This document shows, one piece after another, positions 1 to 64,000 of a stretch of DNA of 64,000 nt (within the stretch, counting starts at the first letter, position 1; the number at the start of each line of letters is the position of its first letter). The position numbers were made by a program, and so were the translations under genes. This DNA comes from Lingula anatina. Taxonomy: Eukaryota; Animalia; Brachiopoda. The DNA is taken from contig CM120649.1 in the NCBI GenBank assembly GCA_051362555.1, positions 7,254,001-7,318,000 on the forward strand. Reading direction: 5' to 3'. Under the pieces are notes generated by a model that saw only the letters and a list, made by a program, of their open reading frames with translations, was not told the DNA's origin and did not search any database.

Positions 1-566
1 TATTGAACCTTACTCCCACCAGTATAGCTACAACGGCTACTACTGCTCCTGCTGTTACTGGAGGGCTGTGGAAGACCCTCCATTTATTATGGTCTACACA
101 TAATACCACTATTGAGAACTAAATACAATTTACATAAAACAATTAAAATTCCGGTATACGTATAATAATGCCATCAGAAGTAAATGCAGTTCTGTCTTCA
201 ACATATAAATATTAATGATAATTTCAGAGCCAGACGTCTGGAGTAGTAAATGGACATACAGCATGCCAGAGCTGTAAAGGCTTATTCTTATAACATTGAG
301 TTATGATACGGCTCCCTCCGTTAAAAAGTTTCGTGCCCCGAAACTATTTTAAACAGTATAAATAGTGTTAATAAAACTTGAGCTGTAGCATTACTTTAAA
401 CTTAATATAAACATGACTTAATAAAAATATCTGTATATGAACAAAAAAATCTAATTATGTCTCTGACCCATTACCATTCAAGTATACCATTATCCTGATA
501 CAAACCAACATCAAATTACAAGAAAGAAAATACATATATATGTGTGTGCGTGTATGTTTTACCTGC

Positions 567-762
567 AAATTCTAACTACTAAACGTTATATGATTACAAT
601 ATGATCAATTCCTACATATTCTCTAAGTATATTAAGTGAATTCTTATATTGTATTACCCTATAATAATAATACAATTTCTAACTACTTAACATCATATGA
701 TTACAATACAATAAATTCCTACATATTCCATAAGTAAATAGTATTACCCTATAATAATAATA
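567..762. repeat. Two-copy degenerate tandem repeat, about 90-105 bp unit
   Basis: TTCTAACTACT...ATATGATTACAATA...AATTCCTACATATTC...GTATTACCCTATAATAATAATA occurs twice in succession. Confidence 0.8.
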
Positions 763-852
763 AAGAAAATTCTGGAACAGAGACAGTCACCAGGAGACAT
801 CAGCATGGCTGGTGGGACATATCAATCACTGATTGACCTCTACTACTGAAGG

Positions 853-2136
853 TTACACATTGGGCACGATACAAGTTTGTTGTATGGGTATGTAATATGT
901 CCTCTTGTGGTGTAATGCCACAAGATGAACATCGAACGGATTTTTTGTCATTGTTTTTAACGCGAAATATTTTAGGAGACCAACCCTGACTTCAGTTGGT
1001 AGCCGATATTCAAATTTTGAGACGGAATTTTCCAATGCAATGTTTCCCCAAGCTATCTTTACCTTTGGCAAAGTAGCTAACTGAATGTGGTCAATGATGT
1101 TGGATGGTTGACCCGATGCCTTTATATCATGGGGACAGGTGTGTAGGGCCAAAATGGGAATGGTTACACACTGTCTCCCAGTTGTTATTTCCAACGAGAC
1201 CACATTCTCCCCCTGCCTTGAGCAGATATAAATTAGCACAAAAAGGGAAACCGATACTATGATCGCAATGATCGCTGAAGCAGTGGGGATATATTCCACA
1301 CTGATAAGGTCATTAATGGAGAAGGGTAAAGACGTTGTGGGGGGTGTAGTGGGATACTTGAAAATGAAGCTAGGTGCAGCATTAGCCTTGTGAAATGAGA
1401 AAATTGCTGCTGACATTATTTTTAATCTGTACCCTAAATATGCTGAAGTTAGTAAAGAAGTTAAGGTAACTCCTACCGCTGTGTAAGTGAGAATTTGATC
1501 AAGGTTCATAGATTGGGCAGGAAATGGTAATTCTCCAGTGAATAGTGGTTCGTTCCTTTGGGCCTCTTTAGTAAGTTTATGGCACTTAGCTTGTAATAGT
1601 TGCAGTTCTGTTTTGGAGGTCGCAGATAAGTCTATAACATCAGCCAAATTTTCACACTCTTGGAATGGTAAATCGGTCCAGATATTGATTTTTGAAAAAC
1701 TATTTTCTTCTGTCACAGGTAACTTACTTGTGTCTACGGTTTCTTCAGATAAAGGAACAGCCCTTCTCATTTCTCTCTCTTCCAGCCATTTTTGTTTTCT
1801 CTGTTTATCTCTCCTTATTCTAGATGGTGTCTTTTTCTTCTCTACTTTCATTGCTGAGAGGGTGTTGACCTCACTGCTCATCATTTTCGGTGTCCTTGGG
1901 TCTGTTTTCCACTTCAGGGTAATGGATAGTTCTTCACCCACCTTACTCATACTGTACATTGATGGTACTTGGTCGACTTCCAGTAGAATATTAAAAATAT
2001 CTGCAGGTAAGATATTTTGTCTCCCAAGTCTTTCCATCTTTGTTCTGTGAGGTACTGGGGAAGTTGAAATGCCCACAGGTTCTCCAACAGTTATCACGGT
2101 GGGTTTGGGGATCAGATCCACCGTGACATGGTCCAA
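853..2136 (-). CDS. 427-aa intronless ORF, probably retroelement-derived; C-terminal half env-like (two hydrophobic segments)
   Basis: Long open frame. Basic motif KKKTPSRIRRDKQR in the N-half. TM-like segments TYTAVGVTLTSLLTSAYLGY and SAIIAIIVSVSLFVLIYIC are followed by SLEITTGRQCVTIPI...CP...KIAWG...LP...PFDVHLV, which I recall as resembling env-like ORF tails of marine invertebrate Gypsy elements (unverified). No pol or LTR seen. Confidence 0.45.
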   Translation of the reverse strand: MDHVTVDLIPKPTVITVGEPVGISTSPVPHRTKMERLGRQNILPADIFNILLEVDQVPSMYSMSKVGEELSITLKWKTDPRTPKMMSSEVNTLSAMKVEKKKTPSRIRRDKQRKQKWLEEREMRRAVPLSEETVDTSKLPVTEENSFSKINIWTDLPFQECENLADVIDLSATSKTELQLLQAKCHKLTKEAQRNEPLFTGELPFPAQSMNLDQILTYTAVGVTLTSLLTSAYLGYRLKIMSAAIFSFHKANAAPSFIFKYPTTPPTTSLPFSINDLISVEYIPTASAIIAIIVSVSLFVLIYICSRQGENVVSLEITTGRQCVTIPILALHTCPHDIKASGQPSNIIDHIQLATLPKVKIAWGNIALENSVSKFEYRLPTEVRVGLLKYFALKTMTKNPFDVHLVALHHKRTYYIPIQQTCIVPNV

Positions 2137-2799
2137 GAATAAATAAGCAAGACTTAGAATTTATTTCCACAAAGTCCGGTTTATTCCTGGTTGAGAGCTG
2201 GGACCTCCAGTCAGCTTGTTCAGTTGTCTGGTGTGGCCACGTCCAGTCTTTCTCTCTCAGAGAATACATACAAATTATATAGCCTATTTGAACAAAGAAC
2301 AATTAACAATGAACTAAATTACAGGTAGGAGGATGACTTATGATTAAATTATAATTAAAGAGCATGGTCGGAGACGTCTGGCTATACTAACAGAGAGACC
2401 ACTGTCTGACCATCTCCTTTGAAGTTAAATGATACATCTGACCCATTAATTTTATAATAATACATGTACAGTTGTGATACTTCTTTTAATAAATAAGCCA
2501 ACACAGAAAGTGAACTAGAGACTTTCTACAGCTCAAACCACCTCTGAATCTTTATTCCATACAGTTGGATTTTTTTAAACAATGTTTATTCAAAGGAAAT
2601 GGAGGCAAAGCGCTAAAAGCATAAGATGCTCTCCATGTAGAACAAAATTAAAAAAGTAATTAAATAAAAATACTGTTGGATGAGGTGATTCAGAGAGGTA
2701 GATTGTAATTAATGAAAACTTAACTTTGTATTTTAATTTTGTCAGGGTGAATATAGGTGGTGTATTCATTAAAGTATGCAAGCACTTTCTTACATATTT

Positions 2800-3200
2800 T
2801 TAATGCTTAGAGCATCTTTAGTTATAAAAAAATGCTACGACAACATCATGCTGTCACGATCATTTAATTCATATTTTGGTTTAAGATACCAGATTATTTT
2901 GTTTATTATTGATGTAAGCAAGTCAACATGGTTTGAACTGCACATATATATTTATTCATTTGGTACAATATTAATAATGACAATATACTTACACAGAGAA
3001 AGAATATGTAAAGTACATATAGTATTTGCACTACGGCACAGAGACAATTGGTTTAACTTTAGTAGTAAATATTTTGCCAGATGAACAAATGTAGTGATAT
3101 TATTAATTTTTTTTAATTTGTTGGGTAGATTCTTATAATGTTGAGGATTATTTTCAAGCATTTCTGTATATCATCACATTCAATGCATTGTAAGGATAAA
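2800..3200 (+). mobile_element. Highly degenerate LINE ORF2 3' fragment
   Basis: Residual SQHGL and LHRERICKV peptides resemble the S-H-L-IE-GR...R-ERIC Cys-rich tail of LINE ORF2; many frameshifts. Confidence 0.3.
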
Positions 3201-3684
3201 GAACCTACAAGTCCAGTAAGAATGGCAAACTAATTCTCCATACTGTGTGTACATTTTTGTCTGTTTACTTTTTGTAAGTCTGTTTAAATTTCATCAAATG
3301 AATAAATTTTAGAAACATATTTGCTGTACAGAATTATTTCTCTTGTTTTTTGTTATATCTATTGTCCACTATGTATGTATGTATTACTCTGTCTACTTTT
3401 CCTTTTTTGATTGATTGTTGCGTGTAATAATCCGAGGTACATGCTCTCAAATCTGATTTACCGCTGCATAGTATTCAAGAAACTAGAGTCCAAAAATAAC
3501 CATCAATTGTTAAATATATAATATCCATATTTGAAAATGCTCCAAATATTTCATTCTACAAAGCAAAAGTAGTTATTTTCCCCAGTGCACATGATAAAGA
3601 TGGTAAACCTTTTCACAGTATCTTGCGTTGGTGCTTCCTTATGAAATGTTTAGGAAGACCAGAAGTGCTGTAGAACAAAATTAT

Positions 3685-4523
3685 TAGGATTCCCCATAGG
3701 GGAATACTATTGTTTTTGGTAGTATTATAGTTTTTATTATTCTTTCCGCGCGTTTTTTTTTTCGCAAAAAATCTGAAATAATTATCGTAGGTAGCCCATG
3801 GCAAGAATATGCCACAGACCCAGTTTCAGTGACCTTGACCTACTTTTCAAGGTCACAGGGTCTTTTAAAGGCAAATTTTATGAAATTTGAAATTGCCATT
3901 AGGCCTAAAGTATAAGCCATATGGCTAAGGGCCTTATGGTCAATGATACTGAGACAAATTCACAGATAATGACCTACTTTTATGCAAGTAGGTCAAGGTC
4001 AAGGTCGCTAATGGCCAAACGGGCTCAAAAAAGGTTTGTTTCCGAGATCTCAAAAACTGGAAGGCCCAGAGCCCTAATCAAAGTGGCAAATGATGCCCTA
4101 TATATTTATCTAAGGTTAGCCGTACTTTGGTACCGACTGCCTAATTACTTTTTTTAATATAGATTTTTAAATATTTATGACATTGCAGAAATCTTGAGTT
4201 TGGCAGTTTCTCCATGAAACACTGGTTTTTGGTCATAGCATGCTATAGTAAACTACCCCAAACATATACCCAAAACCCCCAAATCAAATGTCAAATTTGA
4301 CCTTGACCCTCATTTTCAAGGTCATTTGGCTATTTCATGGAGAAATATTGCAATGGGCTAGAGTAATGTTTTGTTGATCCCCCCCCCCCCAATTCGCACA
4401 TGCTCTTTCAGAATATTGGGTCAAATTTAACCCATGACCTTCACATGACCTTGTAAGAGCATTTCCACACCTATTTTGCAGGGGAATCCTACGCCACTGG
4501 CTTCAGCCAGTTGCAGTCTAGTT
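3685..4523. mobile_element. Non-autonomous Helentron-associated (HINE/DINE-like) element
   Basis: Subterminal inverted repeat TAGGATTCCCC (3685) / GGGGAATCCTA (4481), short hairpin at the left end, CTAGTT right end, repeated TGACCTTGACC/AAGGTCA motifs inside. Confidence 0.65.
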
Positions 4524-4775
4524 ATTATTATTTTTTTAATTTTTCAATCAAAGTAAAATACATACAAAAATCAGAATACACACCTTAAGCAGGTCAGTGA
4601 AAATACAATACCTATCACCCTTAATATAAGGGCATAAATAACTAAGTAAATAACCACACAAAAGCAATGGACTGATCAGATGACATTAGCACATATGCCA
4701 TAAACTATATCTGTTTGGTTCGCTTAGTGGATGTTTTACATTTGTTCGCAATATAAAAAAACGTCCCTAAATGAT

Positions 4776-4778
<3 letters not shown>

Positions 4779-4834
<56 letters not shown>
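4779..4834. repeat. (TA)n microsatellite
   Basis: Direct reading. Confidence 0.95.
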
Positions 4835-4838
<4 letters not shown>

Positions 4839-5756
4839 CAAGACTCTTGTATTCAATTAGCAGAACTAATATTTTTTAACAATTATTGAGATTTGGTCAT
4901 TAATTGCAGGACAGCCATCGAAGATAACATGGAATTCAAAACTGTGCTGTGTCTATGCTAACTTTCTAATGTGTAATATTTATTTGAAAGATCATATTTT
5001 TTTTCCATTTTCATTCATAATGTCTGTCTGCATTGGTTATCATTGGAACTCTATGAAAATTCAAGTCAAAGGAAACGGTTGAGAAAAAGAAAAAGAAAAA
5101 CGCAAAATATAGAAATGGACTAGTAGGGTAGCAGTTATATATTAATTTATAAGAGCATTTTGGGGGTACGCTTGCATTTGTTTTGTATCAACAGCGAAAA
5201 TTTCAAGCCAAAATTCAGATGCTATGACATTTTTTGTAAAAGCATCAAAATGCTTCATAGAAATGCATTCTAAATGATCCAAAAATAATGTATCTGAAAA
5301 ATTGATAATTATCTGGTGAGCCATCACTCTAGTAACTGGATAAGGATGGTCAACCCTCATTTGAGAAGGGGAGAAGGGACATTTTCATTATCATAGTCCA
5401 CGTTTTCTTTTTTTAGTGATTCTAGGAAGATTCCTGATTCATCAAATGGTATTTTATAGTCAAAAACGAATAAAATTAGTCTAAACGTTTTGGCAACCAT
5501 GAATATATTGATTTGTTAAACATTTAAATGGCATACATGGATTTTTACTTAAAAAGAGATCAGAACTGATAGAAAATGTCAACGTCCACTAAATAAATAC
5601 CCAAATATTTGATAATTATTTCAAACAGCAAATTTGCCTCACCACAACCTGCTTAATCAAGGCGAGAAAGTATAATTCACATGAAGAGTAAATGTTACGA
5701 CATCCCTAACTGTGATCGATCTTTCAAGCTACACCCAACTATTGACACGGTGTAGA

Positions 5757-7859
5757 TTATGTGCGTTTGAGCGATTTTGTAGGTTTTTGATATACAGGAA
5801 GAAAAATTCGTCCGTTTTCGTGCACTACCCCTTTTTCCGTACACCTTAAAAACAAGGGTTGGAATGACAGTTCTTGATCTAAAGTCACAAATAATCTTTG
5901 CAGGGTCATAACCATTTCTTTGTGTTGTGAAATTTCTGTGACAGTTTGCGAAAATAGCGCAATGAGAAAATTCAATAAGATTATGCTCACTGTGAATACG
6001 TATGCCATATGTAAGAAGGACACAACATGTGTATTCTGATGAGATGAGAAAAATTTGGTGACGTCAACCATATTAAGCATCATTCTTCCCAGTGTTTGTG
6101 ACGTCACTGAAACGTCTCGGAAGTCGCCAGCACACATTGTTATAAAGTACGTGTAAAATATGATAACAAAAACTAATGAGGTCATCAACCACAGTCCCAT
6201 AAAACTGTACATATCCTTAAACAAATGACGAATTATCATCACATAATGCCCGATCCTAGAATTAGTTTGAATGATGTATAGAAAATTCATAATGTTACAA
6301 CAGCAGCCCATCGTCAAGAAAATAAACGCCATGTTAGACATGTCCTCACTATTAGGCCAACTTGCCAACGTGAACCCAACGAAAAATGTGACACATTGTA
6401 GGAACCCACATATCTTGTACATATTTAATGAAACAACTGTATCTACATTCATAATAAGATGCCACATTAGTTGCCAATGCACATCGGGACGCAAACGTAT
6501 CTTCCAAATTGCAAAAGCAAAATGAAAGAGATTAGCCAAGAAAATGATGAAACAAAAACACAAGACAATAAACTGACAAAACGAACCTATATGCCAGAAA
6601 GCAAATAACGCTTTGTCCTCTTTTAAAGTTTCTGCGCATGTGACGTTCATCAATACTGCAGAACTAGTCATGATGGTTTTTGTATGACTCAGACCCCCAA
6701 ATAACGTATCATTTATTTTGTCTCCTAGAAGAGGTGTTTTTGACAGGTTCAAATCCATTTGCTCGAAGCTGGTGGTTCCACTTCCGTTGCTGGGCAAACC
6801 TGTCTGAAATACAGTCTTCAGTCTTAGTGTCAAAACGGACACAAAAAACATCACAGCATATACAAAACGGCTCCAAGCCGTACAGGCAGTGAAAGTTCTC
6901 CGCGCCGCCACTTTTTGCTTGATCCATTGCTGCATCACGGGTAGGTTCAAGAAGTGTTTCAGATCTGGCGTTTCTAAGTGAGCCCTATCAAGGTTGGTTA
7001 AGGCATGCAAAGGCGAAACAAAGCACCTAGTGGCCTTTCCTGTACCGAAACTATAGTCTGTGATATCGTATAAATACCATTGTTCGCAACCGCGTCCGAC
7101 GTGATCTAACTTGTACACTCCCTGTGTGTTAAGAATGACTTCAGCCATGTGAAAGGACGGCAGAAAAGCAGCAAGCTCCAGCGGTAAAAGCTTCACATCG
7201 ATTTCGCTTCTGAGCAACCGCTGCATAGTTTCACGAGAAGATCGGCGGTCGATATGGTCGTATATTTCTCCATATACTTGTTTGTGGTCTGGCCACAGAT
7301 GGCATCCCCAGATAAGAGAATGGATTACGTTTGCTTCTTGGTCGTCTGTATCTGCAATGCTGGCGCCGAGCTCGAGTAACATTTTAAATGAAACCGTTGC
7401 ACCGAAAAAGGCACAGAGCAACAGCGGCTTGGTGAAACGCGGGCATTTGAGAAATGCTTTCATTGACGGCCCAGGTGGAAGGGAGCGCAATTTCAAGGGA
7501 GTGAAACTGAACGGTTTGGTTATAAGAACACGTCTTTGGACGGAGTTTGCGCATTCTAAAATCGCATACAAGCGATGGGAATCACAACCGACTAAAGCGT
7601 CGTACCAAACGGCAAATATTTCTTGCTGTACGTCAAGCACGTCCACATTTTCCCAGTCAGCGATGCTGCCCATCTCCACCTCTGACCAACCCTCCTTAAA
7701 ACCGTCTCTAAAATCGGGCTCTGTTTCACTATCTACTGTGTCCCCTAGAACAATGACCTCTTGGTTCTTTTGAGCTCTCAAAGCCGTCCCAGTTTCATCT
7801 CTTTTATTGCTGCCCATGGCGTTGACTGATTTGCTGCTCACTTGATTAAAGAGTGCCAT
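5757..7859 (-). CDS. TRPV-like ankyrin-repeat cation channel, 700 aa, single coding exon
   Basis: Ankyrin-like segments (PLLLCAFFG...LLELGASIADTD...NVIHSL; LLPLELAAF), LYDIT pre-S1 linker, about six hydrophobic TM segments, S4-S5 IGHYVMIIRHLFKDM, and S6 LLNFLIALFSQTV followed by a TRP-box-like helix. Confidence 0.85.
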   Translation of the reverse strand: MALFNQVSSKSVNAMGSNKRDETGTALRAQKNQEVIVLGDTVDSETEPDFRDGFKEGWSEVEMGSIADWENVDVLDVQQEIFAVWYDALVGCDSHRLYAILECANSVQRRVLITKPFSFTPLKLRSLPPGPSMKAFLKCPRFTKPLLLCAFFGATVSFKMLLELGASIADTDDQEANVIHSLIWGCHLWPDHKQVYGEIYDHIDRRSSRETMQRLLRSEIDVKLLPLELAAFLPSFHMAEVILNTQGVYKLDHVGRGCEQWYLYDITDYSFGTGKATRCFVSPLHALTNLDRAHLETPDLKHFLNLPVMQQWIKQKVAARRTFTACTAWSRFVYAVMFFVSVLTLRLKTVFQTGLPSNGSGTTSFEQMDLNLSKTPLLGDKINDTLFGGLSHTKTIMTSSAVLMNVTCAETLKEDKALFAFWHIGSFCQFIVLCFCFIIFLANLFHFAFAIWKIRLRPDVHWQLMWHLIMNVDTVVSLNMYKICGFLQCVTFFVGFTLASWPNSEDMSNMAFIFLTMGCCCNIMNFLYIIQTNSRIGHYVMIIRHLFKDMYSFMGLWLMTSLVFVIIFYTYFITMCAGDFRDVSVTSQTLGRMMLNMVDVTKFFSSHQNTHVVSFLHMAYVFTVSIILLNFLIALFSQTVTEISQHKEMVMTLQRLFVTLDQELSFQPLFLRCTEKGVVHENGRIFLPVYQKPTKSLKRT

Positions 7860-8604
7860 GTTGTAATCAATTCAAAGACAGCAAAGCTGTGTACTATGTA
7901 TACTGCATGTATTTTGTAATTCTTGTCCCTGGTGCTTCCACTTTATCGTTGTATGTTCAAGACGGAGTTGATATTAAAGAATCACAATGATGGAATTAAT
8001 GTTCCAGTGCACAAGACAAGCGTACATGGATCTATTCCAACATGTGGTGATTTTATCCGTTTTATATACTGTGATTTAGGAAGCGTGTTCACTTTTTAAC
8101 TGACATGGCTTTATACAAACCAAACATTTCACGAAAATCATTATTTAGTAAGTAATAGTGAGAACTTTGGTTACGCTTTTACCTTTGTAACAAAAACCAA
8201 TGAGACAAATGCAATCCTTGCAACACGCTGACCAAACATTTCCGCAAGCTGATAAAGCCATTTAAGGTTAAGCTAATGGCAATGAAGCTGAAACTGGTAT
8301 TTACTTTGCACTCGAGAAAACGCCAATATCGTTGAAAAGTCTCAACGTTTGTATTTCTGTGCGACGTTAAAGGCGCATTTTAATCGGGGTTTTAGCAGAA
8401 TTTATTTACAGGAATACCACTTACACAATCTACATGTTTCACAAATTCAATAATCGTGTTCTATACCAGTTCTATGAAAATAGCAAATTCGACCGTAATG
8501 AAATAAGCATTTATTATAATACTTGTATTTATAACCCCTTATTTTATAACCCCTTATTTTAGTCTATTTTAAAGACAAAATGCCCCCGCTTTATGATCCA
8601 GAAT

Positions 8605-8608
<4 letters not shown>

Positions 8609-8642
<34 letters not shown>
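8609..8642. repeat. (AG)n microsatellite
   Basis: Direct reading. Confidence 0.95.
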
Positions 8643-8646
<4 letters not shown>

Positions 8647-9036
8647 GGAGCATAGTTATATCTTTTTCATCTGTTTATTTATAAGTATAATATGTTAAAC
8701 GAGTGCCATGGAAAGAAAACATAATTCCTAAATTTATGAATTGTGAGAGATGAATTGGGAGTTATGTTTAATATTGTCACTTAAACTAAGCCTGTCTTCA
8801 TCGCAGAGGATCATTAAGTGTATACTACGTTCACCATATCACTAATATGACGTAAAACTGGCTTTAACTGGCACTAAGGTTGCCAAAAACATATCCAAAT
8901 CTAACTTCATATTGAAATATAACAAGATGAAAAATTTAACTAAAGATACAAGTAAGGTCATTGTTCTATATAATATAAAAATAATCATCCAGCTAAGCTC
9001 AGCGCCGTCCTATAACTTTTTGTCAGACTACTACGA

Positions 9037-10325
9037 TTACAAGGTAACAGGCCGCACCTGGATTGATTTCTTCTTCAAAAAACACACAGAAGTTATAATG
9101 ACAGCAACACAAGCTACAGCTATCACGGAGACAACCACACCTATTACGACGCCAATATTTTGACTTGGCACATTGGTATTAATATCATCAGACTCCGCTA
9201 AAAACCCCTCCTTGGCATTTGCAGTGCCATTGGAAGTGAAGTGAGGAAGTAATGCGGTAGTTGAGACATTGTCGTACTCAACAGTCACCAGCGATTGCGG
9301 CGGCTGTGGTAGGATCCGGACATGCTGTCTTGTAACACCTGTACCAATCTCTGCCTTCTGGTGACGTCATGACACTGTGGTTCGTAACTGAAAAAAGGGA
9401 ACGCAGCATCTTAAATAACATGCGTTTATAAAATACGCTGGCAAATTTACAAATAGATAAAAAAATCAATAAATTAATTAGGCAGCGGGCAATATGTGCT
9501 GATTTCTCTAGGTACATGTAACATTGCATAATTCCCGAATCATTGCCACCAGTTTATTGCGTTATGTCTTCCAAGGGAACATGGGTCTACAATTTTTATG
9601 ATACTGTATGATTCATCTGTAATCTACTTGTGAATCAAATCTTTATACTATAGATATAACCTAAGAATCTGTCTATATTTGTCCATATTGATTGTTTATC
9701 ATCTGTCGTTTATTAAATAAAACATAATGAGCACAATAAATGGAGTCAACATACAAAGGGCACGAATATATAAACCGAACAGACTATCCTGGCGCTGAGA
9801 TATAATCAATAGTGTGATTTTGTGATAAATAAATGAAAAGAAAAGAACAGAACAGAACAGAACAGAATAGAATAGAATAGAATAGAATAGAATAGAATAG
9901 AATAGAATAGAATAGAACAGAACAGAATAGAATAGAATAAGCCTATACATTGATTACATAAGTATATTACATATTAGAAAAAAGTACTGTGTAAAACACT
10001 GTAAAATAAAGATTACCTGAACAAAGTGCTTTCGTGAATTTCTCTGCCAATTCATTAAGTCCATCAAACGATTCCACATGGAAAGCATGGGTATCTACCG
10101 GTGGACTTGTAACTCTGGGAGTGGGCTTGTATTGTTTCCGACACCTATCGCAAAAACTTCAATGCCCTGCTGTTTTGTAGCAAGTGATCTCTCTACTGTT
10201 AAACAGAACTTGTCGCTGAAACCTGTTGTCATAATGATGGCGATTTAACTTGTATTCGCTCTTCCTCCTTTGGGATGCATAGGGTTCAAAAGCGTCTTCC
10301 GAGCAAGGCTCAGGGCTTTGTATGT
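9037..10325 (-). pseudogene. Pseudogene of a VWA-domain single-pass membrane protein (exons about 10325-10017 and 9387-9037)
   Basis: Exon translates TYKALSLARKTLL...GGRANTS*IAIIMTTGFS...GIEVFAIGVG...(frameshift)SPPVDTHAFHVESFDGLNELAEKFTKALC, the second half of a VWA domain, with an in-frame TAA at 10245-10247. A GT donor and CAG acceptor join it in phase to an exon with a frameshifted stalk, TM IGVVIGVVVSVIAVACVAVIITSVCFL and a KKK tail. Confidence 0.8.
9844..9938. repeat. (AGAAC/AGAAT)n pentanucleotide microsatellite
   Basis: Direct reading; explains the spurious YSILF-repeat ORF. Confidence 0.95.
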
Positions 10326-10337
10326 CTGAATTCCGAA

Positions 10338-10727
10338 AAGGGATTGATCATGCACGCTTTAAGTACTTATACTGGTTAATAAATGGGAATATGAAGCCAA
10401 CGCCTACAAGAAGAAATGAAATGCGTCATTTCCTCATTCTTGTCAAATGGTATATAAACTTAATGGTACATAAACTAAATTAAGCATAAATTCATCGTTA
10501 TTCAAAATGGGCCTTAAATGACAATCAGCCTGAAGGGATTGATCATGCACGCTTTAAGTACTTATACTGGTTAATAAATGGGAATATGAAGCCAACGCCT
10601 ACAAGAAGAAATGAAATGCGTCATTTCCTCATTCTTGTCAAATGGTATATAAACTTAATGGTACATAAACTAAATTAAGCATAAATTCATCGTTATTCAA
10701 AATGGGCCTTAAATGACAATCAGCCTG
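10338..10727. repeat. Apparently perfect 195-bp tandem duplication
   Basis: AAGGGATTGATCATGCACGC...GACAATCAGCCTG starts at 10338 and again at 10533. Confidence 0.95.
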
Positions 10728-10943
10728 AAATCTAAAAGAAAACTAAATAACCCACCCCATCCGGATATTGACCCTAATATTAAAACATTTTTTAAGATAT
10801 CAGCGATGGAATAAACTGAAACACCAAAAAAAAAAAAAAAAAAAAAAAATCTATCTATCTTTCTATATAACAAAAGTCTCTGTAAGTCTCTGTTCTCGTG
10901 GTTGCAGTATAAATTGCCCTAATTAACCAGGCCATGCCTTGGG

Positions 10944-13900
10944 TCAGAGAAGTCCTGGTATCCTGGAAATGAATTCATAATTATCTATAGTATATCATTT
11001 ATGATCTTTTTAATATATAAATATATCTACCCCAATTTCCATTCTTATTTTAAATACTTGCGTCAGAAGTTCGTTCAACACAACTGTTCAGTTAAGCAAT
11101 CGAATATGACTATAGCAAAGATCATTCAGTAACAAAATCATTCAGATATCGTTTATGTTTCTACAAAGGAATGCAAATGTCCCAAGTTCTGAAGTGTATG
11201 TATAGCCCCTTAAGTTCAATTTGTAAGACTGACTGTCACGCCGTGTGCGATGTTGTACTGTATTTTACCAATTTTGTGGTAGTTCTTCTTTATATACCAG
11301 TGGAAGAAGGCGACCAGTGCAATCAGGGCCTGCACAATGCCTATACTGCCCAGAGCCACCACCACCGTCCGCCGCTGCCCTGAAATGAAAGGAAGATTGG
11401 CGCAATTAAACGATATGGCAACACATATCTCTAGAGTCTATTTGAGTCTTATTGAATATTTGATATATATTTCATATCACTAATAGGCCATGGCAGTTAG
11501 TATAGACAACAATGTGCTACACTGTTCACGTACATAACAATAAAAACTGGCCTTGTTTGGCCGATTCTCGAGCAACCAATACACAGTGTTGCCCGTTTTC
11601 TTGGTATGAATGGGAATGTGAATGCTTGTAGTAATTTCGGATGGAGGAGACATAAAGACACTATTTTAATTATTTAAATAATATATGCACTTACTGAAAT
11701 TCTCATGCTTTCATTTAGATATGGCAAATGAATAGGGGAAGATTGACAATTCGTGGACAACTACGGACTATCCAGCACGGAGCGCCCGACTAGTCTCCAA
11801 ACAACCATGGCAGATAAATGGTCAGTGGCAGAAATATATGGGATGAATTCCTGCACCAGTCATACAAAGAACCGTGTTCTAAATCCCTTACTAACCTCTT
11901 CTTTCCGCCTCCTCGCACGACACTTCCTCGTTATTGTATGGGCACACTAGAGACAAAAAAATAAATGGCTCTTTTCAAAATGATTAATTTACCGTCGATG
12001 TTTTGTTTTAAATATCATTTCGTATTCGGTTAAGTTAAAAAACGCCCAATGTGTCATTTATATGGCATCCATTTAGATTGACCTACGCGATAAAACGAAT
12101 TGCTGGCCCTGCTTTGCAATAATTATACATGAACTATATGCTGTTCAGCGTACCTTCGTTGTAAACAAGATGAAAACCTTGGCCCGTTAGGTTTCCACTG
12201 AAGAAACTCATGGCTACCTTATTTGGCTTGGCGTGGTAGTCACTTGGAAGGGAAACTGGAAAACAAAGTTGTCAACGACTTTTTAAATTGGACGCTTGAA
12301 TAAGGAAAGATATCTGGTAAAGGGTCAAACAAGTATATTGACAGGGGCTCCGATGGACTTACTACCGGTCTGCAATTTTTGTTCATACAAAAAATAATAA
12401 TAAATAATAAAAATGAAAAAACAGAATCAAGCGTTCAACACATCAAAAAATGAAGAAGTGAATGGGTGTAAAAGAAATTGCATCAAAATAAAGGAAAGGC
12501 CGCACAGTTTCAGATATAAATTCTATAGGTGCTCTATAATTTGCTTACTTATTCATGCACTTCGTACGATGATTAAAATAGCTACTTGTAGGTCGACTTA
12601 TCACCTGACGATTCACCACTAGAGTAAGTAGCAGAGTCCAGGCCACTACTTCCCATTAGAAATATAGATCCTTTGGACAAGTTTATTGTCTAAAGAAATC
12701 AATTAGTTATTACTTTTGCAATAAGGGTTCTCGAAATCGGTTATATCAATATATCTAATATAATAATTGCAAAGGTTTCACATCGCTTACAAACATAATT
12801 AATAATATTATTTCTAAACCAGTTAGAAGTATTGGACGAATTAGAAAGAAAATGACTCTCTTCTTCAATACGGTAAATTTTAAAGCAAACTGCAATATTT
12901 TGAATTCAATCATCCTTTGTTGCATTATTTTTTCCGCCTGAAAGCTGAACATACATGTACTGGTAGAGCCTGGCATAAACATCATGAACTTAATATAAAA
13001 GTATAACCTTATACCTTCCATTTCCGATAATGTTTTTGTTGTAAAAGTGGCAAATGGTGAATTACTGCTTTGGTTCAGAGACTTTGTAACATCGATCTGT
13101 AGGATATAAAAAGTAAGCTAAGTTAGGGATTGTGTGCATATTATAATAATCTATGCCAATTTAAAGCATAGACCTTATATGTCGAGCATCATAATACATC
13201 ATCCAGCTAACACTTATTCACAGAACAAACTTGTCTTTCAACTTATTACCTCCGCGAAGGAGGTTATGTTTTCACCCCTGTTTGTCTGGCTGTTTGTTTG
13301 TTTGTCATCAACATAACTCAAAAATTTATGGACAGATTTTGATCAAATTTTCAGGGTAGGTCGGAAATGGGTTAACTTAGAAGTGATTACTTTTTGGTGG
13401 TGATCCGGATCAATAATCAATCAATAATCAATAATAATAAAAAATCGCTGCCTTGGTGGAGGTCTGCGCTCTCGGAGTGCTTTTCTAGTTTTCATTTGAA
13501 TTTTGGTTAAAAACAAGCAAAGGTGAAAAACGACATTTTTCTTGATTATGTTTTACCTTCAAAGCAGTTTTATCTGTGATATCCAGTGTGGAGGCACCAG
13601 TGGGGATGGAAGCATTGTCTTTGTAATCGCCGAGCATATAACCTCGCCCGTCTCTTATCTGAAGCGAAAAGCGAGCTGATTTACCTACACTTTCCTCTGT
13701 TTCTGCATCCACAGAATGTAATATACCGTGTATGCTGTGTACAATATATACTAATGCATATACCGGCTTTTTTTGCCATATTTTTATCCGTGAGATTTTG
13801 TCAATATCGACAGATAGCAAAATTATCACACGCATCAAAATATTAAGTAATTTAATTGTAATTAACGGGAAGATTGACAGAAATGATATTTCACTTCGAT

Positions 13901-14472
13901 TGAATCAACGCAAAGATAGCACAAAGGGTACAAAAAGTAATCACCCCAGACGCCTCCAGAAATGTGCACGTGCACATTAAAGACTTCACACACACACACA
14001 CACACATATATGGTCAGTGTTGTTTACATTGTCCAATCAGGAATAATAGACACGGGACACATTTTTTTAACATCAGTGAACAGCTTTTTTAACAAAAACA
14101 AACAAAAAAAAAAATACACGTGTTGAAATATTCCCCTGAAGTTATTGTTGAAACCGGTCAAGTTGCAAAAAGTCCCAAAAAGTTGATTTTTTCCATGTAT
14201 GCCTATGTACCGGTGTGCAAATCACTTAACTATTGAACTTATTTCTGAGGTCATTATGCATAACACAATAGTTTAGAAAGTTGTGCCCAACATTCTGACT
14301 TGCGGACCGGGATGTTCCTAAGCTCTAAACTACATGTACATGTATGCATTCCCCCACCATTTTTTTTTTTTGGGGGGGGGGGGGGCGGGGGATACCTGTA
14401 GTGTGGTGATATCAGCGGGAACTGTCCCAAACATCAGTACCATCCCCGGGTCAGTTTGGCTGGTGGAACACT
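10944..14472 (-). CDS. Spliced gene for a CUB-like domain, C-terminally anchored membrane protein (5' end not resolved); exons 14472-14396, 13658-13557, 12369-12363 (putative microexon), 12255-12154, 11946-11896, 11379-11298, 10962-10944
   Basis: All exons are bounded by AG/GT and phase-compatible: ...ITTLQ|IRDGRGYMLGDY...TALK|TG|ISLPSDYHAKPNKVAMSFFSGNLTGQGFHLVYNE|VCPYNNEEVSCEEAERR|GQRRTVVVALGSIGIVQALIALVAFFH|WIPGLL*. LQIRDG and F-S...GF-L-Y are CUB-like. The last four exons are better supported than the first three. Confidence 0.65.
13246..13490. mobile_element. HINE-like non-autonomous element, intronic; inverted relative of 48695-48943
   Basis: TTACCTCCGC..GGAGGT hairpin, (TGTT/TGTC)n tract, end CCTTGGTGGAGGTCTGCGCTCTCGGAGTGCTTTTCTAGTT. 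Confidence 0.8.
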
Positions 14473-15375
14473 CTAGGAAGAAAGTGTACGACGTCTCTGG
14501 AAAACAATTCAATATAAGAAATATTAAGAAAATGAACTAGAAGAGCACGTGTTGTTATTTTAAAGGTCCAAAATAACCTGAATCAGTAAATTTTGAAACA
14601 CACTTAAAAGTACAAAAACCACTTGAAATAAGTTCATCACTTCAGTTTGGCAAATTGATTAGAACGTAAAGATGCGTTATAGGGGAGGCCTAGTCCGAGT
14701 CCGACTACACTGGAAATATGTGTCTGTCATTAAAATGATGTCAACCTTGAAACTTACGACTTTGTCATGCAATACAAGGCTTTTTTCTTTTAGTTTTTAA
14801 TATTAATTAATTTAAATAATAATAATTTATAATTAATTAAAATATTTATTAAAGTTCAAATTTATGGAAGGACAAGTACCAGTAAAGTACGTTTGTAACT
14901 ACCACCATATGGTATCTGCTCTCCTCTTCCTGCTTCAAATTTATTTACTTATTTTTGCGTTTAACTTGTGAAAAATAAAACATCATTGTTTCTGTTTTAT
15001 TAATTAAGAGTGTCTCTTAGGATGCACAGTGCTAGCCTTGTTTAAATATATCGTAAGAACCAGGGCTGGAAATTTTTAACTTGACAGAAAGTGTGTATTG
15101 CTTACTTCCGCTAATCTTTGTTCTAAAATACCTAGATAAGTATACAGTAGAACAGTACTGCAGCTCTCTAGCATTTGTATTAGAATGTTTTTTGGATTTA
15201 CCCAAAAGGTTCTGTGGTGTAACTACCAAGAATATCGGTATTTAGTTGACAATGCCTTGCCGGGTATGATTGCAGTTAAGTGAAAGAGTTTGAAGGAGTG
15301 ATACTATCACTGATAGAACAATTTTCTATCACAATTTACCTGCAAAAGATGGTTAGATGGTTCATTGTGAAGTTA

Positions 15376-15378
<3 letters not shown>

Positions 15379-15434
<56 letters not shown>

Positions 15435-15497
15435 AATTGCAGGGTCAAAAGAGGTTTTAACAATGAGCAAGAGCAGTGTACTAAGTAGATTTATTTA

Positions 15498-15562
<65 letters not shown>
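15379..15562. repeat. Two (TA)n microsatellites
   Basis: Direct reading. Confidence 0.95.
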
Positions 15563-15566
<4 letters not shown>

Positions 15567-15931
15567 GTAATTTTTTTCAAAAAATCCTGACAAACATTTA
15601 ACTGTGTTTATCACAAACACTGATGACTTCAAAACTGGACAGACGAGTTATGCAATTTTCCCGTCAGTAAGTTGGCGATAAGCGCTATGAGATCCTTATC
15701 GCCCGCTGATACTTGATTTCAAAGCTGGCCTTACGAGCTATGTAAACCGATTGTGAGTTAGTGAGTAATCAGTTTCGCAGCTGTAAATAAGCTTATCGCC
15801 CGCTGACAATCGTCAGGTTTATCATATTAAGATCAAATTGACAGATTTGTTGGACTTGATTATCTCAAATCTCACATGGGTCCTTCATTTAATTTTGTAA
15901 CATCTTCAGAAGACAGAGAAGCGCCCTGTGG

Positions 15932-16316
15932 TTAAAGGGATAACTCTCCGTATGAGATCCAAATTTCACAATAAATACATTGTAAACAACTCTTAGAAAT
16001 ATAATATATTCTATTTTAACCCCCCCCCCCAAAACGACAGTTATACACCTGTAGTAATAAATCTGAAATATGTGCTTGCCATCCCACCACGTGACCTCCA
16101 TAGATGGCTAAACTGTGTAAAAATCTCTTAAGAGATTATTACAAAAAAAAAAAAAAAAAAAGAAAGAAAAACAAACTTTTTAGAAGAAAAACAGGGACTA
16201 ACTTTGAATGTAGAAATGGATTCATTAACTATTGGTAAGTATGGGAAAATTGCTGTTTTCCCCAGAAAAATTCAGTTTTTTTTTTGGCCAAAATGAACAG
16301 TTGTTATCCATTCAAT
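15932..16316. mobile_element. Degenerate TTAA-flanked MITE (Kolobok-like); partial inverted relative at about 33892-34055
   Basis: TTAAAGGGATAAC left end and GTTATCCATTCAA right end. TGTTCATTTTGGCCAAAA, TTTCCCATACT and AAATCTC(T/C)TAAGAGATT are shared in reverse orientation with the 33.9-kb copy. Confidence 0.5.
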
Positions 16317-16376
16317 TTAGTGTCATGGTGGCATGTCAAGATAGAAGAATACGTAAAATACTAACGGGGTGTCTGA

Positions 16377-16377
<1 letters not shown>

Positions 16378-16426
<49 letters not shown>
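16378..16426. repeat. (TTA)n microsatellite
   Basis: Direct reading. Confidence 0.95.
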
Positions 16427-16427
<1 letters not shown>

Positions 16428-16910
16428 TGAAAAATGATAGATAAAACAGCATTTACGAGTAAGACTTTAGGAGAGCGATCATCTGACTTTAGAAACTCAC
16501 TGTTACACGATTCTTTTCACAATTGTTTCTCTTGACTGTTACCGCTGCTCTGATAACAGTAGCGAGCACGTTGCTTGTCGAGAAAAAAAAAAAAACTACT
16601 GCTCAGTGATAGGCTGAGTGATAAATTGGTTTGGAGTTACCGATGATTGACGCACGAGATAACATAAACGTGGAAGAGGACCATGTGAATATACAATATA
16701 TCGATGATATCCTTGACCAGCGAGAGCTTTTTATCCATCCACAAGCAGGTTTAAATTCAAGCGGCACAAGCAGTCTGATAGATTCCACGGTCATTGACGA
16801 GAATCAAGGCGTCACCCATCAGTGCTCAGTCTTCAGCTGCCTTCTGTAGTCTAGACCTGTATTCAGATTTAGCAGTTTACAGGTAGGAGAAAATTAATTT
16901 CTTCCTTAGT

Positions 16911-16972
<62 letters not shown>

Positions 16973-17299
16973 TGACTTAATGAGCACAAACAGTGCCATA
17001 AAAGCGCAATTCATGTACCTCGCCAAAATATTAATTTTTTCCTTGAAAAGCTACTTCTGAGACTTTTTCTACTAGTTGATAACTGCCAGCTAATATGAAA
17101 CTTCGTACGACAACTGTTTTCATAGGCTTCACCAAATATGAATTATAAAAAAGAGATATGTTGAGTTAGATAATGTAATTGTGTAGATAATTTCTCAGTG
17201 TGGAAAGAGGCTTCTGCAGGGCAGCGTATCTGACATTAAACGTCACATCTACATGTAGTTTCTCCTACCCTTTTACAGTTATTTTGATTAAGCTAACCA

Positions 17300-17650
17300 A
17301 TAAAAAAAGCAATCTGTACATATATAATGGGGTAGATTCATACGCAAAGTATAAGGGGTAGCTTGGATTGACAGGCACAGACAGTGAGGTAAAAGCGCAA
17401 ATCATGTGCCAACTTCTATAAGGAATTATTTCACAAAATTTTACTGATTGTACAACCACTGAACCACTGAATAACTAACCGTCTGTGCGTGGATTCAAAA
17501 GGTTCTGAAACGTTTGCGCAGCGATGGCGTTCCACATTACAAAGATAGTATGAAATCATTTTTGTTTGCAGGTTTATCCCTCAGTTATCCATTTCCGAGG
17601 ATATCCCACACATTCTTAATGAGATTCTGACCTAGGGATTGAACTGATCA

Positions 17651-17684
<34 letters not shown>

Positions 17685-18348
17685 GGGGGGGGGCTGTGTT
17701 TGGTTTGCATATAACCAGCCTACGGTTGCATTGGCTGTGCGTGGAGTAGCATTATCATACTGAAACACAAATTGGTGGTTATGGTCTCCAAAGATATTCT
17801 CTTCAGAATCCCTTAAGTTTCCTTTCCAGTACTAGGGTGCTGTGGTCTATTTTAATGTTTCCGTTGACCACTGCCAGCTCGCCAACACCACAGTAGCCAA
17901 TACACCTCATGTCATGACTTATGTGTAACGCGTTCTGTCGATCAGAGACAGAAAACTGAGTAATTATACTTCTTGCCAGGTGTTCTCAAACCCCCTGCAT
18001 CCATCACTTCTCACCACGCTTGTTTGGTATGATATTGCCTAACCCTCTGAATGGTTCTCATGGAACAACCTTACCATCTGGCGATTTGGCTGGCCAAAAC
18101 TCCCTCCGTTGTCGACTGCTTGGTGAAGAAATGCATTCCTCTCATTTAAGAGCTGCATTTACAAATAATTGGTGTTGGGGTATTTCAATGGTCAAGCTAG
18201 GTATGTCAATATGTTCGACTCACATATTTAATTTACGCAATGATTGGTTGCCTAGTTATGTGTGATAGTGCAATTAAATATATGGGTACCCTTGCAGCAA
18301 TATACATAAATGCGGTAGGGTGACACTTTTTTTTTTGCTATGGGAGTA
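17300..18348 (-). mobile_element. Degenerate Tc1/mariner relic (left boundary approximate)
   Basis: Minus-strand remnants VFQYDNATPRTA (FQxDNAPxH motif) and NLIKNVWDILG (NPIENxW motif), interrupted by (TG)n; many stops. Confidence 0.65.
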
Positions 18349-18635
18349 AATATTTTTCTTATTTGTTTTAGAACAAAACTTGACTTTACAACTTCAAAAT
18401 ATCCATCCTTATTTATTACCAGACGGAGCTATTTTGGCATGACACATACACTTTTGAGGAACAGCGAAGGAAATCCCCTGTTTATTAAAACAATTAAAAT
18501 TGGTATTTAAAAACTTTTTTCAGGCCTAAATAATCTTTTTGAGCAGCTTTGTTAGGATATACGTGAAAAACTGACATAATTGAATGTGTTGTCCTTTTCT
18601 GTACAATGAGAGTCACGGAGAAGACAGTGATAATA

Positions 18636-20297
18636 CAGACTTGACATTTAATATGGGATATTTCAGTTTCGAAGGTATACCTAGGTAAAAATACGTTCTT
18701 TTTTCAAAAAACTCCGATCTCATATAAGATTTGTGAATGTAAAAGTGTGCAGTCAGGTGTGTCACTACCAATTAACTGACTTTCATGCCTGTTGCGCTGC
18801 TACATTATGTAATTTGCAGTGATTTAATTGGGTAGTGTTCCTTTGGGCTGATCAAAGCTTGGCTTAGGCAAAGCTTGGTTCTGTCAAAAAAATATCCATA
18901 TTTCGGCAACTACTGCATAGAAGAATTTGAAATTTTGCATGCAAGCGGTCAGTTTTGCAGTGCGTAAAATGAGCCAAGTAGTGCATTACAAATTTGTTAA
19001 TCTAAGGCAGAATGGCGCGAAAAAGACAAACATAACCAGACAGATCATAGCGCCAAACGGAACGGTCCCCACAGTTTTATAGAGTAATGCCCAGACTGAT
19101 GTACCTGCACAGAGGTGACCCCCAATGTATCAAAATTTTACCTACAGGGTACAGGACCCACTGTCTTTCGGTATACGCTGCTGCAACTCAACAAAAAACA
19201 CTTAGTCCGTTCAGAACGAGGGGTAAATTGCCACTAAAATGCATTTTTCAAAGCCCTTAGCGAACACTAAACTGGTTTTAGCAGGTAAGAACACCAAATG
19301 ACCTCCGAGGTACCCACTGTATACAGCAAAACATCGTCGTCTGTTTCTCTAATGAATTGGGGGCCATGAACGATTCTGGGTAGAACACTGAAACTGCGTG
19401 GTTTTCTTTATTGAGGTCAGATTTCACCTGTACCGCCCAATTAGTCAAAACAGAGTTTACAGATATCCAGAAGAGGCCTACGACGAAGCATATGCCGGGT
19501 CTAAAGTGACAAGGGTGATTGACAGCGTCAGTATTTGGAGTAGATTCCACATTGGTGCCAAAACACCAACGGTAGTCATCGACGAAAACCTGGACCAGAT
19601 CAAATAAAGGAATAATCTCGGAACCACTTGACTATCATTTGATAGGGGGCACCTTAGGAACAATTCTACGTTGCACGATGAGGTTGCAGGTTCACACAGA
19701 TCACTTTTAATAGCAGATAACTTACAGAACCAAGGGAATGAGCAGCTACCCTGGTCATCAAAATCGCCACATTTGAACCACATAGACAATATTTCGGTAG
19801 ACCATTACTCACCAATCAACTGCCTACATGTCCTACAACAAAACTGGACCAGATTGGACAATTTTAGACCGATGCCTGGAATGCTATTCCAGATTGACCT
19901 CTTAAAACCTACCCCCAAGAAATGCCTTGCCGCTTGAGAGCGCTGGCAACAGCCACGAAGAGGCCAGGCGTAACAACGACCATTACTGTGACTAGCAACT
20001 GACATGAGGGTCTTTTGTGGAGCGTATTACCCTTTTACAGACGATAATTAGGAAAATATGGAGATCTAAAATATCTCTTTTAATGGGAGTCGTATGACAT
20101 GGAATAGGCAACGTCTTTTTGTTTGCTTCTCTGGCGAATTCCATTAATGAACTGATGTCACAATGACATCAAAGAGATAATTTAAAGTTATTAAAACACG
20201 ATTTTAATCCTTATTTTCATTTATCAGTCAGCAAAATAGGAAAAAACTGATAAAAAATTATTTCGAAAAAAATATTCCATATTAAATGTCAAGTCTG
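18636..20297 (+). mobile_element. Degenerate Tc1-like DNA transposon with both TIRs
   Basis: TIR CAGACTTGACATTTAATATGG / CCATATTAAATGTCAAGTCTG with TA on both flanks; remnant LPWSSKSPHLNHIDN (WPxxSPDLNPIEN). Confidence 0.9.
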
Positions 20298-21575
20298 TAT
20301 ATCACAGAGTGTTCATACCCTTTATGATCCACGAAACTCCATTAAATGAAGTTATTTGTCTAGTATAATTTGACAGTGATACTTGTTCCAGATCTGACCG
20401 CCGTCCATGGTTTAAGAGCTGTCCACTCTGTGTGATAGCAAAGCTTACAGAACACTGCATTCAATATTATTCAGGTAAGAAAAAACAGCATTTTATACTT
20501 TCTAAAGCCTAATTCTGTTCACAGTGTGTATATCTGTGCTTTACTCTTTGAAGATTATGCAGTCTTTTCGACATTCAGCGATAAGAGCCAGATTAGTCAA
20601 TTATTTGCCGTAATCTAGAGTAATTCATAAAGTAAACGACTGAAATGTTATACTTCACAACAGGGACGAATATCTAAATCAGTGACTTTATTAACACGAA
20701 CTTTCCGAAATCTTTGACAAAATACCAGTAATCCCCACCAACCTTTATCCCGCGGACTGGGAATCGAGCGGTTCTGAATGATGATAGCAACTTTCTTATA
20801 AAAGATTTTACGCTTGTAGCATTCACCCACATACACAGAATACCCTTGCAGAAAAAAAGATCGATACATTCGAGTTCTCAGTTTTTTCTCAGTTTTTTTC
20901 CAATCGCCACGATTGGAATTCGCCTGTCTCCATCTCCATTACGTGAGCCAACCCAAATATATCACTCAAATTACGGTTTATAGATCGAAATTCTGTTAAC
21001 GAATTCAGAGATGGTATATGTTGGTGATTAATGGTACATTTGGACCGAGCGTGAGTGGAGTGTGGATTAATTCCCTGTAATACATATAAACCACCTCTAC
21101 TAGTTTCTTATACGACTCAAATTAAGTCTACATACCACGGAATAAATAAACTGAATTCGATCTTCCATTAGAGAGCGTTAAACTGTCAAAAATTAACTGT
21201 AAATGCATGTTTAAGTGAAAAGATTGCAATGGCGGCCAGAAAAATAAATATTTTGCTATGTAAAGGCGTGGCTCATATTTGTGCATTGAAAGTCAATGAA
21301 AACGCATCATTTATTTATCACGAGACAGGAAAAAACATGATTTTGTAACAGCTGATCACAAAATCACTGAAGCGAAAATTTTAAACATCCAAGTGACTTG
21401 AACTCTCTTATGACCAAACAAATGCATTTGTACTCGTTTGTTTGGTTGGAATTGATTCTCGGTAAAAAAGTACAAGGAAGTTTTCTGATGAGTTTTCATT
21501 GACTGTCAGTATATATATTTTGGTCTTTCGTTTTAGAAACAACAGGTTCAGGTTGTAAGAACATCGCATTGAATC

Positions 21576-22763
21576 ATGCACTGGCCAGGTACAGAAGAAC
21601 TATCCAACCGGTCACTTCTTGAAACATTTGCAACAACACCAGGCGGCACTCCTTGGAATGATTCGTTCAACAGTTCCAACATTCCAAACGTTGATTTGAC
21701 AGGCCATTTGGAAGTAGCTATCGAAGGTATTTTGAATTTAATGAGTACCGCAAACAACATTAGTGGAACTGTTTTTGAAACGAATGAGACAGATTTTCAA
21801 ACTGTTAATATAAACCCAGAAAATGATCCTTGCTTAAATATTGGCTGCACACCTATTATTGTCACCAACTTTGTCGTGGCTGCTCTGTGTGCTGTTGCCA
21901 ATCTTGTGGTCATGGCGGCGTTTCTCAAGTGCCCTCGGTTGCGTACACAGACCAACATTATCATATTCAGTCTGTCTGTGGCTGACCTCCTTGTGGCGTG
22001 TGTACACTTCCCTTTCAACACCGTGGGGCTGCATCTAATCCACATCGTCCCCGCTTTAGAGCCAATGAAATACAATATCTATTTCTGTTTCATTAGAGTA
22101 TCTGTAGGGTCTTTTCTCACCACCACGGGGATCATACATATGGTCTTTATAGCCGTGGAAAGATACTTCAAAATATGCCAGTCGCAGAGGTATGACTCCG
22201 TTTTGTCAAAAAGAAAGGTTATACTAGGTTGCATTGCCATCTACGTCTTTAGGTTTATTCTGGTCAGCTTAAATTGGATATGGGTGGTTTGGTCTCCCGG
22301 GGATGACTGCATAATAGAAACTCTCCTGCACCCTGTGGTGTTTCGTGTGAATTCTTACCAGATCCTTATTGCATTGTTCATATCGGGTGGTTGTTATATA
22401 GCAATTTTCCGCCATGTGCACCGTATCGGAAAAAACATGTCAAAGCACTCATCGACCCCGAGACAGTCGGGTGAAAAATCAAGAGAAAGCCAAACAAAAC
22501 GGGAAATCCAACTATTTAAAGTAATTTTCAGAACAGAATGCGTGTATATCTTATGTTATTGTCCGTACCCACTCATGCTGTGGATATCTGGTAACAATAA
22601 TAATAATGGTGCCACTTGGCTTGCAACAACGACCTATATATGCAAGAAGATGTTTTGGTTAGGGTGCGGCCTTAATCCGATAGTATATGGATTCTTAAAC
22701 AACAATTATAGGGCGGCAATTGGGAGCCTTTTTGGACGTAAAATATCTAACGGTCCTATGTAG
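21576..22763 (+). CDS. Class A (rhodopsin-like) GPCR, 395 aa, single coding exon
   Basis: N-terminus with N-glycosylation sequons; TM1 ANLVV, TM2 SLSVADLL, ERY motif, TM6 CYCPY, TM7 NPIVY; TTTTAG acceptor at about 21536 suggests a 5' UTR intron. Confidence 0.93.
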   Translation: MHWPGTEELSNRSLLETFATTPGGTPWNDSFNSSNIPNVDLTGHLEVAIEGILNLMSTANNISGTVFETNETDFQTVNINPENDPCLNIGCTPIIVTNFVVAALCAVANLVVMAAFLKCPRLRTQTNIIIFSLSVADLLVACVHFPFNTVGLHLIHIVPALEPMKYNIYFCFIRVSVGSFLTTTGIIHMVFIAVERYFKICQSQRYDSVLSKRKVILGCIAIYVFRFILVSLNWIWVVWSPGDDCIIETLLHPVVFRVNSYQILIALFISGGCYIAIFRHVHRIGKNMSKHSSTPRQSGEKSRESQTKREIQLFKVIFRTECVYILCYCPYPLMLWISGNNNNNGATWLATTTYICKKMFWLGCGLNPIVYGFLNNNYRAAIGSLFGRKISNGPM

Positions 22764-23933
22764 AGCACAAGGTAATTATGCTGTGGGATTTTGCGTGAAA
22801 ATACTGCATATGAACCTTAGTCATTGATTTGAACGTATGACTTGAAGCGGAATTGATTTCAGGTCTGAACGTTCTAAATTATTCGAAAAAGTAACGGTGT
22901 ATATAATGGTATAGATGATAAGGAAAAGGGAGTTAAAGGCTAATTATCCAGGTTCTTTAGTTAAAACTGCCGATAATATACCTGTACTTGTTTAACTTTT
23001 AGGCTGCATGTGTACTTTTGTTACCGAGCAGGAAAGCACGCGTTTTTTTATGCAGCTTTTATTTTTCAGCTGCATATGTTTTTAATAAGTCTTAATCCTA
23101 TTTGATTTTACTACTTTCACTGTTATTAAGTCAATTTATGAGCTTTGATTTACTTCTCTGTAACGCGCATTTACTAATGGTATACGATATAACTTGTTTT
23201 TATGGCAATGCTGACAGCCTGACTTCGGACTCCTCTGCTTTAAAACCGTTTTTGCATAAGTTTGTGCTGGACAGTAGTATACAAATAATTAGCCAGATTA
23301 AAAAAAGAAACAAAAAAACCATCACTAACAAAAGTCGTATTTTTCTGTACAATCCCCCCAATTCTCATGCCTAATGTAGTTAATTGTCTAGGCAGTTTAT
23401 GTACCATATTTGTGATACTAGTAGTGTAGAGAGCCTGTAATTGTCATTTGTAGAGACTTTAGTGCTCAGTAAAGTATCATATTGATATGTAGTGACAGCA
23501 TCGCTACGTGGCCCCGGTAGAGGATAGCCAGCATGTACCATAGGATACACTATGTCAGAGCTCCAGTTCCATTCATTTTGTACCTTATTTTCTTTCTACA
23601 GAGTTACTCTGTTTCAACTTCAAAATATACTGTACGTACACTTGGACTAGTTATATATTCTAATATATAATCATAGAAGATATGAAATCCTTGTACTTGT
23701 GACAGGGGTCCAAAACCAATTTAATTTCGGCGAAAGCAATATAATCATCTTAAGAGCAATCCGATTTAGGATGTATGCATTTGACGCTAGCGCCCACGTT
23801 GTCTGAGGATAATAGCACTATGAATAGATACAGTCAGTAACTGATCTTTGTTCACTATTTTAATGATTTGTTCTTGTGTTCTTAAACATTGTGATCCAGG
23901 ATTTTACTTAGTGAAAGGAAATAAGGGCTTATA

Positions 23934-25117
23934 CAGGGTTACTACTTAATATGGCATATTTTTTATCATTGTTATTTTTGAGTGCTGATAAATTTTTTGG
24001 GCTTGATTCATCAAAACAGTATGTCATTGAGTGATAAAAATATCCAGTCTTCTATTGTGAGATATTTTGGTCAATAATATCAAAGCTGACATAAGATGTC
24101 ATTCAAAGGAAAAGAACACCCCCAGAAAATCACATAAACAGTTTGATGTCAGTATTAACTTTAAGCTAAAATATTAAAGAAAATAATAGCCTCCGGACAG
24201 TGATATGTTACACAGTCAAAGAACTCATTACAGTTAATCATGAAAAGTCATCAATAGCGGGTATGACCTCCAGCAGCCGCTTGCAGCGCCCCCATCCTAT
24301 ATGGCAAAGCATGTGACAAGTTTTTTTTAGAGTTTGGATGGGGATATCATTCCACGCGGTGATATTTGCCTGTCGCAGTTCATCACTATTTATCGGCCTA
24401 TGACCATGGCTATTAATTCAGTGAGTTACTTCCGCCCACAAATTTTCAATTGGGTTCATATCTGGGGAGATTGCAGGCCAGGGCAGTTGCTGAACTGCGA
24501 TGCTGAGCTCGATGTGGGGTTGCGCAGTCGTCTTGGTACTTAAAGTTGTTCCTGAAGATGATTCTTACAAATCGAAGCATGGTTTGCTGTAGAATGTGTC
24601 TGTAGGAATCCTGGCTTAGGTTGCCTCCCAGAAAAACCAAGTGGTTCTGGGCACCGGCATGAAATGCTCCCCAAACAGAGACGTTACCACCCTCTGCTTG
24701 CACCCTAGGCAGTACACAATCATCATTTTATGCCTCTCATACACGCGTACAACTCTCGCGTACACGGATTCGACCGTCAACCCTAAAAAATCCATATCTG
24801 GTCTCATCACTGAAAACAACGTGATTCCAGTGTTTTGGCTGCAAACGCACATGGTCCCCAGCCCTAAGATTGACCAAACCTATGCGTTTTTATACAAGGG
24901 CAGAAATTGTCGAAAAGACCACCCCTCACATTTCTGACCACAGAACATGCAACTGCATGCAACAATTTTCTACAGTTGTGTGGTAATTAGATAACACACC
25001 TGGCTACACATGGAGTGATTTCTCAGTTTTGGATTTAAAATAGTTAGAGAGTAAATAAATATTTTGTAGAAAATTTACTCGCCAAAAAATAATATTCCAT
25101 ATTAAGTAGTAACCCTG
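23934..25117 (-). mobile_element. Internally deleted or degenerate Tc1-like transposon with both TIRs
   Basis: TIR CAGGGTTACTACTTAATATGG / CCATATTAAGTAGTAACCCTG with TA flanks; fragments GGNVSVWGAF...YRHIL...YQDDCATPHRA. Confidence 0.9.
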
Positions 25118-25550
25118 TATATATAGGACATCACCCTTCAATATGTGCACGAGGGTGGGTGGGGGTGGGGGGGGGAGGGGGTCAGGCGAAAGGGGTACTT
25201 TTGTTTCGTTATGCTTGATATTCAATATTTGGTTATAGTATTTATATATAATATAGCATAACTATAGTGCTGGTATGCATATCTAAATTATCGTCTTAGC
25301 TGGATGTAATTTATTTCGTATGTACGTCAAAACTGTCTGATGTTACACAATTCTTATGCACCCTGTACAGATAAATCATTTTGGTGAGAAATGTATAACA
25401 CCTTAGTTTCACAAAGGAACAGTGTACCCATGTGTATAGTGAAAAGGTCTCCCAAAAGCCAAGATGATGGTAATATAAACAGGGGACACGGTGGTTTTGG
25501 CGGCAATGTAGACCTGGACTAGAATAAGTTGCAATAATTTACTTACACTG

Positions 25551-25554
<4 letters not shown>

Positions 25555-25611
<57 letters not shown>
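25555..25611. repeat. (TA)n microsatellite
   Basis: Direct reading. Confidence 0.95.
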
Positions 25612-25613
<2 letters not shown>

Positions 25614-26391
25614 AGATTTACATTTATGATAATTAATGTACTGTTGAATCGTGGGCTTAATCAATATTATTATTTTGTTTTTTATTTTTATTCATATCTG
25701 TTCATAAGTAATTGCATACCCTATATCATATCTTGATGACTTTAGAGTATAGCTCATACCCCTCAGTATGTCTTCTCTTGCTATTGTAGCAAAGAGTTTT
25801 GATCAACTTAGTACAAACGTCATATTTTTATGGTATTCTTTCTAACTTGTCTATTGTCTCTGAATGTCAATTATTGCAGTTTTTATTTTGTCACGGATGA
25901 AGTCACTTTTAATATACATGAAACATAGAGGTTTGTAATGTACAAAATCTTCGTTTTGAATAAAACTAGAAACATGCACATAAAGAGTGCCTATTTGTGA
26001 GTTACTGATGTCGGTATGTTTCCGAAATGGAATTAAGAAAAGGAAAGAAAATATGACTCCATGCGTACAAACACAAACACAATCACACATCGGCGTATGA
26101 AGAAATGCATGTTGGGTCTGACGACAATTTTTCTCATTTTTTCCACTGCAAATAAACATTGAAAATTCCCAGTAGTTGACTACAGATAATGCCTCGTTTA
26201 ATTAAGATCTGATGTAAACGCTGCATGCCTGCTCACCCCACTGGTAGCTTGATTACTGAGCTATTGAATTGGTGTGCTTGCAAGTGAATCAGAAGTTTGA
26301 CGTGATTATAGGAAGACAAAGGAAAAAAATGAACATAACCTTGCATTATATTGCAACAAATTTTTGCTTCATAATTATTCTACATACAGAC

Positions 26392-26615
26392 CAGGGGCGG
26401 ATCCAGGATTACTAGAAGGGGGGTCCGCGAAGCGAAGTCGACCCCCGCCCTCTATTTTTGAGGGCGAACGGTGCCATTTGGTACGGTTAAAAACTATGAT
26501 TCAGTTACTCAAAATTCTAATCTCAAGAGGGGACCATTGGTGTGTTTTTTTTTCAGAAATCGAAGGGGGGGGGGTTCAGGACCCCCCCCTGACACCGCCC
26601 CTTAATCAGCTACTG
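26392..26615. mobile_element. Short MITE, hAT-like CAGGGGCGGATCCAG type
   Basis: CAGGGGCGGATCCAG start, degenerate TAATCAGCTACTG end, internal G/C runs, flanked by near-direct repeat ACATACAGAC / ACATACTGAC. Confidence 0.55.
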
Positions 26616-26886
26616 ACATACTGACATAGAAAAGCAGTCTGTCTTGTAATGTGGCGCGCAGCATTGCCTTTCAATATCCCGCTAGCAGGTTGAGAGAAGT
26701 GTCTACATATGGTTACTTTATGCCATACAGAGAATGCACAGACAGGGACAACACAACAAACTGTGCAACCAACTTGCTTATCTTTAACAGACTTTTCAAA
26801 TAATCGAGATCCAGTATATTTGAGAGGGATGGGGACATTATCGTTTCAATTTGATGTGAGTCAGTTTTAAGTGGTAAAACCCTCAC

Positions 26887-27085
26887 CCTTCGCCACAATA
26901 GGCAAGGTGACACTCAGCAACTGGTGGTAGATAATACAGGAAATAATCCACGCAGTTTCGCACTTGAACATCCAAAGACCAATTGCAGCGCAATCGCTTC
27001 CCCAGTTTGCGCATGCTTGACGGTCGACCGCGCCATCTTCCGGGGCAGGGTTAGAGCCGTCTATCCACACTGAGGCGTGTTCTCC
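26887..27085 (-). pseudogene. Frameshifted D8C (uromodulin/GP2/OIT3-type) domain exon
   Basis: GEHASVWIDGSNPAPEDGAVDRQACANWGSDC(+2 nt at about 26988)CNWSLDVQVRNCVDYFLYYLPPVAECHLAYCGE, then a GTGAG donor; Cys/Trp spacing matches D8C. Confidence 0.85.
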
Positions 27086-27088
27086 TAG

Positions 27089-27862
27089 TCAATAACCGAC
27101 ACTGCATAACATTAATAATAAAACAACACAAACAACATATAAAGTGCATATGGACGCAGTTAGCGCACGAGTCGAAAACAAAGAACGGGAATAAGTTTTA
27201 AAGACCCAATTTTTTACTAAAAATAATCTGTCAGATAAATTATCTTTCACATAGCTATCTTTAGCCGTTTCCAATCTCCACCTTCCATGTCTTTTAAATA
27301 ACCTGTCTGGAACACCAGCTCTTGCGGCAGCAGTAGCACCACCCGCTCTCAAACTATGTAAACCAAATTGTTTTATATCTTTAACAAGAGGAGAAAAAGA
27401 GGAAATAAATAATTCTCTCATTCTAGTATATGAAATAGGCTTATCGTCATCTCTAAAACGATAACCATTGAAGTGCTTGCTGACAGATCTGAAAAGATAC
27501 AAATCCGAATGCTCACGATTCGCATAAGAGAACAATCGCTCTGAATTTTTAACAGGACAAAGCTTTGAATAAGTTCTAGCAATAACCATATGAGAACCAT
27601 CTCTATAGATGTTCATTTTACTCTTTTCAATAAAAATCGACATGTATGAATCATAAAACGAAACATCGCTAATCCTTAAATTTAACAGCTCTGAAACTCT
27701 AAGAAAGCCTGCATAAGAAAGCAAGCAAGCACATATAGTACGTTGAGAATACACATTCCCTTTTTCAAAATTTGCATCAAACATTTTTTCCAAAATATCT
27801 GGAGATATGGGCTCCTTTTTGCAAACTGGCTGTGACTTGCGCCTCTTAATACCTTCCAACAC
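27089..27862 (-). CDS. Tyrosine recombinase catalytic domain of the DIRS element (N-terminal part frameshifted, C-terminus runs into flank)
   Basis: Catalytic set present: LRVSE, K, HSLR, HGRW, Y. Confidence 0.8.
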   Translation of the reverse strand: MLEGIKRRKSQPVCKKEPISPDILEKMFDANFEKGNVYSQRTICACLLSYAGFLRVSELLNLRISDVSFYDSYMSIFIEKSKMNIYRDGSHMVIARTYSKLCPVKNSERLFSYANREHSDLYLFRSVSKHFNGYRFRDDDKPISYTRMRELFISSFSPLVKDIKQFGLHSLRAGGATAAARAGVPDRLFKRHGRWRLETAKDSYVKDNLSDRLFLVKNWVFKTYSRSLFSTRALTASICTLYVVCVVLLLMLCSVGY

Positions 27863-30440
27863 ATTTTTACTAAACTAGAGTCTGTAGGAGACTCTGCGCT
27901 TATAATGGCATGAGCCCATTTAAGCCTGTAAAAAGCCTGATAAACAGGACTAGAAGAATTGGACTGTTCTGCTAAGCACTACAAGTACAAAGCAACATAA
28001 AAACCTTTTGCCGGAAAATTCTCTTGAATGCCGTTCTTCTTCGCCCATAATTTCTATCGCATGAAAGCTGAATGATAACCCTTCACTGTGTTCGATGACC
28101 GACTCAGATAAAAATCCAGCAACCAATGGCATTTTACCAGCCAACTCGTCAGGAAGCTCAGAAATGTCATCCTTATAAGCCTGCAAAAACAAATGTAGAA
28201 AACAAAAAACAATTAGTAATTTAAAATCCCTTCCATTTTATTAAGAAAAATCAAATCTAACTGCCAGCATTTTAAACGGCAAATCCACTCTACCAAACAA
28301 GCCTCCTGCTTTTCCAGGAACATAAGTTTTTTCTCTCGGTAACTCTACTTATGCTACAGCTTCCTTTATAAATCACCCGCCTTTAGATAATAAAGGCCAA
28401 AAACTAGCTGAGTGCCAGCAAGGTAAAATCACCGTGCCGCTAGCCTTGCATTGTCTTAAATACAATATAACTCTAGATAATACACACACCGGGGGCACAA
28501 ACCAACCAATCACACCACCCCAATGAACAGTAAATGCATCAGTGCCCACTGCACCTGGAGTCCAATATCTAGAATAAAAAACTGGCAATTTATTGTAATG
28601 ATCGGAGTAAAAAAAGTCAATTTCATGCGGCCCCCAGACTGATTCTAAATGATCGAAAATACTATCTGCCACCGCCCAATCATCATAGTCTACTAATCTA
28701 TTATTCCACATTCCATGCGAAATCTCCAAAGTGTTTTCCACCATATATCCACGATAACCAGTTCCACTAGCGTCACTGTAAATAATGGAATGCACAGCTT
28801 GATCAATTATAAAATCCCTTACAGAAATCTTGCATACAATATATTCCCAAAATTCCATTTGCTTCATACTGTTTCTGCTCAAACAATTTGTTCATTCCAA
28901 AATTTAGCTTTAGAAATATCAAAAACCATATTGCCAGTAACAAAAGACGTAGAAATGATCTGACCTACTAAACTAGCAACTAAACGCACATGAACGCTGC
29001 CTTCTCTTCTAAACAGAGAACGGATATCTGTCTTAGTCTGACGAATTTAAAGAAGTCTGTAATCAGGAATGCATATAGTGCCTTTCTCTAAATTCAAATT
29101 ATACCCTAAAAATAAAATCTCAGTACTAGGAGACCACATTGATTTTTTAACTTTAGGAACAAACCCGCTGTTGATAAGATCTTGCTTAATTTCTAAAGCA
29201 ATATTCTTACATTCTCTGTACTGCGAATGACAACCAAAACCATCATCTAAATACATGACCCCTTTTTCGCCCTATCCTCGCCACTTTTTAAGCAGCGGCC
29301 TGGTCACTTTAGTAAAAATGTAGCATGCCGAACTAAAACAAAAATCTGTCTTAAATAAAACATTGCAGTACGAATATCTTCTAATCTTACTGAAGATTTC
29401 CAAAGATGTTTATTAACATGCCGCAAATCTAACATTAAACGCTTTTTACCGCTTCTGCTAATGGTCACTGTAAGCGGGTTAACTACAACAGGTATATCTG
29501 AGCACTCACTAATAAGGCCTCTGACCAACAAATCTTGTATTGCCTGCTCAACAAATGCACTATGCAAAATAGCATTGTTATCCAAATGAACTGGTGCGGG
29601 TATAGAGAAAAAAGGAAGCTTGTATCCATTTTCTAAAAGATCAAGAATAAACTCATATCTGCCAATACTTAAAAAAAAAACGCTAATTTACTTCTTAGCC
29701 TGCCTTTAACACCAATATGTACATTGCCTTGCTCGTACTCAAAATAATCGTCAGTAAAATTGATTTATCATATTTCACATCACAACAATACTTATCTTTG
29801 ACAAAATCATGGGCAATTGGCTTTTGAGAATCCTGGTGCACTTCCTGGTGCTTTAGTGAAGGGACAATCTCTCCTCCAATGGCCAAAGGGCCCACACTCA
29901 AAACACGACCCGCTCCTTCCTTGTCCGAAGGGGCTGACAGCGGAAGAGGTGGCTGCTGGCATGAAAGAACCTGGATTGACTGCTTCCAAGAAAAAGAGGC
30001 TGGGCGCAGTAAACAGGATCAGTACTACTAACGTTAGAATTGCTGGAGCCATGACCTCCCTTCGAAATAGGTTTGTTCAATTTACGCTTTTTCAATGCCT
30101 TGCTTTCCGCTCTGTTGATTTTCTTTTCATCCCTAGAGTCACTGTTCTTTAACTTATCAGAAATAGTAAAGACAACTTCTTTAGCGTAATCAGGCTTGCT
30201 GTTGACTACTACCCAAAATACCTGCATCAATAGCTCTTCAAACTCAGTGTTGAAATCAAACTGAATGCGGTTGCCTTCTTGGCGCCATTTGGTGGAAACC
30301 TCGGTCTTAATCTTTTTTAACTTTGTCAGAATAACCATGTACTTTGCTCTTTAAGCTTTCCAACTCAGAAGTTACTTGAGCCTTAAGGTCTTTTAACGAT
30401 TCCGCCTGCGACTGCACAGTATTTGTTTTAGGGAAACGGC
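27089..30440 (-). mobile_element. Degenerate DIRS-order tyrosine-recombinase retrotransposon (gag - RT - RNase H - methyltransferase-like - YR)
   Basis: Zinc knuckle CFECGPFGHWRRDC; RT VVVNPLTV..KKRLMLDLRHVNK and YLDDG; RNase H YSDASGTG; MT-like DDW...WGPHEIDFF...FYSRYW.PG..GTDAF; YR FLRVSEL/HSLRAGGA/HGRW/SYVK. Multiple frameshifts and deletions; termini not seen. Confidence 0.93.
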
Positions 30441-30953
30441 TGAAAGCATTTTATTTAAATATATATATATAGATAAAAATTTACAATAATGACAGTAATA
30501 ATAAATAATAATGACGGTAGTGAACAGTTATTTGAGGAAGCAGAAATTGTGTTTATACCTGGTCGAGAGTATTGTTTAAACTTCCAGCAAAGCTGGTCAA
30601 AAATACTAAGAGATACCTTCCACACAGATTTAAACACACCATTTTCATGCTTAATGTATGACAGGTGTAATGCAAGAAAAAGTAATCCTCGCATCCTTCC
30701 TAGTATGTCCTGTCGGTAAAGTTCACTTTTCCTATCTGGTGTCAGTTGGGGTCTATTATTCTTTCATTGGTATTTAAACCCTTTTCATATCATAAATCAA
30801 AATGATGGCATCCCGACTGGCATTACAGTGTAGATGGAGATACCTTGCACACCAACACCACTCGAGTGATAACTTTTTAAAATTGTCCAGGTAAGCCGTG
30901 AACGCTCTGTCTTGTTTAATGGTGTGACTTTAAAGGGATTTAAACTGTATTGA

Positions 30954-31530
30954 TTATCCCCGCACTTTTGGGACAAAAATCGGGGATCATGTTATCCCGC
31001 CCGTCCGTGCGTCTGTGCGTCCGTGCGTCCGTGAATCTGTGTGTCAGTAATTTCCGCTATCTCCTCCTAGAGCATTAGAGATGGGAAATTGAAACTATGG
31101 GAATTGGAAGACCCACCACCAGGGATGTGCATTTGCACATTGGAATTTAAGCACCACAGGGGGGTTGGGCTGTCCCCGGGGGGTGGTTGATTCTAAATTC
31201 TTATGACATTGCAAATTCTGCTATCTCCTCCTAGACCATTGCAGGTAGGAAGTTGAAACTTTGGTGATTAGTATACCCATCATCAGAAATGTGCATGGGC
31301 ACTTTTGAATTTTAGTGTAACAGGGGGTTGGGCTGGGGGTTGGTTGATTCTGAATTCTTTAAACATTGTAGATTTTTTTACATTAATATTTTTAAATACC
31401 TTTGGATGAAGCAGTGATGTGTGTGTATGTGTGTGCGTACGTGCGTGTGTGGTAAGTGGTCCCTAGGTGTGAGGTGTTCTATGGGGAATTGCGGGGATAT
31501 GCGATGGCTACCCATCGACACCATCTAGTT
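30954..31530. mobile_element. HINE-like non-autonomous element with internal tandem repeats
   Basis: SubTIR ATCCCCGCA / TGCGGGGAT, (GTCC/GTGC)n tract, two copies of an about 164-bp unit starting GCTATCTCCTCCTAGA, CTAGTT end. Confidence 0.75.
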
Positions 31531-33063
31531 TCAAATGCAATATGCTTGATAAGTGTAGGCTGGTTTAGCAGTTTTGGCATTAAGGGATTACTAGGCATCT
31601 CAATCGACGCGGGTGGCCGGGGGTCACATGAAAACTGCCAGCGACAAGTTGGGCTTAATGTTATATAGAAATTATTCTAGGTATCTTCTCTTTTTAATCT
31701 TTAACTTACTCCTAAGTACCCTGAAAGTCTGTCTCAAGGAACCACAATCGGCATATTAATTAGTATTATTTTTTGTGTGTAAACATACAATTTCTATACC
31801 GAGAGCATGGTGGCAATTTTTAACTGGATTATCATGATAAAAAGTGCTTACCCCATCTATTTTGTTTTGTGAATATAATCCCGAGATATTTTATCACTTG
31901 AACTACGCTCAGTAAATGCTAACACAGGTGTAAGGTCATTGGCAATGATGGTATTTTTTAATTATACCTCAAAACACAAATGATAAATGTATTCATTAAA
32001 TTATAGCGACACTAAGGTGTGAAGCACATTAATATGTAAGGTATATTTTGACAGTGCGCAACAATAAATTTCAATAGAATAAACGATCTGTGCAAAGATC
32101 AAGCTAGCATTCTTATATCTCACATATACTAATCTCATAATAAGTTGATTTGCTTCACAAAATTAATTAAATTAATTAATAAAATTAAGTAACTAGTTAT
32201 TCTAAAAATGTGCCACGCAAAAATTAAGTAACAGTTCTTGGTGATGTTTATTGTACTTCCAAATTATTTTCACAAAGACGTTTATCTCGTTGACATTTGG
32301 CAAGGTTTGTGACACTACAGTAGTAGACGGCAGATTTCATAAACAATTAATGGCAATAAGTTTAGATTGTTGGGAACACCGATACAATACAATTGTAAAG
32401 AAAAACAGATACTCAGAAAAAAGTTTCTTTTCCCGCTGACTTGGATGGTCATAATTATGAAAAAATAATTGTAATTGGTCACCAGCCCGATTAAAAATTG
32501 AACTGTTCTTTTACCGAGAAAAAAAGTCTTGTAAAGTAAACGGGTCATTCCTGCCCAAAAAGATGTTTTCTACCGATAATAAAAGGTGCAGCTCCAGAAC
32601 TTCAATGTACCGCAAGATGTTTAGATTTCCATGCACGCTTTGACACGTTGTTTAGAACAACTAACACAACCGAAACATAAACATCTCAGAAGAAGAAGAA
32701 GAAGAAAAAAAAGAAAACGTGTTACCTTGCCTGGAAGAAACTTGGAGGAACTTAAGAGTGTTTCCGACAGCAACAGAGCACACTGCAGACCCGCAGTTTT
32801 CAACCATTATTATTATTGAGCAAAAATGTTCATTAGCTTGGTTGTTGGATATACGTGAAAATTCTCAAACACAAGCCTAAAATTTTCCGTACCGTTAGCT
32901 TACGGCCAACCTGGTCGAAGGCCTTCATCAGACTGACGTGAGTAGTTGTTCACACTCACTGACCGCTAGGGACCCTCTTATAAATGTCAGGTAGATCAAC
33001 CCCCCCTCCCACCACCCCCGTCCCTATTCATGAGTGGCTAGTGTCGGCTGATGTTGATAGCCT

Positions 33064-33098
<35 letters not shown>

Positions 33099-35532
33099 CT
33101 CACAATAGCTTTAAAGCATGGTATCTTTATATTAAAATTGGCCACGCAGAAATACGACATGTGACTGTTGAAATAAATACATTTTTATCTTAGATTTCCA
33201 TGTATGATCGCTGTAGAGTAAAACATTTACAGATGCAAGACCAACATTTACAGATGCAAGTCCTACATTAAATTGGAGTACTGTTGTCCTAAACAAAGGC
33301 ACGGTGTCCGTTTGCATACAGGGCATTGAGAATTAAACGGTAAGTGCTGATTGGTTTTTGCGAGTATCGTATCCCATGTGTGTTTGATTTCTCGTGTGAA
33401 ACTGCTGTATCAAAGATATTTCCAAAAGGCTCGTTCTTTGATGTCAAACTTTAAAGCGATTTATAACTACCAGCATGCTCTTACTCAATTTGGAGACAGA
33501 CATTTTGGTGACTAAGTCAGACTGGGGAGTCATGTGCTACTTTGTTTGTTTGTTTTTGAAAAGTGGTCTGAGTCTGAGAGACGTTTGTCCAGTTGGCATC
33601 ATCGTTGAAATACTAGTAATCGGTGAGTGGTTATTGTTCACTGTATGCATTTGAATGCTTCTACATCTTCAGAATGTGTACGCATTCGGTGATGTTTTTC
33701 TTCATGTATAGTTGCCACACTGGTATTGACTTTTACTTTATTTGTTATGCGAGGTAGAAACTATAAAACCTTATGCTCTGTCATACTCTTTATTTACTGC
33801 TTTCCAGTTTCGTTTTCTCCATTTGCTCTCTTTCTCTCTACCCCATTCAATCTCTTACGGTGTTCCGTTGTTTACATTAAATACCGCTGCTTAAAGGGAT
33901 AACGCCTGTTCATTTTGGCCAAAATGGATTTCCATGGGGTAAAAATTTTTCCCATACTAACTGAGCACAAATGGTTAATGAAAGGGTGCCTACATTCAAA
34001 GAAAGCCCCTGGTTAAACAAATATTTTTATTGTAAAAATCTCCTAAGAGATTTATAACGGACCAGTAAGGAAGACAGAGAATCATCGTTGGATATGGAAT
34101 GCTGTTTATTCACGCAGTGTACAGAACTGTTAGTGGGTACTGAGCTGTACTAAACTGAACTGAACTGAATTGTTGAAAACTAGAGAAAAAGAAAATAATA
34201 CAGTGAAACACCAAGAGAAAATAAAACCAGCTAAAGATACGTACTACCAAATGTATTAAATAAATTAACAAAATTATTCCAGCTTTAATTATGTGTTCTT
34301 GTCTAAAAAATTAATCCATACATAAATTATACTTCATTTGTCATTTAACTACAAAGACTTACACTAAACAATATCCATACTCGTTATCCGCTACCAACTG
34401 GCTGCCCAGAGACGGTCATGACCTCAGCTGTTACTGCAATTTATTGATAACGTAAAAATACTTGATTACAGACGATAGTCATCTTTGGAGGTCAGGTGGT
34501 CCGATACCAAGCACCAATTCCAGAATAATTGAGATCACCACTGTTTTGGTGGTAAAATATAATTTATAATATTTGTATGAGTTGTTTACAATGTTATCTC
34601 TTTAAGTATCGTTATTATGAGGACATGTAAATCAAGTTAATGAACCGCTCTTCTCTCCTTATCCATTCATGGCTGTCATTTACTATCATTACGTAATAAA
34701 GGGTGGAATTTGGGATGGGGTGATATATTTTGAATATTTATAAATTCACGCAAGAATATCCGTGCATCCGAGTCTTATAGATTTTGCTGGTCGAATGGAA
34801 ATTACAATTTAGATGCGGCATCCTCGGAGGCGCCATATATGTACTAGCACGTACATGTGTATGAATCAATACAAACAAGCATATATGCATCTAACAGCCA
34901 AACATGACAGTGTCTTTGAGTGATAGCTTTGAGGGTGTTTTTTGAAGGGGATAATGGATGAACAAATCATTTGAACAAACGTTTTTCTGTTTATCCTTTG
35001 AAGATACTTTCTGCTACCAGTATATTTTAATGTGACTTGTGTAGACTGCATCAAAGAAACGATCAGTTTTACAGACAGCAACTTAAATGTATATAAGCTA
35101 CGTATTATATGCACAGGTCTAGCAGTTTCAGGAGCGTTAACAACCGGTAAGAAACAATGCATATTGACGGTTTTAGCGAATGACGAAGAGAGAGCATACA
35201 GTATCTTGTCTACTCCGTTTGCATATAACCAGTTATAATAAGATATTTCATCAGTACACAGCTTTTTAAAAGCAGCCAAATGAGAATCGCGTTATCATTT
35301 CTATCAATGTCTAAGTCGCTATCTAAAAGATAACGCGTTATTTTCAAATTTCAGGAGATGTTTGGTTATCTAGTTACCATACTGGTTTCAATCTTTCTGA
35401 CGGCGGTTGTCGTCCAAGAATCTGAGGCGGTGTGTTGTTCCTCAGGAGCCTCGCTCCGCTGGTGTGTGGACTGTACCAGGGTAAGATGAATTATATCTGT
35501 TACGGCACGTAAAGGACTGAGACAAAAACTGG

Positions 35533-35736
35533 GATCGACCTAACTCCCTGGGGGTTCACGCTAAATTGCTATCAGCTCAAGAGGTTTAAATGTCTGTCAC
35601 GCCTACCGAATCAGCTAGGGTAAAGATAATTACCCCCTAACAGCTTTACTAGGCGTGACAGACATTTAAGTTGATCGCAATTTAGTGAGGCTCCCCAAGT
35701 AGATAGATCGATCCAAAAATCTGTGGGAATGGTCTC
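35533..35736. mobile_element. Foldback MITE, copy 1 (subfamily shared with the 62-kb copy)
   Basis: GATCGACCTAACTCCCTGGGGGTTCACGCTAAATTGC core; internal arms TTAAATGTCTGTCACGCCTA / TAGGCGTGACAGACATTTAA. Confidence 0.85.
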
Positions 35737-38149
35737 AAAAACGCAGCTGAGAGGTGTGCTGTAACAGTGTCCCTCCCCGTGTTTAACGTGTTTATTAAAA
35801 ATATTAAACTATCTTTATTGCCTCTTTGGAATCACATTTGTATCTCGCGTATGGTGAAATTATAGGCCAATGTCAGTAACAGAGACGATAATTACGAGTG
35901 CATTTTACTCTAAATGGCTGGGTAATATTCTGAAATGAATTGCTCCAGGTCCTCATGTAGAACAGAGAAATGGCTTAGTGTAAAACATTCCTATTTCCAG
36001 AACTTTGTTTATTTTTTAAGTAATCATAAGATAAATATACTAACATGAAAATAAAGAGACCTATAATGGGTACGATTGTTACAGAATACATGTTTTGTCG
36101 CTTAAAACAAGTTTTGTGCCCAAGCAGAATTAAACTCCATTTTTAAATGGTTGTTCATTTTATCAGTATATTTGAAATATGAAACAAAGCTCTTACAAGT
36201 TAACATTTGATGGATGACACCGCCTTGACCATTAAAAGGAAACTATCACCGCTCATAGCCTCGACCCTTCACGTGGTTAGATATAGATACACGGTTCCTA
36301 GCTAGGGACAGGCTAGAAGGGGACCGCCAAAGATACACGTCGAGTCTCAGATCACCAGATTAAGCCACGTTCCCATGACTACCAGCCACTGGACTATTGA
36401 AATATGTTCTATTTTCACCCAGTTTTAATTTCTGATAAATTAACTGCTGCTATGATCTCAAAACATAACTGTTTACATAACGGTTTTGATATCACGTACC
36501 AAATAACAGATTTAGTGTTGCCAGTTTCTGTGTTACGAGTTTATCAGCGTGCTGAAGACTCGTTCTGCATAAATAAATCACTCATTATTATCTTCGATAT
36601 GTGTCATAATTTAGAGAACTCCGTATTGTGGCAAAGGTCCATGCAATATATTCGGATGCGCGTGCGAGGGTGGATGTAGACAGTCTTGTGGCCCAAAACT
36701 CCTCGATCCAGTTAACGCGTAAGTATACCCTTGTCTCCATTTTGTCTTTAAATTGTAGTTGTCTTTGCATTTGCCTCCTACAGAATGTATGAAGTAGATA
36801 GCTATCTTTAATTTTTTATTAAAATAATTATCAATAATATGGTGTTGCTATGTATCGCGATATTGTAGATCTACCATATATTACCCCAGAAGGCCCCATA
36901 AGGAACATTCATCTCCATGCTTTAAAATTTCCACGTTTCAATACAAAAGGGCTTTGTATCAAATACCCTGTGTTCTGACAATAAGGCTCAATAAGGGACA
37001 GCTTTCTAAGGTAATCAGCAGACCAAAGTGACCAGAGATGGTGTATCCTTTCTCTGTGTCACTCATCTAAATCAACAGATGCCTCACTATTTACACTGCG
37101 TTACAGTATTTTGGTCGTCTACTTACGGACCTTGTACAGAAATTTCTTCTTCAGGAGGATTTGATTGGTAGATTAAGGTTTATCTTATGCCCCATCAAAC
37201 AACATATAGTACTCCATGATATGATCACCTACGTATGACAAAGGGCGCGAAAAGACAAATTACAATCCAAAGTTAACACTGCTCACATATTAAAAATGCT
37301 GTTGGTCATCCGATGAAACTCCATTGGCCCATTGGGTCCATTGGCATCGGCTCATTGCGTTAGTTGTAATTCATCAACGATGTAATTCATCAACGGAGAC
37401 CGATGTGAAACAACAAAATTAGCTGCTAAAAAGACCCCTATATTGAAGTATGTATAAGATTAAAAAAAACATATATCAGACATTTACAAAGAGGCTTGGT
37501 ACCAATACTGCGACAGATACAAATGTTTCAGATCCAATATTCCTCTTTCTACCACAGTATGGCTTACAAGACTTATCTTCACATTTCAGTGGGATTGTAA
37601 TTTACTACAATACGTGTCGTTGCAATAACAAGAGATCCATGACAGATGAGGCTGTGGTTGATGCATACAGGTAAAAAAACGCATGTTCCAAAATGTTATT
37701 AACATCTCAATTTAAGATATTTTTTAGAAAGCAAACGGAACGCGAGGTAGCTGTCTACCAATTTGCTATTGGTACATTCATGATTTAGTGTGATGCGTAT
37801 TGCGCTTTTTTTTTTACTGTAATGCATATTACTTACAATTACTTCACGTTAAAAAATCAAAGTTACATAGATAATTTCCCGTGCATTGAATACTGGAGTA
37901 AAGACAAAATGTGGCGTTTCGCACGTAGGAAAATGTATCCAAAAACGCAATTCCAATATATAAAAATTAATGAACCGGGTCCAATCTAAAGCCTCTTGCA
38001 TTGCTAATATTCTTTTGAAACTTTAAAAAGTTTAAACACTTCTTTCAGAGAGGATCAGGTTTTCGAGCCCTGAATTGGCACCGGGACTAGATCCAGGCGT
38101 GCAAATGTAGGAGAGGAGCCGTCTGGGCATACTTTTATTTCTATTATAA

Positions 38150-39122
38150 GGCCACACTTTTTTATTTTTATGGATGACATCCTGCGCGCGCACCGATTTT
38201 CGCCCGTTCTCCGAAAAAAAAAAAAAAAAAAATCCCCCCCCCCCAGCCCCCAACGAAGTCGGTTGGCGCAAACGTCGTTATTGAATTTGCCAGGAAATGA
38301 GCTTTCTGCGCATGCGCATTATCGCCACGTGGAATCGCTTTGCCGTCAAATTCATCTCTAGGATTACTTTCAAATTACACGACAATTAAAGTCATAAAGA
38401 GAACGGGTGCCGTCGTTTTGGATTGGTATGCCATTGATATTGGGCATGGAGATATCACCTTTTTACAATTGTGCGAAAGGCTGGCGGCCGCCAGCGATTA
38501 TCGCCCGAAAAATTTCAGTGACATTCTGTACAAAGCAGCACATAGGCTACCAGGTTTTCTGTAGCGAAAAAAGGGTCGACAAGGGCGTCGAGGTATTTGG
38601 TGGGCTGAAGGTCGGACAGGCCACCTGACAGTTTGGCCGTGTGAGTCGAAGTAGACAAAATGGCATCGTCCGAAATGACCTTTAATAGATTTGGTAGTAT
38701 TAAGCATATCTTTGCATCATTTTTTAAACATTTCTGTGAAGTGTTCAAAATGCTTTAATATTCTGAGAATACAAATAAAGACACACTGTTTGTTTGATAT
38801 TTGTTTTATTGATTGCTATACCAACAAAATGCATGAAATAACCTTAATAGATTTTGTAATAAGAAGTATATCTATTCATGGCTTTTTTTTACATTTCTAC
38901 GAAGTATTCACAATGCTTTAATATTTTGAGAGCATGGATAAAGACATATTGTTAGTTTGATACGTGTTTCTGTGGTAAAATTTGTGTTTCCAGCTGTGTA
39001 CTGACAGCATTCCTTTACTTAAGCAGTATTTTTTTTTTTTTGAACCGTTTTTTTTTTCGCCCTCTCGCACCGATTTTGGGGTACCCAGAGGATGTCATCC
39101 ATAAAAATAAAAAAGTGTGGCC
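38150..39122. mobile_element. Non-autonomous TIR DNA transposon with TAA flanks (PIF/Harbinger-like; Academ-like not excluded)
   Basis: About 34-bp TIR GGCCACACTTTTTATTTTTATGGATGACATCCT at both ends, TAA on each side; internal exon-like remnant at about 38370-38640. Confidence 0.85.
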
Positions 39123-40013
39123 TAATTATTATTCAGTTGAGAACATGTAATGTTAAGACGAGAGTCTACAGGATATTTCCTACATACATGTAGCTCTACA
39201 TTTGGACTTTTTATCGTTTTGATCATCCCACAAATAGCAAATAAAAACATGCAACTCCAAACTTCCAGATACCGCCAATAATCTCAGATTGTTTGCGACT
39301 TCCTATTTTATTTTTCAGTTTTAAGCAAGGCTATGTGGCTAGGAAGTTTTATGTAAAAATTGACAAAACAAGACTAAGACAACTGAAACACCTACTCGGA
39401 GTGCGTGTGTTTGTGATATAATAGGAGAAAATTTCACTTAAGAAACAGTGGCAATTCATTTACTCCCACTTTCGGTATAGAACGTATTAGACTTTCCATT
39501 TCAATTTTTGCCAGCAATGTTTTTTTTTCAGATCCATTTAATGATATTATATAATTAATTGTCAAGGTAATGGAATAGTGCGACTTTACATTTGTCGTAT
39601 ACTAGCAAAAACGAACACAAGGACAAAACCAGAAAATTACCCCCCCCCCCCCAATGCCATGTAAGGATATCATTTGCTGAGTATCAATTACGAAACACAT
39701 TGAAAAGGACTCTAAGGACGCGGTCTTATAAAAAAGGTAGTCTCACTTGTGAGTGACGCAAGTGGAAAAATCCCAAAAAGGATATGCATGTAGATTAACC
39801 ATAATGCAAAGGAAATTAAGAACGACTTTCAAAGCGTTTGCTATACAAACCTGCTTTATATAACCTGGTGTATATCGGGGTCTACACTACTTACGTACTC
39901 AATTTGCACCAAAAGAACTGAGGGCATAATTATCAGATCGATAGAGGGAAAGGTCGAGGGAGGGCAAGACGGGCCAAAGAAAACAAGAATTTTATAACTG
40001 TAGTTGCTGGCCG

Positions 40014-40131
40014 TTTCTGACGGTATCCATAGCTCTGTCACTCTTGGTGAAGAGAAATAGGCTGGTTTTCCTTTCTGACGGTATCCATAGCTCTGTCACT
40101 CTTGGTGAAGAGAAATAGGCTGGTTTTCCTT
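40014..40131. repeat. Two-copy tandem duplication, about 58 bp
   Basis: TTTCTGACGGTATCCATAGCTCTGTCACTCTTGGTGAAGAGAAATAGGCTGGTTTTCCT repeated. Confidence 0.92.
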
Positions 40132-40993
40132 CCTACATCATGATCCGGGAAGAACGCTGAGTGAACATGCCTGCATGTTCCATGCATATTAAATCCACGG
40201 GGAGGTAGACTGGCCATCTTTGAAACCAAATGTTCATCGCAACCAAAAGCTTATAAAGCCCATACGCTTTCAACATATTTTAATTGAGACATAATTGGCT
40301 TTACATTATACCGTATAAATAAATTTGAACAAACGCATTTCACACTTCTAAAATATAGAAGAAAGGCTACACTCGGGCTCGTAACTTCTGCAAACTAGTC
40401 TAGTCGCGATCCAGATGTTGAAGACCACTTTGTCATTAAATTTCCCACCTCTTATTTGCAAATTCAAATTGCGTTACACATGGAATAAATTAGGCGGGTT
40501 ACCATGACTCGGACTAACATGCACGGCCACACCACACCACAGACCCGAAACTATCAACATTGACTTGCAAATTGACTTGCAATAAAACATTTACGACATA
40601 AATAACATAAATAACTAACAATAGTGACGGGAGCATGGGTAGCCTATATTTGCCTCTTAAAGGGCCACAATGATGAACGCTGTGTTGCTATCACGTTAAA
40701 ACATTAATTAATTGAACAGAAAAAGACCAATGAAGATAACATCAGATACAACTGTAAGACGAGCATAGGTATCGTGGAGAATTGAACGGTACCAACTGAA
40801 CGACGCGAATATACCACACTTAAGCTTTTTCATAAGAAACGGTAACATCAAATACATTTTAGAGACTCTCTCTTTGATGTCAAACATTAAAGCGTTCTAG
40901 TTGTTACTACCTGGATTTTTTCTTACTCTCGCAGTTTGAAGACAAACATGTCGATGACGATCGACTCAGGTTTTAATTCCAGTTTCAACTCAA

Positions 40994-41028
<35 letters not shown>

Positions 41029-41981
41029 GAGTCTAAAATTCAAATTTGTTCAGTAAATTTAAGACTTTACCATGCACCGTGAATAAAGAATAAAAAACGC
41101 TAGTAAAAGAAATGATTAAAACAGGAAAATTTTAAAATGAACAGAAATGGCTCTAAGCTTGCAGGTGAATTCCTTGAAAAGGTGTATCAAATAATATTCT
41201 TATTCAACATAAAACCCTTATTAAAGTCTGCTATGTTTTTCGTCGTGTCCTTCTGAGAAGATCACTTTTCCGAACTATGGTGGTCACGAGAGGGACAATA
41301 GGCACTGCATAGAGAAAAGATGCAGAGAAGTTTGATCCGATGATAATTTTATTAATCATATGAGAGAGACAGAGAGATCAGTGTCATTCAGTAATAAATG
41401 CATTCCACTAGATTTTTGGATGTCACACTTCATGTTGTTTTGTCATTGTTTGTTTCATAAATTCCATACTCGAAACTCCAAGCAACCTGGTGATCATTAT
41501 GTAAGATTGCTAATAATATGAATTGCATGTTTCTGACACGAGACTGGGTTTTTGGGAAACGCTTTCTATGTGAAAAAGAAGCAACAGAAGCAAACGCTTT
41601 TCAAAGTTTGCATTTGTTTTTGTGTCTGTTTAGTTGAAAGCAGAAATATCCATTGAAAAATACACCCATACATGTAGGTAATTCAATCATGACCCAGTGA
41701 TTTAACAGTTCCTTATATACTCAAAACTTATGCAATCCAATAGAAATATTAACACTTTCTTTTAAAAAAAATCACCAAAAATTGTTGTAAATTTTCTTCG
41801 TCGCTATGAATCGTGCACGTCTGTTATTCCGAATGATGTGTTCGAACTACAGTGAAGTGTTCATCGGTGTGAATACAGCTGGATGAAACAAAGTAGTGTC
41901 TTTGAGGAAAAAACCGAAAGACAATTCTTCGGGTCCCATATGTATATACAGTAGCTTGAGACAGCGCTGTCGTAGGAGTTC

Positions 41982-42511
41982 TTAGTAACCTGAAATAGAA
42001 ATGCACTACAACACATCTGTGCTATGGAACTTCACTGTTCAGCAATTTTGATTGGCAGTCAGTGTGTTTACATTGTATAACTACTGTACTGATTAATCTG
42101 GATACATCCTACCCATGTGATACAAAAATGTACGGGAAACAGATGCCCATTAAATCTCATGAAATGGTATATCTAAACCTTTCCTATACAAAAACACTGG
42201 GAAAGATTTCCGCAAAGTCAAATTTGTAACACTGTGATACATTTACCACCAAACAAAAAGGTCTGGATTATTTCAATGGAACGATATACTTGTACATGTG
42301 TTTGCATCTCCATATTTATATGACGTGAAGAAGATATGGAACACTCACCTCCGCCATACTTGCGGTAATAATAAGGCCAGTAGAGATATCGATATCCATA
42401 TGGGCGATATCCATAGTTAAGGCGATCTCCATGGATGGAATTGACAACGAAAACACATGCCGCTAGGGTGAACAAAAAGACCAGGAGCAGCACCGTGGTT
42501 GAAGTCTTCAT
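41982..42511 (-). CDS. Secreted Tyr/Gly/Arg-rich peptide, 56 aa, 2 exons (42511-42349, 41989-41982)
   Basis: Signal peptide MKTSTTVLLLVFLFTLAACVFVVNS; GTGAGT donor and TTTCAG acceptor give ...DRLNYGYRPYGYRYLYWPYYYRKYGGGY*; 11 Tyr in the last 28 residues. Confidence 0.8.
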
Positions 42512-43443
42512 ATTTATAGGGTGGGCAAATAGTAAGCTATAAGATGTGACCGTTATTGTCTGTACTCATATACCCGAATAATAAAATGCCAGTGAGGTCA
42601 CTTCCTACGGAGTGTTAAGGAAGTGTCTTGTTGTTGATGTAGTTAAGTGAAAAAATGTGCATGATTGTCCGTACTTTTGGGCGATTTCACATATTAAAAT
42701 TAGCCCTGAGTTTTAGACCAAGATTGTGCGGTCTCCTTCAAGATAAATCCGCAAGTAAAGAAGGTATTGGTCTGTTTTTGGTATTGACTGGCCTTTTTGA
42801 TTAATATCAGTTTGCTTTTAACATGTCTCTTGACCATCAGTTAAACATTTGTGCCACTTTCAGTTCAAAGGCAGATTAAACAGTATAAACGGCATGCTTC
42901 TAAATTTATGGATGCATTTGAAAAATAAATAAATAAATAAATAAAATAAAAATAAAAAAATAACAAAAAATCTCCTTAATCGTACAGATGTGAATTCATG
43001 TCTTCACATTATTAAGATCAACGGTTTATTTGTTTTACACCGTCTCATGCACTAGGGTCATTTTTTTGTCATAAGAATACAAGTTCAAATAAAGCTTACA
43101 TATAGAGTTTTAAGTCGGAGAAATTGTTTTGAGTAACACGAAGGAGATCAAAACAAAATCCACTAGTGTTTTTTTTTTTGTGGTTAATAAAAAAGTGCAA
43201 GATAAAACCACCATGCAGACACCTTTGTATTAAAAGCACATTTCCCAAACTATTTCCCAAAATACACCATTGAGTCAACTTAGTTTAAGTACAGTGCCAC
43301 GCCGTAACCGACAATCCATCATGTATATTTCTCCATAAATATAATGAAATAATGGTGTTGATGATGGTCAAACTGACCACACTTACCATCAATTTCAAAG
43401 ACCGTGTAGAGATGTAGTTTTAATTACAGCCTCTTGTGGTACA

Positions 43444-43450
43444 TATATAA
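43444..43450 (+). promoter_or_regulatory. Candidate TATA box of Trp-rich gene copy 1
   Basis: TATATAA about 95 bp upstream of the ATG; conserved in the same context in copy 2 (about 48419-48425). Confidence 0.6.
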
Positions 43451-43541
43451 GCTGTGTACTTTTCTAACGGTACCGTTAATTCGGACAGAACGCCAGCGAT
43501 TTTTGATTCTTTATAAATCCACGAAGAAGAATAAGGACAAG

Positions 43542-45762
43542 ATGTTTATCAAGGTAGGAATATTTATCAGTATTTTTTGGCATAAACATAATGCTAATAA
43601 ATACATTAGATTGAAACGTGTCTATTAAGATCAACTATAATTGCTATTAAGCGCCCGAGCTTTCCGCTTGTGTGCTTTTTTCAGGTACATAAAGATAACA
43701 AATAAGCAAATTAACATCTAAGATACCTTACATATAAGTAAAATTTACAGTCTCAAAAGTGCATGATTTCATTATGAAAATAACATAATAATGAAAGAGT
43801 ATAATATTCGTTGAGGAAATCATTGTCTATATTGAGTCTGTTTTTTTAAAGTGTCTAATATATTTTTTTGTGAATTTCTGATGGCAATCTATTTTTCTAT
43901 TCTCAGCTTATGTGTCCTTTTAAAATGTAACTGTACTGTAATGTATGTAGTGTTGAATGTTGTCCCACCGGCAAGGAGTTCCTTTTCTTTATGGTGCTGT
44001 GGTGGCGCCTGATGCTTACGTTCGTACGTGCACATCATCACCCTAGGGACCAAGACACTAAACCCGAACGGGAGGTCACGCGCAACCACAAGATTTGCTT
44101 TATAATCTGTACACAATACAAACACTTTGATTCGTTCTCTATACTTTTCTCTTCTGCAGGAGGTTTTCCTTGCCGTCGTCTGCCTTTCGTTTTCAAATGG
44201 CCAACTTGATCATTCGGCCTATCCCGACGGACTCATATATTCTGAAATGAAAGATGGCGTCACCTTCGAAACCGGGTTCTCCACCAAAGCCGATTTTTCG
44301 CCAGACAGGGTGGCTTACCCAGAGTAAGTTACAATATAACCTACGTAACTCAGTATGTCAGAATTGTATGCAGTCGACAAAGGCTGTGTCTATAGTTAGT
44401 AGTACATTTCAGTTGGGTTTTTAATATTTCCCAAAATAACCGAAATTAAACAGCCAGTTAATCAATTTAATTATTAAGAAAATTAGTAATTGGTTAACTC
44501 ATTTACTAATACGATTAATTCGTAGATAATTGGAATAGATTAAACACCAGTTACATCGCATTATATCATATTTTAAATAAGGGCAAACCATCGACCCATG
44601 CAGTGTTTACTAGTAAATATCAATTTAATTCCTTACTAATTTGAATATCCATTCATCTATCGTATAATTGTTTAAGGAAAAAGATCGCCGAAGTCTGTGG
44701 ACTTTCTGCGCCTATAGCGAGAAGTGTGGGAGAAGGGTCCGTCCCCGCGGACTTGCAAGACCTTTCAGTAGCTGCCTTTAGAGCAAAAACCTCCCTTCTT
44801 CCTGTCGGGTAAGGCACATTAATCTGTTGTAGCACCTACGAGTACCACATACTGGTAGCTAGGATGAATATATTCAGATAGGGGTATATTCAGTTGAGGG
44901 GGTTATGAACCAAGTAAAATCATGTAACTTAGAATAATCGACGTTTTCTCAAAGTATGATTCCAAAAGTAATATGAAAGCCTCTCAAACGATGTGCGTGA
45001 TGTGTAACATCCGTTGTTGACATTTCAAACAAAAAATATAGGATTAGTTCATCGATTCCACATACTTTTCTGAAGCGCATGTGATGGATAGGTTATGGTA
45101 AAAAGTTTTACTAATTATGCACATGTACATAATATATACAAAATTCACCCAAATGCATGTATGATTTAACTGAGAAAGGACCACCGCTTTTAAAAGACAT
45201 TTCACGTTTCGTTTTCAGCGTGACAGAGTGTCCAGAGTACTACTTCCGGATCCGGCCATATTGGGTACGATGGAGAAATACGTGGTTTCCTGTGATTCGT
45301 TGTGGAATGGGCTGGTGGACGTGGATGTACTGTCCGTAAGTATATATATATATTGAAGTGTAACATAAATCTAGATATATATACGTATATATATATATAC
45401 GTATTATAAGAAATGGGCCGATATACAGATATACATTGACATTATGAGTTAGAATTAAAACTTGAAAGCGCTGACGGGACAAAACTCTGTATGATAATAA
45501 TAGCAATACAAAGTATGAAATATCCCCACTTTCTCTTATATATTTTTGTCCTCATTCGTGTACCCATTGGTGTTTCAGTCGAGTTAGTTGCCACCACACT
45601 TACTACTACAATAGAACGTTGAACTTCAAGGTTTGTGCCAGGTGCACCACTGAGTGGGGCTGGAGACAGGTCTATATTTGGACCTGGTACAGACCGATGT
45701 GGGTCTGGATCCGGGTGCCAACCGGATGTTGCTGCGGTCTCGCGAGAGGTATCCTGTGCTAG
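43542..45762 (+). CDS. Secreted Trp/Cys-rich protein, probable Spaetzle-like cystine knot, copy 1, 202 aa; exons 43542-43553, 44160-44323, 44677-44808, 45219-45335, 45579-45762
   Basis: All introns GT-AG and phase-consistent. MFIKEVFLAVVCLSFSNG signal; acidic pro-region; C-domain ECPEYYFRIRPYWVRWRNTWFPVIRCGMGWWTWMYCPRVSCHHTYYYNRTLNFKVCARCTTEWGWRQVYIWTWYRPMWVWIRVPTGCCCGLARGILC*. Structure is conserved in the paralog. The fold call is inference. Confidence 0.88.
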
Positions 45763-46678
45763 AGTCCAACGCGGATCTTTACTCGGTCACACATACACTT
45801 TATCTTTAAATTGAAAAATGTGTAACTCTATAAAAGTTTGTGGCCTCTATTGCAGTGCAAAATTATCATCTAGGCACAACTTTTTTTCGGTTCTGCCAAT
45901 AGTTTGTGTACACCAGAAAACAACAAAAATGTGGTTTTACAACTATGCTAAAGTAGGTAAATGAGCCCAATACGTGTAACTGGTGTTCAGCAGTCTTACA
46001 AGTGTATTTTATTGTATTAGGTAAGGTAACAGTTATACGGGATAAGACATGCTGCTTGGTATTTACACATCATGTTATGATATTCATAATTATACTTACT
46101 AGTATTGTATAAATGTATGTATACCCCTCGTCGTAAGTTAGTAGGCCTGCAAATACCAAACCATATGCATATTAAGTGTTTAGTAATCAATATATTTATT
46201 ACAAATGGAATAATGTTTTGAGGAGGCACTTTCAACATAGTATTTCACAGCACGTTGGAGACACAATGAGAGAGATGACTTGTGGCAATATGTTTAAATG
46301 ATGAACTGCCTTCGTCCAGTACATGTGAAAGAGTGCATTTATAACAGATGATCGGCGGACTAACTTATCCGCCGACTAAATATGCCCATTCGTTAAAAAG
46401 CGATGCAGCTAATCCCCTGATGTTTTCCCCGCTTCACACGCGCCGTCGCTGCAGGGGCCGAGATTTAATCCGCTTAAAATGGGACGTATGTATTTATGAA
46501 GACATTTGATATCATAAAAATAAAACAAAAAAACAAACAAACGATAGTAATAATAATACAAGTAGCAACAAAAAATCTCCTTTATCGTTACGATGTGAAT
46601 TCATGTCTTCACATTATAAAGGTCAGGGGATTTGTTTCACACTGTCTCATATACTATTACCAGTATGCCACAGGGTAA

Positions 46679-46904
46679 CACCACATTTCCATAGATTTTT
46701 AGATCGATCTATCCCTGTGGGGAGTCTCACTAGATTACTGTCAGCTTGGCCGGCTTAAGCGTCTGTCCCGCCTACTAAAAGCTGTAAGGGGGTAATTAAC
46801 TATGGTGCCCGCTCGGCTGACTGCAATTTAGCGTGAACCCCCAGGGAGTTAGGTCGATCTAAATCTTAATCTTTAGATCGATCTAAATCTCTGGGAAAGC
46901 ACCC
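46679..46904. mobile_element. Foldback MITE, copy 2 (Tourist/Harbinger-like, TAA flanks)
   Basis: 226 bp, TAA on both sides, nearly identical inverted copy at 50986-51211; absent from the paralogous site near 43060. Confidence 0.88.
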
Positions 46905-48518
46905 TAAGAAATAAGTTTAAATGAAGCTTACATTCTTTTTAAGGCCAAAGAAATTGTTTTGAATAACACGAAGAAATGAAGCCCAGACCACGTTATGCAG
47001 TAATATTCTTGTGTATGTTTAAATAAAAGAGTCTTAAATAATACCACCAGACATCCTTTTATTAAAAGCACCTTCCAGTCCGGAGTCAACCGAGTTAAAG
47101 TGCTGTGTTACGCCGTAAACGACACTCCATTATGTATGTTCCTACATAAATGTTGATATAATGAGAGGGTGGTATTGATGATGGTCGAATTGACCGCAAC
47201 TACCGTTAATTTCAAAGACCGTGCATGTGTTCATTTGAAAACCACAAAGCTGAATCAAAAATAAAGAACTTTAGTTTATGTAAACAACACCATGTCTAGT
47301 CTAGCTATAATGCACGACCTGCACGTTTATCTTTTTAACGAGGAAACCGTCCAGTTTAAAAAGCAATCGATATGTTTAAATATCTTTTTATTTTAAGCAA
47401 ATATATGAATCAGCGCGGTATAAACATAATACAAAACAGTCCACAGGCGTGTCATTCAGTTCAGCCGATTGCACTCAGAGAGAGTCCCTGCAGAGTTGGA
47501 GCGATCTACTTAGACCGATGGTGTCAATGGGAATGAACCCTAAGTGTCATCCTTGGCTAGGGTTTTATTTATGAAAGATGTGTCAGTTTTCTGAAACGAA
47601 TGCACTCATTTACGCATGTAAGCATGAAACTGTATATTTTCCCCAGTAAGCACCGGTGCATAAAACACAGTATAATATTGTACATTAGCATAAAGCCCCT
47701 GTGGCCGGTACTTGAGGCATCCATACAGTTGCAAATAGCTGAAGATTTACCTGGCCCATATGAAACGAATTAACAGTATACATATATACCGGATAGAAAC
47801 CAAAATTCATGTTTGGCAGACTGTGCGCTTATCTACTTACGTAATTAAAACGATCGTACTTTGTGGCATTGGAAAAAGTGTCAATAAGCATTACTGATAT
47901 GTTCTTTAAGGTATTTTTAATTAAGGAAAAATTATGGCCAGTTACTTCAGTGCAAATTGCCTAAGTTACGAAGCTCAACATTCAAGTAATGTATGTAAAA
48001 TCCATAAATCGGAGGTGAGAGTTTTTTTAAAGAGGCTGTGAAAAGTGAAACATCTTTCAGTCCTGGCAAGTACAAGTGTTTTTTGTTTGGAAGCCAGTTC
48101 AAACTTGCATTGGGACCAACCTGGGAGGAGACGGTTAAAGTGTAAGTAAACCTATGCAAAGCCTTACTCCAGACCGGACCCAGAGTCTAATTTCTTGTCC
48201 GAATTCACCCCGGAAATAACCTTGAACTTTGGTGGCTCTTGAAAATTAAATTTAAATCATTGACAAACTGCACATTATCAAGTGTGTCTGGAGCATAAAT
48301 ATCTTGATTCTTTTATTATCTTAATATTTTCTGTCAACATCTAAAATAAACTAGGCATTTGTGCCTGCCTATAAATCTTGACCGTCTGAGATGTAGTTTT
48401 AATTACATCCTCTTGTGATATATAAACTGTGTATTTTTCTAACAGTACCATCGATTCGTGCAGCAGCGCCAGACATCATTGATTCTTTTGAAATCCACGA
48501 AGTAAAAATTACACCACG

Positions 48519-51500
48519 ATGATTGTTAAGGTAAGAATATTGAGAGTTTATTGTATTTCCTTTTTTATTATCGTTATCTGATTCGCAGCAAGCATCTTTG
48601 ACACAAAGCTCAGTTTTTTTTTTGAAAAATGACACTAGTTTTAGGTTGCAAGAATCGTTTTTGAACAATGACAATCGGAACTGTTCGGGAAAAAAACTAG
48701 AAAAGCACTCCGAGAGCGCAGACCTCCGCCAAGGCAGCGATTTTTGATTATTATTGATTATTGATTGATTATTGATCCGGATCACCACCAAAAGCTAATC
48801 ATCTCTTCCTTGGTCCACTTCTGACAGTTCCTGGAAATGTCATCAAAGACTGTCCATAACTTTCTGAGTTATGTTGATGACAAACAAACAGACAGACAGA
48901 CGGACAAACAGGGGTGAAAACATTACCTCCTTGGCGGAGGTAAAAAACAATTAACCCCATAGGGACTATTTAGTGCTGACGTAAAAACCTTCCCTGGGGC
49001 CAGTTTATGTGCATATGTACCTTTGGAAAGTGGGATTATTTAGATTTTGGTCCTAGATTAGTTTGCAAACATCACTTACACAAATTATATAATTTTAGAA
49101 AGCCAATAATTCAGGCTTCGTGAATATGATTTTATAAATGTAAAGTCATTTAAATGATTAGACTTATGTAGTTTTGAAAATTGAATTCTCTGAATTTGAA
49201 AGCTGGAGAGGAAAATCAAAAACTGCATGTTACAGTGCACAAATAGTTTATAATTTCCTTATATATCTGCTTGAAAATCTGTCATAGTAATGTTACATAA
49301 GTTAACTTTGAACTCAGAAAAAATCAGCATGATCCTAGTTTTAGTTTTTTTAGTTATTTGGAATTTATCATAATTTTTAGGTGGTGAGAAACCACTATTT
49401 TCTTTTTAGCTTTTGAAACATAGAATCACCTTTTTTTCACTCCACTTACCTTTAAAAATTCCCTAAAATAGTTAAAATGAGAAAAAAACTCGCTCAATGT
49501 GCACCATAGTCTTATTTCATAAATCGCTGCTTAAAGGGAACAGTATGCCAATATTCCAAGATATGCATATATGTGGTTCTGGGCCTTTGGGGTAAGTGAG
49601 AAATGAACCGCATGTATGCGGTGACTGTCTCTTTGGGGTTAATGCATATTTCAATTTACCTCTCAAATTGCAAAGTACACATGTACCTTACAGCCAGTGC
49701 ACAATGTATATACAATAATTGAAAGGTTTTTTTTTTTCTTCTCAAAGGGGATATTCTTTGTGGCCGTCTGCCTTTCGTTTTCAAATGGCCAGCTTGATAA
49801 TGCTGCGTATCCTGACGAATTCATATATACAGAAATGAAAGATGGCGTCACCTTCGAAGCCGGTTTCTCCACAAAAGCGGATGTTTCACCAGACAGCGTG
49901 GCATATCCGGTGTAAGTTATAACGAAACAAAATAAATCAATCTTGTACGCAGTCGACAAAGGCTGTTCCTATATATTCCAGTTGGGTTTTTAACCAAGCA
50001 TTTTTGCTATTTCCCAAAATGAATAAATAAAAACTAAACCACAACTGCCAAACAATTAATTTCATAATCGCGTAATTGGGTAGTTGGTTAACTCATTAAT
50101 TAAAAGGTTAATACGTAGATGAATAGAAATGAATTCAAAATCAATAATATCATGTTTTATAATATCTGCAATTGAGAGCGAAACGTCGACCCTTCTTTGT
50201 AGGTATCTATATCCATCCTTTTATCAATTTACATATTCATCTATTTTATTATTCATCAAGGAAAGAAATTGCCGAGGTATGTGCACTTTATGTGCCAGCA
50301 GAGAAAATTGAGGTAGAAGAGGCTCCCGCTCCCGCTGACTTGCAAGACCTTTCAGAAGCTGCCTTCAACGAAAAAGTTGCCTCTATTCTTCCTATCGGGT
50401 AAGGTGCATTTACCTGTCGTAGCGCCAGCGAGTATCATATACATACATACATTGGTAGGGTGGCTATTCTCAGTTAAGGTCATGAACCAAGTAAAAGCAT
50501 TTAACTTCTAGTAATCGTCGACCACAAGTAAATTAGAAAAAAGAATGTTAAACATCTAAAATGAAATGCACGGTCTGTAATTGATACCTCGTCAGGCAAG
50601 AATTACACTCATTGTACATGTGTATGTACATGTAGAAATAGTTGACCAATTTTGCATTCAATTTTGAAGTGCTATCCCCTTGGAAGTAAACAGGCTATGG
50701 TCATTTATCAAAATTTTAATGCTCCAACAAGATCAAGTCATCCAAATACATGTCTGATATCCTTGAGAAAAGACTATCGCTTGTAATACAGGCATATTTC
50801 ACGTTTCGTTTTCAGCGTGACAGAGTGTCCAGAGTACTACTTCCGGATCCTGCCATATTGGGTACGATGGCAAAATAAATGGTTTCCTGTGATTCGTTGT
50901 GGAATGGGCTGGTGGACGTGGATGTACTGTCCGTAAGTATATATATTGAGGATAATGTTATTACTCCATAAGGAGAAGCGTGTTAGGGTGCTTTCCCAGA
51001 GATTTAGATCGATCTAAAGATTAAGTTTTAGATCGACCTAACTCCCTGGGGGTTCAGGCTAAATTGCAGTCAGCCGAGCGGACACCATAGTTAATTACCC
51101 CCTTACAGCTTTTAGTAGGCGGGACAGACGCTTAAGCCGGCCAAGCTGACAGTAATCTATTGAAACTCCCCACAGGGATAGATCTATCTAAAAATCTATG
51201 GAAATGGGGTGTAAGTAGAGAGTATGCTTGAGATACATATTAATGCAGGAGATTATTAATAATTATATACAATGTACATTGAAATTATGAGTAAAAATTA
51301 AAACTTGAAAACGCTGACGGTACGAATCTCTATATAGTAATAATAGTAATGGATGGTCTCCTCTTTGAGTATGAAATAGTGCCTATCGCATCTGATATGG
51401 CCCTCTTTTCCTCGGTTTCTTATGCATTTTTGTCCTAATTCGTATTCTTTTTTGGTGTTTCAGTCCATTCAGCTGTTATCAAACCTTCAACTACAGTAAA

Positions 51501-51647
51501 ACGTTGAACTTCAAGGTTTGTGCCAGGTGCACCACGGAGTGGGGCTGGAGGCAGGTCTATATTTGGACCTGGTACAAGCCGATGTGGGTCTGGATCCGTG
51601 TGCCCACCGGATGTTGCTGCGGTCTCGCGTGGGGTTTCCTGTGTTAG
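48519..51647 (+). CDS. Secreted Trp/Cys-rich protein, copy 2, 204 aa; exons 48519-48530, 49748-49911, 50261-50398, 50816-50932, 51464-51647
   Basis: Same exon structure and phases as copy 1 (exon 3 is 6 nt longer); MIVKGIFFVAVCLSFSNG signal; ends WVWIRVPTGCCCGLAWGFLC*; AATAAA at 51764. Confidence 0.88.
48695..48943. mobile_element. HINE-like non-autonomous element in intron 1 of copy 2
   Basis: AACTAGAAAAGCACTCCGAGAGCGCAGACCTCCGCCAAGG ... (ACAG)n ... ACCTCCTTGGCGGAGGTAA; related to 13246-13490. Confidence 0.82.
48955..49638. mobile_element. piggyBac-like non-autonomous element
   Basis: TTAA on both flanks; TIR CCCCATAGGGAC / GTCTCTTTGGGG (10 of 12 match); absent from intron 1 of copy 1. Confidence 0.7.
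50986..51211. mobile_element. Foldback MITE, copy 3, in intron 4 of copy 2
   Basis: 226 bp, TTA/TAA flanks, near-identical reverse complement of 46679-46904. Confidence 0.88.
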
Positions 51648-52667
51648 AGATCAATGCTGAATTTTGCGGATCATTACTTTGCAGATACCATGAAAGACCC
51701 GCCATCCAAACACGTGTATTTTGAATTTTCTGCTGTGTTTGTGTTTTTTATTTTTATTTTTCAAATAAAAATGCGTTACCTTAAAGTTTTAACATTAAAT
51801 TGAATTAACTGTTTTTGTTTAATTGTTGTCAAAATAAGAAACAGTTTCTTGAATATTACACAATTGACGTGTTCAAATTATTCACAGGTGACAATGAGTA
51901 ACATGATGTGCATGATTTGAAAATGAAGAATAAATATTTGCAAAGTTATTATGATAAATGTTGGTTTTTTAGACAACTACTTTTTTAATTCATAAACAAA
52001 AAAATATATTAAATCCCTTTTTATGTATGACGATTAACTCTTTTCTGTAAAAAAAATTAATTAAAAATCTTATAGCATTAATTTAGACATTTTTCGTCAT
52101 AAAAACGGAGGAAGCTTTTGTGGGAAAGCTGTTTTTCATTTAAGTAACACAATGCGAAAATGTAACTTGTCGTCATAGTTTCCATCTATTTTATAAATAT
52201 CCGAATGATTTTAAGACTATGTTGTAAAATTTCTAAATATTATTTTTAACAATTTATACTTTATTGTGTTTAATTCAATCAAGTATTAGGAAAGTGTACA
52301 TTTTGCTCAACCCCAAAACATTACATCTGTCATGTTAAAATTGTCTGATCGTATTATTATCATCATAAATACCAAACCATAAATAATAAAATACACCAAA
52401 TGCATACTGATTCGGAGCTATCAGTAGATCAGCCAAAATTTAAGGGTATATTTTGGTGAAAAAAATTCAGGATTTGTAATTCTTCTGCATGCTTAGTAGA
52501 TGTAAGACTGCAAACAAAGTCATGAGTTACCCATGAGGTAAGGGCCACCTTTTTGCTTCCCAGAATAGTTTCTTGAATTTGGATGACGTTATGTATAATG
52601 ATACGCCTCCGCATCGTTACTCCCTTTCTTCAGTTTTTGAATGATTATTCGGAGAAGTTCTCACTTT

Positions 52668-53565
52668 TGGTCCTTGGATAGCATTTTTTGTTAGAAATTG
52701 TTGTATCTATCTTAAGGATTAAAGGTCAATACTTTTGTATGTCATATATAGAGCAGTGCGAGGGAATGTGAAGATTTGCTCAATACACCTGTTGTAAAGA
52801 CAGGAAAAACAAAATCCTTGAGACTTCTTGAGAAAGAACGCAATCAGAATTTGCTCGAAGGTTTTTGTTCAAATACAGGTATTACATAATGCTTGAGATT
52901 TCTTGGAAACGATAATGCGTGAGATGGGTGTTAGGTGGTAAAAGGTCTCCAAATTAGATTTATCCAGAAAAGACGCTTTAATTGAACTGTAACCCTTTTT
53001 CACATAAAGTATTACATGTGGTTTAAGTTGTTATAAAATGTTTTTTTTCAGTTTGGTAATGATACGAGATATGTAATTGCGTGACAATAGGTCATTTGTG
53101 GTACATGTATCATTACATATGATGTGAATCAAGGAGAAAATGGTATCGGAGGTAAAGGAAATTTACAGTATTCGTGTTATAACCCCCACAATTACACTAT
53201 TATATATATATATATATCTGGGATGGAGAACAGTGTAAGATTAAGAAAATATCAGTGATGCAAAAAATAATGCTAAAAAATTAATAAAATAAAAATAAAC
53301 ATTAACTGAGACGGAGGTTCGAAAGTGATCCTAACAGCAATAAGACCCATTGGAGAAAGAGAGAGAATGAGAAAGAGGGAGAGAGAGCAATAAGACATAT
53401 GGGGGGGGGATCATAAAAATAGGAGCAAAACAATCCATGGATTGTATATTTACGAGGATTTCTAATGTATAAGTGAGGGGGTACTAGTACGAGAGAAGAG
53501 TAAAAGTTGGTGAAGTCAAATGGGAATTGATGAAGAAAGTTGACATGCATATGTAATGACAGGGG
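52668..53565. repeat. Old dispersed repeat; direct relative at about 59900-60835 with further partial sub-repeats to about 61190
   Basis: Collinear blocks TGGTCCTTGGATA..TTTTTGTTAGAAATTGTTGTATCTA, GACAGGAAAAACAAAA.C.TTGAGACTTCTTG, GGATGGAGAACAGT, GGTTCGAAAGTGATCC. Possibly LINE-derived. Confidence 0.8.
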
Positions 53566-54579
53566 TTATTGAATATATAATCAAGAATAAAGATGAAAAT
53601 TAGACACTTTCGGATAGTTTTTGGTGTAGGGTTTAATTATTGTGAAAACGAATCTCTTGACATCAACAAGATAAAATTACAAAATTACCCGGACAATGCT
53701 TGAGGTTTTGTGGAAAAAGTTACTGCGTAATATGAGTGTTGGGCGGTGCAAAACAACATACATGTATACCTGATCAGTGTTTCAAGTATATTTGTACATG
53801 AAGTACCTACGAGGTACGCGTTATCACTACACTTCCCAAATACTTTGTTCCTTTCGGTTAGAAAAAATTTTGACATTACTCGCATTGAAACGTCTCCGCA
53901 TCTTTACTCCCTCAAATCAGTACTTTAGTTCACACACACACATCCACACACACGTCAAAACAACAGTAAAAAAATACAATGATAATAAAGTGGACACAAA
54001 ATATATTTTTCGATAAAAAAAGTGGTACATGTAACTGGTATACATAAGAGTTTGCTATGAGAAGTACCTATCTGCATTTGGTGAGAGCCACATAGTAGCA
54101 ATAGCAATAGTTAAATAAGCGCCATGTTCGGAGTGCCAGCTGATAAGTCAGTTACAAACTACTCTCTCCCAGGGACAAATATCGATTTTCACTTGCTATT
54201 CACAGATATAATTGAAAGCATCACTAAGTTGGCCACCGTAAGCGACAATTAACAAAAAGTGTAATTTCATACTATTACAGAAGCAGTGAGACATTTTTTT
54301 TTATCTGTTTAATGATTACATGCACATGAACACTTTTGTGGCGAAGGGAGTCACCGGGATACTCAACACTGGGAAAATAAAAATAATTATGCGATAAGGC
54401 TAATACATGTACATTATAATAACGTTATGCAAATTAACTGAAAAGATAGATGTAATTATTAAATGTGAGAATTATGTCGACTAAACCTCTAAAATGACGC
54501 ATGTTGCATACAGTGGACGATTCGTGTTGTATTTATACTCTCCACCAGAGAAGTGCCAGCCGGCGTGCACTAAGCTTTG

Positions 54580-55070
54580 CATTACACGTAATTAAAAATA
54601 AATGTATTCAAAGACATAATCATCTTCTCCTTTACCTTAGTTGTGCCTAATGATGGTATATCTTGATTGAACGATTTCAAATCATATAAAAAAGCACAGC
54701 GTTCATAATCTTTACATGCCAAAAGATAAACCAAGTTAATCAGCCAAAAATAGCTGTTAAACTGCACTCTTCTTCAAATTTCTTGTCAGAAATCTTCCCA
54801 TGCTTTCCAATGGTTTATGAATCCATTCCCACGTCCTAACTTAGGCCATGTTTGTTTTTTGAAGTGTGTTATTTTTTGTAATAATGTCTTAAGATATAAT
54901 AATGGGTACTTAATTCTGACAATGTCTTCGATTACCTGAAGTTTAGCGAGTGGTATCACCCTGTTTCTTATCAATCGAAGGTGACTCTTCTTTTTACCGT
55001 TTTATTCTTGACGTTCTAATATGCCTTCAGGTTTGTGAGTCTTTTTTATCAATAGTAAATATATGCATTG
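54580..55070 (-). mobile_element. Possible degenerate L1/Tx1-like LINE ORF2 C-terminal relic
   Basis: Fragments HWKAWEDF and LINLVYLLACK resemble Tx1-type ORF2 tails; weak. Confidence 0.25.
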
Positions 55071-57681
55071 GATCAGATGGGCATTCCATTAATGCCAGTT
55101 AACTCTCCGCTCTGCCAGTGGAGGTTGTAATGTTTTCATTAGCGTTTCTATATGTGGCATAATGCCAGCATTTCTGTAACTTTCCGCCGTCCGTTAAGGT
55201 GATGTATTCGGAATAGTTAATTAAGAGGAAAATAAGTTAATGCAAGTTCAACCGAATCCATTTCTCCTGATATGTTACAAGAATTATTATAGTTTGTTTG
55301 CGGAAGTCTACCTTCAATGAGTGCTGTGTATAGGTACACTTTTGTGCGTTGTGCATTCCACCAATGCCAGTAACGTGCATTCCGCTTATGCCACCATCGT
55401 CAGCTCTTCCAACGGAGACCATTGGGTTTTTATCGGCATTAGCACATGTTTGTTCCTTGACAAATATGTTTCTTGAGTAAAATACGTGAATATAAGTTCT
55501 GAATATATATGTGTGGATTCTGCCTTGGCGGACGTCTGCTTTCTGGGAGTACTTTCAAATCACTCGATGCAGAAAAAGTAAAAACTGGAAATGTCAAAGT
55601 TTTCCATTCCGTGGACGTCCTCGGCATACTGCTCTCACAGTCAATTATACAACAAAGTCTCTTTAATTTTGAATGGCATGACGCTCCATGGTTTAAATGC
55701 ATTAAACTGCAAAGATGCATTAAACTAAAAAGAAAAAAAAGAGAGACAATGCTGCACGCTTCAACAATCAGCTCCAAATCAATGTAGCAAAAAAAAAAAA
55801 AAAAAAAAAAAAAAACCCTTGAAAATTCCAGCGCTATTCCTTTAACCGAAAAGATATACCATAGCAAATGCTGATGAAAACTAGACATAACAAATGACAC
55901 AAATGCCGATATTAAAAAAATGAAATCCATTGAAACAGAATAAAATATATCTGGGCAAATAAGTTAGTGAATTTTTTTAATTTATCAAATTTTTCCCCAA
56001 TTTTAACCTCAAAGACAGGGAATTTGCAGCAGTCATAACATTGTTTTGTTGATATGTTACGAAGTGGTGAAACACACGGAAAAAATTGTGACAGAAAATC
56101 TCCCAATGAATTTGTCGAAAATTTTACCTATAATTTTACGCGTAGAAAGCTAATTATCTGCACTAAAACTGCCTTCTTAACGATTAAATGGCTTGGCGGC
56201 TAATTAGTACCCTCTACCAGGGCCACAGATTGATTTTGCACTTGATATTCACAGATATATATATATATGGCAATAATTCATGGCACATTTAACCACTGTT
56301 GGAGAAAAGTGCACGTTGTTCATCTGCGGCCATGAAGGAGGGAAGTGGTTTGAAATATCTCAGCTTAGCTTCAACATTTTAACACATTCACAATTTCTTT
56401 TGGAAATCTGACTATTTCTACATATAGGTGTCTCTGCATGCCTTCCATATATCACAGTCGTTAGTACAGGAATATAACAACACTGAGCAAGCACTTCTAT
56501 TGTTAATCAAACTATGTGTATAATAATTAAGAGAGAGATTATCTTACTTCTAAGACATAGCATGACAAATGGGGCTGGTTGTTAAGATGTACACGTACAT
56601 ACAGGGTATAATTGGAATCACCAATATAAGGGACAAGCCACATTATTGCAAGAAATAACTTATTAGAAGTTACATGTGAGAAGGTCGAATATATTTATGA
56701 AGCCAAATGTTCACAAGCATAACGAAGCTCTTTTTTTGCTCAAAGGTAAGCAAGATTAAGTCCACACGACTGAAAATTGGCATTTCTTAATGACCAAAAA
56801 TAGATACAAGGTTGCAAAAATGGGGGGATAATCAAACATCCCACCTACTACATAATAACTGCCTTAATATAAAATTATTAGGTTAGTGAGTGCAAACAAG
56901 ATTAATAAAGACAAATATGTGAAACAACAACAGTTAATTATAAGAGCAAAAAGTTGGCACAAAGAAAAAATAAGGGCCATTGGATGGGAGAGTAGCTCAC
57001 ATCCCCGCATTTTGAAATAAAACAATAAATACAGTTTTACGCTAATGGCGCGATTGTTGACAATACATGCAAGAAACGGGCAATTTTTATAGCTAAAAAA
57101 ATACAAAAATGCAGCTTTTTTCGTGCCCTCTAAATAAACAAAGCACCCCCGCAAATGGCGAGTTGCTTCTTAAGAGGTGAATGTCGGCAAAATAAAAGAA
57201 AGGAATTTTAGTAAAAAGCTCGACCATGCCTATTTTCGGAAGAAAAATAATGTAAAAATAAAATTAAAAAACAAAAAATTAATAACAAAATTGGGATTTT
57301 TTTGTTGAGAAGAAATACGAAATTACTTTACATCTTTGAAACAAACACCGAGGGAGCATGTACATTTTACCAACGGTAAAAAAACTAGGTCACGTCGCTA
57401 ATGCTTACATTATGTAGTCAAAATGGCAAAGCAGGCTTAAACCTGCATATCAATGGGCTTAATAATGAGTTCTATTTCCAAAAAAAATGTTAAAACTGGG
57501 CAAAACATTTACAATTATACTATTTGCTACGCTGCGGCCTTCAGCCTATTCTATAATAATAATAACAACAAATTATAAAAATATAATAATAAAAACAATA
57601 AGAGGAAAAACGTCAAACAAATATTATGCATATTGATCATTTACCTTGTTATGAAGGGCTCGTCTCTCCTGCTCGAGCAGA

Positions 57682-58899
57682 TCATTTGGTGGACATAGTT
57701 TGCACTCCTGGCTTTTGCCCTTCTATCTTTGCATTTCTGTTTCGTCCTGCCCCAGATTGCCTTTGTTTTTTCGGCTTTTGGTAGCAACATAACGATCTCA
57801 GAGTGTCTCTGAACTGTTTTCCAAAAAGACCGTAAATGAAGAAATTAATGCATGAACTCAGTGTAGAGAACAAGACTATAACTGGATATACAAAAGTCAG
57901 GCCTGGTCCTTCACCTATGCGATTGTTAAAAACGAGCCCAAAGAGAGCAGATAGGGTCATGGTTAAAGAGGCAGCCAAAGTGGTAATGGCGATGATCAAG
58001 GTCATCTTTATCAAAGTACGATGAACACCCAACTTGTGCATGGCAATCATAGTTGGATTCTTAGCAAGAGCCCTCATGTAGTGGGCCATTTTCACATTCA
58101 AGATAAAGACAATTATGAAAGGAACCAAGAATTGCACAAAAACGAAAGAAAAAAATATATACAATCTGTGGTATTCCGAAGCCGGAGTCATGGCGGCGAG
58201 ACAAAAAACCGGGGAGGTTGTGTTCAAGGGACAATTTCGCTCGGGCATTGACCCAAGGAAATATCGTGGGACATCGTTGAGAAAGGCAAAAATCACGACG
58301 CCGCCAACTCTTAACGCCCAAACTTTAATACTTGCCGTTGCTCCGCTTTGAAGGGCGTTCTCAGAGCAAATGTGCAGATAACGGTCCGCCGTTATGAGCA
58401 CTACTAACCAGGGTGGGATCAAGACAAGGGAATATTTCAACCCATAAAGAAGCCGGAAGTGTTTCATCCGGAAGAAAAAGAAGTTTTCGAACCACCCAGT
58501 ATACGGGTACATGGCCGGGACGGTGAAGTTGAAGATCACCGTTAAAATATGGATGTTATCGGCCACTGCCAAGCATATCAACAGGAAGACCGTCGGGGTC
58601 CGTTTCTCGAAACGTGAAAATACAGCCATCGAAAGACTATTGAGAATAAAGCCAACCACACCAACTAGAGAAATCCCAATTCCACTAAAAACGAAATAAT
58701 ACAGATTGATGAAAGCCAAATCAGGAATATCCTCTTGCTTTTCGTCTTCTTCAAGAAAAGAGCTTCCGTTTACGGACATCTCAGTCGCATTCATGGTTTT
58801 AAAAAACTCAAAGAAAATTGCAGAACAGAGGAAAGTGTTGCTAAGCCGTTCACAAGCTGGAGCAGTCTCAGTGCATGTCTTACTAAGTGAAACAAACAT
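57682..58899 (-). CDS. Class A GPCR, FMRFamide/peptide-receptor-like expansion family, single coding exon (start may be the second Met, MNATEMS)
   Basis: GISLVGVVGFILNSLS, LICLAVAD, DRY, NDVPRYF, QFLVPF, SCINFFIY..FGKQFR. Confidence 0.92.
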   Translation of the reverse strand: MFVSLSKTCTETAPACERLSNTFLCSAIFFEFFKTMNATEMSVNGSSFLEEDEKQEDIPDLAFINLYYFVFSGIGISLVGVVGFILNSLSMAVFSRFEKRTPTVFLLICLAVADNIHILTVIFNFTVPAMYPYTGWFENFFFFRMKHFRLLYGLKYSLVLIPPWLVVLITADRYLHICSENALQSGATASIKVWALRVGGVVIFAFLNDVPRYFLGSMPERNCPLNTTSPVFCLAAMTPASEYHRLYIFFSFVFVQFLVPFIIVFILNVKMAHYMRALAKNPTMIAMHKLGVHRTLIKMTLIIAITTLAASLTMTLSALFGLVFNNRIGEGPGLTFVYPVIVLFSTLSSCINFFIYGLFGKQFRDTLRSLCCYQKPKKQRQSGAGRNRNAKIEGQKPGVQTMSTK

Positions 58900-59899
58900 T
58901 TGTACCTGGTTGATGACTGACGTGTGACGTCTTACGCTTCAACCTGACCATTGGGGTTTGGTGAAATAGAAATCCGTCGGTAACCATTGACAACTTATTT
59001 TGATGAAAGTACGCCATACATGTTTTGCAAACTATACAACACTACACCTACAGACACGATGCTGTCCCAGATAATTTTCCCCACATGTTTGTTTTAATTT
59101 AGGTTTTCAGCAATTTTCTATTCTCATAGAATTGGCATGACAAATTATGAAAAATCATTTCCAAATAATGTAAAGTATTTATATTATGATTCTGCGAAAC
59201 CCTTCTTAGGTAGCAATGAACTTTTGGCTTGAACAATTACACTAGATCAACGGAAATTTCACTCTGTAATCGACGTGCTGTGACACTCATCTCATCTCAG
59301 TCTTCATGGTCTAGATTGATCCAGAAAGATGACTTAATTCTGCTGTAACTCAAGAGTACTTTGTAAGGCGTTTGATAAGGCGTATTTTCTCAGCAGGCTT
59401 CTTATTCAAAATGAAACTTCTGGGGCACACGTAATTGCCAAAATTTCCCACTTCTTCAATTACTGTTATTACTATCTATAGACACGCGTCGAAAACGCCA
59501 TGTGCCATCCACTCCAAAAAGTGTGCTTTTAATCACCATACATTATGCTCTAGCCGAAATAACTCTGTCGGCTATTTTATACACATTAAGTATGAGACCA
59601 ACCATGTTATTATTGAATTGTCTGTTTTTAACAGATCTTACAGATCTTCTGCCATGAAGATAATTCATTACGACTTGTCATATCTGTGGCATGCTTTGAC
59701 CATTTTAACAGTTCATGCCCCCCCACCTCTGCTTGCTCACATTTCCCCCCGTGAATCATACCCCCAGTGATCATGACCCCCCATGGGAACAGTCAGTTAA
59801 AATATGATCCATGATACGCCTTCTTCGATCACGTCAGTTTTTGAATGCTAACAAGAAATCAATTTTGGTTGGGAATGCGGCCTTTAACAAATTCTCACT

Positions 59900-61190
59900 T
59901 ATGGTCCTTGGATATAATTTTTGTTAGAAATTGTTGTATCTAGCTATCTTAAGGATTAAAGGTCAATATTTTTATAGGTCATATAAGAAGCAGTGTGAGG
60001 GGATAACTATGGAGGGGGGGGCGTCAAGGCAAGCATGATTTAATCAAGGCACCTTTTGTATAGACAGGAAAAACAAAACCTTTGAGACTTCTTGAGGAAG
60101 AACACAATCAGATTTGGCTCAAAGGTCTTTGTTCAAATACGGGGATTACATAATGCTTGAGATTGCTTGAAAACTAAACAGGGTATTATTATATGGGTGC
60201 TAGGTGGTACAAAACAATGTTTGTGGTTATCCGTGCATATATAGTACCAGATCAGTGTTTCAGAACTTCTGGCTAGAAGCCAAAAATGACAAATCAAAAT
60301 ATATGTCGTTGAAACCCAAGTTAAAAGTTTCAAATTAGGTTTGTCCAGAGTCGGTTAAATTGTAGTGAAACCCTTTGTCATTAATAGTATTGCCGGTACA
60401 TGTCATTTTAGTTGTTATAAAACATTTTTGCAGCTTGGTAATGATGCGAGATATGTAACTGTGAAAAAAGAAAATTTGTGGCGAGAAATGGTATCGAACG
60501 TAAAGGATATAAACAGTATTCGTAGCCCCCAAAATTACACTATTATATCGTTATTTCTAGGATGGAGAACAGTATATGATTAAAATAATATTAATGGTGC
60601 AAAAAACTATGATAAAAAATTTAAGACAGGGGTTCGAAAGTGATCCAAACAGCAATTAGACATATTGGAGAGAGAGACAGAGAGAACAATTTTTGGGGTA
60701 AGGCAATTTTAAAAGGTGCAGAACGACCCATGGATGGTGTATTTACGGGGATGTCTAATGCATGAAAGAGAGTTATAAGTGCGAAAGAAGAGTGAAGGTT
60801 AGTAAGGTAAAGTTGATGTGCATATATTATGACAGATATTATTTTGAATTTATATCTTTAGGATAAAAGGTCAAAATTGTGAGTGAATAACTATACGAGG
60901 GGGCGCAGCTAGGCAAGCATGATTTTCTCAAGGCACTTTTTGTAAAGACAGGAAAAACAAAACCCTTGAGACTTCTTGTAAAGCAACAGGATTCGCTCAA
61001 TGGTCTGTCTGTATAATCATCGTCGTCCAACTCAAGGAGATGAAGTACTTATGCAGCAAGACAATCATGATTTGCTTAGGGCACCTTTTGCAAAGACAGG
61101 GAAAACAAAACCCTTGAGACTTCTTGTGAAACGAAACAATCAGACTTTGCTCAAGGTTCTTTGTTCAAATACATGTATTGCATAATGCCA
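59900..61190. repeat. Second copy of the 52.7-kb dispersed repeat with locally re-duplicated segments
   Basis: AAGACAGG(A/G)AAAACAAAAC-TTGAGACTTCTTG-like block recurs at about 60060, 60944 and 61093. Confidence 0.8.
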
Positions 61191-61488
61191 GTGTAGTAAA
61201 TGGACACCCGCCCATGCATTCGCCCGACATCTGTAACTTTTTTCGCGTGTTGCTTTTTCATGTTGCCTGTCCGATGGTCAGGCTGTTGTCAGACAAAAAC
61301 ATTCCTGTGTTCGAAGTTAGATTGTATTCGGGTTGATTTCATCCAAAATCAGAATCGGGGCAGCTGTTACTACAAGCAAAGCAAACAGGCCATTGTAGTA
61401 TTTTTTTGTGATTGCGTTGTGTGATCTCACACTTAGTTTTTCATTGCTTCGGATGTGTGGACCTATTATTTAATTAAGCAGGAAATTA

Positions 61489-61715
61489 CAGACTTGACAT
61501 TTAATAGTTTCAAAGGTATGCCTAGTATAGGTAAAAATGCGTTCCTTTTTCAAAAGACTCAAATCTCATATAAGATATCTGAATGGAGACGTGTGTAGTC
61601 AGGTGTGTCGCTACCAATTCACTGGCTACCATGTCTGTTGCACTCCTTCATTATGTAATATGTAGTGATTTAATTGGGTTGTGCTCCTTTGGGCTGGTCA
61701 AGGCGCGGCAAGGCA
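61489..61715 (+). mobile_element. 5' fragment of the 18636 Tc1 family
   Basis: TACAGACTTGACATTTAATA...GTCAGGTGTGTC.CTACCAATT...GTGATTTAATTGGGT collinear with 18634-18870. Confidence 0.85.
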
Positions 61716-62011
61716 ATTATATTTTCTTTTAATATAGTACGTTAATTAAGTACCAACATTTATAAAAGTTTGCAAGGAGTATGCGCAACTTAAGCATAGA
61801 AAAAAATGATTGTTATACTGTACATGTATCTTGTGACTCTTAATTTACGGAAACGCCAATACATTGGTCAGGTGGTATTCGCAAGTTCCGAATTGCCGTA
61901 CGTGTACGGCCGCGGGTATTTATTTGGACCAACAATTATTCGCTTATTAAAACAAATTCAAGATTTCCCAGACCTGTTCACACGCAATCCAACCATTTTC
62001 TGTTTAGAACT

Positions 62012-62254
62012 GGGTTCCCATACTTAGATCGATCCATCTGGATCGACCTAACTCCCTGGGGGTTCACGCTAAATTGCAATCAGCTCAAGAGGCTTAGATG
62101 TCTGACACGTCTACCGAATCAGCTAGGGGTAAAGATAATTACCCCCTAACAACTTTAATAGGCGTCACAGACGTTTATGCCGGTTAGTTTGATAGCAATT
62201 TAGTGAGACACCCAAGGGAGATAGATCGATCCAAATATCTGTGGGAATGGTCCC
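62012..62254. mobile_element. Foldback MITE, copy 4
   Basis: Same core as 35533-35736; ends ATCTGTGGGAATGGTCCC. Confidence 0.85.
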
Positions 62255-63019
62255 TATGACATCTGGATGACTGCCTCGAACGCTCTGCTTCAGACAAGGT
62301 CGTATAGTTTTATTCAATTTAGCTCAGTTCATTTATTTCGGGCCAATACAATAGTGGGAAGATGCAATGATAATATGGTGGACATAAAATATAGTACAAT
62401 ATTATAACAAGGTGGTCTAATACAATATGGTATAACCAGAAATCATATAAGCTTACTCTGAGAAGCACCTTGTTGCATTTGGTGAGAGTAACATAATAAT
62501 ATAGTAACAATTAAACAAATAACCACCATTAAGTACCCATCTCTCCTCAATATATAAGGCGTTCCTTATCTACATGTACCTCGGAAGGACCCGTAGGACT
62601 CATAATGCATTTGTTATTATGTCACAGCTTCATAAGATAGGATGTTTTATTTGGCTTACGTGGACTGGGTTGTATTTTAATGTTACGAAATGTGACGAAA
62701 TGTGACGAAATACGCCTGTAATTATGCTATTATTCGAAGTGCCAGCCATTGGATAAGTCAGTTACAAAATACCAGGGACACAGACTGATTTTCCTTTGCT
62801 ATTCACAGATATTTCCATGGCTAATTGACACCATCACTCTACTATATATAGCCTCTGGTAGAAAGCACAAGTAGTTAACAGCAATCGACTCGTATTAATT
62901 TGAATGTACTTGCTGTCTTAACATTAAGAAAATCGACGGCATATCAGGATGAGCCAATCTTTTCAAAGCGTTTCCCGTGCTCATTTAGTTGGGTTTAAGT
63001 TCACAAGGTCACTGCATTA

Positions 63020-63200
63020 AACCCAAAATATCAGCAAAAGCATTTAGCGTGATACAATCAGCATGTCAAAACACATTGTGCAACTGTTACAACTAACACA
63101 ATGAGATAATATTGCTCCGTACATGCGAACTATTAGTTTCCAGGGTCCTTCTGTTATCCCCCGTTTGCAACTTTGATTACTGAATGACCGTCTGTCTGAG
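63020..63200 (-). mobile_element. Degenerate LINE reverse transcriptase fragment
   Basis: KRGITEGPWKLIVRMYGAILSHCV...F resembles the GI-G--W-LI--MY...S-V-N...F...GVRQG segment of non-LTR RT. Confidence 0.5.
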
Positions 63201-63772
63201 TTTTTAGTATGACCCACAGCATAGTCACTTGTCTGTATGAAGAGAAGTATGTGTGGCACAGATTGAGAGAAAGTATCTGATAAATTAGCAATGAATTACA
63301 ATTTAAATAACCCGTTTGACATTCCAATAAAAAAAAATAATGATAAGATTAAAAGCGTAATACGCGTTAAAAGGCTCATTCATTAAAACGCTAAATTTGC
63401 GTCCTAATTCTCGAATGTCTCCCGTCACCGAAGCCAAACGCCCCCTCGGTCGCTAACAGACTAAGATAGGGAAGTAGCCGACTAACAAACAAAGTCAAAT
63501 GCAGGCAGGCTGTTTACAAAATTATGAGCACCGGAAGAGTCCGCACGCGCCGACTGTTTAACAGCTGTCCACCAACGCAGTAGCACCGCGTGTCCAGTAA
63601 ATAATGTGGTCAGACGGCCGTCAGCACGGAGCAGCATCGGGCAATATTTATCTATAGTTAGGGAAGTGTTTGCAGATTGCAGTTTCTTTAAAGGACGTCC
63701 GGAAGCACTGTATGGTCCACTTACTGTGGTATGCGAGAACGAAAAAATTCATCAGGCAATTCAGTATGAAAA

Positions 63773-63774
<2 letters not shown>

Positions 63775-63817
<43 letters not shown>
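63775..63817. repeat. (GA)n microsatellite
   Basis: Direct reading. Confidence 0.95.
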
Positions 63818-63821
<4 letters not shown>

Positions 63822-64000
63822 ATATGGCGGTGATGAATGTTTGTATTTGGTCAAAAATCAACTTGGATACGGAAGACAGATAGAAACTGTGACAGAAAAA
63901 AGACCCAACCGCTCCACATGCATTACAAACCATTTCTATAACGACATTGCCCCCCTCCCCTCATTTTTCTGACGATACGTGTGTGTGTGTGTGTGTGTGT

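Follow-up and report, generated by a model that had tools for sequence, protein, structure and literature searches.

Two tandem genes for tryptophan-rich, predicted secreted proteins of the brachiopod Lingula anatina, with a predicted Spätzle-type cystine-knot domain

Spätzle proteins, the closest described counterparts of the genes considered here, combine a signal peptide, a pro-region and, at the C-terminus, a domain with a cystine knot (in the excerpted text of PMC9427763), and excerpts of other accounts describe tandem Spz7/8 expansions in Daphnia and a tryptophan loop that insect Spätzle uses on its receptor. In horseshoe-crab coagulogen, according to the available part of PMC2586362, a Spaetzle/NGF-like knot has a non-signaling role in the clotting cascade, and for neurotrophins the consensus [GSRE]-C-[KRL]-G-[LIVT]-[DE]-x3-[YW]-x-S-x-C is given (PMC2772990). 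The literature that we searched yielded neither a Spätzle from the clade of Lingula nor a published description of the protein family reported below (outside that search lies the account of immunity in Lingula by Gerdol et al. 2018, which could mention the genes).

Within a 64,000-nucleotide stretch of Lingula anatina DNA (the window; contig CM120649.1, positions 7,254,001 to 7,318,000), a preliminary description had claimed two intact, spliced five-exon genes, and these are borne out by frames free of internal stops, GT-AG boundaries at 8/8 introns and intron phases (0, 2, 2, 2) common to both, with proteins of 202 (gene A) and 204 (gene B) amino acids. All exons lie on the forward strand. 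Exon 1 of gene A (43542..43553) holds the ATG, the first four codons and a GT donor, and is paralogous to exon 1 of gene B; exon 2 (44160..44323) encodes the rest of the predicted signal peptide and the start of the pro-region, with a tandem acceptor whose second AG is 3 nt downstream, and one residue is missing at this junction in RefSeq P0006. The pro-region continues, without a furin-type site, in exon 3 (44677..44808), followed by the first part of the tryptophan-rich domain with predicted knot cysteines I and II in exon 4 (45219..45335) and by predicted knot cysteines III–VI, a tryptophan-faced hairpin and the stop codon in exon 5 (45579..45762). Gene B (RefSeq P0005) consists of exon 1 (48519..48530), exon 2 with the predicted signal peptide and pro-region (49748..49911), exon 3 with the acidic pro-region (50261..50398), exon 4 with the first part of the tryptophan-rich domain (50816..50932; 95.7% nucleotide identity to exon 4 of gene A) and exon 5 with predicted knot cysteines III–VI and the stop codon (51464..51647), after which an AATAAA occurs at 51764.

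The genes are not hidden in the sense of lacking annotation, given that RefSeq already has models of them named ‘uncharacterized’. The identity of model B to XP_013394456 is 96.6% and extends over all four junctions; that of model A to XP_013407107, in which A-type exons 2–4 are joined to a B-type last exon, is 88%. The RefSeq loci LOC106161923 and LOC106171343 are the same genes as A and B or alleles of them, and their records are ‘uncharacterized’, without name, domain or function; as every relative is likewise ‘uncharacterized’, the earlier statement that no named gene could be recognized holds. Among four raw-read runs picked by species label, of which 6–30% each was read, B-like exons were found in one (X2, tissue unlabeled), where four reads from a close copy (two pairs, 90–95% alike) cover exon 3 of gene B and span into exon 4 letters at 50398. 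No other exon junction was seen in the reads, and none of the four runs gave a read for the exons of gene A; the proposed junctions are therefore matched by RNA at one place in gene B (exon 3/4, by these 90–95% alike reads) and at none in gene A.

A duplicated unit around gene A (42922..45775, forward strand) aligns at 69–89% with a unit around gene B (46522–51660), the alignment spanning upstream DNA, exons and introns 2–4. Intron 4 of gene B carries a 230-nt repeat element of unassigned strand (50983..51212) with an inverted twin at 46678–46907 (97%). The dN/dS between A and B is 0.27 in the C-domain and 0.37 in the N-terminal part, which indicates at the sequence level that the pair is under purifying selection. 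A search of the 64-kb window for additional copies of the family gave none. Separately, a small secreted Tyr/Gly/Arg-rich exon lies head-to-head 1 kb upstream, an arrangement that would be circumstantial for a structural role.

On recounting, the C-domain of each protein has 99 residues with 10 cysteines and 12 (A) or 13 (B) tryptophans, in agreement with the preliminary description, and the motifs quoted there, the C-P start and the VPTGCCC end are all present. The tryptophan share of 12.5–13.5% is in excess by a binomial test (P of 3e-8 and 3e-9) against a background of four long open reading frames of the window (29 of 1953 residues). The claimed signal peptide is a putative one, assigned by hydropathy from a hydrophobic N-terminus that peaks at 2.9 over nine residues. 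The pro-region, with a pI of 4.1–4.7, is clearly acidic, as had been proposed, only in B (net −13; A has net −4), and neither protein has a furin-type site before the domain.

Eight RefSeq loci, those of the pair among them, form a family and were the only true matches among 1.84 billion representatives. The window domains score 60–67 bits on a profile built from four distant paralogues, and none of 200 shuffles of each exceeded 1.5 bits. Within the searches made the family is known only from Lingula, and on sequence grounds we regard it as a lineage-restricted expansion whose paralogues have contig sizes in common and are therefore likely clustered in the genome. Word-based homologue searches found only P0005 (1/1 and 1/36 candidates) or, with the family profile, 3/2932 candidates, and say little about taxonomic range because they missed known members; in metagenome scans, 0/109 and 0/245 pattern matches were confirmed. 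P0013, a bacterial GH25 lysozyme with GW repeats that matched over 33 residues at E 2e-5, was set aside as a spurious match. Each family domain contains 11–21 tryptophans, with 0–3 elsewhere in the protein, and domain tryptophan ranges from 10.5 to 21%, reaching 20.4 and 21.2% in P0008 and P0009 and 10.5–13% in four others. Tryptophan is invariant at five positions in 8/8 domains, four of them (65, 67, 73 and 82) on one predicted face of the last hairpin. Cysteine is conserved at eight positions in 8/8 domains, with Cys III shifting by two columns, and an extra, odd cysteine between V and VI (the CCC motif) is spare in 7/8. A furin-type R-x-K-R immediately precedes the domain in P0008, P0010, P0011 and P0012 and is absent from the window pair, P0009 and P0017. 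Seven of the eight domains have a net charge of +7 to +11 (pI 8.9–9.5), and that of P0017 is near neutral (+1) with the tryptophan core kept. What is new here, as judged from these alignments, is the place of the pair in a larger family with members of up to 20–21% tryptophan and, often, a furin-type site.

The layout had been likened to a Spaetzle/neurotrophin knot, and three partly independent routes support this knot, still as a prediction. First, paralogues give full-length matches to the Pfam Spaetzle profile (PF16077) below threshold: 3/8 aligned members match the whole profile, from positions 3–4 to 94–95 of 96, with E of 7.7e-5 to 0.01, the best reaching 23.7 bits (E 7.7e-5) against a curated gathering score of 27 bits. 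Second, a feature and structure search of the ESM Atlas places Spaetzle as the top match (0.92; 202/256 features), and the Atlas model aligns with Spaetzle/NGF models at TM 0.64–0.70 over 86–91 residues, flagged as under the Atlas naming bar. An Atlas cluster from molluscs (297 aa, TM 0.64) offers a lead toward a putative sister group low in tryptophan. Third, the cysteine scaffold is conserved family-wide and contains six knot cysteines in Spaetzle order, with Cys IV ambiguous (58 or 61); the cysteines of P0014 align with those of the solved Spaetzle 4bv4_L (E 0.6). Taken together, sequence and Atlas models give the predicted Spätzle-type knot domain good support. Its predicted knot cysteines are C4, C38, C43, C58 or C61, C89 and C91, with a further bond predicted between the two remaining invariant cysteines and beta ribbons predicted for the two finger hairpins. 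Since C28 occurs only in the window pair, an early register that took it for knot Cys II was discarded. In 5/5 proteins tested the neurotrophin consensus reached at best 4/9 informative positions, outside the domain, and profile searches of the window proteins and paralogues gave no match to Pfam NGF (PF00243).

We think it very unlikely that the domain has some other disulfide-rich beta fold whose Cys/Trp composition misled the searches. Such a fold would explain why PF16077 matches neither the window exons nor P0005, why all paralogue matches fall below 27 bits and why the Atlas structural rows are marked ‘under the bar’, but it fits poorly with matches that cover almost the whole profile, the alignment with solved Spaetzle cysteines, the gap between window domains and shuffles on the distant-paralogue profile, and the length and TM of the Atlas alignments. 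Direct structure prediction contributed little. Single-sequence AlphaFold2 was uninformative (mean pLDDT 37.5 for whole P0005 and 40.9 for the domain), and Foldseek with both models gave no match at E<=0.001; little weight is placed on one Foldseek run in which nerve growth factor came first (E 1.2, TM 0.14) and 13 of the 49 matches listed were NGF, Gremlin-2/GDF5, Norrin or VEGF-B. VIA-align of the low-confidence model had no knot protein among the matches listed (best Z 4.2), a homodimer prediction of the domain scored 0.01, which says nothing either way, and PDB sequence searches returned nothing significant.

With a probability of roughly 40%, we favor a self-assembling, aromatic-faced extracellular structural protein that would act outside the mineral shell and be secreted as a pro-protein with the predicted knot. 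Pointing this way are the tryptophan content (10.5–21%) confined almost wholly to the domain, the invariant tryptophans that share a predicted hairpin face opposite an aliphatic one, the spare cysteine of the CCC motif, the lineage-restricted expansion and the precedent of coagulogen, in the available part of its description, as a non-signaling Spaetzle-like knot. Before cleavage, the acidic or disordered pro-region may hold the cationic domain in solution; the cut would fall at the furin-type site in four paralogues and be made by another protease, or not at all, in the pair. Freed domains would then stack via Trp/Arg ladders, possibly on chitin, and could be locked by the spare cysteines (C90, and C28 in the pair). 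Residue alternation and the low-confidence model put Trp 65, 67, 73, 75, 80 and 82 of the last hairpin on one face and Val/Ile/Thr/Met on the other, so that both faces would be sticky. Candidate sites are the periostracum, chaetae, pedicle cuticle and egg or larval coats. The fuller proposal, in which a Spätzle/neurotrophin cytokine fold was turned, in lingulid brachiopods, into a family of building proteins with Trp/Arg-stacked knotted ribbons, a zipper-like hairpin and spare-cysteine locks in an unmineralized material, is put forward tentatively.

Against a structural role, high abundance is usual for proteins of this kind, but 4/4 runs gave no reads for gene A and B-like exons had only four in one, and 4/6 of the other paralogues keep a furin-type, cytokine-like site. 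The shell proteomes also weigh against it, and against a shell matrix protein in particular: within the rows and searches covered, no family member appears in two such proteomes. Sheet S1 of PMC13425148, with 54 Lingula rows, contains no family accession, and accession prefixes and the tryptic TTEWGW gave no family row in its supplement (for one prefix, two of four places were seen, both histone); in PMC4595640, 0/12 family proteins match the 17 rows compared by length, pI and composition (Tables 25–26; later part of Table 25). The periostracum was stripped first in the 2026 shell study (PMC13425148), and this layer is consequently not covered by that proteome.

Low read counts would suit a signal, and we regard it as rather unlikely, but worth weighing, that the family comprises brachiopod-specific Spätzle-like cytokines, cut from pro-proteins, whose knot dimers bind Toll-type (or Trk/p75-type) receptors via tryptophan surfaces. 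The Spaetzle architecture, in which a signal and a pro-region are combined with a knot at the C-terminus, the furin-type sites of four paralogues, the full-length Pfam matches and the 25 Toll-like receptors of Lingula (PMC8609888) agree with this, as do the Daphnia expansions and the insect receptor loop, to the extent that their sources are available. However, 11–21 tryptophans per domain is far beyond the need of one receptor loop, the site is missing from the window pair, P0009 and P0017, and the neurotrophin consensus is poorly matched. Richness in Arg and Trp is typical of membrane-active peptides. Together with the high domain charge and pI, the acidic pro-region and the expanded family, it would fit a secreted defense protein of mucus or coelomic fluid, in which the pro-piece would shield a cationic Trp/Arg beta-domain able to bind or disrupt microbial membranes or cell-wall glycans. 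We consider this unlikely, as selection between the copies is purifying rather than diversifying, P0017 keeps its tryptophan core at a net charge of +1, and the hairpin faces are both hydrophobic and not cleanly amphipathic.

Marine invertebrates are known for DOPA-, His- and Gly-based materials, and a tryptophan chemistry would be distinct from these. If the favored structural reading is correct, a growth-factor fold would have been recast as a tryptophan-based biomaterial, offering a scaffold for studying Trp-driven assembly; if the proteins are ligands, they would be candidate Spätzle-like partners for the Toll-like receptors of Lingula. Either way, an unnamed eight-locus family gains a predicted fold.

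Compared with designed tryptophan zippers (trpzip1/2), both genes have the identical W-x-W-x4-W-x-W spacing, at domain residues 73–82 (45679..45708 on the forward strand in gene A, a candidate zipper register), a pattern that was noticed after the fact; of 100000 composition-keeping shuffles, 1205 and 1652 contain one like it. Whether the stretch forms a true zipper is unproven, since conservation across the family does not extend to W75 and the turn, at 77–78 in the low-confidence model, falls about two residues earlier (near 74–76) by family alignment. Coagulogen serves as an analogy for the mode of action, without a sequence match in PDB searches, and to our knowledge tryptophan richness is not among its features. 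Neurotrophins (NGF/BDNF) are alike in the Atlas structure rows (TM 0.64–0.66) and in the furin-type sites of four Lingula paralogues, and the gap from C61 to C89 is 27 residues, as is the IV–V gap of NGF, whereas the Lingula domains have many more cysteines and tryptophans. With Spätzle (PF16077; Drosophila Spz C-106, PDB 4bv4) the family shares a signal, a pro-region and a C-terminal domain of about 100 residues with the layout C-x4/6-C, then C, then P-x-G/S-C-x-C. It differs in having 10.5–21% tryptophan in the domain where the aligned 66-residue stretch of Spz C-106 has none, in placing the extra cysteine between V and VI (CCC) instead of before V, and in an added invariant cysteine pair (domain 58/61 region and 99).

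Assembling the exons by coordinate gave two intact spliced genes, as the preliminary description had claimed where the ORF track has only scattered fragments: gene A (43542-45762, + strand, 202 aa) and gene B (48519-51647, + strand, 204 aa) each have five exons and an open frame, with GT-AG borders in all eight introns and identical intron phases (0,2,2,2). The proteins are 76% identical, and the counts given for the 99-residue C-terminal domain were borne out, with 10 Cys in each copy, all shared, and 12 or 13 Trp, 12 of them common to both (binomial P 3e-8 and 3e-9, against a baseline of 29 Trp in 1953 residues from four long ORFs of the window). These domains are cationic (net +10 and +7). 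The pro-region, described as acidic, is strongly so in B (net charge -13) and only mildly in A (-4), and a signal peptide is predicted in both, solely from hydropathy. Between the genes, dN/dS comes to 0.27 for the domain and 0.37 for the part N-terminal to it. Because upstream DNA and introns 2-4 align at 69-89% in addition to the exons, we attribute the pair to tandem duplication. Exon 4 with its flanks (45190-45345 versus 50787-50942) is 93-96% identical, compared with 77-83% for exons 2-3, and the domain has the lower dS (0.24, against 0.50); gene conversion around exon 4 is therefore possible from these alignments.

Both gene models are already on record in RefSeq without name or function, in keeping with the earlier failure to recognise a named gene. 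A search with the last exon of A returned a single protein, XP_013394456 (Lingula anatina, 'uncharacterized'), which is 96.6% identical to model B across all junctions and whose cluster includes two further named isoforms (3 of 4 members examined). XP_013407107, 88% identical to model A and likewise 'uncharacterized', combines exons 2-4 of A type with an exon 5 of B type (A counterpart at 45579-45762). This combination could stem from merging during annotation, from an allele that was converted, or from true splicing of A into the last exon of B. An AATAAA lies at 51764 after gene B, and neither AATAAA nor ATTAAA occurs within 640 nt downstream of the A stop codon.

RNA reads (six of nine listed runs, 6-30% of the reads of each, tissue source not given) show one of the predicted junctions. 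The evidence is two read pairs of run X2, whose four reads cover exon 3 of B and pass at 50398 into exon 4; being only 90-95% alike to B, they come from a close copy or allele. Four reads of run X1 were intronic in the same comparison, and the exons of A had zero depth in four of four runs. These reads say little about expression level. A 230-nt element is present as inverted copies 97% alike (46678-46907 and 50983-51212), has relatives near 35522 and 62040, and draws heavy read cover from other genomic copies. Intron 1 of B holds a repeat (48693-48906; inverted copy at 13279-13492, 86% alike), also with repeat-derived cover, and broken ORFs on the - strand (27089-30350), with a tyrosine recombinase match (PF00589, E 9.5e-9) and reverse-transcriptase-like pieces seen by eye, are probably a decayed DIRS-type element. 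Head to head with A and about 1 kb away, an exon for a small secreted Tyr/Gly/Arg-rich protein (42349-42511, - strand) ends at a GT donor, with no Pfam match and zero reads in four runs. The window also carries two intronless rhodopsin-family GPCR ORFs (21573-22763, + strand; 57682-58938, - strand), a single 704-aa ORF (5757-7871, - strand) with several hydrophobic segments that is TRP-channel-like by eye and lacks a Pfam match, and a 435-aa ORF (853-2160, - strand) without a credible one.

When 1.84 billion representative proteins were searched with phmmer (E<=0.001), eight were returned, seven of them 'uncharacterized' Lingula anatina proteins, from collections that may lack other brachiopods. 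The eighth, a bacterial repeat protein, was discarded. Counting the loci of XP_013394456 and XP_013407107, the family comprises eight RefSeq loci, and two of these are perhaps alleles of genes A and B. Three of the loci have contigs of one length and two have contigs of another, so paralogues are likely clustered. Its domains hold 11-21 Trp (10.5-21.2%), compared with 0-3 in the rest of each protein; those of P0008 and P0009 (RefSeq members, LOC106177158 and LOC106177174) reach 20-21%, exceeding the pair. Cys 4, 38, 43/45, 58, 61, 89, 91 and 99 (domain numbering) occur in all eight domains and Cys 90 in seven, and Trp 22, 65, 67, 73 and 82 are invariant. Against a profile of four distant paralogues only, the two domains of the pair score 67 and 61 bits, far above shuffled (200 each, at most 1.5 bits) and reversed (below -20) controls, so their homology is not a composition effect. 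In the tree, the pair (95/93) and P0008 with P0009 (99/98) stand apart from four members carrying extra Cys. The family and its Trp composition are real and striking, and the literature searches, subscription papers apart, turned up no description of it.

The Spaetzle/neurotrophin-type cystine knot proposed earlier is very probable as a predicted fold. PF16077 (Spaetzle) is matched by three of eight aligned members (E 7.7e-5, 0.0043 and 0.01) from profile positions 3-4 to 94-95 of 96, with scores that all fall short of the 27-bit cut-off, and by the isoform P0017 (E 1e-4, also below cut-off); the window pair has no Pfam match. P0014, a family protein, aligns with solved Drosophila Spaetzle C-106 with its Cys in register, at an E of only 0.6. 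Spaetzle ranked first by features in the ESM Atlas (0.92, 202/256; exon 5 alone, 0.88), and the Atlas model of XP_013394456 matches Spaetzle and NGF models over 86-91 residues (TM 0.64-0.70, flagged under the Atlas naming bar); the models that we built from single sequences were of too low a quality to bear on the fold. Some other fold is improbable. From the family comparison, Cys II is assigned to 38 and Cys III to 43, and for Cys IV the Spaetzle alignment points to 58 and NGF spacing to 61. The tested family proteins do not carry the neurotrophin consensus as quoted in the part of PMC2772990 consulted.

We put at roughly 40% the reading that these proteins build a non-mineral extracellular material. 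The pro-protein would be secreted and its knot domain released, and released domains would then stack through Trp/Arg ladders and spare Cys. A structural role was among those first suggested, and the shell proteomes do not bear it out in the rows compared: family accessions are absent from the 54 Lingula rows of sheet S1 of PMC13425148, a 2026 study in which the periostracum was taken off, searches of its available supplements gave no family row, and 0 of 12 family proteins match the 17 rows of Tables 25-26 of PMC4595640. The scarcity of RNA reads also counts against it. A Toll-type ligand is unlikely, though consistent with the protein architecture, with furin-type R-x-K-R sites ahead of the domain in four paralogues (P0008, P0010, P0011 and P0012; absent from the pair, P0009 and P0017), and, from the parts consulted, with 25 Toll-like receptors in Lingula (PMC8609888) and the Trp loop of Spaetzle (PMC9427763). 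The consulted parts of PMC2772990 and PMC9835746 report no Spaetzle among the lophotrochozoans searched. Less likely again is a cationic defence protein, the other role first suggested, which would be argued purely from charge and composition.

In the last hairpin, Trp, Tyr, Gln and Arg occupy one side of an alternation (65, 67, 69, 71, 73, 75; 80, 82, 84) and mostly Val, Ile, Thr and Met the other. A low-confidence model suggests that these segments are beta strands, in which case both faces would be hydrophobic, with four invariant Trp on one. Domain 73-82 reads W-x-W-x4-W-x-W, the spacing of designed tryptophan zippers (tabulated in PMC2427033; assembly treated in PMC10593748, each consulted in part), and this pattern occurs in 1.2-1.7% of shuffles. 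The likeness is a lead only, because it was noticed post hoc, W75 varies across the family and the family alignment points to an earlier turn. Coagulogen, a Spaetzle-like knot outside signalling (PMC2586362, in the part consulted), offers a precedent for the structural reading. The family is thus like Spaetzle in predicted fold, but lies outside it by Pfam score and carries an unusual Trp load.
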